From Takakia lepidozioides (Eukaryota; Plantae; Bryophyta), in contig CM060733.1 in assembly GCA_030704615.1 (NCBI GenBank), positions 51,274,001-51,338,000 of the forward strand: a stretch of DNA of 64,000 bases, given 5' to 3'. A model generated the notes under the pieces. The model had not been told where the DNA came from. It did no database searches and saw only the letters and a program-made list of their open reading frames with translations. Shown here piece by piece: positions 1-64,000 of the stretch; position 1 is the first letter of the stretch; every line of letters begins with the position of its first letter. Position numbers and translations under genes: made by a program.

Positions 1-2911
1 CCTCGAGTTCCCTGCTGAGTGATTGTAAGCAGATGTAGGAAATGCCAGCCCATGCTCGTTCAGACGTTCTCTGTGGAGACTCTTGCAACAGCCCACTTTC
101 GAACCAACTGTCAGGACTGCAAACTGAAGCTCCTGACTGTTCCTTGTATCCATCCAGGACTGTTCCTGAGAGGTGCTTTGATCACCTGAAGGCCTATTCA
201 GCTCAGAAGGCAAGTTTTGCAGTTCCTGTCTTGGGGCAATCAAGTACTTCAACATATTGTATGTAGTTTTTGCCCTAAATTCGACACAGCTTCAAAATCT
301 GGTCTAAATGTAGCGGATGGGAAAAGGAACTAAGTCCTATTTTTTGGTGTTTCCGGAAACAAATGGGCAAGATCTGGATCCGAAAGGTCAAGGTCTAGCC
401 ACCCTCTCAACAACATCTCCTCCTGGAAATGCAAGGGAGGTGTGACTGGGGGAGCCGCCTTTAGAAGCTCCTCAAATGTTGAGCGGTCTCCATAGGCTTT
501 TACCACTGCCAAAGCTGCCCTTGCTGCGCTCTCATCCACTAAAGGGGATGGCCTCTTCAGACTCACAGACTCTGAGCTGCTTTCCCGAGATTTCATCTGG
601 GGAGAAGACTCTGAACCACTTTGTGTTGCTTGATTGTTACCCATCTGGATCTTCTTCCTTGCCCAGCCTCTGGAGTAAGTGAAGTAGGACGCGTGTGCCT
701 ATCCAATCTGGTGTGAACCAACAGTCCCTGCAAAGCCAACTGACAAAGAATATTATAGCAGGATCGATCCAAAGCTTGTCTAGAAAAAAGAAGCTGTGTG
801 AAAATTTCCAAAACACTCTCCTCCTGGGCAGAAATGTCCAGTATAAAACTGCAGCCACCAACAACCACAACTTGTGAAGACATTCTTCACGGTAACGCCC
901 AAACAGTGATGCCAAGTCTCTGTGTCTGTGTTATATGTTCTTTGAAAGTACAAAATTTCTGGAGCAGGCTACACCTCAAATGTTATACAGGCAAGCATGA
1001 GAACTGCAAAAAGCAAATTGGCCAAACATCCAACTGGCCAAGTGATGCAAATGAGAGAGAGGAAGAGAGAGCGAGAGCTGGCCAGGAGAACAAAAACTAG
1101 GGTTTACATTGTTTCTACATATCCATGTGACATGCATGCTTACTGTGTCAAATGGCACATGGATTATGAACCCTTTATAGTTTACGAACCCTAGATGAGC
1201 GACAACAGCACCCTGGTTCCAGCTCTTTAACAAAAGCAACCCTACAATCTCAAGAACTCCGCATGGTCGGTCTATGGATTGCTAATCCACGCCAGTTCCA
1301 TGCTGCAATTAAATCGAGCCATTGAGACAAGCTTGTTCCCTTTCGAGAAAAGGGATGTCCACCTTCAGCTCAAAAGCTTGATGTCATGGGAGTGTAATTA
1401 GGTTCTAATACCATCACTGTCCAATTGAGTCCTTCACCGATTCAACACACAAATCAGCGGGCAAGAGAAGGAGAAGTAAAAATACCCGAAACAACTTAAT
1501 ACTTCATCATCCTACAGCCACACCGCTTTGTCTAATAATACATTCAGTGCCACAAATGTGAGTGCAAGAGATAGAGAAGCACAATGTCCAGAACAACTTC
1601 ACAATCTACCGTCACACCTCCGGTCATTCATCGAAACAGAAGGGAAACAGAAGTACAATTCCACAAAAAAAAACTTCAGCCTCCATCAACCTCCCGGGGC
1701 TTACACAACATTAGACAAACACCATCAAGAGGAAAACACAGACCTGCACTTGTTGAGATCCGATCGTGTTTAATCATCGAATCAACAATTTCCAGCTTTT
1801 GTCAACTGAATGTTCGGAACGTCGCCCGTTTGCAAGCAGCTAAACTTTCGTCTCTCTCTCTCTTTCCAGACAAACAGCCCGCCGCTCGGGGCCCATTCTC
1901 GTACACAATACACTGGAATTTTTATTATTTTTCCATGAAAATCGACAAAAAAGAACAGTAACTGTTCAGGGACCGTCCCTACCAGGGTTCGAACCCGGGG
2001 GCACGTCCTACCATATCCATCACCGGCGTTTTCCGGTAGCAAGCGGAAGTAGGCCCGCGACGGGCCGGCGACAGGCTACTCCCGGTGGCTGTAGGCAGGA
2101 AGAAGTTATGCGCCACCTGCACATCAGGTCACCCCAGTAGTCGCCGTTTCAAATAACTTAAAAAAGTAAGCAAAATTCTGATATCCATTTCTGGAAAATA
2201 AAATATTGTCAAATAATAATGTTTCAAACAGGGGCAGTTAGGTTAGAGTGAAGGTAACCAGATATGGTTAGCCAGACGTCAAGAGCATATTCCTAATCAG
2301 CGCAATTTATATTCTGTTCCCATTATCCAGGGCGCACGTAGACCGTCAGATGTGGATTTAACGGTCACGATATGGGGGGGCAAAGCAGCCAAATAAAGGG
2401 GTAAAGAAGGGGTCGGGGTGACCGATGTGCGCCACGTCAGCCGGAGTCACATGAACACCCGCTAAAAATCTCAGGGCCACCGAGTATCACCGGTGGTTGC
2501 AGGGGGCGACCGGGTGTGGCCAGCGCTGCAGTTCGTCCGCCGGAAGAAGCCGGTCAACTCGCCGCAGCAACTTCCTCGCTCTCATTCTCCCTCGCGCGCT
2601 CTCGCGTCGCCATCGCTTCTCGTCTCGGAGCTCTCGGATCTGCGCTTGTGGAGGTCTACCGCTTCAGTTCTTACGCTGCTCTGCTCCTTCTTTTGCTGCT
2701 TCTCGTCCTTTTTTTTCCCGGTTTTTTGTTGGCTTGGAAGAAGGCGGAGGAGCCGTTTGTCGGAGTACCTAGATCTCAGTAGGTCGGGTCTTTTACATAT
2801 CTCGTTTGCGCCGTCTGCGTGTTTTTTCGGTGCTGGTTTAAGAGTGCGCTGGAGCGGTTTGTGCACGAAGATCAAGGTAGGTCTGTGTGACGGGAGAGAA
2901 GACAGAGGAGA

Positions 2912-5900
2912 ATGAGTTACGCAGGCGAAGACGATGGCGCAGGCAGGCCTAAGCTTAGTCTGCAGCCTCGTGGATCTACTGCTGATGCGACGTCAGCCCC
3001 AGCAAAGTCCAGTAAGGTGCGCTTGTACTCTACCTTGGAGAGGGGGAACTCTGATATAGCTTGGAATGTTGAAAAGTATGTCTTGTTGGCTTCGTGGTTT
3101 TGAGTGGGATCCGCGTCTTTCCGGTGGTTTGGTAATATTTTGGAGCTATGGTTGGCGCTGGACGTCTGAGAATTCTCCAATGCATTGGGAACATGAAGTT
3201 CCTCTCAAGTGTAGGATCTTAGAGATCATGGTCTGCGTAGGGTCTGTTAACATACTTTGGGGGACCTATTTGACCTGAGGTCCAGAGTTGTGCTGTTGGA
3301 GTCGAATAGTTTTTGAACCACCTATAGTTATTGTCAAACCAGATGTCGCCGCATCATGTTCTAATAGTTCTTCTCTTGTCAGCCAGTCAAAGACGTCTTT
3401 GCACCGGGCTGTTGGGCTTGTACCCTTGTCACCATATAGATAAGGCAGCAGTACAATTTATATCATAGTCCATACAGTTTCTACAAGACAACTTGTTTGA
3501 AAAAGGAAGGTTTTGGATGTGAGCATCTATCCTACAGCCAGGTGCATGTTTTTCTTGGTTGTCTGTTCTTGTTCTTTGACATGTATTTTTATCTTCCTGC
3601 ATCTCCCAAATACTTTTTCCATATTGTCACACAATTGAGATTCTGAAATAGGCTGACACTTCCAAGTATAGCTGGCAGCAAAATGCCAGCAGTTGTGGAG
3701 TGATTGTGGAAGTAATGGTTTATGGTGTTGGATTGCAGCCAAACCCATTTGGTCTTGCAAGACCCCGGGAGCAAGTGATTGCAGAGAGAGAAGGAAAGAA
3801 GGAGACTGAGGTCCTAAAGGAGCAAGCCCAGAAGGAATGGAAGCCCAACGTAAGGCCGCCATCTTCATGGCCCTGGTTTTTTCTCGACTCTGCAAACTTT
3901 GTATTTCTATTTTGAGGTAGCTGCTGCTCTCTGGTAGATTTGGGATGCTAAACTGGCCATCCTGAAATACAGGGGACGCACTAAGTTTTCAAGGGGGAAA
4001 GTGTTGGTTCTTCATTAATTCTGTGATGTTGATTTTCTCAACAGTGTCTAACAATCACTACATTCACAGATGAAGGCAAACCAGCAGATGGAATCAGAAA
4101 CAGATTAGCTAGAGGATTATTGTCCTTAGAATTAACCTGCTTTATGTGAATGGGAGGTTGGAGATAAATTCAGGGGTCAACTAATCATGCAATAGAAAAG
4201 AATTTTCAGGCTCCCCGTGTTATCCCTCCTAGCAACTGGAATTGTAGGAGTCTGTGTTAGATGATTCAAGTTTGCTGTTCTAGTAAATGCGACTTGCTCA
4301 CTTACTGTACTGCAAAACACTCGGGCGTGAAGGAGAGAATCTGGCTGGTGGTGAACTACAGGTGCTCCTATGTGAGCAGCTCAAAGTCGTGGTATGTTGT
4401 AGACAGGCTGAATATATTGTCTTTTCATGGGGGGCATCATTGTATTTACTGAGTAAGTATCCACTACCAAGAAGCATCTTAAGAAAATGCGTGCTTGACT
4501 TGAAACTGCAGATTGTGTTGACTGAACAACAACGTGAAGAGAAAAAAGCAGCAGAAGGAGAGTTAGCATTTGCCAAGAGTGAGCTGGATAAGGAGGTGGA
4601 CCCTGTGAAGTCTAAAGCACTGAAAGATGAGATGCTGTCTATGGAGAAGAAACTGGATGAGCTCCTGCTATCTTTTGAGGTGCATTTCTCTCACATAGGG
4701 GATGTATTCTATTGGTGTAACAGCATAGTTACTTTTCTATGGTCTCCCACCAATGATTGGAATTGAGAGTTGTCCTTGAGCTGACAGGGACATGTTCTAA
4801 TTAAGAACCCTTCCTAGAACTCTTGAACAATGATCAATTTCTGAATGTATGCTGCAATTGAACGTTCGTGCACGTTTTGGTGCACTCTTTGTGCACACTA
4901 TTCTATCTTTGCTCATCGGGACATTTTAGCTTCCACTGCTCACAGGATTAGAGTACTCAATATTTGAGTGGGTTCTTCACTGTCTACTTATTTATTTGCA
5001 AACAGTGCCAAATGATGATGAGATAGTTTTGCCAGACTCTTCAGGTTTTGTTGTGGACTACAATGTTAAGGTGGGAGGTCAGGGATTTATGGTTTTGTTG
5101 TCTTATTTGTTATGTTGATGTCAATGAGAAGGAGAAGACCAATCCTAAGGGACAATTTTTTTTACTCTTCAACCTGGAGACCATCTGTTGGCACTGACTG
5201 GGCTTCCAGTTCATCGGGGTCCAGGCTCCGAGTGCGCAATGTTCCTTGCATCTTTTAGAGTTCATATGGACAGAAATTGTTGTTCCACTAATTGGAGAGT
5301 CTGAGTGTTCTGCAGAAAATGGCTGTCCAAACAGCACAGTCGGGTGGGGCAAGGCGCCCCCGTCGGGAGGAAGAACGTGCACCTGCTGCGGCAGCCGCCC
5401 CTCTCTATGGTGGTGGCGGTGGTGAGGCAGAAGGGTACGGAAACTTCAGTAGGGGCCGCGAACGTGACGGTGGCAGGGGCAGCTCATATGGTGATACTTG
5501 GGGAGGAGCTAAGAGCAAGGCCGGTGGGGAAGGATGCTACAACTGTGGAGAGGTTTGTGCTGCCTCACTTCAAGCTTGGGGCTGTCTGGCTTGGTGTGGT
5601 GATTTTGTACAAATGTGGTTTCAGTCTTTTCAGTTTTACTAGAACTTGGTACTGCTTAGATTAGGAGGAGGCATTTACAGCTCTCAGTCCTCTGATACTG
5701 AGAGTCACAAGGAAGGGTTGTTGGTGTTTTAGCAATTAAGTGCTACTCTGTGGCTGCTTTAGATCTTCAGAATTTTTGGGTGCGTTGTGAGTGAGGTCAG
5801 ATGCAATGGTAGCTATTAGCAGCTCACCATGATGAACTTAAAAGACGTAAGCTTTGCAATATGGTAATGTCAATCTCTTGGATTGATATGAAGACTATCT

Positions 5901-6359
5901 GCACCAGCATAATTACCCCAGCCACTTGGCAAATCTGATAGTGGAGGTTTCTGGTACTATGCAGATGGGGCACTACTCTCGTGAATGCCCAAGTGCTGCA
6001 GCTGGTGGCGGGCGGGGGGGGGTGGCTATGGTGGCAACTTTGGCGGAGGTGGAGGAGCTGGCAGAGCTGGAGGTGGTCGCCCATGCTACACCTGTGGGCA
6101 GGAGGGTCACTTCTCACGCGAGTGTCCCCAGGCTTCAGGGGGTTATGGATCTCGAGGCGGGGGAGGTGCTGCCTATGGAGGGAGTTATGGAGGAGCATCA
6201 TATGGTGGTGGTGGCGGTGGTGGTGGCGGTGGCTACACAGGAAACAGCTATGATGAGAGCTCTCAGTATGGTGGCAGTCAAGCTGGTTATGGTGGTGCAG
6301 GGTATGATGATCGTGGCTACTCCACCGGTGCTCGTGGAGGGAATTATGCTCGGCAGTAA
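2912..6359 (+). CDS. Plant eIF4B-repeat protein with coiled coil, two CCHC zinc knuckles and Gly/Tyr-rich tail (5 exons; apparent frameshift in G-run 6014-6022)
   Basis: Phase-0 GT-AG exons 2912-3016, 3739-3849, 4512-4679, 5316-5552, 5965-6359. They give RPKLSLQPR...[19 protein letters not shown] (plant eIF4B repeat motif), CYNCGE|MGHYSREC and [14 protein letters not shown] (CCHC knuckles), then an RGG/GYGG tail. Confidence 0.8.
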
Positions 6360-7462
6360 GAGTAGTAGCCTAACTGGGAGGTTGTGTAGGACAACAGGAG
6401 GGCAGTTCCAGCTACTTTTTTTTTTTGACACATCAGCACTTAATATGGATGTACAGTCAGTCGCTGTGAATGCACCGTTCTGTTTCACACATAGGAAGAG
6501 GTGGTTTAGCAGGGTTGCTGGAGGAAGAGAGTTTTGTCAAGGGGGTTAAAGTGCCCCCACAGTGCATTATTTGTTGTTTTTTTTTTCTCCCTTGTTTCCT
6601 TCACCTTATTCCGTAGGAGGGACGTCAGCTGAGGCCTCGTTTCATCTGCCATGTTTCAATTTTTGGTCCCGCTTTCTCCCTCTCCCTGCTCTCTGTTCTG
6701 TTGTTTGTAAGAGCTATTCCCGTGTCCCAGTAGGTTCCCTTTGAAATTAAGTCGTTTGCTGCAGGATGGAGTAGGAGATGCAGATGGACCCGGATATTCT
6801 TTTCATAAGACATGATTAGTGGCAAAATGTGCTGGTTGTCAAATGCTCCGTGCCATCTGTACCTGCCATGACCCATCTTCTTTTTGCTGCCATGTTTCTG
6901 TGTCCTTCCTTCCTGTTGTTTTGCTGAATGCAGGCATCCTCCACTAGAAGGGAGGCAGCTCAAGTTGCATAGATGTTTGGAAGTCCGGTACTTGCAGTCA
7001 CTATCTTCATGAAGCAGTTGAATGGAGGACATTTTGCTGAATGTTCTGAGCTCTGGGTGGCACATCTTCTTGGGGTGAAGTGCAAGACAAGTCTATTTTC
7101 TCTTGCCAAGCAGCACAGCAGCCATGGATGCAATGTTCTCTCTTGACAAGTGGTGTGATTCTGTAGTCTACCCTGAAATATTGAATGCCATCCTTTCAGA
7201 AAACTGAATTACCCTTCTTTGCCCTCATCAAATAATGGGTCTCACTTTGAAGCCCAGAGTGAGACTTAAGATTTCCAGTGATTGTCACTACCAAAGAATC
7301 TTTCTGGGACCAATGCTGTGATACAGGCTACTTTGTTTTGACAGAGATTGACTTTTTTTAGTCTCTACAGCACGTGGTCCTAAAGGAGATAAGCTTTGGA
7401 ACTAGTGTGAAAATGTTTGAGAATGGTGTGATAAAGGTGCAGGAGGTATATAGTGCTTTGTC

Positions 7463-10400
7463 TTATTCAGGTTTGCGAGCTGAGAGTATAATAAAACTTC
7501 CACGACGGATGGAACTGTAATCCACAAGTCCACATATTTGGCAAAGCTCCTCCAGCTCTGCTTCATCCCAATATCTCAATGAGCTGCTTGATGCTGCTCG
7601 CTTGATTACCTGCCATGCAAAGGCGTCCAGCAGTGCAAAAATTACAAAACAAAAAACATATTCCTTCTGAGAATTGCAACAGGAGAGAGAGAGAGAGAGA
7701 GAGAGAAATGAAATGAAATGGTGTGTTAAAACGTCCGCGGAAAGCTCATAGAGCTTATGGGACAAAATGGAAAGAAAAACATGAGAGAAAACAGGAAGCC
7801 AGAGAGATGAGAACTATTGTTCTAGTGATTGTCTAAGGGTGAATGCCTCGTGCAGGTAAGCTGCCAAACATTTCTGATCTTCATAGTGAAAGACCTCAGT
7901 GAGAGATTGGGTCAGAGAGAGAAAGAGAGAAAGAGACTACCGGAACTCTCAGGAAAATGTCATAACCCCACAGTAAACCATCGGACCTGATGTCACCATG
8001 TGCGGTGAGAAACAACCTCTAATGGGTGTCAGTCTGCATACTTTACTTCACACAGAAGCAACTAATCCAATTCTGACACTGGGAGCACAAGATGGGAACA
8101 GAACAGACCTAATCCTTGACACAGGGATGACAAGGAAATAATCTGCCACTCGCCTCATGTGGAAACTGGATGGAGGAAAGGTTCCTATTAAGGATTAGTC
8201 TTCAATGGATGAAACTTGAAAGGGCAAAACAACCAAACTGTGGTTGCAGGGTGTTGAGCCCGATGATGTTTAGAAGATCAACCGGTGGATGAAGAGGCTG
8301 TCCAATCTGGTTGGTCTAAACGTAGCCAGCACCAGCAGCTGGTGAGGTGGAGGTGAGTGGCAGCACAAGTTTTGATACTTGTTACTGTGGACATCCCTCG
8401 CAGGGAAGTCCACTCCACAAAGTAACCATTGTGACTGGCCCACTGTTTCACATCTCGCGCAAACAGGGTTACCCACACATGGTGCCACAGTATACCTTAT
8501 CATCATCTGAAGACCCAAGCACATGTGCATGTGAACCCATCCACGCCAGAGAACCTACAAGCTAAAACCATTAGGTACTCAAATTCAAGAGCATCCAGGG
8601 GCAACGTCACCCACAGCTCTCTGGTTTGTTTCTGTGGGACTTAAATACCACTAGGAATCCCATAAGGAATTTGCAGCATCTCCTGAAGAGCAATAGCTTA
8701 CCTGAGACTATTGCCGGTATAAGGCTAGTCTTCAGTGGTGTAAGAGCATCCCAAATTAGGAAGAGATGACTGCATTGAGACCTTGGAACCTAACAACTGT
8801 TGCAAGGAAAGGGCTCAGCCTTCACTATTACTCAATGAGCTAGTGAATGTGGCTCCCAATTCAAACACCAAAAAAGGGGGTGGCAGAGAAAGAGCATTTT
8901 TTCCCAAAAATAACCCGGTCACACACCTGGCGGAGAGGCAGGATGGCGTCTAGTACAGTAGATGGTGTTATAAAAGTGGTAGCCACAAACACGCCACCAG
9001 GTTTCAAAATCCGACTGATCTCTGACACCTGCAAAGGACTCCTGCTTTGTCAGAGCTCAGCATACTTCACCAACTTTGGCCATGTCTAGTGACCAGAAAA
9101 AAAGTTGCTTAAAAAGATCAAGCACAGTACAGTTGATAAGGGCAATTTTTGTACCCCAGCTGCGGGAGAGGGCCAGCAATGCAAAGCAGCCCCAGCATGC
9201 ACTGCATCGATCGTTCCTGTGGAAAATGGCAACCTAGCCACATCTGCTCTGACCAGTGCTATATTTCTGCCAAGCAAAACAACTCACCATCAGCATCATC
9301 ACACTGCTCAGATTTGTACTCCCTCCTAATTGCTCATTTGTACATCTCCGTGGCCCCTCTCTCTTTCTTGTCTCTTTCTTCCTCTTGTCCCATCAGCTCT
9401 ATTTAGCTTTCCACGGACATTATAAAGCACCAGTTCATTGCTGTCTGTGACTCAATATATTTGCTTCCCCCCACTTTCTTCTCTATTTTTCCTGCTTCAC
9501 TCAAACTGTGCCCAGGATGTGCAGGGCCAATGTGCTACATAGCAACGGTCCATTAATTACTTTGCTCGTTCTGCCTCTGTGTGCAACTCTGTGTGCTATA
9601 AAAAATGGAGAGACATACGCAGTGGAAAGGGAGCGATCTTGCTTGATGAACTCAAAAGACTGGCGGAGCATGTTCTCCGAAAAGTCAAGGGCAATAACAG
9701 CCTTGTAGTTTCCACTCTGAGCAAAGCGGCGGGTGAACAGGCCACTGCCACAGCTTACATCCAACAGGACCCCTCCTACTGTTGGCTTAAGGAAATCTTG
9801 TGCCATCTTCAACTGCACACAGCCACCCTTGCTTACGTATTAGACGATAGTCCACCTCACAAGGAACTGCAACATCTTGCCTGCCCATACATCTCAAATG
9901 ATGCAGCCAGCTGATTGTGATTGACTTATACGCAACGAAACTAGCAAAAGGATGAAGATACTCCCCGAATGGAGTGAGGGGCAGGAATTGTGGGCACCTC
10001 CTCATCCGGACCTGGGAAGCCACGGCTACTAAACCCTTGACGCCATCCTCGCTCATACACAAAGGAAACCCATGGACTCCTGCAACAGAAAAAGTTTACG
10101 GCATCAAGCTCACAACTCAGAACTCTGAAACTGCAGACCTTGCCAAAGCCGCAAAGGGACCTCTTCCAGGATGCAATGGAAATGAAAATGGGGCACTGAT
10201 AAACCTCTCTGAAAATATAACAACAAGCAGAGAAGGTGTGTCCTTCATGCCTCTGCTGCTTCCCAATCTCTGTACCATACACTCTGTTCATTCTCCCAGG
10301 AGCTCTCTGTTGGACGTACATGATTATGTTGGACAGGTACCAAGTGATTCTAAAACAAAATTCAAAGTAGAATGAAATTTGCCAACCTACATACCTCATA

Positions 10401-12033
10401 TGTACAGCAATTACCAATAATCAAACATCACAATATGTTTCATATGAGGAATCATCTCTGGCTTCTTTAGTCCATTCCACATTCCTAGGGCAACCTTGCA
10501 AATTACCAATCTCATTTCACCTCTTCTCTTCAGATCAAACGACCCCATGTAGAAGAATTATTCAGCATTTTACTTGTGACTTGAAGTGCGCGCAAAGGAA
10601 CTGCAACAAATTAGAAAATACCTGAATATTTCAGTGCCTGGTGTCAAAGTCTCCTGGTAGTCCCGCGATCCCGCCAAAATCGTGAGGTCAAGATAGACAT
10701 CCCTGGTTGAATACCCTTTCTTGCACCTTTTACACTGGAAACCTGACCTTGCTACTGCTGCTCTGCACACACCATATTAGCGCCAACCTCAATAATGACA
10801 AACTCAGGTCAAAATCCAATAAAAGCCATTGACACATTCACTTGAAATTAAACACCAACTGAAATTGTGCTGCTTTAGGACATGCATTCCCAAAAGCAGA
10901 CATTGAGAAGGTAAGCACACTCACTGGCTGAGGCCTGGAGGCCCTTTCCTTACAAGAGGCTCAAAGCATATTGGGCAACACAACAACTCAAGTGTCGTCT
11001 TTTCCTCTTTCTCAATGCTTGGCTCCTGCAATAATGTAAATTTAGTCAGGGCACTCCCAGACCCAGGAGATGATGAAGTGGTGATCATGCTGAAAGTGAA
11101 ACTAAAAGGCAAGATGATGACAAGTTGTCTGTAGCTTAGATTACTTCTGCAGCATGAAATGCCTCTTGAGTCCGAAAACAGCAGTAGATATTGCTATGGA
11201 AATATGTCAACAGGGAAAACCAGTGGAGGGAACTTTTATCATGAAACTTTCTTTTATTTCAGGGAAATTACGTGATCCAATTGAAGAAACTTTTATCATG
11301 AAACTTTCTTTTATTTCAGGGAAATTACGTGATCCAATTGAAGAAACTTTTTCCTCATTGACTATATGTTTTGCTAGCCTTCTACTTTAGTGTTATATGG
11401 GAATGTTACATCTCCCTCTGTGTTCTTTGCAGTTATGACGTTTATCGGCACATGAGATATCGGAAAATTCACAGTAGTGATTTTCCTCTATTTCGATACT
11501 AGGTCCGCACTGAGGGAAAAACTACTGGCCCATTCGCTACCAGAACTTTCTCATTTTGGCCAGTCTTAATCCGATTGTTTGTGATTCTTGCGGTGTGCCT
11601 TTCCTGCAAAACTCTCATAGGGAAGTGCCAGAGTATGCGTCCGTCAAATTCACTGGTGTCATCGCATTCTTCACGTGTATAATGTTCAGACTGGACTTCA
11701 TGGAACCAGATATTATAATCGTGCAGACGATTCATCTCTTCAAGAAATTGACAATTGAGAGCGCCTTCCAGCAAAAGCCGTAAGAACACACAATAAACGG
11801 CTTCAAATCCAGTGATCAAACAAAGAATCACAGATACCTACAGAATTGACGACCGACAATGTAGCGAAAGTCCTCACAGCTCGCCTTCCCGAATCGCAGC
11901 TCAATCTTGCAGCTGCGTTGCTGCTAAATTGAAATTGCAAGTGCACGACAGAAGAGAGCGAAAATTCCCTTGAAGAAACGCAAGAGCGCCGCACCAGGGG
12001 CGAGGATGAAATCAGCTGAGCGTGTGTTGCCAT
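7463..12033 (-). CDS. Chloroplast/plastoglobule class I SAM-dependent methyltransferase (Methyltransf_11, At2g41040-like), about 8 exons
   Basis: Transit-peptide-like exon 1 from ATG 12033, then LCCPICFEPL, FQCKRCKKGYS, SFVYERGWRQGF..GFPGPDEE, VLLDVSCGSGLFTRRF (SAM motif I), LDFSENML, RADVARLPF, HAGAALHCWPSP, EISRILKPGGVFVATTF; stop at 7463. Confidence 0.9.
7698..7924 (-). mobile_element. 5'-truncated LINE copy (about 210 bp, 3' end) in last intron of methyltransferase
   Basis: Clearly alignable with 13960-14162 (end of ORF2 plus 3'UTR). (CATTT)n tail; AGAGAGAGAAA on both sides (7698-7708, 7914-7924). Confidence 0.85.
11231..11350. repeat. Perfect 57-bp tandem duplication in methyltransferase intron 1
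   Basis: aacttttatcatgaaactttcttttatttcagggaaattacgtgatccaattgaaga occurs twice head-to-tail. Confidence 0.9.
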
Positions 12034-12140
12034 CCCCACCACCGTCGTAGCAATAGGCAGAAAGAGTGTGAAAGTCCTCCAGAAATCTCAGCCTTTGCAG
12101 TTGTGGCGTCCGCTGTTCTCACTGCAAGCAAACGTCCAAC

Positions 12141-12203
12141 TCTCATAGGCTCTTTGAGCTTTGAGCCGACGCTATTAACTACCATTTCATTTCATTTCAT
12201 TCC
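12141..12203 (+). mobile_element. Diverged 3'-end fragment of the (CATTT)n-tailed LINE family
   Basis: cataggctc-ttt-gagctt hairpin followed by ...gacgctattaactaccatttcatttcatttc; same layout as the 3' end of the 13952-15000 element. Confidence 0.6.
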
Positions 12204-12453
12204 TCAATGACGGCGTCGTAGAGAATGTAACGGCGTCCAACTTGACTAGATCGAGGAAGAAGTGAAGTGTGGACAAGACGACGACGGCGTCGATCGAGCG
12301 CAAATGGCTTGCTGCCATGCAAACACAGACAAAACTGCCGACGCCCTCACACCCTCACCCTCACCGACATCGATGAGCGTTTCTAGGACAGGCCACGTTA
12401 CATTTGAGAAACTCACCACGTCTCAAGGAATGCACTCTTTTCTTTCTTCCACG

Positions 12454-12499
12454 GAGCTTTCCGCGGACGTTATAAAGTACTAGTTCATTTCACTTCTTT
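12454..12499 (+). mobile_element. LINE 3'-end fragment
   Basis: gagctttccgcggacgttataaag is the exact reverse complement of 12881-12904; followed by a degenerate ttcatttc tail. Confidence 0.75.
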
Positions 12500-12763
12500 C
12501 ACCGACTGTTGGTATGTTTCATACCGTTCAAATGTATGTAATCAACGCTTGAATTTGGTGAGGGGCCCTTGAGTGCAGGAGCGGTTGCACATGACGATCC
12601 CAAAGCACGTGATGGAGGAAGCTCCAGATCGGTCTTCATGGCACAGAGTCTCCTAGTTGTTGAGAAATGTACATAAATCCTCTTTGTCCAATTGGAGTCC
12701 GAGGGACTTCTTTCTAAAGAGGAATTCTCCAAGAAGGTTCTTGCATTGCGGCAGTCTTGAAAC

Positions 12764-15700
12764 ATGGTAAGCTGCTCTATGTCCCCGCTTTGTCTCCACG
12801 AATGTTGTTGAAATTGAGAGCGAATTTTCAGATTACGTGGTGATGCAGTTTGGCACAAAGAGAAATGAAATGAAATGGTGCTTTATAACGTCCGCGGAAA
12901 GCTCATAGAGAGAGACTTTGACCTTTGGTTTGCTCATGAGGGGGTTGCAAAGATAGGCTAAGAACATGAACCCGTGGTGTCTGTAATCTTGATTGACTAA
13001 CTTCTATCTCTCTCTTCCACACATGCACACCTACCGCGATCATGGACGAGGACCAACATTGCTCACTGATACCTCTTAAGCAGGCTGAAGAGAATTATGC
13101 AAATCCTAAAACTGCCTTTTTCCACTCTTTGTTCAAGGTAATCTCACACCAGCGTGAGTCGCTCCTTGAGGACAACACATTGTATATTTGCGATGTGTCA
13201 GCTGCTTTTAGTACTCAAACAGCTTTGTTTACAATATATCACAGACGGTTGATTTATTTCAGGTGCACGCAAAAAAATTGAAAATATATGCTTGTCCAAC
13301 AATGCAGGTTGCCGCAGTAGTATTCTACATCTTATGCACTTTCGTCTCGTCCAGCTACATCATACACTTTGTGGTCACAGTGGTTTTGGTCGCCTTCGAC
13401 TTCTGGACGGTGAAGAATGTGAGTGGCAGGATCTTGGTGGGGCTCAGATGGTGGAATGAAAGCAATGAGCACGGTGAGAGTTCGTGGAGGTTCGAATCCC
13501 TCGATCCACAGGTGAGTTCTGTGGTTTGCATGGTAGTGAGTGTTGACAAGCTTCCTCTAATCAAAGATCTCTGCTATTGCAAGTTGACATTGGATCTCAT
13601 CAAGTAGATGAAAATTGTGATGGGTTTGGCTTCTGAAATGACTTTTGCATTGCTGCTGGGGCCATACCAAGACAACAGAGTATGAATTAACTTATGTGAA
13701 TGTAACCTCGTTTTGTGAAAGCAGTCAATGGAGCACCTCAACAAAAAGGACTCGGGGCTTTTCTGGTGGGCCCTATACATAAATGTATGTTGCAGGTTCT
13801 TTCTCAGATTTACTCTTTCGAAGTAGGAAGTGTGCTGTAAACAGTAGAACGTTTTGCCCTTTTTTAGTGATTCCACACTGAAATTTGTGTGCATTTGTAA
13901 TCTATCAGTCAAAGGTAGGTTTCTCCATGAGCACATAAAATCTGCTTAAGAGGGAGAGAAATGAAATGGAGCTTTATAACGTCCACGGAAAGCTCATAGA
14001 GCTTATGGGACAAAATGGAAGAAAACATGAGAGAGGAACAAATCCAGAAACCAAGAATAACAATTAATGTTCTAGCGATTGTCTAAGGGTGAAGGCCTCG
14101 TGCAGGTAGGCTGCCAAGCATTTTTTATCCTCATAGTGGAAGACATCAGTGAGAGTTTGGGTTCCACTGAATAAACAGTGGAATCTCCCACGGATCTCGT
14201 AGTATAGAGGGCAGTAGAAGAAGAAGTGTTCTTCAGTTTCAATTTCCTGGCTGCGCCCTATGCAAGCTGGACATAGGCAGTCCTCCCGTTGCAGGTTTTC
14301 CCATCTGCCAGTCTCTATCCGTAGGTTGTGGGAACCCACCCTGAACCGCCCCAATGCCCTCAGGAGGGAAGGAGATAAGGATGCTGAAAGGTAATTTGGT
14401 CTCAAGATTCTATCATCGCGGAGCACCAAGAATGTCTCTCGATAGAAGTGGAGCTTTGTCGTGAGATTGGGTAGCTTCCAAGTTCTCTTGACATGTAATT
14501 CCATAAGCTCTCTCCTAATGAGTCTGTTGCGGTCATGTCTGGATGTGATGTCCACCTCATCTGGATTCATTGGTAATAGGAAAGCAGTAGAGAGTCCGTT
14601 GCGTTGAAATAAACTGTCCACTCGAGCATACCAGGAGTTCCTGAAACCTGCAGCTTTGAGCCTCATAGATGTTGTGAGGGCCCTTGCCACGAGCGCCTTG
14701 GGTGGAAGGACCTGTAATCTATGGAGAAAGACTGTAAGCCGGAAGACGACCTCGGATTGCAATGGTACACATGCGAACTCTGCACCTAGGATCTGAGATG
14801 GAGTTGTGCTCCTGGCGGCAAGCATTGCTTGGAGAAAAGATGACTGTAATGGTTCCAGATTCTTTTCCCACCAGGAGACAGGGACACCAGGTGCCCAGAA
14901 CTCACAACCATAGATGGTAGCAGGGCTGACGACGGTGTCAAACAGCCACTTTTTGGTTGGGGGATGACGCAGATGTATGACGCAGACGCGGGGAGAGAAA
15001 GAGAATGGAAGGAACTTTATAATGTCCGCAGGATGCTCAAAGGGACCAACATCAATCTCTGTCGGGATAAGCTCCTTTTGTGCATCAGAAAGAGAAGTTC
15101 TCTTTTTATTATTTGTTGTCAAGCTCATGGTCATTGTTAGCAGGGTTGCCACACGTACAAGATCTTGGTGCCCCAGCTTTCATATTGTGGAGTGTCTACC
15201 CATCGGCGTTGATATGAATTACCTTGCATCTGATCAGGGATTCCACATAGGAGGATGTCAAAGGAGTGAGATGTGTCCATCACTGGTAAGGGTTTTAGAC
15301 TATGAGAACTTCTATAGGAGTACCTCATATCTCTGAGCTCCTTTTATGCTGTGATGTGAGTGGCAACGCCTTGCGGGTGTCACAGGCAGCTGTTTGGATT
15401 GTGCTGGGACTTGTGGCCCTCTTGAAACTTAACTTTGACTACCTATTGATAGTGGCTGTTGCCGTAACTCTGAACAGTGCCAACATTGCCGGTTACACAA
15501 AGTGCCGGAAAGGTATATGTCATTCTCATACGGCTCCTTCTGCATGCTTTGCAAATTTTAACTGCACTGGGGATGCTCAATCGCTTTCTCTTTCTCTACT
15601 CTTTTCCGAGATGTCATTCAACTTCAAAGGGATTTTGTGCACTGAGCTTCATGGGAAGGCTTTGCCACAGCTGGAATCAGTATGAAAACTGTTACAGAAT

Positions 15701-15917
15701 CCAGATGCTCTAATTTGTGGAAATGAGTACACGGATTGACTGCTGATCCCGTCGCATAATTACTTTCGTGAAAATTGCAGATGCCAAAAAGCAATTTCAG
15801 ACATTTGCTGTCCAAGCAGCTTCTTCGCACATGTTTCAGGCAGCCCTTAATGTGCAATCTCTCTACCCAAGGGTGGCCTGTATTTCCATTGCGATTTGGA
15901 AAGGGAGTCTGGTATAA
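12764..15917 (+). CDS. ECH: ECHIDNA / TVP23 (DUF846) trans-Golgi network membrane protein
   Basis: ENYANPKTAFFHSLFK (to 13137), VAAVVFYIL..DFWTVKNVSGRILVGLRWWNE..WRFESLD (13308-13511), LNKKDSGLFWWALY (about 13724-13783), AAVWIVLG..NIAGYTKCRK (about 15386-15511), DAKKQFQTFA (15781 onward). Start is either ATG|GTAAG at 12764 spliced to 13084, or ATG 13042. Confidence 0.92.
12860..12910 (-). mobile_element. LINE 3'-end fragment (about 50 bp) in GA context
   Basis: gaaatgaaatgaaatggtgctttataacgtccgcggaaagctcatagag matches 7705-7751 and 13958-14001. Confidence 0.8.
13952..15000 (-). mobile_element. 5'-truncated non-LTR retrotransposon (RTEX/Crack/CR1-group-like ORF2 C-terminus) in an ECH intron
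   Basis: Uninterrupted ORF (14064-about 14990) with LFDTVVSPATIYGCEFW (post-RT thumb region) and RFRVGSHNLRIETGRW..LCPAC..ETEEHFFFYCPLY (C-terminal CCHC). Short 3'UTR, (CATTT) tail, 10-bp TSD GGGAGAGAAA at 13952-13961 and 14991-15000. Confidence 0.9.
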
Positions 15918-17751
15918 CCTACAAAAGATAGGAGGGGTTAAAGCACTCTGAACTAGTATTGTCTTAATCTCTCTCTATATACTCATGAAGAACATGTGTA
16001 ACTAGAACAATAACATAAGAGAAGGGGTAGGTTAACCTGCAAAGGATCGAAGGGATTAAAATGACTATGAACTACTAGTCTTGAGCTCTCTCTTTTTGAA
16101 CTGGGGATAATTTTATGCTGCTGATCGTTGAACCTGTAGATGGTGTGCTTGAATTTTTGTTGAATTCATCACCCATGCATTGTTTCTTAATACCTGTCAC
16201 ATTGACTATTAACTTCATGATGGATGGTCAGGCAGCAGGCATTCCTTGAGAGCATGGAGGAGCATGCAGCATGCAGGAGGTAGTTCACGGGCCAGGGTGG
16301 TAAGTTAAAGCAATTGTCAACTGTCATCAACTTTGTGCAGGCTACTTTGCTGCCAGTTGCAGAGGTGTGCTGAGCTTGCTAGGCTTGAGAGGCAGTTTTA
16401 CACCATCAAGACATTCGACATGACTCAAGCCTCGTAATGTTGTTGCAACTCTTACTGGATACAAGTTGAAACTGTCCAATTGTTTCTAATTTGACAGTAC
16501 CCTTACAGCATGGGAAGGAAGGAATTCGGACAGGAAGGAAGAATGACAGTCTGCATTAAACGGTTACTGGAAAGTTTTGAGATAAATCCAAAGATTCATA
16601 ACCATATACATACAATTCAGTTTCATTCCTGAAGAGGTCTCCATATATCAGTGGTTGATCCCAGTAATGGCGCATCCACTGTCTGAAACCTGACAAAAAT
16701 AACTGGCAGCCAGTGTAGTTAGTTTTGAAAAACTAAGAAAATTTTCCAGGAAGAAGGTGGAACATGTGGTTTCCTGCTGCCATGACTCTGCTGCATGCTA
16801 GCATGCGGAATTCTATTCCAAGTCAACATCAAGTAACTGCAGGTTCAATTCAAACCACCGGTTTTTACAAAGTGGGGTTTGCGAGCGAGAAACCCGCTCT
16901 GTACTCGGTCCTGGCCAAGTAGACCCGCATGCCCATTTGCAGGGGTCATGCCCTCGTCCTTCTTGGGAGATTATAGTTTTAGGACAAATTGATACATGTC
17001 AATGTTTTCAAAAACATTAAGCCGGACAGCTTGCTCCATGTCCACTCTTTGTTAGTTTATTTTTATTTTTCAAATGATTGGGGTTGCATATATTTATCCA
17101 AGTATTTTCTTACACATATTTACTTAGTTTGTTCTAGTGTTATGCGGATAAAAAGATTTTTGCTTACCCTCCGACTCCGAGTAAGGGAAAATGAAATTAG
17201 AAGATTATTTATTGAAATCAAGGATATATTGTAAGGTTTTCTTTTTCTTTCTTTTTTGGTTTAGTATGCTCAACTCTGCTTTTTTTCTTAAGGTGGTCAT
17301 TTTGGGGGTAATAGTAGGGCTGATTATAAGAGTTATGTAGATCTAGGTCTGAAGAGGAAGAAGGGGCCTCCACATTTATCTTTTTCCTATTTTTCCCGCC
17401 AATAATAGATAAAGGGGACAGAGAAATGATTTATCCTTCAAGTTCAAACTTCATACAAGTAAGGATAAAGATAAATTAAAGTATTTATCAGTTTTTTTTT
17501 TTTTTGTTTTTTTAAGAGAAGAGGGCTTAGCCTCAGAGCTTTATCAGTTTGAGATGTAAAGATAAATGAAAAATGGTACATCATGTTTATCCACCAGATA
17601 AATCCGGTAAATGATTTACTGGCTAACAGTGGTTTGTTCCTTTTCTCTATGAACACACAAACGATTAAAAGAAAATTTGTTTGTTTTCGTTTTGTCGGAA
17701 ACCAAGAAAAATTTCCCGTTCTTTTATTGAATAGTTGGATATTCAATGTAA

Positions 17752-20460
17752 TCTCGTCTTAAAAATTGTGCATTTCTACAATCTTCAAATGATGGATAAG
17801 AGGTGTTTGTTTGCACAGTCTTTGGTATTACGTAAGCTACGCATTTTCTTTAGACCCGAATATCTCAACAAGAAGAAGATGGACTTAAGCCTTCCGCCCC
17901 ATACTCCACAATCTTTGGTGAGAGTGAGAACATTATTTCATACCAATGTGAGCATTTGCCAGAGGGAGTTGGAAATAAGCTAGCCAAAGAGATGGGCACA
18001 TGTTAATCCAAACTTATGTACTCAAATCCATATAATATAGCTTTTTACCAATGATTGTGTAGGTGTTGCTCCTACAACCTTGGAAGAATTAGGTCAATAT
18101 TATTCCTTAGATCACCCCATCATTAGACACTGTAGAAAATTTAACCATCTTCATCCAATAATATATCCTAGTACATTAATAGTCTATGTCCCCCAAGTAG
18201 TATTTCCTATGTTTGATTGGGTGCATGAGGAACTCCCATTTGAAAAGGATGTCAAGATCTACTTGATGTTTGTATATTCAAGCATGCAATTTCCCACAAG
18301 GAAATTGCATCTTTTTTTACCAATGACTTGGAATTCCTATTCAAGTTTTGGAATGATCACAAGGTATTTGAACATCTTCGAGATTCATGGCAAGGGTTGA
18401 GATTCCACATTATGTGGATTTTGTTACCACCCATGACATGTAGCTCAAGGTGAGGTTTGTAATTTCCTAGATGTAGGATGTGTATTTGATGATGTTTCCT
18501 TGTGAGTTTGTATATGGGGATGCATATGTTGTTTGGGAAGGTTGTTGTGATGGTATTGTATGCTGGGGTGAACTTTGCACTTGCATAGTTTGGGTTTGTA
18601 TGGTTCTAAGGCTGATGGGGAGGTGGTTCTTCGACTTGGGAGGCACTGGTACTTTCGATGTGTCTCTCTTGACCGTCTTCGAGGTGAAGGCCACTGCTGG
18701 AGACACTCATTTGGGAAGAGAGGATTTTGAACAGGATGGTGTCTCACTGAGAAACAACATCACCTGCACAGCCAAGAATAACTAGCAAAAAGTACCCCAA
18801 CTTAAAATATATACTAGGATTGGTCTCGTATCAAGTCGTAGACATCTTTTTAACAAGTTGTTTAAACCGATTAAAAGCCAAGTACTTTAACGTCATCCTC
18901 GATTGCCCCGTTCAACAAACACACCCCCAACTATCCACAATTTAATAATAAACGCTCCATACACCCCTCCATGCACAAAGTCAGTGCAAGCCTCTTGATT
19001 CATAAGACTCAATACGATAACTAGCGGTCACAAACCTTTAGTTTGAATAAGGTCTGATATATCAAAAATTAGAATTTACATCGATTTGTCTATATACAAC
19101 CAAGCCATTGTAGATTATATTTTTGTATCATTTGCAGTAAAATATGACACCTCAAATGCCCAAACACAAGATGTACTAAACTAGAACAAATTCACCTATA
19201 TATAACACTCATATTAGTCCGTTGGTAGTAAATGACAGCTGATATCATCATTTTAAATTGAAATCTAGAGTGTTCTTTAAATTGACCCCCTAACCTCAAA
19301 AGTTCAAAGCAATATATTAAAGGCACAATAGCTTATTTTGAGTCCATGTATTTCCATTTGCAGCAATGACAGTCCACAGTTGTCATGTTCAGAAGTCCAT
19401 TACTCTTGGACAGTTTATTTGATTGACAATTTGACGGCTGATATAGGTAGATATTGAAGTTAGGATTCCAACATGAAAAATATTTCTCAACATTATTGAT
19501 TATATTCAAAGCAATTCATGATATCATGCACGACAGTCACTGAAACTGTGTCGGTGACGTTCATTTTGGTCCACCTTACCCTGCATCTACCCTACAATAA
19601 CTAGTGGTCACAAACCTCGTCTTAAAAATTGTGCATTTCTACAATGATCGATAAGAGGTGTGTGTTTGGACAATCTTTGGTATTATGGAAGCTACGAATT
19701 TTCTTTAGACCCGAATATCTCAACAACAAGAATATGGACTTAGACCTTCCGGCCCATACTCCTCCACAATCTTTGGTGAGAGCGAGAGCATTCTTTCACA
19801 CCAATGTGAGCATTTGTTAGATGAAGTTGGTCTCGTATCAAGTCGTAGGCATATTTTTAATAAGTTGTTTAAGCCGATTAATAGCCAAGTACTTTAACGT
19901 CATCATCGATCGCCCTAGTACAGTAAACACACCCCCGACTATCCACAATTTAATAATAAACACTCCATGCACCCCTCCATGCACAATAGTCAGTGCAAGT
20001 CTCTCACACAAATATCAAGATTAATAAGACTTAATACAAAAACTAGTGGTTACAAACCTTGTCTTAAAAACTGTGCATTTCTACAGTGATTGATAAGAGG
20101 TGTGTGTTTACACAATCTTTGGTATTATGGAAGCTACGCATTTTCTTTAGACCCGAATACCTCAACAACAAGAATATGGACTTAGACCTTTTGCCCCATA
20201 CTCCACAATCTTTGGTGAGAGTGAGGGCATTCTTTCACACCAATGTGATTTTGCCAGAGGAAGTTGGAAACAAGCTAGCCAATGAGACGGGCACATGTTA
20301 ATCCAAACTTTATTTAAATCCATATAATATAGCTTTATACTATACCTTAGATATATTCTAGCTGAGAAATAAAATCAGGTCCTACACAACCAAGAAGAAC
20401 TAGCATGGTGAAGTACCCCAACATAAAATATATACTAGGATTGGTCTCATATCAAGTAGT
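17752..20460. repeat. Interrupted tandem array of an approximately 650-bp unit (about 3 copies)
   Basis: Shared blocks: cttaaaaattgtgcatttctaca...ccaatgtgagcatttg at 17758, 19621, 20063; tggtctcgtatcaagtcgtag...aactagcggtcacaaacct at 18821-19038 and 19828-20059; agtaccccaac..atatactaggattgg at 18791 and 20412. Inserts at about 18080-18775 and 19040-19595. Confidence 0.85.
18630..18748 (+). pseudogene. Fragment of an HSP70 ATPase domain
   Basis: [33 protein letters not shown] then, after a 2-nt deletion, NRMVSH. Canonical HSP70 reads [41 protein letters not shown]. Confidence 0.9.
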
Positions 20461-20754
20461 AGGATGTCAAAAACCCTTTAGTGCCGGTTGTAAACATGAT
20501 GGCCAGAGCCATCACCATTGAGTAGCCCATGTACAGAACTTGTGTCTGCATCATCTCTCTATACTTTGTATATCTTATGAACCTTAGGTATATGTTTGCA
20601 AAGCGTAATGGAAGCAGACCTACCACCATCAGCTCTCATCAAAGCGTTATTAACTTTTGGTCGAGAAATATAAGGTGAATCAAAGATGAAGTGTTATCTG
20701 CTGTAAGTTCACTCAGGCTGCTGCCAGTAAGTCTTTGCGTCCTTGCAACGACGC

Positions 20755-20965
20755 TACCGCGTGAGCGTGAGCATGCGCTCACGCTATGCTGACATGGCGC
20801 AAGCGTAGGGGACCAACAGCTGATGTGGCGTGAGCGTCAGCTCACACTGACGTGGCGTGAGCGTGAGGGTGACGTGGCATGAGCGTGCTGACATGGCAGT
20901 GAACAACATGATGTGGCAGTCCACATGTCCACGTGGGGTTTCGGCCAACGTGGCGGACACCATGT
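20755..20965. repeat. Cluster of TGAY(A/G)TGGC and GCGTGAG short repeats (probable transposon subterminal region; ABRE/G-box-like)
   Basis: tgacatggc 20790 and 20889, tgatgtggc 20821 and 20909, tgacgtggc 20848 and 20870, plus cacgtgg/aacgtggc and several gcgtgag copies. Confidence 0.7.
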
Positions 20966-21175
20966 CGATAGAAACATGTAGCGCCTATAGCCAAGGGACC
21001 TATTGCCATGGCATTTATTCAGGGTAAATAGAATACGAATACACCGGAAATGGGAAACCGGAAACATGTCGACGCATGCTTATCCATCCTATTTATTTTG
21101 CATTGATCACACTATTAAAATGGCACACATTCCTCAGTCGTGGAAAATGCATCAAGGATGAAAGTCAGCTTCTTC

Positions 21176-24100
21176 TTATGTGCTTCTATCCCGCTGCATA
21201 AGTGTATTCACCTCGTTGAAACTCATGGTGGCCTGGTAAATGAAGATGTCGCGTTTGGGATCACAAATCATTCTGTTCAGGAAGATAAAATAAAGATGCT
21301 TGCAGGGTACAAATTTGTCTCTCTTTCCCAAACTTGTTGATAGCATGTCAACAAAATCAGGACAGGTGCAGTTGGGGAAATTTGAAACTGTGATGTCGTA
21401 CAATCTGTCATGGATAGCAGATGTAGAGGTCATCATAGTGTAGATCCGACCATACCCAGGATCTGCAACTTCCGTATGTGCCTGCAACACGTCCTAAAAG
21501 CATTCGAGCGGATTCCACCTTGCCGAAGTGCTCGGCAGTTGGAGGGAAACGACGTACTACCTTCCCATTTCTTTTTGTTGGCCATGCATCTGGGTTCGCT
21601 GGTGGCACTCTAGAACTTCTTGAAGTGGAAGCACTTGCACGCACAGAGGCTTCTCGCTGAAGGGAGAACCCTGCCTCCTCCAACATTGCGATCTCATGAC
21701 TTGTGAGATGTGTCCCCACCTTGACAGGCCAAACGCTCGGTGGAGGAGGCTTCATGACCACTGATGGTCGCACGGTCCCACGCACACACCTACCACAGTC
21801 GTCAGCGCAGAACCAGATTTTGTGGTTTTTTGCCTCTAGTTGCCCGTAAGGCTGGAACAAACCGGTGAAGGTCGGTGCCGGAGTGTAGGCACTGCCTCTG
21901 GATATGAAGGACTTGCACTTCTCACGATTGGTGGCTCTGATTGCGGAGCACATCACTCGAGACCCAGCTCTGGTGTGTTCTATGTGCCACACTTCGTCGG
22001 AGCAGGTGGACTCCACCACAGGCGAGAGCACGCTGGACTCATTGACAGTGGGAGATGTTGACGTACTTTGTGAGAAACGTTGCTCCGCACTGGATATTCC
22101 ACAGTTGAACCTCTCATGCAATGGAACACGTGGAATGGAGAAGTTGTCCATGTCCGCCCTGTGCGAGTCTGCATCCAACCCAGGAAGGGTGTTCAATTTC
22201 CGTAAGAATCTCTCCTCGACCTCCAGATGGGGAACTCTGGACACCAGAGGAGTTCCCTCCGTACACATGCTGACAGCTCTGGCAATCTTGTTTGGATCCC
22301 CCGATCTTTTTGCAGCTCGCAACATCAACTCAGACTTGGCAGGGCCTTTGCCACCAACGCCACCCCTCAAGAAATCGCGATATCTCGTTTGTTGCTGCAG
22401 AGCTCGGATGAGATCATTTGCCGTCGCCAGATACAAATCCCGCCCCCGCTTTCCAGACTGCAACCATGCATTGTGCACTGTCTCCGCTAGATTGCAAGAG
22501 GGCATGTCCGCCATCTCCTCAATTGACAAGTGCTGCAGAAAGGGAAAACACACATCAGAACAAACAGGTACATCCCACGACAGCAGACATGATTGGAAAT
22601 GCATACAAAGCCAATGAGAATTCATAATCTGAAACTCAGATACCATTGTCATGCATGATCCCCATTATCTGTACCGGAAGTGCCAAAATGCTAGCCAGTC
22701 TTCCAGCGCTCTCATACTGTCTTCTGATACTGCCCTAGATGAGAACCACTAGGCACGAATTGACTGGAACAAAGTATTCGCCTCCGCCATGCTTTTGGCA
22801 TCTTTGTACTGTTTGCATAGCTTAAGATGAATTGGCCGCATGTCCGGTTTGATGTCTGCCTTGGTATGTTTCTCAAGGGACTGCGTCCAATGGAAAAGAT
22901 ATGTTCGCTCTCTTCCTGGCATTGGCACTTTTGGATCTTCTGAACCGAACACAATGCGAACAGCATTGAAATTTGCTTGAGCATTGTCGGCCAGTTATCA
23001 AATATAAGGAAACAGTTCTGCAGATCGTCATCCTTTTGCATGCGCTTGACAAGACTCACTCCGCTGTCCTCCCCGACTGTCGACATTTTGAAATTGTACA
23101 CTTTGTTGGATCCTTGACCTGGAAACACGCTGTCTTGAATGTAGTCGTACATGCTCTGAGACTTCAATTCCAAAATGTTATCAATATACCCTCTGTTTGC
23201 AGAGTCCATCCTCAATGCATTCACCTGGTTTCTAATGTTCGGTGAGCTCAAGGTTGAGAAGTGATCCATAACATTGTCCAAGGCACGCCCCTCCAGCTTC
23301 CTGCCCACAGAGTCCCCTACACTCAGAATATGGCTTTCCAGGAAACTCTTGCTTGCTCCAAGCATAATTGCGGAGGCGGTGGCTGTTGGATTGCTCTCGT
23401 ACTCTTGTCTTATCAACTTTGATATTGTTTGAACATTCTCCTTGCAATCCCCCTTCGCCACAAGATGGTTGTGGAATCCGAAATGTACACAGGCTCTAGT
23501 CATGTTTTTTAAACGGTGAACAACATAGTACTTACGTGCTGCACACACTGCCAGACAGGAAGGTGCTTGTTTGCAAAACTTGCAAACAAAAGTGTTGGAG
23601 CTTGGAGGTGCTTCACCGGGTTTGAATAGATTTTCGGCAACACCCTCCCACTCGCACTGGTTGTGAACCTTCAACCGCTGGAAATGCCTACAATTCAAAT
23701 TCTCGCACATCAGGTGCCCATTGCACAGGCTTCTCCGAAAGACGAGGTTGTCATGATTTTGAATATTGGATGTTTTCGTTCTACACCACGGGTGTCCATC
23801 TCCTCTCTTGTCCATTCCCTGCATGATGCTCGTGACGGGTCCATCCCGCCCAGGTGGAGGTAGCTCGAAGACGACATCCCCATCGTAAGCATCCGGCAAA
23901 AACTCCACACACTCAATAGGGACAGTCTCCCAGTCAATCCCCCGCAATTCACTCTGGAAACCGGGCATTCCTCCCATTGACTTCAGTTTAGGAATGACAC
24001 TGATGAGGTGTGCCACTTGCGGCTTCACACAAATTGGGATGCTGGGAACGTCCTCGGAGGAGGAGTCTGAGTGCTCAACTATTGGGGTGGAAGTAGTGGT

Positions 24101-24505
24101 CTCCGTTTTCACGACGATATTCCTTTTCTCTTGAGCAACAGAACCAGCTGTTCCCGGGGAGACATACGAACCAGTGGACTGCCGCCAAGGAGCTCTGACG
24201 ACCATGTATCTTCCTGGAGGCACTCTCCACTGACTCACAAGAGAATTTTCATCCGGCTTCTGAAATGAGTACTTGATCAACTTCCCATGGACATCGTAAA
24301 CCTCTCTTTCGAGGAAAACAGTGCCAATCTGGTACTCGAAACGCGTTGCCAAGAGATGTTCTTGCGCAATTGTGTTACCATTGGAATCGGCATCCTTCGA
24401 GAAAGGGACAGGCTTCTCCACAGAGTAAAACTCCGCTTCACACAAACCCATGGTGAAAGACAAATAATTCCGAGCTAGACGGAGTTCGAAAGTGGAGAGG
24501 CCCAC
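21176..24505 (-). mobile_element. Inactivated Mutator-like (MULE) transposase gene: GCM-like Zn domain, DDE core, Cys-rich domain, SWIM finger
   Basis: CNGHLMCENLNC..CKFC..CAARKYY..HFGFHNH (GCM/WRKY-like); IFD/LADNAQANFNAVRIVF..RTYLFHW (MULE-type D..[C]xxH); intron about 22535-22643; NLAETVHNAW (catalytic E region); NCTCPDF..PCKHLYF (SWIM). Frameshifts near 22995 and 21490, in-frame stops near 22750 and 22667. Confidence 0.8.
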
Positions 24506-27500
24506 GACTTCTGTGGATTTTGTTCATCAATACCTGACAGACAGTTAAAGAGTCCTTGAAGAACAGATGTGTAAACAGTTGTTAAAACATGTGTCAAGCG
24601 GTTATGTGTCCAATGCAAAAGATGGCTAAGCCGGAAAATCTGGGATACAATGGTTGGAGAAATGTTTTCAGGCACGTGGGCCCAGACATTGCATTCATAG
24701 CACGGCTGCCAGAACGAGTGCAGAACCAATGAGAAATTCTGAACCGCCGCAATGCGCAAAATCAACTTGCACATGTATGGACATTGAATCCAGGGTATGG
24801 CCATACAGACACAAGAGGTGATGACGGCCAGTGCCAAATGCACAAATGGTCCTGTGCTACGTGGACACGTGTGAGGTGAACCCATGCATAACCATATACG
24901 GCTAGTCGCGTATGGCTCTTCTTTGTGAACAGTGGAATCTAACTTTATCTATAATCCATTTATTTTTCATAAACTGTTGCTCAATAACATAGATGTTACC
25001 TGAGAGAGGTGCATGGAAGTGGTTTTCAGCAAAACAGAGGACGTAACACCTTGGGAGGCACGGATGCGTAATCTTCTCTTTAGAATAAAGACATGCCAAT
25101 AAATATGAGTGGTAATAGTTAATAAAATGTCCTCGTGTTTAAATTGATTAAAAGGGCCTCTGTCCCCTTTCTTTAAAAAGAAAAGAAAAAAAGAAGTAAA
25201 AAATCTTTATACTGGATTTGTGTGTCTTGATATTTTGAACAAGTAAAATATAGATATATTAATCTCTTATCAATATTAAATACACTCCAACAAACTCTAT
25301 AATAGATACTAGATATACGTACATCTATTTAGTCTATATGTTTTAATATTTTAAATTTATTTGATTTACGAATCATTATAAAACCCATTCTTGAGGGAGA
25401 AGAGTAGCCATAATATGAAGTGGCTTTTAATTGTGTTGGCTCTAGCCATATATATATATATATATATATATAATGAAAACAGTACATTAAATTGAAAGAA
25501 TATGCTTTCAATTTAAAATTGATAATATTTTTAATTTTAAAAATTTATTTGAAACATAGTTCTTAAAGATCTGCTGTATTTTTTATTTAGAATTTAGAAT
25601 ATAAAGATATATTAAATTATATAAGAAGCAATTACAGCGTGAGTGGGATGTGTATGATAGAAATAGGGTTCTTGTGAGACAAGGATCGCGTAGAGGGGCA
25701 TTGTAAGTGGAAAAACTTTTGCCGAGCACATTCATCCTACAAAGCTACTGCTTTTTGTTTGAAAGATAAACAACTTCTAATGGCTGTAACCAGGGCAACA
25801 TGGAAGGATAAGTAACCAGTTGATCAAGAGTACCATTTTTTTCTCAACAAGCTCAAGAAGTCGACGCTGCCTAAATCCAACGAAAGTACTGTCAGATCAC
25901 AACTCATGCATTGAGTTTTTATAGTATTCATTTTTTTCCGCATAAAATAGATTTCCAATCAAAATGAAATAAACATTGAACATTTTGTGAAATTTGAGCA
26001 TTGTTCTTATAAGTCGTCACTGCTAATAATGCGGAGCAAAGCGCAACCCTAGTACTTTAGAGTATGGCTGGATGTCACCAAGCAACGATGACTACCTTAT
26101 TGGTAAGGCAATGACATGCCAAGCTGCGAGTTGCTAGGTTCGGTTCTTGATGGGTGGCTAGTGTAACCCCAACTAATGTAACCCATGTCTCTGTATGTGT
26201 AACCTTGGGTAATGTTACCCTCTCTCTGGTGAAACTCATCTTAGCGCATTTTCACTTAGCCAAACTTGGACTTACTCAAATTTCGAGACCAAGTGTAAGT
26301 TACACCAAATAGTGAGGATCCCTTCCCCCGGTGTAATTTCAAATGGAGGTACACTCCATTCACGTGTAATCTTGAGTGGAGTTCTTCATGTGTAACCTGT
26401 GTCACCCTCACCAGAGTTACATTCCCTTCAGTTCCATGCCCCTCTTGAGAGGGGGTGGGGAAGATTTGACATGCCAAAAAAGGCCGTGCCGTCCTATTGC
26501 ATGTGTGCATTATAAGTTCTTACATTAATTCCTAGTGTTCAACAACCAAGTTGTGGCCTAGTAGTGCTACTGGGCGATCAGTCCACCAAATGGTGTCACA
26601 AAGGTGTCCACCTTCCTATAGGAAGGCAGTAGCCCTCCTATGCCTAATAGTCTCCCCAAGTTGTGTTGAATATAATATTGCCATGACTAACTTGTAACTT
26701 ATTGATCACTTCTGATCAAGTGCAACACCTCTACTGATCATGAAATGTATATCATCATAGCAAATACATCCTCTTCAGCAGCCTGCATGTTCTCCAATCA
26801 GATCTCTAGGCTCCCCTTAATTAGGCTCATCGGTTTCATATTTAGTCGGAATATTTTTCCCTATTGATGCTAGCCGCGCCGTCTTCCCCCTCCCGAAGGT
26901 TGATTTTTGTAGCCTTTGGCCTTTGGGCTTGGGCTTTGCTTCCTGGGATTTGTCCTCACTCCTTCAGTGTGTCTTCCCCATCTCTTGAGTTCTTCCAAAT
27001 AAAGTTTCTAGGGGCACTGTACTCCCTTTCTTGTGACTAAAGAAAGAAAGAAAAGAAAAGAAAATAAAAAACCGGACAGCGGAATCGTCCACATATAAGT
27101 TCAAGAAATGCAGTGAACCAAAACTGGAACCTTCTCAAGAAAAAAATAACCAAGACCGGATCCAGAACCCTCAAGTTGTAGAACCGGATTGAACAGGTTC
27201 CTTCAGAAATGCAAGAACCCAATATTGGATTTTAATTTTTACATAGGTAATACAAGAAGAAGACTCCGGCCAAAGCCGACGTAACTATGTACCCCAATTC
27301 ATTTGGCCAGTTTGCGAAGGTCACGCAACCCGACACTGTGGGAAGAGCCAATCGGTGGGGCCGCGGGCCGTAACTAAGAGCCACTTCACCTTGCAGTTAT
27401 TGCCCTCTTTCAAGGGTGGGCACATGGGTGATAATGTAAGAATGTGGCCTCCTAACTTAGCCATGCTCAAATAACAAGCAAGTAGACAAGTAAGTAGGAA

Positions 27501-28122
27501 GGAAGCCATGGCTCTGAGGAAGAGGGTTTGTTGATGAGTGAGAAGGTTTGTGGGCCCGTCCTTTGATGGCTTTTGGGAGCTTTCTTTTGCCATGCCTTTC
27601 TAACAGAGGCCTGCTTCCGTCCAGTTTGGGGAAAAAACAATGAAAAAAATTGTGGCAGACGATGATTGGAACGTTGTTTGAGGGTGAGATTTGCAATGAC
27701 GCAGAGAGGCGAGTGACAGGTGCAAGAACAGTGCCCGTTCAGTGCTACCCGCTTGGCCAGAATTCAACCCTAGCAGTGAGAGATCGGCACAGAATCTGAG
27801 AAGAAACTCCGGAGTGATTGATTTGTCGCTTGCACTGCAGGGGAGGGCAATTGCTAGGTATCCGGAGTGCACTCTAATTCTAATTTTGATATGCATTGGT
27901 GGACAAGGTTGTCAGTTCAGGTCTGAGAGATAGTGTCGTAGTTTGATGTGATTCGATATGCGCCCATCTTCCAGACTTTTCTTCATCGGAGTGGTTCACA
28001 GCATTGGTGGTTGCATTGAGAAACACTGTAGATTTGTGGTTGGAAGTTGTGTTTTCTTCATCGCATGAAGTGTTGATACAAGTGCGCAAACGTCCGCAAG
28101 CTGCAGATGCAGATGTGAAGAA

Positions 28123-31100
28123 ATGGAAGCGACTGCTGCAGGCCCTGTGCCTGCTAAGGCTTCCAGTGACAGCAATTTTGGAAGTCACGAGGTTGGTCCT
28201 GCCGGGGCCGGAGGAGATGGCCCACCAAATCATCACAACAATGGAGGTCGCATGGTGCGCAGTCTGGTGATTAAGGCGGTGTGCCTCATTGGAGGTGCTT
28301 TTCTTCTTCGCAGGCTGACCAAGACCACCACACGCTGGGATCATGCACGCATGGTTGCTCAGTCTCTTAGTGGGGAGAAGGTCCGCAAACTGAAGTCCCT
28401 GCGTTCTATGGCTGTTTTGTTGATGATTGATTTCCCAGTATTTGTGCATTGGCCCCTTTGGCATCCCCAAGCAAGGCGCACACCGTTCTTGCTTGGTGGT
28501 CGCGCTTCCATTTGTTTATTTACGTGAGGATTGGGGGATGTGTCTCCAATCATGTAGTCGCACGCAAGGACATTTCCTTGATGTTGATTGCAGAGCGGGA
28601 GTTAGATGAAGTTCTACTGATGCGGCCCTGGCTTCTGCCTTCATTTAAGCTGGAATGTGTTTTTGCATCAGTGAGGAAGGGCTTGCTATGTGGAGGTCCA
28701 AGTGCTAATTGTCCCCTTTTCTAGACAGATCTATGATGTCAGATTTGTTCTTCACTGTTTTAATGGTTTTCTTTATCTTTCTGCCAGTTCTCCACGGAGC
28801 AAGCATCTCGAGACCCAATGACATACTTCAATCTGAGGTGATATATAGGATTTCCAGCTGACTAGCAACAACTCTTCTGTCTTCCTTAAAGCTGAGCTCC
28901 AGAAGCTCAAACGTGATTTAATGGTTGGTTTGCTTATAACTAGCACATTTTGACAAGTTTACTGGAATTAAGGTGGATGTGCACGTGTTGGACGAATTAC
29001 TTGTAGAGGTAGTAAAACTGATTGGTCAATTGGTTGGTATGAGCAGGCTGCTGACTTGTCCGGCGACCGTACTGGCAGACGGAGCTAGAGTCCTGTATTT
29101 TGAGCAGGTCTGAGGAACACACCTTAGCATTAGATGTTTCACATGCCCTGGCTTCTGACTGAATTTTCATATTCACCAGTCTGTTTTGTACCCTCTATCA
29201 CCTTCCGTGCACCTGGGAATTGGGGTAGGAGCTGCCTATGTCTCGAATTTGACTGACATCCAGGCAATGTAAAATGCAGCAATAATGCAATACGGTAAGC
29301 AGAAAGAAAACGGAGCTAGAGTCCTGTATTTTGAGCAGGTCTGAGAAACACACCTTAGCATTAGATGTTTCACATGCCCTGGCTTCTGACTGAATTATCA
29401 TATTCACCAGTCTGTTTTGTACCCTCTATCATCTTCCGTGCACCTGGGAATTGGGGTAGGAGCTGCCTATGTCTCGAATTTGACTGCCATCCAGTCAATG
29501 TAAAATGCAGCAATAATGCAATACGGTTAGCAGAAAGAAAATTTGTGCTTTACCCAAGGTCTGGTCGTGAATAGATTGTCAATTCTACAGCCTTCTTCTC
29601 AAGTAAGACTAAAGTTTTGGGGGGGGGGGAACAGGCTTTTTGGCGGACTCCTGAGAGGCCATACCGCCAGGTACTGCCTCAGCATGCACGATCTGTTCTC
29701 CTGGTTATTTGTGTGTGATGTGCATTGTTAAATTCTGACACTAGTTTACAATTGCCCCTCACATGAGCTCCTTACATTTGAGCATCCATTGTCTGTCATT
29801 CTGAGGGTTAAAGAGGAATTTATTTCCTGCTACATCGTTGGCCTTTCAGCACAGAAGTCAGCTCTCTAAAGCAATTTATAACACTTTCCGATCTCACATT
29901 AAACCTAAAGATGGTAGGTGCAACTTGTGCCTGTGTTATAAGGGTTGTGATTATCTAGGATAGACCTATCTGAGATCAAAGATGAACCATTACTTGGTCA
30001 TAGATGTTAGATTCTGACAAATGAGAACCTAGTCATGAGAGAGTTACCACAGGGTAAGGTTACAATTTGTGACTCTAGCCGTTTACCTTGCGGTTGTGCA
30101 GAGATTTTACATGGTGAAACCTTGCCCAAAGGAGATGAAATGTGATGTGGAGGTAAAATACTGCAATCCTGGAACTCAATTGCAGTGTGTTCGTTAGTTT
30201 GCATTTATCATTTGATGGGTGGAAGTACATTCTGCTGCAGTTTGGTTTACTAGGTCCAGAACTGATTTGAGCACTTGCATGTTTCAAAATTGGATATGCA
30301 GTCGGTGGGATGAGGCGAGAGGCCAAAATCCTTTTTGACGTCTATTATGTGCTTAATGGAGAGTAACTGGCAGTAGGGGCCTGCAATATTTTGCTGAAGG
30401 ATCTGACATCATGACTGTCATTTCCACTGCCAGGTGGGATCATATGCTGTGAGGGACATTGAGGAGTATAGAAATTTTTGTGACCGGCCCAAGAACCAGC
30501 GGCCACAACCTGAGGAGATAGTGGGGGTAAGGCAGTATTGTCTCATGTTATTCCCTCTGTGGCCAGGCATTGCTGGAGATGCACATCTGATGCAATGTTT
30601 GCACCAAAAGAGAGTCCTCAATTTGTTTGTATGCACAGGTGGGAACTATTGGGAGAGATCAGATCAGTTTGGTGCATTCCAGTTTTCCTGCATTTTTCCA
30701 CACCTTAGTGTTGGGCTCACACACAGTGGGGGTGGAAATGCAGGACATGGCAGAGCATCTCACAAGTGTATATCTATCTCACTGTGAACGTGGTAGGCGT
30801 TGTCTGTACGAGGGTTCGACACCACCTGGAGGCTTTCCAAACTCATGGGTATGTGCCTTGATACCTTAATGGGTGTTAGAAAGCCCAAGCAAGCGTAGAT
30901 TATGGTGTCACTTCGCCCTTACTGGTTTTAGTGTTATGATGATGTACCAGTGATTGAATCAAACACTTCTCGTTTTATCGGACTCGCAAGCCTGGGTCTG
31001 TTGTACTACTAGACAACGCATTACACTGTTAGCAGGGTGTGGAGGTTTTGAATTCTTTTACTTGCAGATACAGCAGGTAGTTAGACTTTTGTTGTGCTGA

Positions 31101-31578
31101 ACTGCGACTATGAATGCTATGTTGGATTGTCTGCAGAATGGTGCCAGTAGGTGCACGTCAGAGCTTACAATATATCGGAATGGAGAGATCCACTGTTGGG
31201 ATCGTGCGTACGATGATGAGGGTAATCAGGTACGTGTTTCATTAGTGCGTTTGACATTTCCTGGTCGTTGAAGCCTTTCTGACTACTGCTTTTGTGTACC
31301 TTGTGTGAGAGGCATGGGAATTGGAAGTTCCGCTGTCAGTATAGTTAGGCACAAAGAGAAGATGCAGAGATGTGTCCTATGCCGTTAACATGATGGCAAA
31401 ATTCATAGATATGTTGCATTATGTGCTTGGGCAGGTATGGGGAGTGAGACAAGGGCCCTATGAGTTTAGGCCTGGGACCTCATCGAGTACAAGTGGGTCA
31501 TTACTTGATTCAGATTTTTCGACTGCCTTTTCCTCGAAGAAAATTGATGAGAAGTCAGCGGCCACTTTGTCGACTTAG
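28123..31578 (+). CDS. CRL: CRUMPLED LEAF (CpcT/CpeT-like chromophore lyase family, plastid outer envelope)
   Basis: Exons give KAVCLIGGAFLLRRLTKTTTRWDHAR..SGEK|FSTEQASRDPMTYFNL|RLLTCPATVLADGARVLYFEQ|AFWRTPERPYRQ|RFYMVKPCPKEMKCDVE|VGSYAVRDIEEYRNFCDRP|..CERGRRCLYEGSTPPGGFPNSW|NGASRCTSEL..WDRAYDDEGNQ|VWGVRQGPYEF. Confidence 0.93.
29080..29541. repeat. 231-bp tandem duplication of the CRL exon 3 end, donor and intron
   Basis: cggagctagagtcctgtattttgagcaggtctga...cagaaagaaaa at 29080-29310 and 29311-29541, with few substitutions. Confidence 0.92.
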
Positions 31579-32591
31579 TTACGAGTACCAGCCAACATTT
31601 CATTGCACGCCCTGTTCTTACATGCAGGCTTGAGGATAATGGGTTGGAACATCATACCATTCCAATGGGGTGATGAACTTCTCAGTCTCCTTGTAAAAGC
31701 TGCAGGTGAAAGTCTTTGTACAGAAAGTGATTTGTGGGTTACACTATCTCAAGCTGTTTGGATGCTCAGTTGTTTCTTTCGTTGCCACCTACTTCCATGA
31801 GGCAGAAATCCAGAAATGCCTCAAGCTACATGTTTTGCATGCATACCTAGCCTTCCTTTATGTATACAGCTTAGTCCACTCATTTTTGTTGCTCGCGAAA
31901 GGTGAATCTTGACCAGTCCATTCTATCTTTGGCGACTGCACACACTCACTTTCTAGGGGGTTTGTGCTGAACATAAATTTTGTACAATCTAATTGTCAGA
32001 TGAATCAAGCCAAGTGAATGTTAAGGTTGTACTCAACTGTGTCGTTCATACTCCATGAATATGACTGTGACTGTAATTTGTGGCCTGTCGAGTTGGAGAT
32101 TAGAGGTGGGGAATTGTACACCCAAGAATCTGAAGTGTGCAGACCGAAACAAGCATAGATAGGCATTACTGGTAGAGCTAGTGTCACCACTCTTAATTTT
32201 TGAAGGTCAGAATGTCAAGCAGCTAGACTTCAAAGATTGTGAATGGTGGTCTCCATGATAAATATAGTGTGTAAGGATACTTCAACAATGTCTGAGTGCA
32301 ACTAGCTCATGGAGTTTGTACTCAGCACACCAACTACTGAGAATTCACATTGACTGATTCACTACAGCTAACCAGGAGCTTATCAGCCAGCTGAGAACCA
32401 ATTTGCCATGACTGTCTCCACTTGAAAGTGGCTGACACTGAAGCCACTCTGAAATCCTGTGGTGGGTCTTCTAAATGGCTTCAACAAATTGCACATCAAT
32501 TAAGCAATATGGAGTTATGATCATGGTCAGTGCAAGTGAAGGGTAGTGTCCAAGAATGGGTTAGTTTGAACTGATGCAGAAAGCTGATGCA

Positions 32592-34594
32592 TTATTTTTT
32601 AAGACACACAATGTCCTTGCAAGAGCAGATGGGGCGGCCCGCTGATGCCCAGCCATTGAATCCTCTTTCAAGCACCACCACCTTTGGTGACTTCTCCATA
32701 GATCCATCATTCACAGCTTTGTTCAAATGGTTACACAGCATGCGTGCACATGTGGGGCCTCGAATCTGAAAAACCAAATACGCACCCGTGAGCAACCTCC
32801 TCCCCACCTCACCCTATCTTTAAAGTGTTGCAAAGTAAACGTCTCAATTTTGTCCAAGGCCACCTTTTGAAACTTGCTAGGAATAAAGTATGTGATCTTC
32901 CTTATCCAAGCTTGCCAGTATGAAGAATGAAAAGGTGTTCTACTTCTGATAGTTAGTCATTACATTGTCTGGCAGTAGCCTTGCTGTCAGTGCTCAGGCA
33001 GGAAATGACCACCAGAATTGTGCCAGGCTCCTTGCAGCAGTGGGAAGTACCATCACAGACAATAGCTAATAGTGTCGTTCAAGATGTTCTTTACCCTAGA
33101 ACAGTTTGATGAGAAAATCTCTCGGCATTGTCCACAGCCCTTCATATGGAGAACCGGAGGTGCAGAGACCTTTCTGACCAGACAGACTTCCACGGATCGG
33201 TGAAAGTTTTAAGTTATCTAGGCAATGAAAATCTACTGCTGAAAATGATCCATCCTCCAACACTTGTGTAGGGAAGCATATTTCTCAAACCTGGCTTTTG
33301 GCACAATGGAAAACAACAGTGTCTTGACCCTTGATATTTTGGAGTAAATCGGGAAGCTTTTCTTCAAAGCTGTCACTTGCATAGTGTAGCGAGCCCGCTA
33401 GGTGGCCGTCGAAACTCCTCTCCTCATCCCTGCCCATAAGCCAATTTTTAATCACCTTCCATCGATAATGAAGAAGAAAGTCCCACCAAGGGTAAAGTGC
33501 GTGCAAATAAGATCAACCCGAGAATAATTGGGCCCAGGCTTTGACATTCTCTTGCTTACATTCTTCTGTAATCCTTGCCAGAACCATGCTTTCGAAATTA
33601 TCCAGTCTGTTGGATGAACTTGATGAGACTGCCAGATCTAGATGGCAGAAAGACATGAGTGTAACATGCCTAAAAAAGAGGGGCGTGGCACCATCTACCT
33701 CTGATGAAGATCCATGCTGAATCTCTGCAATGCTGCTCTGTTCAGAATAGATGAAGTAGTGGACCTATGGGTCTTGGAATAGTCCTGGCTATGTTGTCAC
33801 CCCTTGGTGCCTAGAGGCCACTTACTCATGCAAATTGAGTGACTGCACAGCATCTTGACCTAGAAACAGAAAAGACTGGAGTGCCCTCCTGACCGAGTAC
33901 ATAAATAATAAATTTGGACAGCAGTTGCTACTTTTCTGACTGAATGCCCGATGGGTTATCGGTGACTGTTCCGTGCTAGGGCACCCTCCAGCTTCTCCTT
34001 GCAGGAATTAAGGGACAAAAGGAAAAAAACATAGCCATCCCCAGTAGTGTGCCATCCCCCTCAGAATAAACCAATCCATCAGACGGTGGGCCTGAGAATG
34101 GCAGGAAGTAAACTCTGCCATGTAGAGGCTGTGAATCATGCCATCATGTCATAGAATCGTCGGACTATTTCAGAAAACCTTCAGCTCACTTGATCCTTCA
34201 CTGTTATCTCTTCTTTCTAATGCTTCAGAGTCGATGAGTGTCGAATCAAAAGTCGATGAAAGTGGCTGAAAGCACCGTGTACGCATAGGAACTGAATTTG
34301 GATGTTAAGAGCAGCTATCCTGCTGTTCATCAGAGAAACTAACGTGGTGGGATGCTTCAAATATACCGCAGCACTGAGGGCACAGTCCTGAGAGCTTCAT
34401 GTCCTTCAATCGGCGCCTCAAACCAGAAAACGCTATCATTCGAAGAGAGGAACAAAGCATGCCCAGAAAAAACCGGTGAAATTTTGATTCAGAATTTATA
34501 GAACACACCTGACATCGACGATGACCGCTTTGGCGCCTTGCAAGTCCACCAAATCCTCGGCAGAGATGAAGGAGACCGACCTCCCGCCCGCCAT
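32592..34594 (-). CDS. CDC25-like dual-specificity phosphatase / arsenate reductase ACR2 (single rhodanese domain), 3 exons
   Basis: [18 protein letters not shown]|[30 protein letters not shown]|[29 protein letters not shown](X)5R active site is split by intron 2. Confidence 0.92.
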
Positions 34595-36102
34595 CGCCCG
34601 TCCGCTCGCACCTCCCTCCTCCTCCGATCTCCCCTCCCTCTTGCTTGTGGCCACGGATGGATGAACTATTTGGATGCGTTTCTTAAATAATATCGATAAA
34701 TAGATAGAAATAAAATACAACAAAAGAAAAAATGAATGGATAGACTGTCCAACGGATGACTTTCGTCGAATTAAACTCACACGACAAAACATACATGCCT
34801 GCATGATTTGGCTACACGTGGATATCCGACCCGAAATATCAGGCCCACCCGCGATTGGACCCGCGTTCAATGCCGATATTTGACCGTACATTACTCAGAG
34901 TCGGCAGATGCTGGGGTCAAATCCTCAGCTGTTGAATTCCTTCATACTTTTGTGGCCCAGCATCCAGATATGTATCTAGTATCTACTATGAGGGAAAAAG
35001 GCAGACGGCAACTTTAATACGCCATTAAGGCCAAGCTCGTACCTCATTTTCCCGTATTTCGATTGCACAGTATTCATTAAAGGTCGGTGTCAGCCCCAAA
35101 CTGGTCCCTTTCCACATTCATCCGAACCTCATTCATCCACACTTAGGACTAATGGAGCCCAACCAAAATAAAGATTAAAACAGTTCCAAGAAAATAATAC
35201 AAAATACGACAAATTAGTAGATAATGATCCCATTTGGATAGTGGGATAATAACAAGGTACTAGTAAGTCACTATCTAAGTTAGTATCTACCGTCTGCTCT
35301 CCAGTCAAACTCACTACGGGGAATCTCGAGGGTCGCGAACGAATGACAGAAGTCAACGCACAGGTACATCCATCCAGATTCCATCCACTCCAGTCAAACT
35401 CACCTCTTACCTTGCTGTATAGTGACTGGTAAGGTAAAGGGGGACGGTTGTCAACATCGCAATCTACTAGTAAAACTAATCGCGAGTCGTAAGTACTATT
35501 GCGGCGGGTAGACCCCACAGAATTGATTCCACGCGTCCTTGAGCCGTCTCTGTGTATTTATATGAGTAAATAAATATAACATGTACCATACATTGAATGT
35601 ATTCACTTATGTATTATGGTTCACCCGTATTTGTGTGAATTGGATATTAGTTTTATTTCTGATTAAATATTGGAAGTTAATCGGCATCTAGACACGTGCT
35701 GCTGTGCTATGGTTGGATGGATGAATGGATGGATGAAGGGATGTAACGCCAGCGAGGAGGAGAGCAGGAGGAGCGAGGAGGAGGGTGACTCGGCCATGGC
35801 TGCCCTGCGATGGCTGCACAATGCGAGCTAGGGCACAGATTGCAGAGCAGCAGGAGACGATGGCGATGGAGGAGATTGTTGTGGTGAGATTTGCAGTGCG
35901 GGGAAGCTTTTTGTGATGCGCGGTGGCTTGCAATGGAGGTTGTGTGAGCGAGGATGCGTGAAAGGAAAGCGGAGCAGAGCATTTTGGCTGAAGACGCGGG
36001 ATTAGTGGCCGCATTTCGGCATACACGTGTGACAGGCAGGGAGAAGATAGTCTGACCCCGGATGCAGCACTTTTGTGTGATTTTTAGCCCAGGGAAGATA
36101 TT

Positions 36103-36470
36103 GAGGGAGAGAGAGCAAATGGCTTAGGTCACGAGAGGTGAGTTTTGCTCTCGGCCTGGAAAATCGTCTTCGAGTTGGTAGCTGCAGGCATCGGGTCAGA
36201 GGCGCTGCATTCGGGGCTGGTAGTACTTAGTGGCTTGCTGCTTTCTGCTGGGATTAATTGCCACTGCCGGGCTTTGAGGCCTTGAGGATATAGAGGGAGA
36301 GGGAGAGAGAGAGAGAGAGAGCAAATGGCTTAGGTCACCAGAGGTGAGTTTGCTCTCGGCCTGGGAAGGCATCGGGTTAGAGGCACTGCATTCGGGGCTG
36401 GTAGGACTTAGTGGCTTGCTCCTGTCTGCTAGGATTAATTGCCACTTGCTGCCGAGCTTTGAGGGCTTGG
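36103..36470. repeat. Imperfect approximately 190-bp tandem duplication upstream of the PSI-family gene
   Basis: gagagagcaaatggcttaggtcac..gaggtgagttt..gctctcggcctgg..ggattaattgccact..gctttgagg occurs twice, each copy starting in a (GA)n run. Confidence 0.85.
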
Positions 36471-36655
36471 ATTGATTGTGGAAGCGGTGGCGGAATCAGT
36501 TGGAGTGGTTTGAGATGGAAGAGGGGACAAAGAGGGCGGGAGGTAAGGCGGCTGTGGAGGAAGTGTGAGGATGGGGAGGAGGTGACGTGTTGGGAGCGGC
36601 GAAGAAATGAGGGAGGTTAGTGGGTGAGTGTACTTGTGTAACGCTGCGGAAGGCT

Positions 36656-38494
36656 ATGGGGAGCCAGGTAAGCACCATTAAAGCAGCAGCAGGGAAGCTG
36701 GCGCCTGAATCGAAAAGGAAAGGCAACAAAGTCGAGAAGGCGAAGATTGGGATTCTTGCCTTTGAAGTAGCCAATGTGATGTCCAAGAGTATGCAACTCT
36801 GGCAATCGCTCAGTGATCATGAAATCCTTAGACTCCGCACTGAGGTGATAAAAGCAGAGGGCGTGTTGAACTTGGTTTCTGATAATGAAGCTGTGCTGCT
36901 TAGCCTTGCTTGCATGGAGAAGCTGCAGGATTTGACGGCGGTAGCAAGTGCAGTTGCTCGTCTTGGTCAGCGATGTCAAGAGCCAGCATTGCAGGGATTC
37001 GAGCATGTCTACAATGATGTCTTGAAGCAGAGTATTGATGTGCGAGCCCTGGAATTTCCATGCAGGGAAATGGAATCAAAAGTGAAGAAGATGGAGCGTT
37101 ATATTGCATCTACTGCCAGCCTTTATCAGGAGTTGGAGATTCTTGCGGATCTAGAGCAAGCCTGTCGGAGATTGCAGGACGACGAGGATGGCGCTCAAAG
37201 TGAGACATTGAATGCTTTGGAGCAGAAGGCAATGTGGCAGCGGCAAGAGATTAAGTGTGTACGAGACCTGTCTCTATGGAATCGCACTTATGACAAGGTT
37301 GTCGGTCTATTGGCGCGGACTGTATGCACTATTCATGGAAGAATTGTGGGTGTATTTGGGTCTCCCATGCTTGGTTTGTCCCAAACGATTCCGCTCCAAC
37401 CGAATGGTGAGTCTTGCAACTTTGCTGCTTTTCGCAGTTCTTACTCGTCAAGCTCGCAAGCGGCATCACTAAGCCCGCGACTGTCTCATCCTGCCCAAGG
37501 TGTGGAAGCCTTGAATCCAGATTCTACTTGTAGCATAGATGCTGTCTCGCAGCCGGCAACTCCTCCTCCGGGGTCAAGTGCCAATGCTGACGATGGTGGT
37601 GCAGGCTATATCATAGCCAGCTTATCCTCCCAAAATGCTTCTGGGGCATGTGAACTTCGACCATCCCCCTCTCCAAATCTCTCTTCCGGCCCCCATATTA
37701 CACAAACTAGAAGTTCTTTTGTTTGTTATTCGCCTAATTATCAAAATGCAACGGGTGCTCTTCCAGGGGGATCCTTATCCTCAGAAAGTTCCCAGATTCA
37801 TATTGCAGAAAGGTCCCAGACAGCATCACTGCAGGCAGAAAACACCGAGTCATTTACTTCGGCTCTCCTGTATGTGACCAGTCATAGTATGCAACCAGGG
37901 CATCGCACACCGAACTCTGTACATCAGAATGGCCGCAATATGAGACTGCTCTTTGACCCTAAAAGTAGGCATCAGATGGCGCCTTGGTCAACCTTGGGAG
38001 GAGCTGCACTAGCACTTCACTATGCCAATGTGATCATTATCATTGAGAAGATGATACAGTACCCCCACCTTATTGCTCACGATGCTCGTGAGGATCTCTA
38101 TCGCATGCTCCCAAATACTGTTCGCATGGCTTTACGTTCGAGGCTACGAGCAACCATGAAATTGTGTGAACGCAGCAAGTTTGACTCTGGGATCGCGGCA
38201 GATTGGAAGGAGGCATTGGAGAGAATTTTGGGTTGGCTAGCACCACTCGCGCACAACATGATTCGATGGCAGTCAGAGCACAACTTTGAGCAGCAGCAAG
38301 TGGTGTCACGGACCAATGTACTTCTGCTGCAGACCCTTTACTTTGCAGACCTAGTGAAGACGGAGGCAGCCATCACTGAGTTGCTTGTGGGCTTGAACTA
38401 CATCTGTGGTTATGAGCAAGGAAACAAATGCGACTCTCTGATTGAGTACACGAACAACAAAGATTCAGAAGAGTATCTTGACTGGCGGTTTTAG
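36656..38494 (+). CDS. PSK SIMULATOR-family protein (DUF3475 + DUF668), intronless CDS
   Basis: MGSQVS start (possible N-myristoylation), KIGILAFEVANVMSK (DUF3475), STLGGAALALHYANVIIIIEK..AREDLYRMLP (DUF668), WLAPLAHNMIRWQSEHNFEQQ, LLLQTLYFAD. Confidence 0.93.
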   Translation: MGSQVSTIKAAAGKLAPESKRKGNKVEKAKIGILAFEVANVMSKSMQLWQSLSDHEILRLRTEVIKAEGVLNLVSDNEAVLLSLACMEKLQDLTAVASAVARLGQRCQEPALQGFEHVYNDVLKQSIDVRALEFPCREMESKVKKMERYIASTASLYQELEILADLEQACRRLQDDEDGAQSETLNALEQKAMWQRQEIKCVRDLSLWNRTYDKVVGLLARTVCTIHGRIVGVFGSPMLGLSQTIPLQPNGESCNFAAFRSSYSSSSQAASLSPRLSHPAQGVEALNPDSTCSIDAVSQPATPPPGSSANADDGGAGYIIASLSSQNASGACELRPSPSPNLSSGPHITQTRSSFVCYSPNYQNATGALPGGSLSSESSQIHIAERSQTASLQAENTESFTSALLYVTSHSMQPGHRTPNSVHQNGRNMRLLFDPKSRHQMAPWSTLGGAALALHYANVIIIIEKMIQYPHLIAHDAREDLYRMLPNTVRMALRSRLRATMKLCERSKFDSGIAADWKEALERILGWLAPLAHNMIRWQSEHNFEQQQVVSRTNVLLLQTLYFADLVKTEAAITELLVGLNYICGYEQGNKCDSLIEYTNNKDSEEYLDWRF

Positions 38495-39705
38495 TCCACC
38501 TTACTTGGCAACAGGGCTCAGGGGAAGGGGGGAACAGGACGTGTATTCTATTGCAATCTCTCACAGTAGCTTCTATCAATTTTTTCTGAAACCTTGACCT
38601 TATGCTCTTTGTTTAGCTGTGATACTAATAAAAACAGTCATAAAGCACATGACATTTTTTGTCACAAACTGATGAGGGGTCATGGTTCATGAAAGAACGG
38701 CTACAGAGGTGATGATGAGCTTTATACCCAGTTGTGAGCCTCTCCTCCAAAAGCCTTGTTGACTCTCTGTTTTTATAAATATTGTGTTTGTAATTTTGGC
38801 AGAACTTGTGCACACTTGTAATAGTTCTTTGATCAGTCAAAATGAACTCCAACCTGTCCCATGGTGGTGAGTATATCCGACCAACTTGATTCAGTCAGTG
38901 TGGCTGCATTGTATGCTCTATGTTTCTATTATCTGATTCTGCTATGCAGTCAAACAGACTATAAAGATTAGAGGCCTGCTGTTCCTTCAGTGACATTCTC
39001 CCCTAGCTCGATCCAATTATTGGATCATGTTGAAAGCATGTGCATGGTTGATGGGCCGGAACTCCATCCTCAGTAACACATTATGACAGCCTCTTGGTTC
39101 AATCTGGCTGCCCTCAGAGAACTGAAGGAGGATTGTAGCACTTCTGAAGCGAGTGTGGTCATAACACATAAAGATCAACACCCAGACTGCCTTCTTGTTG
39201 CTTTGAGGGTGTGATTTGGATCCCAAGCAAGCTGTGGACAAAGATCCTTTTATAGTGCCTTGATCCTTGATGCAGGGGCCGCAAGGACTAGTTATCTTGT
39301 GCTTTTGGTAAAGCTGAATCATGGCCGCATCTCCAGTATGTCTGTGCTGTGCTAGTATACTAGATTGCTCCATCTTCGTGACTGTATCATTCCTTAATGC
39401 TCCACAACTGCTACTGAAGGGCATTGTCCAGACTGCAGACTACTGCATCCCACATCAACAATGTCATTCCAGCCTTCAACTGTGATCCCTCCACAGACAC
39501 ATGAATGGAACCAAAGAGAGTTCCTAAATTGTCGCATGATGGTGGAGGGGTCACTGTTTCATCCGAGAGGGATTGATGAATGAGTTTGGGATTGTGAGCA
39601 GTTGAAGACCAACCACCCCTTCGGACCCCGCCCTTGCACTGATCGCGTGCGCAGACAGACAGGGAGGGAGGGAGGGAGGGAGGGAGGGAGGACGGGGGCA
39701 GGGTG

Positions 39706-42700
39706 ATGATGACTTGCTCAGCTCGGATTAGCGGCACGAGCTTGTGTAGTGCTGTCGTGGTGGAGCCTCACCGTGGGCTGTTGTACAGGTGCCCTCCTCG
39801 GCTGGCCTAGAGTTATGGTTTAGTGGCATACTGTAATCCGTGGAGCTTAATCTTGAGGTCTTGTCTCTGCCACTGTGCCAGTGAAGTAAATGTACCGCAT
39901 TGGGTGTAGCACTTGCCGTGGCTGTTGACGGTTTTTTGGGGAGACTGGAGGGGATTGTCGTAGAGACCAGCCGTTCAGGCTCTAGGTGAAGAACATTGTG
40001 TGTCTAGGTGGGAGTGTTAATCAGGGGGAAAGAGGAGAGGTTCGGAAAAACTCAATTTATGCATTGAAGTGTAGGCAAATTGGATATGCGAACACTGCAA
40101 CAGCAGCACGTTGTTTCACCATAAAGCTTTGCAAGTTTCCCACCCTTTGGATTGAAGTGGAGCCGCGGAAAGCTAGGCAGTACACGAGAAGATTGGCGAT
40201 TCAGGTGTGTACCTTCCATCGTTACCTGCCCTGCCGGTATCTAATGAGCGGCCTTTCGAAGGCTGCGTGATACCTAAGCATCTGCTCTCTCTTAGGGGAC
40301 CACGGGAAAAAGTTTCCCTACAAATTCCATCTGATCTGGCAAGATTAGATTCAGAATCAATGTGATAATGGGAGTACCTGCAACCTTCTTGCCGTTGATG
40401 AGGCATAAGCGAGTCGAAAAGGTGCTCGCCAACCTGCACCCCCCAAACAATGAGCACACCACTATCAGTGCTCTCCCTCTCTCTTTCTCTTGGCAGATGG
40501 TCTGTAAGGAACAGAGAAGAAAAGACCACGTAACCCCACTTGAGCTTAGGGGTAAAGCTGGAATTCTCATTCCGCCTTGTAGCAGAATCCAAGCAGAGTT
40601 GCACTGTGATTTTGAACAGTTGGAGAGCAAGTGGGCAATAGATAAGTGAGGAAAGGACGGTGGGAGGGAGGGTTGAGCTCATTCAAATATTGAGAGAATT
40701 TATGCTTAGCTGGATGGCAGTGGTGGAGGATATGACTGTCACAAAGTGAGAACTAGAACTTTTGTGCAGATCTGCGCTAGTTCTGAAATGGCAGAGGAGA
40801 GTGACCCTGAAATCAAGGAAAAAACTGAAGTTTACAGTGCGACCATGCAACAAGCTATGGGTGGAGGTACTCCTCTTGATTTACCCGTGTCAAGCTGCTG
40901 AATCTGCATTCTTGTTAAGTTGTTACTGACTTCAATCATAACAAACCATGACCTGACATATCAAATGATAGGGGTGAGATTTTGTGTAGCCCTTGAAACT
41001 AGAAATTTGGACCTGTGCCATGTACAAGTCGGGGCTTAAGTTGGTGGAGTTGGAGATATGTCACTGCATAGGCAGCCATGATGAGTGGTTGAGTGATGTC
41101 AGGATGGAAGTGTTGGGTAGTTGAAGTAGTTTCTTTGGACGCAGAAAGAGGTACATGAGATGCTATAGGGTTTTGGAGAGTGATCGGTTGTTTGCGGGAT
41201 GGGATGGCCATGATGCAGCGCTCAAGTACAGGCATGAATTGGGAATGAATTATGCACATGTGCTACCCAACCTCATTGTGGGCTCTTGTCTCCAGGTCTG
41301 TTCCTTGTGTGCAATTTGTGACTGTTGATATGTTAATGCCTTGGTTGCTGTGGATGTGTGTCTTCAACTCTGCAACTATTACTTGGGGACGTGCTTTAAA
41401 GCAAAGATAGATAAAGTGTTCATGATGGGATGCTTATTAGACTGGTGGGTGCTTAGACTCCTTCAGATGTGGATCGGTTGAAGAAAGCAGGTGTGGGCCT
41501 CATTTTCTGCTTGCAACAAGATCCTGACCTTGCGTATCCCTACTAGTTCCCAGTACTTCTTGCTCCGTTGCCATGGTTTGGTGAGTTGCTTACGTATCTG
41601 CCCCTTTGGGTTATCTAATTTAGGGAAAGCTTTGACAGTTCAATTGGTGTGGTAATGTACAAATAAGAAGCCACTGGATAAGCTTAGCAAACATCAGAAT
41701 TGCGGATTGTAAAGTGAAGGCTAATTTCCTGGACACCATATGGGTTCCTTAGTTAGGATCTCAGATATTTTGGAGTTGATCTCTCGGCAATTCAGGCGCG
41801 TGTGCAAGAGCTTGATGGTATCAAACACCATCGATCTCAGATACGGTGGGTCTTCTGTTGTAAATGAGAGTTGACAGTTCTGTCCTTCATTTTGACTGCT
41901 TAATTCTCCGCCCGCATGAAATGTGAATTATTGCTTTACTAGTTTTGAAACTCACTGTTCTTAACTGAGCAGAGATTTTGATCCATATGATTTGCGAATG
42001 AAGTTACCTGGGGTGGTGGCTGACCTGCACCACGCAAAACAGCAAACAAAAGGTGCAGCCTATATACACTGCACGGCTGGGCTTGGCCGTGCCCCAGCTG
42101 TTGCGGTCAGTCAAACTTTAACTATGAGTTTTCCCTTCCTTTTTTGTTAAGGTTGCTTTCACTTGGGTTGGGAAGGGCCATCGCTGCAGCATCAATCAGG
42201 GAATAGTATAAGAAAAAGTTCATGTTAGATTGATTGCAGTCCAGGAGATTGCAAAAGATTCTGACAAGTGTCATTGTTCTTGGGAGGATTCTCAAAATGT
42301 TGGTATGGGTGGATGATGCAGCTGGCTTACATGTATTGGCTCCTTGGTTATCAACTCAATGAAGCAAATGCACTTCTCCAGGTTTGGAACTGCCTCTTAG
42401 ACTGTCCTCTGGTTACTTCTCAAAAGCCTGGGAACAGGGTTGTTGATATTGGTGGCTAGTAGCCTGTTTAAAGTCAGCTTTTGTTAAGCTCCTAGATCAA
42501 AACTGTCCTGCAGGAGGTTGAAAACTATTCGGCTCTGAACCCACGTCCGCCTATAAGGGGGCCTTGTGCCCTAACAACTGGGCCATCTGTTGGATGCTTT
42601 TGATAGTCATATTCCTACTTCACTACTGGGATATTTGCCAATGTGGCTTCAATTCGTACTTTGGATTGGCGGGCATGCCTTCTGGTCAGGTCATTTACTG

Positions 42701-44587
42701 GAGCGCATGACTGTAGGTTTTGCGGAGAGTGAGGGTGTCATAGGCAACTTAACAGCTAATAAAAGCTCTGTTTACATGTTTTTCCTTGCAAATGGTGCAG
42801 AAAGTACGGCACTGCTATCCAAAGCTGGAATCAATAAGAAGTGCCACTTGTGATCTGGTCAGTGTATATAACCATCCTGTCTGTAGCTCACCCTGTCAAA
42901 GCTGCTCAAGCTTAGTCAAAAGACTGCATATATTCAGGTTCGCACTGAAGTTTCCAGTAGAGCTGCTCTGTCGACATCTGTCTGTGTTCTGAATGGAAAA
43001 GTTGTTCAAGAAAGCACAGTACTATTTGGTCATCAGCTGACAGGGTAGCAGCTTTGTTATGCCATCTTTCTTTAACTTGCACATCACTTTGCTAAGAAAA
43101 TGTGTTGGCAACTGAATTTTCTGAGGCTTGGCAGTGAAGCACACCCTCCAAGCTTGTAAGCAGCGGTCGTGTGTCGGGTGGCTTTCATAGAATGCAATAC
43201 CGCCTTCCTTGGCTCTGTGATAGTGCTGGTTATGACAATACATGGACTCTCTCTTTCTCATGCTGACAAATTATATCTGATTGTTGTTAGTTGACAGATG
43301 GAGCCAGAGAATCTGTAGAGCTACAGTGGCGCAGCAGAGGTACCTGTCGCAGTGTGGAGATCTCTGGCCTGGATGTCGGTTGGGGTCAGGTATGGACCTT
43401 CTTTTGTGCACTCTCCACTTTTGTGACCAAGCAAATTTTGGAGTGAGGCTGGGTTTCTGTTGTTACATCCTCAATGCACAGAGGCAGTCACCTTGGGTGT
43501 ACTCCAAACCCTAATCGTCACATGCTTAAAACTTTGCCTGTGTGTCACTCTCCAAATTACAGGAGTGCAGCTTTTAGCAGGGAGTAGCTTTACAAGCAGA
43601 TATTGTATTACAGGGTGCAACAGATTTGCAACCTCAGATTTTGAAGCTCCATCTGCTCAGGGCATGAGTGATAACTCTTGTAGCAATGAGACCACTTGAC
43701 TAGGTGTAGTGGAGTTGTTTATTGCTCCATGGTGACCTTGAACCTTCAATCATCAGGTAGTCAAGAACATGAAATATCTAGGCTCTGCCTGGTCGAGCTC
43801 CCTGAGCTCCATTGTTCTTTTGATCTCAACCTTTGGTTGAAGCACTCTTCCACTATTAGGAAGAATTGGATAGTTGTGCTAGTGCGTGCAGCAGCAAACT
43901 AATATTGACGCCTGTTCCGTCACACGTGTTGATTAATGTGGCCACAGCGGATCCCCTTCGAGTATAAGATCAAGGATGGTCGATGGATCTTGAAACGCCA
44001 ACTACCAGTATGAACTTCTACTTTCACTAGCTAGGTTTGTGTTTTTTCGATCTCATAATCACAAAGCTTGTCCAGTTGGATTGATAAATTTAGGGCAATT
44101 CGACCATGACAGTGTCATTCAACAAGAGTTCATTTGTGTATATGTGGTTGGTTATTTGGCCGGCCAGGTAGGAAGGTACGAGTACAAGTATGTTGTGGAT
44201 GGGAATTGGACGTATAATCCTGATGCCCCACTCACAAAGCCAAATGCAGATGGTCATATCAACAATTTTATTGAGGTGGGTCCACTTTGTCTACCCCATC
44301 AAGAATTTCATGTGGGTTGCGCAGCTTTGGAACTTGCAGTAAACTTTTGTCTGGTCCATTATTTTACGCCGGGTGTGATAGCTAACAGATTGCATAATAT
44401 TGCATGAGGTTTCAGAAGCATTGGTCCTGTAGCATGTCTAAAGCACTGGTCATGTTGGTTTCAGGTTATGGGCGGTTCACATGCTTGGGAAATGCGGCAG
44501 AGATTGATGCAGGAGGATGCTCTGCTCACATCTGACCATCGCATCAAAATTAAAGCCAAGCTAGAAGAGCTGGCTAAAATCTCGTAA
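39706..44587 (+). CDS. SEX4: Phosphoglucan phosphatase SEX4/DSP4 (dual-specificity phosphatase + CBM48); 5' exons uncertain
   Basis: From 40770: [40 protein letters not shown]|[32 protein letters not shown] (active site), [25 protein letters not shown] (CBM48); stop 44585-44587. ATG 39706 is a tentative transit-peptide start. Confidence 0.9.
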
Positions 44588-45368
44588 ACAAGCTCAGCTG
44601 AAAAGGACTTGGATGGGATGATCCGAAACAACAGAACTACTCTGAAGTTTGGGTGCACGCCATAACCATGTGCAATGTAAATGAATAAGATTTACAAGAT
44701 GCACGCAGTATAACTATTTAATGCTTCCCTCAAATAAATGTGTTTTTACGAAAGAGATTAATGAACCTATGTTGGCAGCATTTATGGAGATTTGTTATCC
44801 AATAAAGCATAGCATCTTTTGTCAATCTTGAGTACAAGATGGGAAGGTCATGCACATCTGTTGCCCTTCACCGACCTTTCTATCTTCTGCGAGCTCTCTC
44901 TTTAGTCGTACCAGATATCTAGCTTACTGCTGACCTACATAGGGTAGACCAAAGCAAAGTACCGAACTTGGCAACTTGCTTGCTACATCAGTCAAACTAA
45001 TTGAAGCAACGAAATGGGAAGTGCCACTGCATTTCATGTGAGAATACAACAGCATAAATGACCATTTACATGCTACCCCGCTGAATGCCAACCATACCAA
45101 GGTGCAGCAGATATAGGAAATAGCTCCCAAAAGAAAAGGCATGACTTTTGCATCATCTATGTCACAATAAGCCTGGGAAAATGCTTGCCAGACAAGCCGA
45201 GTTAGGCCCGCCCAAACTAGTGGTCTACTCCTGTGCACAACAATGTGCTTAGCTCGAGAATGTGTGGTCTCTAGCTTTCCAGATCCTTCATAACCCGATA
45301 TTAACTGCCAGAAAGAAACTCTTCCAAGTTAAAAAATAGACAACTGCAAGTACTTTTGTATATCAGGT

Positions 45369-46816
45369 TTACAATGAGTTGGACAATTTCTCATACTTCC
45401 GATATCGCTCACACAGAAGTTTAAGTGATCCAGGTGGATGCTGCATGCGATTCAATTTTATGTCCCTTGACATTGCCTGCAAAGTAGGACAACAGCCTCA
45501 ATGTTAGCAGCATTATCCCAGTTGCTAACTGCTAGTCTAAGCACAGGCACAACTGCTACAGCACCCCTTACATGATAGTCATCTCCATGTTTCGCCATGA
45601 GTCGGCTTACATACACTCTTTGCATTGTCGTGAGACGTTGCAAAGGTGCCTTTTTCCCATCCCTTCTCTTTTTGTTTAGAGCTGATTTCACGTCTGTAAC
45701 AACCACACAAAGACAGAAGGTGAGTACATCTTAGAAGTCTATGCCTTCCAAAACATGTTTTGACAAAGATTCCTATGACCATCAGCTTTACATTGATAAA
45801 CCAGCCTAGTCCATCCATTATCATAGACCAGTGACCACGGATGGTGCATTCTTAACAAGATTCCTCCGGTAAGACATGAGCATATAGGCTACATTTTGTG
45901 AAACAGAACTAATCATCTGTGGCAGTGCATCACAGACTCCACATCCATCTCCCAAACAAATTCCGGGCATGACCTCACAAGAGGGAGGGATGCATTGGAA
46001 TGTGATGAGTTAGAAAGCTGGAGGATCCTCAAAACAGAGAGTACCATCAGGTTCGTCGTCACTGCCAGCCAAGGCCTCCCCTGGCTCCACTGACAAGGGC
46101 TTTTGCAGACTCACTACCTGCACACAGTCTTGTGAACCGGAACGAGCCCCGAGCACGTTGGGATTGGCCACAATTCCAAGAGAGCGGTAATTGCTCAGTC
46201 GTGTAGCTTTCTCATCCCATTCCAACCTGCCACCAGCATCCTCTATGCTGTCATTCTTTACGAAACACACAGCGATAAAACACAGTTGCAAAGCTTCTAT
46301 CCATGCCCAAACAGGCAACGTGCAAGTTTGTAACAATGCCTAATCCTTTTCAAATCCTCTGACCAACAGTTGTGAGTTGACCAGCAGTCTGCTCAACCTC
46401 ACAGTCACCAACTCTGTCAAATTTCATATCTTCAGGATTCATCAACCTTACTGTAAGTTCACCGGCTGAGCATAGATTTCTTGTCAATGAACTCAAAAAA
46501 CTTGGCAGTCTTCAAGTACAAACCCTGCGCTAGTAATACCAATCTGCGTTTGATGATTGGGAGTCACGAAGATGCAAACACCGGATTTCCGGCGAACACA
46601 CTGGCATTGAACAAACTACTCAATGGGCTGACTCAGTAACCATGCAGAAAGAGGTGAACGATTGGAATTCGACTAGCAGCAGAGAGGAACAGACTTCTCA
46701 TCGGATCCGGGTAGAAACACAGGCACCGGCGTGGAGATCTTGGTGTTCTTGCGTTTGGGAAGTCCGACTCGCACAGCGGACTTGGATTTCTTGAAGGCAC
46801 GCCTGGATCTCGCCAT
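45369..46816 (-). CDS. NOP16: Nucleolar protein 16 (60S ribosome biogenesis), 4 exons
   Basis: MARSRRAFKKSKSAVRVGLPK, WDEKATRLSNYRSLGIVANPN, KRRDGKKAPLQRLTTMQR..LMAKHGDDYH|AMSRDIKLNRMQH. Confidence 0.88.
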
Positions 46817-46843
46817 CGCTTCCTCTCCGCTTGCCCTCCTCTG

Positions 46844-46860
46844 TTTTAGGGTTAGGTTTT
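46844..46860 (-). promoter_or_regulatory. Telo-box-like element upstream of NOP16
   Basis: ttttagggttaggtttt (AACCCTA on the minus strand) about 30-45 bp from the ATG. Telo-boxes are typical of plant ribosome-biogenesis genes. Confidence 0.55.
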
Positions 46861-46938
46861 CATCTTACTACATAGTTGGGACGCCCTAAATTTTCTTATA
46901 TTAGGTTTGTAGTTTGTAGCCACATGACACATACCGTC

Positions 46939-47505
46939 CCATGGACAACCGTTTAGCGATAATAATAATAATAATAATAATTTCAAAATGAAAGTGCCTA
47001 ACGCATTCTGGGATTTTTTCAGATTTTGGCCTAATTATTTGGAAATTCCAGCAAAAAACTTTCAAGCCTCTTCTCATGTTGTTTGTAATAAGATGAAAAT
47101 TTCATTGAACAAAAATCGATACAAATATATGTGTGCGGGAATAACTTCCTACAAATCCCAATCTATTTGCGAGAGCTCCACGACTCGACAATGTCATCAT
47201 ATTCATCCTCCTCGCTAATCATCATGATCTCCTCGGCCACCACATTGAGATCAGGGATATCCTCATTTTCAATGTGCAGATTTGCAAGACATCTACATAT
47301 AGTTTCTTCTACACTAAGGTCAAGGTAGATATTAGGGATATCCTGAGTGACTTTGAGCATTCCTGTCCACCAAATCATCATTCACTGCAAACAAATTGGT
47401 TACAAAATTTGCTCCCATAGCCCCAAGATGCCTAATGTGAGAAATGGTTTGAGAATCGTGCCTAAGTAGTCTGTTTGGCAAAAACGCCTAAACGGTTGTC
47501 CAGGG
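46939..47505. mobile_element. Small non-autonomous TIR element (possibly hAT-derived)
   Basis: Inverted repeats CCATGGACAACCGTTTAG (46939-46956) and CTAAACGGTTGTCCAGGG (47488-47505); internal GCCTAA repeats; acidic ORF remnant 47163-47381(-). No TSD seen. Confidence 0.6.
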
Positions 47506-48116
47506 AGTAGAACATACCTGGACAAACTAACTTAAGTTAAAGACTTGTAGAGTTTGTTGGCTGAGACTTTGCATCATGTTGAGAAAATGTGGTCAACGGA
47601 CACCAAAAAGATGATTGGTCCAAAAAAGCTCTCAAGTATAAAGCACCTGGCAGCTTGTCAAAATTGTTGCTTCAATGACAGAGCCTCTAAGTATATATAT
47701 TGCGTTCTATAGGCAAGGAGTCTATTGCGTTACAAAGGGCACCAGCTATGTCTCATTTGCGTGGGCGGAAGGAGCTGGAGCAGCTTCATCTTGCCTCCCG
47801 GCTCTTTATGACCCACCTTCTTTCTTATTGTCTGATCTATTTCAGGGTAGGTGTAATTGGGCTTTGAACTTCCAAGCAACCGATCACTTGGAAGGCAGCC
47901 TCTTACAACTAATTCCGAGGAGAGGGAAGTAATACATGCAAACAAGGTAAAGTGTCCCACACACCACCACTTGCAAATTCAGTTATGAAAATTGAAAATT
48001 GACAATTGTTGATTCTCGTAGTCCTTGATTTTCTTAATCACGCCATTTAACTGTTTCTGACAGGTCTAAAGTCTGATGTTTCTTTTCTTCTATCAACCCT
48101 ATTGTAGGAAGGTGGA

Positions 48117-48938
48117 TTACAGATCTATTACATTGATTCCTACTTTTTCTCGTTTCACCTCTTTGACAACTGCAACACAAAGATTCACCAGTATATCTGG
48201 GTGCTCTCGAAGAAAAGTGTCAAAACCAATAACTTCAGACAAATCAGCCACATGAGTGGAGAGATATTCAATCACAGCTTGCGTGAGTTCCTCTGCATTG
48301 TATCGGTTCCCCACGAGATAGGTTTGAAAGACGAGGTGAGCAGGGATGTTGGACTTCAGCGCATTTACACAATCAGATTTCAGCAGACTAAGCTCATACA
48401 TGTCTGCAGCTTGCAGGAGCTCAAACACGTGTTCACGCATGATGTCAGCTTCCACATAACCTGTGTAAAAAAAGCTTACAAATGCTTCAAGGGCCAAATG
48501 CTCCATATCCATTTTCACTATTCTTGTGGATGATTCTTCCATCTTATGAAGAAACATAGCCTTGAACACTTTGGACTTGCCCACCTGCGAACATTTGCAC
48601 ATATACTTATATGAGAGACCGAAAGGAAGATATTACTATTGGTCGACTTCATTGGTCATACGCTATGAGTACGCTATGCATTTATAATCGCTGATCACTG
48701 CTAATCTATGATCCGGATACTAAATACACACACATATATGTATATGCGCAGATCTCTCCATGGACACCTAGTATTATATGCATATTTCGAAACGATTGAA
48801 AAAAAATACCAAAACAGCTGTGTGTCCATGGACCTCTCCAAAATCTCTGGACCTCAAAATGACGTCTGTGTGGGGTGGCCGCATCGAGTCTCGATCCCAT
48901 GTTGTCAGAAATGACTGCCTCGCCTGCGATCTTTCCAT
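48117..48938 (-). CDS. BTB/POZ domain protein (SPOP/SIBP1-like small BTB), 2 exons
   Basis: Exon 48938-48810 TDVILRSRDFGEVHGHTAVL; exon 48584-48117 VGKSKVFKAMF..MEES..LEAFVSFFYTG..LLQAADMYELSLLKSDC. Confidence 0.85.
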
Positions 48939-50974
48939 CTCAACCGAGAGAGCTGTGAGCTGCGAATCGCTGCACATGATAAAGAAGGAAGTGCTAAAGG
49001 CGTGATCAGAAACGAACGATGTCCAGCTGCTGAAGTTTAAAATAGCTAACATCTTGAGCAGTGAAGTCTACCGTGCGGAGAAGACTGTCAATGATATCAG
49101 TGAGAGTTGAAGGGCGGTAAAACAAGCAAAACAAGACAAAAGGTGGCACTCACATCAGCGCACCACGCTCCTCCATGCTGCTACCAGGATTTACCCTGAC
49201 CACGTCTACAGGTGCATCCACCACCTCACATTTCCAGATAATCAGCGTCCTACGTACGCACCATTCACATATGTAGGTTACTGCAACCGACTAACAGCAG
49301 CGTCATAATGCAGCCTTCCGTAGGGAAATATTGTTTGGGGCAGAAGCTTACTTTATTTCCGACACTGTCCAGATAGAGTACCGAAAGACGCGCAGAAGAC
49401 CCCTCTCCTGCAACCGGCCAGACATCACCATATATTGTACCACTGCTTGGTTGTAAACTATTTCAGCTCTCATCCGGTCGGAGTCATCACTCACATATAA
49501 CATGAATCTCTGAGAGGCAGTAGCCAAATGTAACCTGCAAAAGAAATACATCGCTCCTGTCATTTTCTCCTAGCCCACACTTGCAGTACGTCTAGTACAC
49601 AACCATGAAGTGTCTCCCATGGGGACACTTCTTGCTGTCGCAAAATTATACCTTGACAAAATCTCGTGTCGTCTCGTGTCGCTCTACTACAACGACACAA
49701 ATGACCTCTCTCCATCAACGCCACAAGATCTGGCTAATGTGGCCTAATCCAGCATTGTCTGGACAATGTATTATGAGATACATAGAGACCACAACCTGAT
49801 TCAAATTCACTTACTAGCGCTGGAATGATGGTGCGAAAAACGAAGAGCGAGAAAGATTTAACAAAATAAGATTCCAAAGTCACAATTAACGTTACATGGA
49901 CAACTGATCCGCTATGTCATGTGTAGGGAAAGAACGTACACGTAATTATATTCAGACTCCTTCGAGTCCTTCAGCTTAGATACCTGCAGGATTGACACTC
50001 ACCCCATCAGTGAAGCATCGCCACAGCTAACATACAGTCCATGGATGTATCTAGGGAAACTATGCAATGAGCACCAGTTTCTAGCATCCGGTTCAATACG
50101 TAGAGGAGCCTGTGTAAGTACCCGGACAACGATGCCTTCGTCGTGTTGGTGCGTGTGAGTGGGATAGGGTTGCGAGCACACGAGTCGCAAGCCGTTCTTA
50201 GTTATGGCCATAGATCTTCCACTCACCTCACTGTGCAATGAGATACAGGTGTGCAACAGTAGGAAAATACAGTGGCAACTCCAATAAAACTGGGAGCATA
50301 CAGACTCTGTGCCACCACGATGAAAACCTGTTCCTCTTGCCCTAAATAATACAAAGGAAATCTTAGAGCAAGGCCTTTAGGTCGTTGTTAGCTAGGTTAA
50401 CAACAATCTCAAAATCCACTTATGTGGTGTGAGAGAAGGTTAAAAGTTAAAAGTTAAAAGTCCATTTTGAGATCGCTCTTTTAACGATAGTTTACATAAA
50501 GCTAAGTCAATCCTAGAACGGACTTATTTTTTCTTCTTTAATCAAAGCTTCTCCAAACATAGAATTGTGATGCTACCAAAACGCGTTAAGGGCGAGATGC
50601 TTCGTCCTCTGCAGAAACGCTTTGATTAGGGGGATGTGGCTCGGCAGACCAGCTTCAAGACGAGGGGGAATCAATCGCAGAGGAGCCGCCAACAAAAGTA
50701 GTGGATGCACGATAAACGCACAGGAACTCTAAGGCACTGTCTCCCTGTCACACTCACTGCCGCATACCGTCTGTCCACACAGCTACCAGTACACAGGAAA
50801 TGAACACCAAAATGCCACCCCCAGTCTGAGGTGTGCAGTCCTTTTAACATCATCCAAGTGTCTGACATGTCATCGCCATCTGCTGCGGCGCTATTGGCTT
50901 AAGGCCAAGTCATCTAATCTACTCCGCAAAAACTGATCAGAATTGGGAGCAGGGAGAGAACGGGCCATCACAGA

Positions 50975-51203
50975 ATGACACTGTGGCCTGGTGGTAGTCG
51001 TGTACTGGCATGCGGGTCTGGGGTTCAAATCCTGTCATCTGTCTTCGGGCTTGGGCTCTGGCTCTGCCAGGCTCCTCTTGGTGGATAGTGGATACCTAGT
51101 CTATATTGTGCATAGTCCTTCTAATAGGGGTAGGTATTGCCTTTGCCGATATTTTAGGCCGCAAGGTCATCACCCCCTAACGCAACCCTAAAAATTAAAA
51201 GAA
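50975..51203 (+). mobile_element. tRNA-derived SINE-like element or tRNA pseudogene
   Basis: A-box TGGCCTGGTGG (about 50983), B-box GGTTCAAATCC (about 51021), pairing ATGACA..TGTCAT, about 150-bp body and A-rich end. No clean cloverleaf. Confidence 0.5.
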
Positions 51204-51358
51204 GTGGAATGGGTCGACTGTAGTGCAAGAAGGTTTATGTTAGGGTTTGGTGGGCTGCATTGTGTTGTCGCCGCGCTACTCTTGTGCTGCTGGAGCTCGG
51301 GAGATCGGATCGTCGTGCCGCTTGCTGCTTCTTGCGCATAGAGGAGACGAGGTCCGTC

Positions 51359-51552
51359 TGCATCTCAAAATGAGGTATGTCTTTTTGGGATTGTATCTGG
51401 TATGCTTGAGAGAGAGAGAGAGAGAGATCTCCTTTGTGGATATACTTTGTGAATGTTCCTGCATCTCAAAATGAGCTATGTCTTTTTGGATTGTATCTGG
51501 TATGCTTGAGAGAGAGAGCTCACCCAGGATATGCTTTGTGAATGTCCTTGCA
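51359..51552. repeat. 101-bp-period tandem duplication of the SmD2 start codon and donor
   Basis: tgcatctcaaaatgagGTatgtc... at 51359 versus tgcatctcaaaatgagCTatgtc... at 51460. Confidence 0.9.
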
Positions 51553-53174
51553 TAGCAACACATCAAAGTGTAAAACAGAAAAGAGCTCTTCAAGGTTTGA
51601 AGAGCTCTCAACTGAAACCCTAAACCAGCAAAGAAAGAGAGAGAGGGAGAGAGAGAGAGGTCTGGGTTATCATTTAGCTTTACTACATATACAGCAGAAA
51701 TATGTGTGATATTGATTGGAAAAGGAGGCAAACATGGTTATGTTAGTCTGACTAACAACGCCGATGATGGTGTTATGTGTGCAGTGGAGCCAGACCAATG
51801 GAGGAGGATACGGTTAGCTCCCAGTCCTTCTTCTTTTATTTATCCTGGCTTCTGACCTGTCATTTGAGTGAATGTTTGTGCATGCGTTGCCAATGCCAAG
51901 TAGGAGTGGAGAGTTGCAAGATAGTACTTCATTACCGTTTCTATCTGCGGTTTTGCCCAACTTCCAGCAAAGAGTTTGGCTGGTTTGGTTTATTAATGGA
52001 GCAGTTGGCACTTACAAAAGATATATATGATGTCAATAAACTGGCAGAGAAACAGATAAAAAATATTTCGAATCAATACATATGCCTGCATAGTCGCTTA
52101 CTTCTTATATTTACATATGAGGCTTGCTGCATCTTGCTGACAAGGGAGGGCATATTCGTGAGGCAGTTTGTTGGGAAAATAAGAGGGAGGAATGTTGGTG
52201 AACTAGAAGCAGTTAGTAATGCAGTAGCAACAAAGCCTAGGGGCTCTATGACGGGAGGGTGCATAAAGTAGATGACTTAGAATGCACTCTTCTAAAACAT
52301 GTGTGCAGAGTCATGTCTCTTGGTGAAGGGAGTGTGGGGAATGGTGCTGAGTGATTGTCTGGTGTTTGTACAGGAGAAGACGGAGGAGGAAGAATTCTCC
52401 ACTGGACCCCTCTCTGTGTTAACCATGTCTGTGAAGAACAACACTCAGGTATTTGCTGTCACTCATCCCAGTTTAGACATTTTTATACAGTGCAAGTCAA
52501 GACAGAAATAATCTCAATGGAAGATGCACTCATAAGACTTTGTACGTGTTAGCCTTGTGGCCATGTATATACTGTGCCCAGTTGGCACCACAACAGAGGC
52601 AACGTGGGAGATGACCTGGAAATGATATTGGGCATGAAGAGTCATGGTGTAGCAGACTAATTACTTGCAACCTTGATTTGTTGACAACCTATACGCCGGA
52701 TGCAGAGTTCAACAGGTGCCAACTGATCCTCTGTTTGTTTTGCCAGGTGTTGATAAATTGCAGGAACAATAAGAAATTGCTAGGCCGCGTGAAGGCTTTT
52801 GATCGCCATTGCAACATGGTTCTTGAGAATTGCAAAGAAATGTGGACTGAGGTTTGTGGCTTTCTTTGCGTTTACCATGTGGTTGCCATGGGCATGTCCT
52901 GATGTGGTCTGTCAACCTGTGCTACAGTGAATCCTTTCAGTTTAGTGTCCATGGACCTCCATTGATGGTGTTGCAAGCTTTCTTTGTGAGGAGAGATCCA
53001 TTTTTCAATTGTTCTACTCATTGCTTACAATTTTTGGGCTGGAATGTCTGGAGGCAGGTGCCGAAAACTGGAAAGGGCAAGAAGAAGGCAAAGCCAGTTA
53101 ATAAGGATCGCTTCATCAGCAAGATGTTTTTGCGTGGTGATTCTGTTATCATTGTACTCAGAAATCCAAAGTGA
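51370..53174 (+). CDS. SmD2: Small nuclear ribonucleoprotein Sm D2, 5 exons
   Basis: ATGAG|GT 51370; [10 protein letters not shown]; [22 protein letters not shown]; [35 protein letters not shown]; [38 protein letters not shown]. Confidence 0.95.
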
Positions 53175-55023
53175 CCATCTCCCGTGCAGCTATGTCCTGC
53201 TCTCCATTGTCAAATAGACCAGATATGGAAAACACTTCAGGATCTCTTCTCTTTCAAATTAGATTGACAGATGTGCATGTTTGACAGGGTTAGGGTCTGT
53301 TTACTTACCCAAATACCAGCAGTCACAGACATGTTGCCAGATTTTGTATGTCAATGTACCAGTATGAGGTCTGCACTGGGAGGCTGGCATCATGTGTACG
53401 CTCTGAATGTGTGACGTGATCCTAGCTTGCCTGGAGGGAGCATGGAGACAGTTTCAAGTGATTTTTCTGTTTTGTTGTACACAGAATGTGGGTCTTTAAT
53501 CTGTAATTGGAGTTCCTTGAGTTTCATCACACACGTTGGCAAGGAAACAGTTGAACAGAACATTGATATGATGTTATTGTGATTATAGTCATCTGAAGTT
53601 GATCCCAGCATTGCTGCCGCGTCAGTTGCTGAGCCATTATTGTCACATAAACCTGGATGAATATGCCATTGTTGGCACCCTGCTATTGCAGTGACACCGT
53701 CGCCGGGACAAGGAAGATTCGCCGAGTGGAAGTTGGTTGAATGTGGACTCAACTATTTAGTCCATGTCCGATCTTTATCACTCTTTACTATTGTGGTAAA
53801 TCGGCACTACTGTCTCTCACAATATGATTTACTGATATCTGGATCCTGTCAGCAATGCTGTTAAGTGGAAAGGACCAAAGCTGAGATTGTTTTGGAACAT
53901 GCTTGGAGAGACCTCGCTGTACACAAATTGCAGGGTGAAATGTGCCCCAGTGAGGGCCTTTTGCCAGGCATAACTCATGCAACTAAAACAGGCTAGCCCA
54001 AGCTGCTCTGCTTTGCTGCATTCAGATCTATGCCACAACAATCACCATTGTGGATCTGGGAGAGTAGCTGACTGCAAGCATCGTCTGAAAATAAGTGAAC
54101 AGCACTGTGCCAGTAATTCTGAAGCTGAAGCAGTTGTTGATGTCAGAGTATGTCCAGCCAGATTTAGGGTTACAGACGATTGTCAAGCACAAGCTTTTGA
54201 GTGTTTGTAACTGATCAAAGACAGTCGAGTGAGAGCATGTTGCTTCCCTATGCATTCAGTCTTGCTGTAGGTTCTCTTTTCTTCCTTCTCCATACCTGTG
54301 AGTCTATGTTGCAACGTGTGTGTCCCCTCTTGCTGCAATTGAGACCCTGTCAAACTTCATCAATGGGCCTACTGAAATAGCTCTGCGGTTTACAGTTACA
54401 TTGGTGATTTGGTGGTGTTGTTGAAACTGAATGCAACAGAACTGTCACACCTATGTACACTCTAGCTTGTCCAGTAACCCTTGTCCTGGATCTCCACCCT
54501 TGTCTGGCCCCTTCTCCTCACCCTCACCAAAGTGCGCAGTAACCAACCCTAGTGACAAGGTCTGGAGTCTGGACGTTTCACTCCATATTGTTCACTGCAC
54601 AATTTATCTTTGATTCTCGTCCGGCAGTTTAGAAAACAACACCAATGGAACTGCAAACAGACAGTGTAGTATGCAACGCTCATTAAAATGCGTGCCCGAC
54701 CTGATGGTGGATGAAGCCAGATTCTGCTCAATTGAACTCGGCAAAGATTGTCTGATGGGGCAGATGCTGATGAGGCATGGTCAGGAATCTTCAGGTGCCA
54801 TTCTCTGTGCTCAAGCTTTGTTGCTTTGAAGGGATGTGCGACTGAGAAGCATTTGGAAGTCGTGTGGAGATACTATTGCTCAAATTGCAACAGGTAGTCT
54901 CTGATGAAAGAGGTTGACGAAAGCCAGTGACAATTCCATTGTCTTGTTATTAGTGCAGCTCTTCCCTCTGGACTCATCTCCTTGGGCATGCGGGTCAGCT
55001 AACTTTGTCTTCAAGATCAGGAC

Positions 55024-56311
55024 ATGGACCTTGCGAAGTCAGTGTTTTTTCCTCATACAGCCGCAGGCAACGAACGTCTGATGCCATATGACTGGCATAG
55101 TTCTACCTTCCAGTTCTCTGCTAAATTACCAAAGCGAGGCCTGAATTTCAACGACAGTATACTGAGTACAACAAGAATTTCGCAGAAAGGCGCGTCATTA
55201 GTAAAGGCATCTCAACACAAGAGCTGGGAGATTGACAAAGGAGAGCAGTTGATGGAGGATCCGTATGGTCACGTGGAAGACGTGATGAGCTTGCATGTCG
55301 TCACGACCCATGCCAATGCCCCTTTGAGAGACGTGATTCCCCATTTCGAGCACTTCACTGGCCTGCCTGTGGTTGATGAACATGACCACTGCATTGGCCT
55401 TCTCTCTGACAAGGTTAGTGCTAGTGACTCGTTTCAGTTTCCGGAATTGTTTTGCACTATCCGAATGAATGCCATCAGGGTGGGTTGTCCCTAGTGGGCT
55501 TTTGCGAAAAAGGAGAGAGAATGTACTCATGAGAGAGAGAACTTCCTCTGTTATCAGGATGGATAGGGATGTTCATACATCTGTCTGCAGAGGGATGCGA
55601 CCATACTGACCGGTGGAGCGTCAGCAGTAAGCATGAGTTCAGTTCACTTATCTCTTTTGGAAATTTGACATCTGGAGCTGCCCTGTGCAGGATGTTGCAA
55701 AATATGGACTCGCAATTGGAGATGTACACGGGAGGTATATCAATGTCAGATCTGCTTGCTCTAACAGTTACAAGCCCAAGATTATTTGCACTAGAATAAA
55801 CTTAAAAGGAATCAAAGAAGCTTTCATGAAGTGAAGAAAAAATGGTCTCTGCCTGAGGCCACTCTGGGTAGGCTTTGGAAAGGAGGGACTAACCGGTGAC
55901 TATCTGGGTGGAGGGGGAAGTGAATGCAATGACGAGTCCAGCAGTTGTCATTCAACACGCACTTATCGCATATGCAGCTGGCTTGATGCTCCAACACAAG
56001 GTATCTTGTTTAATCTTAAAATACTTCATCTTCATTGTACCTTGTCTTTCTTAACTTCAGGGTCTGAATTGACTAAGGTCATTGCTTGTGCTAATGCTTC
56101 ATGGTTTCAGTGACAAGATATACAGCCCAGTTATATCACCTCATTTCGAGCTTTCAACGAGGCTGAAATAGAACCTGGATATGATCTGGTGCAGGTACAT
56201 CGTCTGCCTGTTGTGGATAGAGAAGGACGGGTTGTTGGGATTGTAAGCAGGACGGACATCTACTATCCACTCATGCCTGATGTCAATCCTGTGCTCCGTA
56301 AAGGCCAGTAG
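55024..56311 (+). CDS. CBS-domain-only protein (CBSX-like), probably organelle-targeted; middle exon boundaries uncertain
   Basis: VEDVMSLHVVT..HFTGLPVVDEHDHCIGLLSDK|D; MTSPAVVI..AAGLMLQHK|VHRLPVVDREGRVVGIVSRTDI; stop 56309-56311. Confidence 0.8.
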
Positions 56312-57070
56312 GGAGGATCATGACAGCTTCAGGCACATTGCTTATGCCTTTAGAGATGACTGACCACACATGTTTGCATTCCCACACCTGCTTCAGTTTT
56401 GAAAAGCAAAACCATGGGATTTACAATTCTGTAAATTCCCCTCAAGTAGGCTGTTCTTTTTCACTGAGGGATTGTCTCATAAGAGCATAACCTTCACTAT
56501 TGTGGAATGTTGAACAAATGCTTAATCTCTGTAGCAGCAAACAATAAGGACCATATCTGCAACAAATTCTACTTACCAATCTGCATAAGCCAAAAGTTCT
56601 CCAGTCACAAGAAGTTTGGGCTGCATTAGCCCTTTGTATTTTAACCTAATAGAACCTGATGTGGGCAATGGAGACACATTTACGCATAAGCAACAAAACC
56701 AGCATACCTCCATATGCATTCCTTCTTGACTGCCAGTTAGAATGACTATTTCCACGTACACATCCAGTAAATGGCCCACTTGTTAGACGAAAGGGAGCCT
56801 TGCAAGTGCGCGTGAGAAGACCACAGATGCATTATTCACCCACACATTATAACTCACCAACCTTAAAGGCAAGGCAACTGAGTAAACTGCTCACTTATGT
56901 TGCAGTTACTACAGGGATTTTGAGGCCATATGAGAAAAATTGTGTTACTGTTCCGGTTACTTCCGTTAGAACAGAAGGCAGTCACCTACGGGGTGAAGAG
57001 ACTCCATAATTTGTCCGTATCCAGCATTTTGTTGCACAACAACAACAAAGTGAACCCGAGTTCAACTGCA

Positions 57071-60000
57071 CTATTGGCTAGCCCTTTTTACTCGAGGGTT
57101 TTTTCCCCTTCTTCTGGGATTGTTTCAATTTGGTGAGGCCAGGAGCTGTCACTTTGACATTACCAATCATGCATGCAGCAAGCTCTGGATCAGTGATAGC
57201 TTTCATCAGCTCCTTCTCCCGAGCTGCCACCTCTTGCATGTGACTGAACACATTCAATGCTGTCTTGGCCGCTGCAATTTACATCACAACAAACAAACAC
57301 AACCAGATTCAGCACATTATTTATTTTGTGGTACCCTTACCTACACCTGAAGCTTGAAGGTGAAGTCTTACAGGGATTATAATAGTCCACAGTCCACACA
57401 ATCGGGAACAGCATTTTTAAGTAGGAGGCTTAAGCCTCACACACTTGAATATTGTGCAACTTAAAACCCTTGAGCATATGTCTACGCACCTTTACCCTTT
57501 TTAGCCGCACCAGGAGTGAGCTTGACACGATACTTGTAGCCTTGCAATGCTGGATACGGACCACAGACTGGCACAGCATATAGTAAGACATCACTCACAG
57601 TCGGACATCCTGTAAGTGAGTCCAGCTCTGTCAACTTCTCACGCTCATCTTCTCCCAACTCAACAACATTCTCTTCTGCCAAAAGGGCTGCAATCTCTGT
57701 CTCTGCTGCCTTGGCACGAGCCCTTCTGCTCAGTCCATCGGTAACCTTGCCTCTCTCCTTGGTCACTGCAAAGTGGTCGCCAGCTTCTAACTGTTCTTCT
57801 GGAGGACCTGTACAGTCAGTCAACTGCATCAGACGCATTCCGCACGCAAACCACAGATGCGGGAGACCTCAGAAACAATGGATTTATGCTCTAAAGATGT
57901 GTTCCTTGTAGACAGGATCTCACGTCTGAGTCCAGTGCATTTCCAACAGGATGAGCATGATGTCATCATGAAAAACCATGCAGCCCTCAGTACATGTTCG
58001 CACAATGATCAGGTCACTGCCACATTCGAAGGAGGAGCAGACATATTGACATTCTGCAGGCCTCATGGAAGAAGCCAATTTCCTGGGTGCATTGCCTTTT
58101 CATTATTGTAACATGGCACTGTCAGTATCATCTACTTTCTTTTGGAACATGCCAAACAAACACTCTCATGAGCTCAGTTTATCAAATCGCACAATACCTT
58201 CGTCCTGTTCTTGGAGTGCATATGAAGCGTTGTCATCCTGTGGGGCAGTGTTGCCGTTCCTGCTGGTGCTAGTAGGCTCCATACTCATGGTTGGACAGTC
58301 ACGAGCAAGGTGCCCTACCTTTTTGCACTTGTAGCACACCTTTCCACCCAACTGTGTCTCATCCCCTGCAATAGCACGAGCTCTCAGTTGATCAACAATC
58401 AAGAGAAGTGACAAGATGTGACTAAAGCTACTTCGCAGTACTACTCAACTTAAACAGGGGCACACCGGCAGGCGCACTCCTCAATAGCACCTTCCACCAG
58501 GAACAGATAATGGGTCCATACCCACTTGCATTGTATCCACCACAAAGTTGTGTTCTTAAGCACCATTCTGAAGTCTAAGGGTGGAGAGGGTCACGAACCA
58601 GCTACAGCCTTAGTGGAAGACAGAAAGGAGGATGCCATATCCTGTTTGCCAGTGCTGCCTTTGATGTCTTTTTCACTGGTTCCTGGAACCATGGCCTTCC
58701 TTCCTGCTGACTGTCAACACACCTGTGTCAGCCTGCTGACTGCTATATTTCTACGACTCCTCCTTCCACTTCCCATGATAAACTTGAAGAAGACAAAAAG
58801 GGGACATTTTCAAACAAAATATACTCACACTTTACCTTGCTGAGTAAAGCTGCCTCAAAGAACAGATATAGTATGTGAGAAGACGAAGAAAGTTTATTAC
58901 ATGGAACCCTGGAGGGCCTATGGATTTCCCAGCCCAATATAAACGTTAAGCCCACAGCTCCATCAACTGCCTTTAATAACAAATGAAGGTAAATAGATCT
59001 AAAAGTGTGTAGATAGTTCCAGCTTATGCATGAGAAGGGAACTTACTGCCAGCAGGGACATGCGAAACTCACGCTCATCTTCATCCTGTTCTGCATACTT
59101 CTCCTTGATCTTCTTCAACTTGCCTTTACGGCCACGTCCAATCTTCCCACCCACCACGGTTGGTTCAAGTGTCTTATCATCCCTGCCACTAGCAGAGGCT
59201 TCTCTGGAGTCACATTCCTCCTCTTTTTCCTGTTCTTGTTCAATTCCCACAGTTTCGTCTGGTGTAGAGTCTATCCCAGACTTTCCTCCCTTCTTCAGTT
59301 TTCTCCTTTCCGCCTTGGACAAATAGGGCCTTTCTCTCTGTGCAGCCTTTAAAGGCAGCACTTCAGCCATTTCAGACTCTTCAGTTTCAGTGGGCAATGC
59401 ATCAAGACCATACTTACTGCTGCTTCCGCTTCGATGGGGTATAGACCGCAGTTCCAGTGCACGATCCAGTAGTGCATTCAGCCCCGAAAAATCCTCTCTG
59501 CTTTCCACATTCTCACTTCCTTCTTCCTCTTCCTCTTTCTCAGCTTCTTGCTTTTCAATACCCTTGGTGTCCTCTGTCCCACTAGCTACATCAGCCTCTA
59601 GAGGTCCATTTCTTATGAAATCTGCATGCATCACACTCATAGCAATATCATCCCCCTCATTGATCCCATCCCCTGTGGTGGAAGGCCTCTCTGACAATAC
59701 AAGCTCTTCCGCATCTGTGTCTGAGCTAGCTGCCTCCTCCATCTGCGCCAGACTCTCAGCACTAACCCCTGATTCTTCCTGGCCATCCGTGGCACCGTGG
59801 TGGTCATCATCTTCCCCTTCTCCCCTAACTCGTCGTTCATTAAGGTGAGAAGCTATGGAGCTCTCATCCAGCCGAAACAGAAGGGCAAACCCCATAACCA
59901 AAGGGTTTGGAGGCAAGAAATTCTTCTTGCCCCTAACCATGAAACTGCCCACAGTGAGGTACTCACCAGTGGGTGCAGTCTTGCTCACTTGATGGGCTTC

Positions 60001-63000
60001 CACCCACCAGGCACTTGTCACAATCTTACTGTCCCATGCTTGACTCCTGCATACCTGGGGAGCCCCAATATACCCACAGACACTAGCATTGTCATGCACA
60101 CTTGTACCCAGGCATATAATAGCACTGCAACCATAATAGGTTTCATCTGGAACCGGTTGCTGTCACATAGGGGACATATAATCCAAGCATCTTCTCATCC
60201 CTGTAGAATGCAGATATGTGCACATGACTCAATGCTGCAGTGGCTTAATCGCATTCATAGGAGATCACATACAGTGCAGTGGAAATATTAGAGGGAGAAA
60301 GAGTACAGGAGGATAAAGAAACAGATATACGGAGAGGAGGGGAGAGAGGACAAACGAATGATGTAGGAAATTTGACATGGACGTACAGTGAAACAGCCAG
60401 CCTGATTGATGGTAAGAGGCGGTATAGGACGCCCAGGGTCAAGATTTTTAATCACGGTGCTTGAAGCGCCGTGCATATCTGCATGCACATACCTTTGTAC
60501 CCATAGCCCCAGCCTGTCTCAGTACCCTTTCAGTATATATAAATAGGTGCTATCAAAGCCCAATATATGCCTCTGTTTAAACAGCACATCTAAGAGTTTA
60601 TGATGCTCAAGTACAGGACATACAGGTCACCCTTTTTCATGTAGCGCTTCACCACAAGCTCATTCTGTTGCGCATCGCGGCCACTGACCACCAAATAATT
60701 CTCGCTGCTGATGAACCAGTTAAACTTTTCAAACCAGTGAACCTTACGTAGATGTGATATTGCTGCCACACTCTTTGCCTGGCCAACCATCCAGAGGGTT
60801 TGGAGTTAATTTCCATGACGGTGGTTTGAATTCCAGGAAGAATGAGGCAGTAAATGTATAAACACTGCTATCTGCACTCACTTCTGTTGGAAAAGTAGCA
60901 TTAAAACTAAAAAGTGCACAAGGACAAACATGACCATCAATCGCCAAAGCACTGTGAAGTTCACAGATGGAATAAATTGAAACCAAACTGTTCTGGCAGT
61001 TTACCTGATTGGCGAAATGACACGATCCAACCTAAGGCGACCAGATGCTCTGAGGATTCTGTTAATGTGACTGACTTAACTATAACGAGATCATGGAGAA
61101 ACCCTCCCCCCAAAAAATGTTGAGAGAACACCTCCAGTTTTCACAATCTTTTCAATAGTATGTGCACAAGGTCAGAGCAAGTATTGAATCAACTAGCAAA
61201 ACACAATCCATACAAGGTCCACTTTTTCTACCTGGGCCAGCTGTTGCTGAGTCTTCTTCTCAGCTGCCTTGAATGCCTTTACATGTGCAGCTACTGTCTT
61301 ATCTTGTTTGGTGGCATGCCGCTTCTTCAGCTCAAACCAGCGCCGTGCGTTAGCATGTGCTGACTGGGCTAGATCCACCTCCACCTGTCCATAGCAGGTC
61401 CTAACATGTTTACACTAGCAGCTGATTCATCTGTGCAGTTCCAAACAGTTGAGTCCTAGTGTTGTGATCGACTGTGATTCTAAAGAAAGCTGTCTTGTAG
61501 CTGATGGCTACTGGTCAAGAAAAAATTCATTCACAAATTTAGTAGAGCTCTGCCACCTTTTGTACCGGCCTGCACGGCTGCATTTTTCATGGTCAACAGC
61601 TGCAAGGGATCAACCACAGGTACTAATCATCTTTACTTCTAATAGAAAATATCTGATTCCCACTACTCCACCATGCTATCAGGTGACCCACTTGCACACC
61701 TTCCAGAATCCATCATGAAATGGGAAAACCTCAGAGGTGTTATACAGTCGGATTGCGATGGTGCAAATGCATGTAGCCTTGTACACCTCAACAATAGCAT
61801 TGTCTAATGAACTCTTCCAGACAAGCACTGGGGTATTCCTCTGAGAATCCCTCATTTCATGAGTGCTAGGGCACTGCCAACAACAGAGCACTCATCGGAG
61901 GATGGATACAGCTAACAAACAGAAATATGGGGCCTCATGGATTGGGCCTCCAATCCTCACATGATCTGAAGGGAAATGGAGGTATAATAGTATACCTACT
62001 TTGTTGACAGGTTGTGTCCTCTCAGAATCATCCATGTCATCAAGGTTGTTGCTAAGAAGGAGAGTGATCTGATTCTTCTCAAGTTGCATGCCATGAATGA
62101 GCCCAGCCACAGGATTGCCTGCTTTCTTCTCCTCTTTCACCATGCGTGCCAGGTCTTTCCAATCCATGCCGCTTGCCAATGCTGTTCGCACCGCCATGAT
62201 TGCAGCATCCACATCATCAAGGTTGTACTCTATTAGTTCCGCCATGTGAACTGACTGGTCAACTTCTTTTTTGAGTACCTCCACCCGGTTTGTCTGCACC
62301 AACATCATTCCAATACTGCTTCAGTATTCATGATTTCCCTAACATGCTCCCTAATCATTCCCAAAAGAGGTCATTGCAAGACCAAGAGTAATCAAACTAA
62401 ATGCTGCAACCTTGAAAAGAACGGAGTGTTTGACATTGCTTGAGAGTTTAATGTGTAAGACAATTGTGGAACATTTTAGGGCAACATCATGTGTGTTTGT
62501 TGGGCTGGGGGGAAAGAGAGACGTACAGAAAAAGAGTTGTACTCCTCGGACGTTGGTTGCCATAGCCTTATAAACCCCAACGCCCGCTTACTAAAGCTAG
62601 GCCATAGGGGTGGGGCAGGAGGGGGCAACTACAATTTTGGAAGGCTTAATCTATAGTAGGAACTAACCCTTAAATATAAAGCTTGTTTTTGCCTTGTAAG
62701 CTCTTAACTAATGAATTTAATGTTAGACACGAGAACTCAGGCCCAAAGAGGGCCACTACTTTTGCCTTTGCTTTCAGCTTCTCAAACTGAGTAAAAGGAG
62801 AAGCAGTGACAGTCGGTTTGATGCTTTGAAAGAGGGCTTCTTGTTGACCAAGTTTACAACGCATCAGAAAATGAAAATATTCAGGTGAAAATGAAAATGT
62901 TCACTGAAAATATTCATTTTCATTGAAAGAGGGCTTTTCACTTTCACCAGGACATCAGAAATTTTTGCTACCCTCACCACCATGCCAACAGATGAGATAT

Positions 63001-64000
63001 GTAGATTTCCTTTTTCTCACCAAGGTGAACTTCCTGTACAGAAGTGGGTAGCCTACTATAAGTTTGGTGCCAACGTTGGGAGTGATGCGAGATGAGTGAG
63101 ACCTGGTCAGCACGAATCTTGTCAAGCTTTGAGAATGCAGAATCTTCTTGTGCTTTGCGTTGTTGCTCAGCTCGCTGCCCTTCAATCTTGCTAAAAAACT
63201 CATCCATTGCAGCGTCAAAGGTGTCTATCTTCATAGCATCCCGTTCATCAAATTGTCTCAATGGTAGGGGTGCAAACTCATCATATATCTGCCAGCAGTT
63301 ACCATGCATCCTCATCAGCAACCCTCCACATTCACAGTCCCTGCAGCGTGACCTTGCTTGCCACTTGCAAGATTTGAGAGGTGCTACATTGGCTTCCCAG
63401 TGTCCCTAATAATTTGACACAATCTGGTTTCCATTCAAAACTAAATATCACGTAGGTGCCTACCTTCTCCACAGGCTCTTGCTGCTCACAAGATGAGATC
63501 TGCATCCTCCCTTTAGTCTTCTTTTGCATATAAATGTACCCATGGGGGATTTGTTCTCCTTTGACAACACTTTCCAGCCAATCCTCAAACCTCACCACAG
63601 CTGCCATCAAGGACTGCAGCAGATCTTTGTTCTGTATTAACATCCCATTGGGGTCTTTGTTCAGTTTAAGAGTGGGTGGTAATCCAGCATCCAGTATTAT
63701 GTGCTCACATAGCGCAGGTCCGTATCCCAAACTCTCCCCAAGCACAGTCTTCAAGGTTGGTCCAATATCCCCCTTCTTGCCACCAGCAGTCTTCTCTTGA
63801 GTTTCCTTCGCCCCCTTTTCTGGCTTCACCTTCCCTTTCTTTGATTCCTGAGACCCTGTTTCAGATTCGGCCTCGGTATTGGCTACATGCTGTCTAACAT
63901 CCCCTACTGTCTGAGCCTTCAAGGCCATTTCAACCCTCTCTGCACATGTTCTCTGGAACAGGCGGCAAGAGTCAACTGGATAGTGGTGCCGTGCCATCAT
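57071..64000 (-). CDS. NEMF: NEMF/RQC2 (NFACT family) ribosome quality-control factor; 5' part beyond window
   Basis: [160 protein letters not shown] (DUF3441); stop 57071. Confidence 0.95.

Follow-up and report, generated by a model that had tools for sequence, protein, structure and literature searches.

Does a LINE of the moss-lineage bryophyte Takakia lepidozioides choose GA/TC-rich sites, and if so, how strictly? A preliminary description of this locus had proposed a LINE family with a (CATTT)n tail that targets GA/TC microsatellites. In the 64-kb stretch of DNA analysed here (the window), blastn and nhmmer found seven 5′-truncated copies of a single LINE 3′ end, ranging from about 40 bp to 1.03 kb, between 7.7 and 15.05 kb (Table 1). 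Six of them had already been described, and all six were confirmed; copy B had been missed. The 48-nt nhmmer profile recovered all seven (E = 1e-17 to 8.5e-10). A single LINE family with a (CATTT)n tail is supported. The copies have a common 3′ end but different start points, indicating variable 5′ truncation. No further copy was found by blastn or nhmmer in the remaining 56 kb of the window, where the best match has an E value of 1.3. The cluster spans 7.4 kb; seven copies inside 11.5% of the window correspond to a scan-statistic P of 1.4e-5, or 1.1e-4 with copies F and G taken as a single event. All seven lie at non-coding positions, inside or between two genes. They are best explained as independent insertions of one non-LTR retrotransposon family, or six such insertions if F was seeded by G.

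Table 1. LINE copies, flanking tracts and target-site duplications (TSDs) in the window
Feature	Description	Position	Strand	Basis
Copy A	about 200-bp 5′-truncated 3′ end	7706-7903	-	blastn, tblastn, alignment
3′ flank of A	(GA)12 on +, (TC)n on element strand	7683-7708	-	TRF, sequence
5′ flank of A	GA-rich tract; first 11 nt (7904-7914) = 5′ TSD copy	7904-7936	-	sequence, alignment, tblastn
Copy B	about 80-bp degenerate 3′ end	9361-9441	+	blastn, nhmmer (E 4e-12), alignment
Copy C	60-88-bp diverged 3′ end	about 12114/12141-12201, firm from 12141	+	blastn, nhmmer, alignment
Copy D	about 42-bp tail-proximal fragment	12454-12495	+	blastn, nhmmer, alignment
Copy E	48-bp fragment, (CATTT)3 tail	12863-12910	-	sequence, nhmmer, alignment
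Copy F	1.03-kb 5′-truncated copy	13959-14990	-	sequence, blastn, ORF
Copy G	about 41-bp degenerate 3′ end	15004-15044	-	nhmmer (E 8.5e-10), alignment
TSD of A	11 nt, AGAGAGAGAAA	7698-7708 and 7904-7914
TSD of E	5 nt, TCTCT	12859-12863 and 12911-12915
TSD of F	10 nt, GGGAGAGAAA	13952-13961 and 14991-15000

Copy F contains an open 306-codon C-terminus of ORF2 (14064-14984, minus strand), followed by about 100 nt of 3′ UTR and the tail, (CATTT)2. It sits 3 nt downstream of the tail of G, within the pyrimidine-rich 3′ flank of G, the two being arranged head to tail. Copy A, which matches F at 84% (blastn), contains the last 27 ORF2 codons (residues 279-305 by tblastn), the 3′ UTR hairpin and box described below, and a (CATTT)3 tail at 7706-7720. 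Copy E is 95% identical to F, while B and C are the most diverged copies (77-83% by blastn). The tail of C has 3.8 CATTT units, and the tails of B (CAGTTCATT), D and G are degenerate. The start of B is an alignment boundary, and the true start may lie a few bases upstream.

The two longest copies have near-identical TSDs adjoining both of their ends, just as had been claimed; on the element strand, they read TTTCTCTCTCT (A) and TTTCTCTCCC (F). A 10-nt repeat is expected by chance with a probability of about 3e-5, given 31 possible offsets. No TSD was recognisable at copies B, C and G by sequence inspection. The tails of A, E and F run directly into TTTCTC, again in agreement with the earlier reading, and that of G runs directly into ATTCTC. 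CTCT, whose background frequency is 0.0064, follows straight after the tail in four of the seven copies (P = 6e-8, or 5e-6 with F and G as one event), and ten out of ten residues after the tail are pyrimidines in three of the seven (P = 7e-6), for a sample of seven copies from one window and a motif picked after the data had been seen. Two other CATTT+CTCT sites, at 4685 (+) and 17426 (-), have no box and were rejected as chance occurrences.

A similar association was found in a lycophyte. In Diphasiastrum, where the relatives are 41-57% identical in amino acids, a 21-kb region holds five long, pure (TC)n tracts, and every one of them adjoins a LINE end. Copy 1 is preceded by (TC)14. Copy 3 is preceded by about (TC)36, and at its 3′ end the box is followed by A(TC)27. 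The GA/TC preference appears, from these sequences, to be common to the lycophyte relative. In every TC-associated case, both in the window and in Diphasiastrum, the pyrimidine strand is the sense strand of the element.

Could the copies merely have survived in TC-rich introns and promoters, without any intrinsic target preference, so that the CTCT junctions are a small-sample or post hoc effect? The copies number only seven, they are all non-coding, B and C have ordinary flanks, and TC motifs are 2-3.5 times as frequent at 7.6-15.1 kb as in the rest of the window, partly owing to the copies and their TSDs. However, four exact CTCT junctions among seven would be very unlikely even at a 3.5-fold local enrichment. 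The near-identity of the A and F TSDs, the invariable orientation of the pyrimidines and the independent occurrence of the same association in the lycophyte also argue against mere survival, and I regard it as unlikely. The idea that intronic or promoter GA tracts serve as safe havens for the element is speculation.

How strict is the preference? Kibi and Koshi of fish and Waldo, Mino and Dong of insects and a snail are APE-type LINEs that insert into TC, TTC, ACAY, AC or TAA microsatellites (PMC3812793). In the window, only copy A lies in a true TC array; E and F are at short motifs, and unrelated sequence surrounds B and C, with no TC flank in the alignment (3′ flanks GCTGTCTG and CCTCAATG, respectively). 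Copy D had been described as lying in TC-rich sequence, and its flanks CTCTTTTCTTTCTTCC and CTTTCACC are both TC-rich, but a TTTCTCT-like flank is largely missing, which leaves D ambiguous. About 40 other purine/pyrimidine tracts of at least 14 nt in the window carry no LINE copy, and the empty ones include clean GA/TC repeats at 1053, 1851, 36292, 40471, 51408 ((GA)10) and 51630. With B, C and largely D lacking such flanks and most GA/TC tracts in the window empty, microsatellite specificity is not supported. The preference is real but non-exclusive, and is directed to a short TTTCTCT-like motif.

A Kibi-type LINE with strict microsatellite specificity could still give such a picture if the copies outside TC tracts were old and their flanks had decayed. 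The TC array around copy A measures at least 30 nt, the non-TC copies B and C are the most diverged, and the Diphasiastrum copies have long (TC)n on both sides, all of which would fit. Against this, the young copy E is in TCTCT only, F is in a sequence that is not a microsatellite, the empty tracts include (GA)10, and the tail repeat is CATTT rather than TC; this explanation is improbable. Moss copy A and the Diphasiastrum copies do resemble Kibi-type LINEs in having a simple repeat on both sides and a fixed orientation, and the repeat of Kibi is also TC. In contrast to Kibi-type LINEs, the moss family has a preference rather than a specificity, a tail that differs from the target, and a plant host. 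It is unlikely that the moss family belongs to the same lineage as Kibi, a member of the Tx1/L1 group.

Is the GA/TC run really the target, and not a part of the element? The preliminary description had taken it as the target, and this stood, because the run is repeated in the TSDs and because a 23-nt TC tract lies on the 5′ side of copy A, where no LINE protein or DNA homology covers it. A local alignment that extended copy A past this tract was rejected, as no protein homology supported it. It is very improbable that the LINE itself makes the microsatellite through a composite (CATTT)n and (CT)n tail, templated by RNA or grown by slippage: the Diphasiastrum box does lead directly into CTTT and (TC)n repeats, with a (TC)n(CA)n run common to copies 1 and 2, and CTCT is common to four moss copies, but TC tracts are also present 5′ of moss copy A and Diphasiastrum copies 1 and 3, CTCT is included in the TSDs of A and F (10-11 nt), the sequences that follow it at A, E, F and G are unlike one another, and CT is entirely absent after the tails of B and C.

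I favour, with a probability of about 0.65, a single non-LTR family that integrates by target-primed reverse transcription at (T)TTCTCT sites, for which TC tracts are favoured and reusable but not obligatory. Integration would take place where the element-sense strand reads (T)TTCTCT. The purine-rich opposite strand would presumably be nicked after ...AGAGAAA-3′, and the nicked 3′ end may pair with UUU(C) of the RNA tail and prime cDNA synthesis. Reverse transcription would usually stop within 40-200 nt, and a second nick 5-11 nt downstream would produce the TSDs of A, F and E. Since GA/TC microsatellites and polypyrimidine tracts contain many copies of the motif, and the TSD restores it, TC tracts would become favoured and reusable landing sites, of which F after G is an example. 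The endonuclease site of human L1 is TTTT/AA, and its poly(A) tail pairs with the nicked T-run. As in human L1, the TSD of the moss family starts with the bases of the tail end (TTT here, an A-run in L1), and this identity implies annealing between primer and tail. Unlike the situation in human L1, the moss tail is CATTT, and the motif reaches into CTCT, which cannot pair with the tail. Because the possible pairing is limited to 3-4 nt (TTTC), the CTCT part needs a second determinant, and none was observed. The specificity would come either from the endonuclease or from the tail-primer pairing in this model.

Next to the tail, the RNA of the moss element ends with a GUCC...GGAC hairpin, an A/U-rich box (GUUAUAAAG) and (CAUUU)n. 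In six families, the 3′ end combines a GUC...GAC-closed hairpin with an A/U-rich box and a short-repeat tail that is particular to each family. Eight sequences from these six families all have the GTC and GAC, while the inner helices differ in sequence between families. With the stem enforced, five of the eight sequences fold better than their interior shuffles (the fraction folding as well being at most 0.02), and two more do so marginally. RNAalifold predicted no structure for the seven window copies, and the hairpin comes from single folds and the cross-family comparison. An AAAGCUC stem was rejected, as copies A and C do not preserve it. In stringent-type LINEs such as eel UnaL2 (L2 clade), the reverse transcriptase (RT) recognises a 3′ stem-loop and a short repeat tail. 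The moss family is like UnaL2 in having a hairpin just upstream of a tandem-repeat tail, with variable hairpin sequence and fixed closing pairs and box; it differs in clade and motif, and recognition of the hairpin by its machinery is suggested by conservation. The principle of stringent 3′-end recognition has been discussed (PMC3747384).

What kind of LINE is this? The ORF2 motifs quoted in the preliminary description are present in the 306-codon frame of copy F. This open remnant had been taken as a sign of recent activity; the frame is indeed open, but it shows only that divergence is unlikely to exceed about 5%. The fragment is the post-RT C-terminus of ORF2 and has no Pfam match, and neither an endonuclease nor an RT of this family was found in the window. 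Its ORF2 is closest to those of elements in ferns, a lycophyte, Taxus and charophyte algae; the full-length ones have an APE endonuclease and an RT, and an ORF1 lies upstream of ORF2 in relatives. Exo_endo_phos and RVT_1 are both present in eight full-length relatives whose last 300 residues align to the fragment. Neither the fragment nor any of these eight gave a Pfam match to zf-RVT or RNase H, the domains that follow the RT in the plant L1 clade, and the CATTT tail is not the poly(A) of that clade. PDB matches are at equal distance from L1 and R2, and the Pfam, protein-atlas and PDB searches pointed to no single clade. A word-index protein search with the 306-residue fragment gave one match only, in a collection without the proteins of this genome, and metagenome scans with the 3′ box pattern or a protein seed found no relative.

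A resemblance to RTEX or Crack elements had also been suggested. Green-algal LINEs of the RTEX clade have non-poly(A) short-repeat tails (Table 3 of PMC3747384), and (CATTT)n is such a tail. Some RTEX members encode an SGNH esterase in ORF1 (PMC3905857). Neither an esterase nor any other Pfam domain was matched in ORF1 of the relatives L006 and L007, a result of little weight since the esterase is not universal in RTEX. The moss family shares with RTEX LINEs a green-lineage host and a short-repeat tail, and its relatives have APE and RT in ORF2 and an ORF1 upstream; this likeness is one of tail and domain features, not of RT phylogeny. Elements labelled LINE/RTE-X exist in Marchantia and Ceratopteris. 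The contrast once drawn with the L1 and RTE LINEs of angiosperms is moot, because the host is a moss-lineage bryophyte and RTE-X-labelled LINEs were already known from green algae and non-seed plants. The literature searched yielded no account of target preference in these families, and nothing specific on Takakia or bryophyte LINEs.

The tail repeats of the relatives are ATCTT, CTTT/TC, TAA, ATTG and GTAACA. A broader, rather doubtful possibility is that a LINE lineage ranging from charophytes to gymnosperms has kept the 3′ module, and that its tail repeat, pairing with the nicked target, steers it into matching simple repeats and into its own earlier tails. On this reading, TC microsatellites would be renewable landing pads, and the occurrence of tail-only copies in dense clusters, limited to one or two genes, would be accounted for. 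The conserved hairpin and box would provide a simple handle for finding such LINEs and any SINEs that borrow the module.

In practical terms the value is modest: repeats in bryophyte introns and promoters could be annotated better, and some GA/TC microsatellite loci could be explained. The family would also be a natural system for asking whether the site is set by the tail repeat or by the endonuclease. Sequence-preferring LINEs are well documented in animals, and none was described for plants in the literature searched. Since a TC-preferring bryophyte family has a lycophyte relative in (TC)n, the present results suggest that the choice of targets is ancient in a streptophyte LINE lineage that is apparently missing from angiosperms.

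Seven copies of one LINE 3′ end, here called A to G, were found in the window by a blastn search with the two longest copies and by nhmmer with a 48-nt profile of the common end (table). The preliminary description had listed six; the clustered element end was borne out, while the count rises to seven with copy B. No eighth copy was found in the 64 kb, where the next match of the nhmmer profile has E = 1.3. Two CATTT+CTCT sites (4685 and 17426) were dismissed as chance matches, since the remainder of the element end is missing there. The copies, of which the shortest is about 40 bp and the longest 1.03 kb, have the 3′ end in common, with differing start points. Such variable starts are typical of 5′ truncation and unlike a SINE, whose head is fixed. 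Copies A, C, E, and F end in (CATTT)2 to (CATTT)3.8; the tails of B, D, and G have decayed. All seven copies lie inside 11.5% of the window (scan-statistic P = 1.4e-5, or 1.1e-4 when F and G are taken as one). They extend over 7.4 kb (7706-15044) across two divergent genes, and the remaining 56 kb is free of copies.

Features of the moss LINE family, its surroundings, and related loci. Unprefixed positions refer to the window; L001 to L007 are loci of related LINEs in other eukaryotes, and L008 is Diphasiastrum complanatum CM055104.1:36791295-36812338
Feature	Position	Strand	Tail repeat	3′ flank after tail (sense strand)	Basis
Copy A	7706-7903	-		CTCTCTCTCT	blastn with two longest copies, 48-nt nhmmer profile, reading of 7000-15600
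Copy B (absent from preliminary list)	9361-9441	+		GCTGTCTGTG	blastn/nhmmer profile
Copy C	about 12114/12141-12201	+		CCTCAATGAC	blastn/nhmmer profile
Copy D	12454-12495	+		CTTTCACCGA	blastn/nhmmer profile
Copy E	12863-12910	-		CTCTTTGTGC	blastn/nhmmer profile
Copy F	13959-14990	-		CTCTCCCTCT	blastn/nhmmer profile
Copy G	15004-15044	-		CTCTTTCTCT	blastn/nhmmer profile
Methyltransferase-like gene	match in 9501-9818	-			Pfam
TVP23/DUF846 gene	match in 13263-13607	+			Pfam
3′ module, moss family	13966-14013 and 7719-7765	-	CATTT		alignment/folds
3′ module, L001	L001:2155-2203		ATCTT		alignment/folds
3′ module, L002	L002:4198-4250				alignment/folds
3′ module, L003	L003:2423-2484		TAA		alignment/folds
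3′ module, L005	L005:2452-2504		ATTG		alignment/folds
3′ module, L007	L007:5540-5586		GTAACA		alignment/folds
Diphasiastrum family			CTTT/TC		
LINE copy 1, myosin intron	L008 5059-6101				
LINE copy 2, myosin intron	L008 8832-11274				
LINE copy 3, myosin intron	L008 13232-14266	-			

Copies A to G occupy non-coding positions in and between the two divergently oriented genes. Intronic and promoter (GA)n tracts had been taken as safe havens; safe-haven targeting and the survival of insertions at harmless places would look the same here. Upstream of the exons of the methyltransferase-like gene, there is a perfect, non-coding 57-bp tandem duplication (11231-11351; 2.1 copies, 100% identical). Farther along the window, 21408-24505 carries long minus-strand ORFs of 414 and 597 aa, and 36620-38491 a 624-aa single-exon gene whose best relatives come from mosses (71% identity full-length to one protein, 82% in partial matches to Sphagnum, and 60% to Physcomitrium). 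These relatives place the host among bryophytes, in the moss lineage, and not among angiosperms.

Is the TC run at these copies target or tail? Read on the element sense strand, copy A is bounded by the target-site duplication (TSD) TTTCTCTCTCT at 7698-7708 and 7904-7914 and copy F by TTTCTCTCCC at 13952-13961 and 14991-15000, as the preliminary description had claimed; copy E has TCTCT on both sides. A 10-nt repeat at both junctions, with 31 offsets allowed, has a chance of about 3e-5. A 23-nt TC tract lies 5′ of A; the DNA homology to F ends where the tract starts, and the protein homology of A comprises residues 279-305 only. Since the tract falls outside both the DNA and the protein homology, the TC run is target sequence and not part of the element tail. 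In a permissive local alignment, the LINE homology of A ran on past the tract, an extension rejected as being without protein support. It might be supposed that the CTCT is carried by the element RNA rather than supplied by the target, but TTTCTCT on the 5′ side of F would in that case still be a coincidence (4^-7).

With the TC run as target, the sequence after the tail indicates the site preference. Since TT followed by CTCT occurs at 0.64% of window positions, the presence of CTCT right behind the tail in four of seven copies has P = 6e-8 (5e-6 for three of six), and ten of ten pyrimidines in three of the seven flanks P = 7e-6; these values are softened, without being abolished, by the TC-motif density of 7.6-15.1 kb, which is 2-3.5 times that of the window, in part owing to the copies. 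The sense strand is the pyrimidine strand in all TC-associated cases. The flanks of B and C are ordinary, that of D is ambiguous, and E and F lie in short motifs, not arrays. About 40 further purine-only or pyrimidine-only tracts of at least 14 nt in the window are without insertion, among them clean GA/TC repeats at 1053, 1851, 36292, 40471, 51408 ((GA)10), and 51630. Thus, of the GA/TC-microsatellite targeting proposed earlier, the enrichment of CTCT and pyrimidines after the tail stands and the microsatellite specificity does not; the preference is read as one for a TTTCTCT-like site, which TC repeats offer many times. No LINE is inserted in (AGGG)8 at 39661-39692 or in the clean (GA)10 at 51408-51427.

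Copy F was inserted behind copy G. The 5′ TSD copy of F starts 3 nt past the decayed tail of G, and the site before the insertion of F reads, in order, the G tail, CTC, TTTCTCTCCC, and TCTTAAG. The TSD restores the motif, and therefore a used site remains usable, which is enough to explain the head-to-tail stacking of F on G. The TSDs of A and F open with TTT, with which the tail unit ends; the C that comes next in them is also next in the repeat. This is expected if the purine-rich strand is nicked to give ...AGAGAAA-3′ and this end anneals to UUU(C) of the RNA tail, where it would prime reverse transcription. The principle would be the same as in L1, in which a nicked T-run pairs with poly(A). 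Tail pairing can explain only TTTC; for the TCT that follows, specificity would have to be supplied by the endonuclease or by some other contact between ORF2 and DNA. The 5′ junction of F (14961-14989, minus strand) contains two direct copies of the 10-nt sequence TCTGCGTCAT, separated by 3 nt, which may represent a micro-duplication from template switching.

The ORF2 motifs quoted in the preliminary description are present in an open 306-codon frame of F. Given its codon make-up, this frame would stay open with a 45% chance at 2% neutral divergence and still a 14% chance at 5%, so that the recent activity drawn from it is only weakly suggested. The fragment, which is the ORF2 C-terminus, had no Pfam match and only one match in a word search; an exhaustive HMMER search yielded 3,923 relatives, and E was ≤ 1e-10 for 334. 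The best named relatives are from Adiantum nelumboides, Diphasiastrum complanatum, Ceratopteris richardii, Taxus chinensis, Coleochaete scutata (full-length 1,128-aa transcripts), and Klebsormidium nitens. The fragment aligns with the final ~300 residues of full-length relatives, which have an N-terminal Exo_endo_phos domain and RVT_1 in the middle, with neither zf-RVT nor RNase H. From these relatives and their domain composition, the lineage appears to be an APE-type LINE, old in streptophytes, other than the plant L1 type. The upstream ORF1 of two full-length contigs has no recognisable domain, and PDB matches place human L1 ORF2p and R2 at equal distance. The label RTEX is plausible, since LINE/RTE-X-labelled elements are reported in Marchantia and Ceratopteris and green algae have RTEX families with short-repeat tails (PMC3747384). 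Two metagenome scans, one with the 3′ box pattern and one protein-seeded, found no relative.

The 3′ end is conserved beyond the moss family. In six families, including moss and lycophyte, a GUC...GAC hairpin is followed by the box RUUA(A/U)(U)AAA(G/U) and a family-specific short repeat. When eight ends from these families were aligned, GTC and GAC proved invariant and the TTA..AA box largely so. The hairpin was obtained in every family, by single folds and by folds with the GUC:GAC stem enforced, and is better than at least 98% of interior shuffles in five of the eight ends. The inner helices differ (AAGCUC/GAGCUU, UGACC/GGUCA, AUGCC/GGCAU, GAGCCA/UGGCUC, and GGGC/GCCC), as does, by inspection of the alignment, the pair next to the closing stem (U.G, U-A, G-C, or C-G). 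In 'stringent' LINEs, the reverse transcriptase recognises the element's own 3′ end. The hairpin-box-repeat end has the same layout, and from its conservation alone such recognition may be inferred for this lineage.

A parallel was found in the lycophyte D. complanatum, where 21 kb of a myosin gene (L008) contains three copies akin to the moss ORF2 C-terminus. Copy 3 adjoins ~(TC)36 at its 5′ side, and its 3′ side has the box and then A(TC)27; copy 1 has (TC)14 at the 5′ side and the box, CTTT repeats, and (CT)n(CA)n(CG)n at the 3′ side. Copy 2 may be a segmental duplicate of copy 1, since the two are 93% identical over the last 545 nt and have a (CT)n(CA)n run in common. Each of the three copies borders on long (TC)n tracts, and every one of the five long pure (TC)n tracts in the 21 kb lies against a LINE end. 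The TC run in the Diphasiastrum family may be both tail and target; in either case, the sense-orientation association with TC repeats recurs in a second lineage. Also in this myosin locus (1879-3882, minus strand) is another LINE from the same broad group, less closely related, which shares 26-42% identity with the algal relatives in its APE and RT regions; downstream of it, neither a box nor a tail was found.

APE-type LINEs that enter TC, TTC, AC, ACAY, or TAA microsatellites are known from fish, insects, and a snail (PMC3812793), and a limited literature search found no report of a plant counterpart. Some further interest comes from the 3′ module common to several lineages and from the parallel in a lycophyte.
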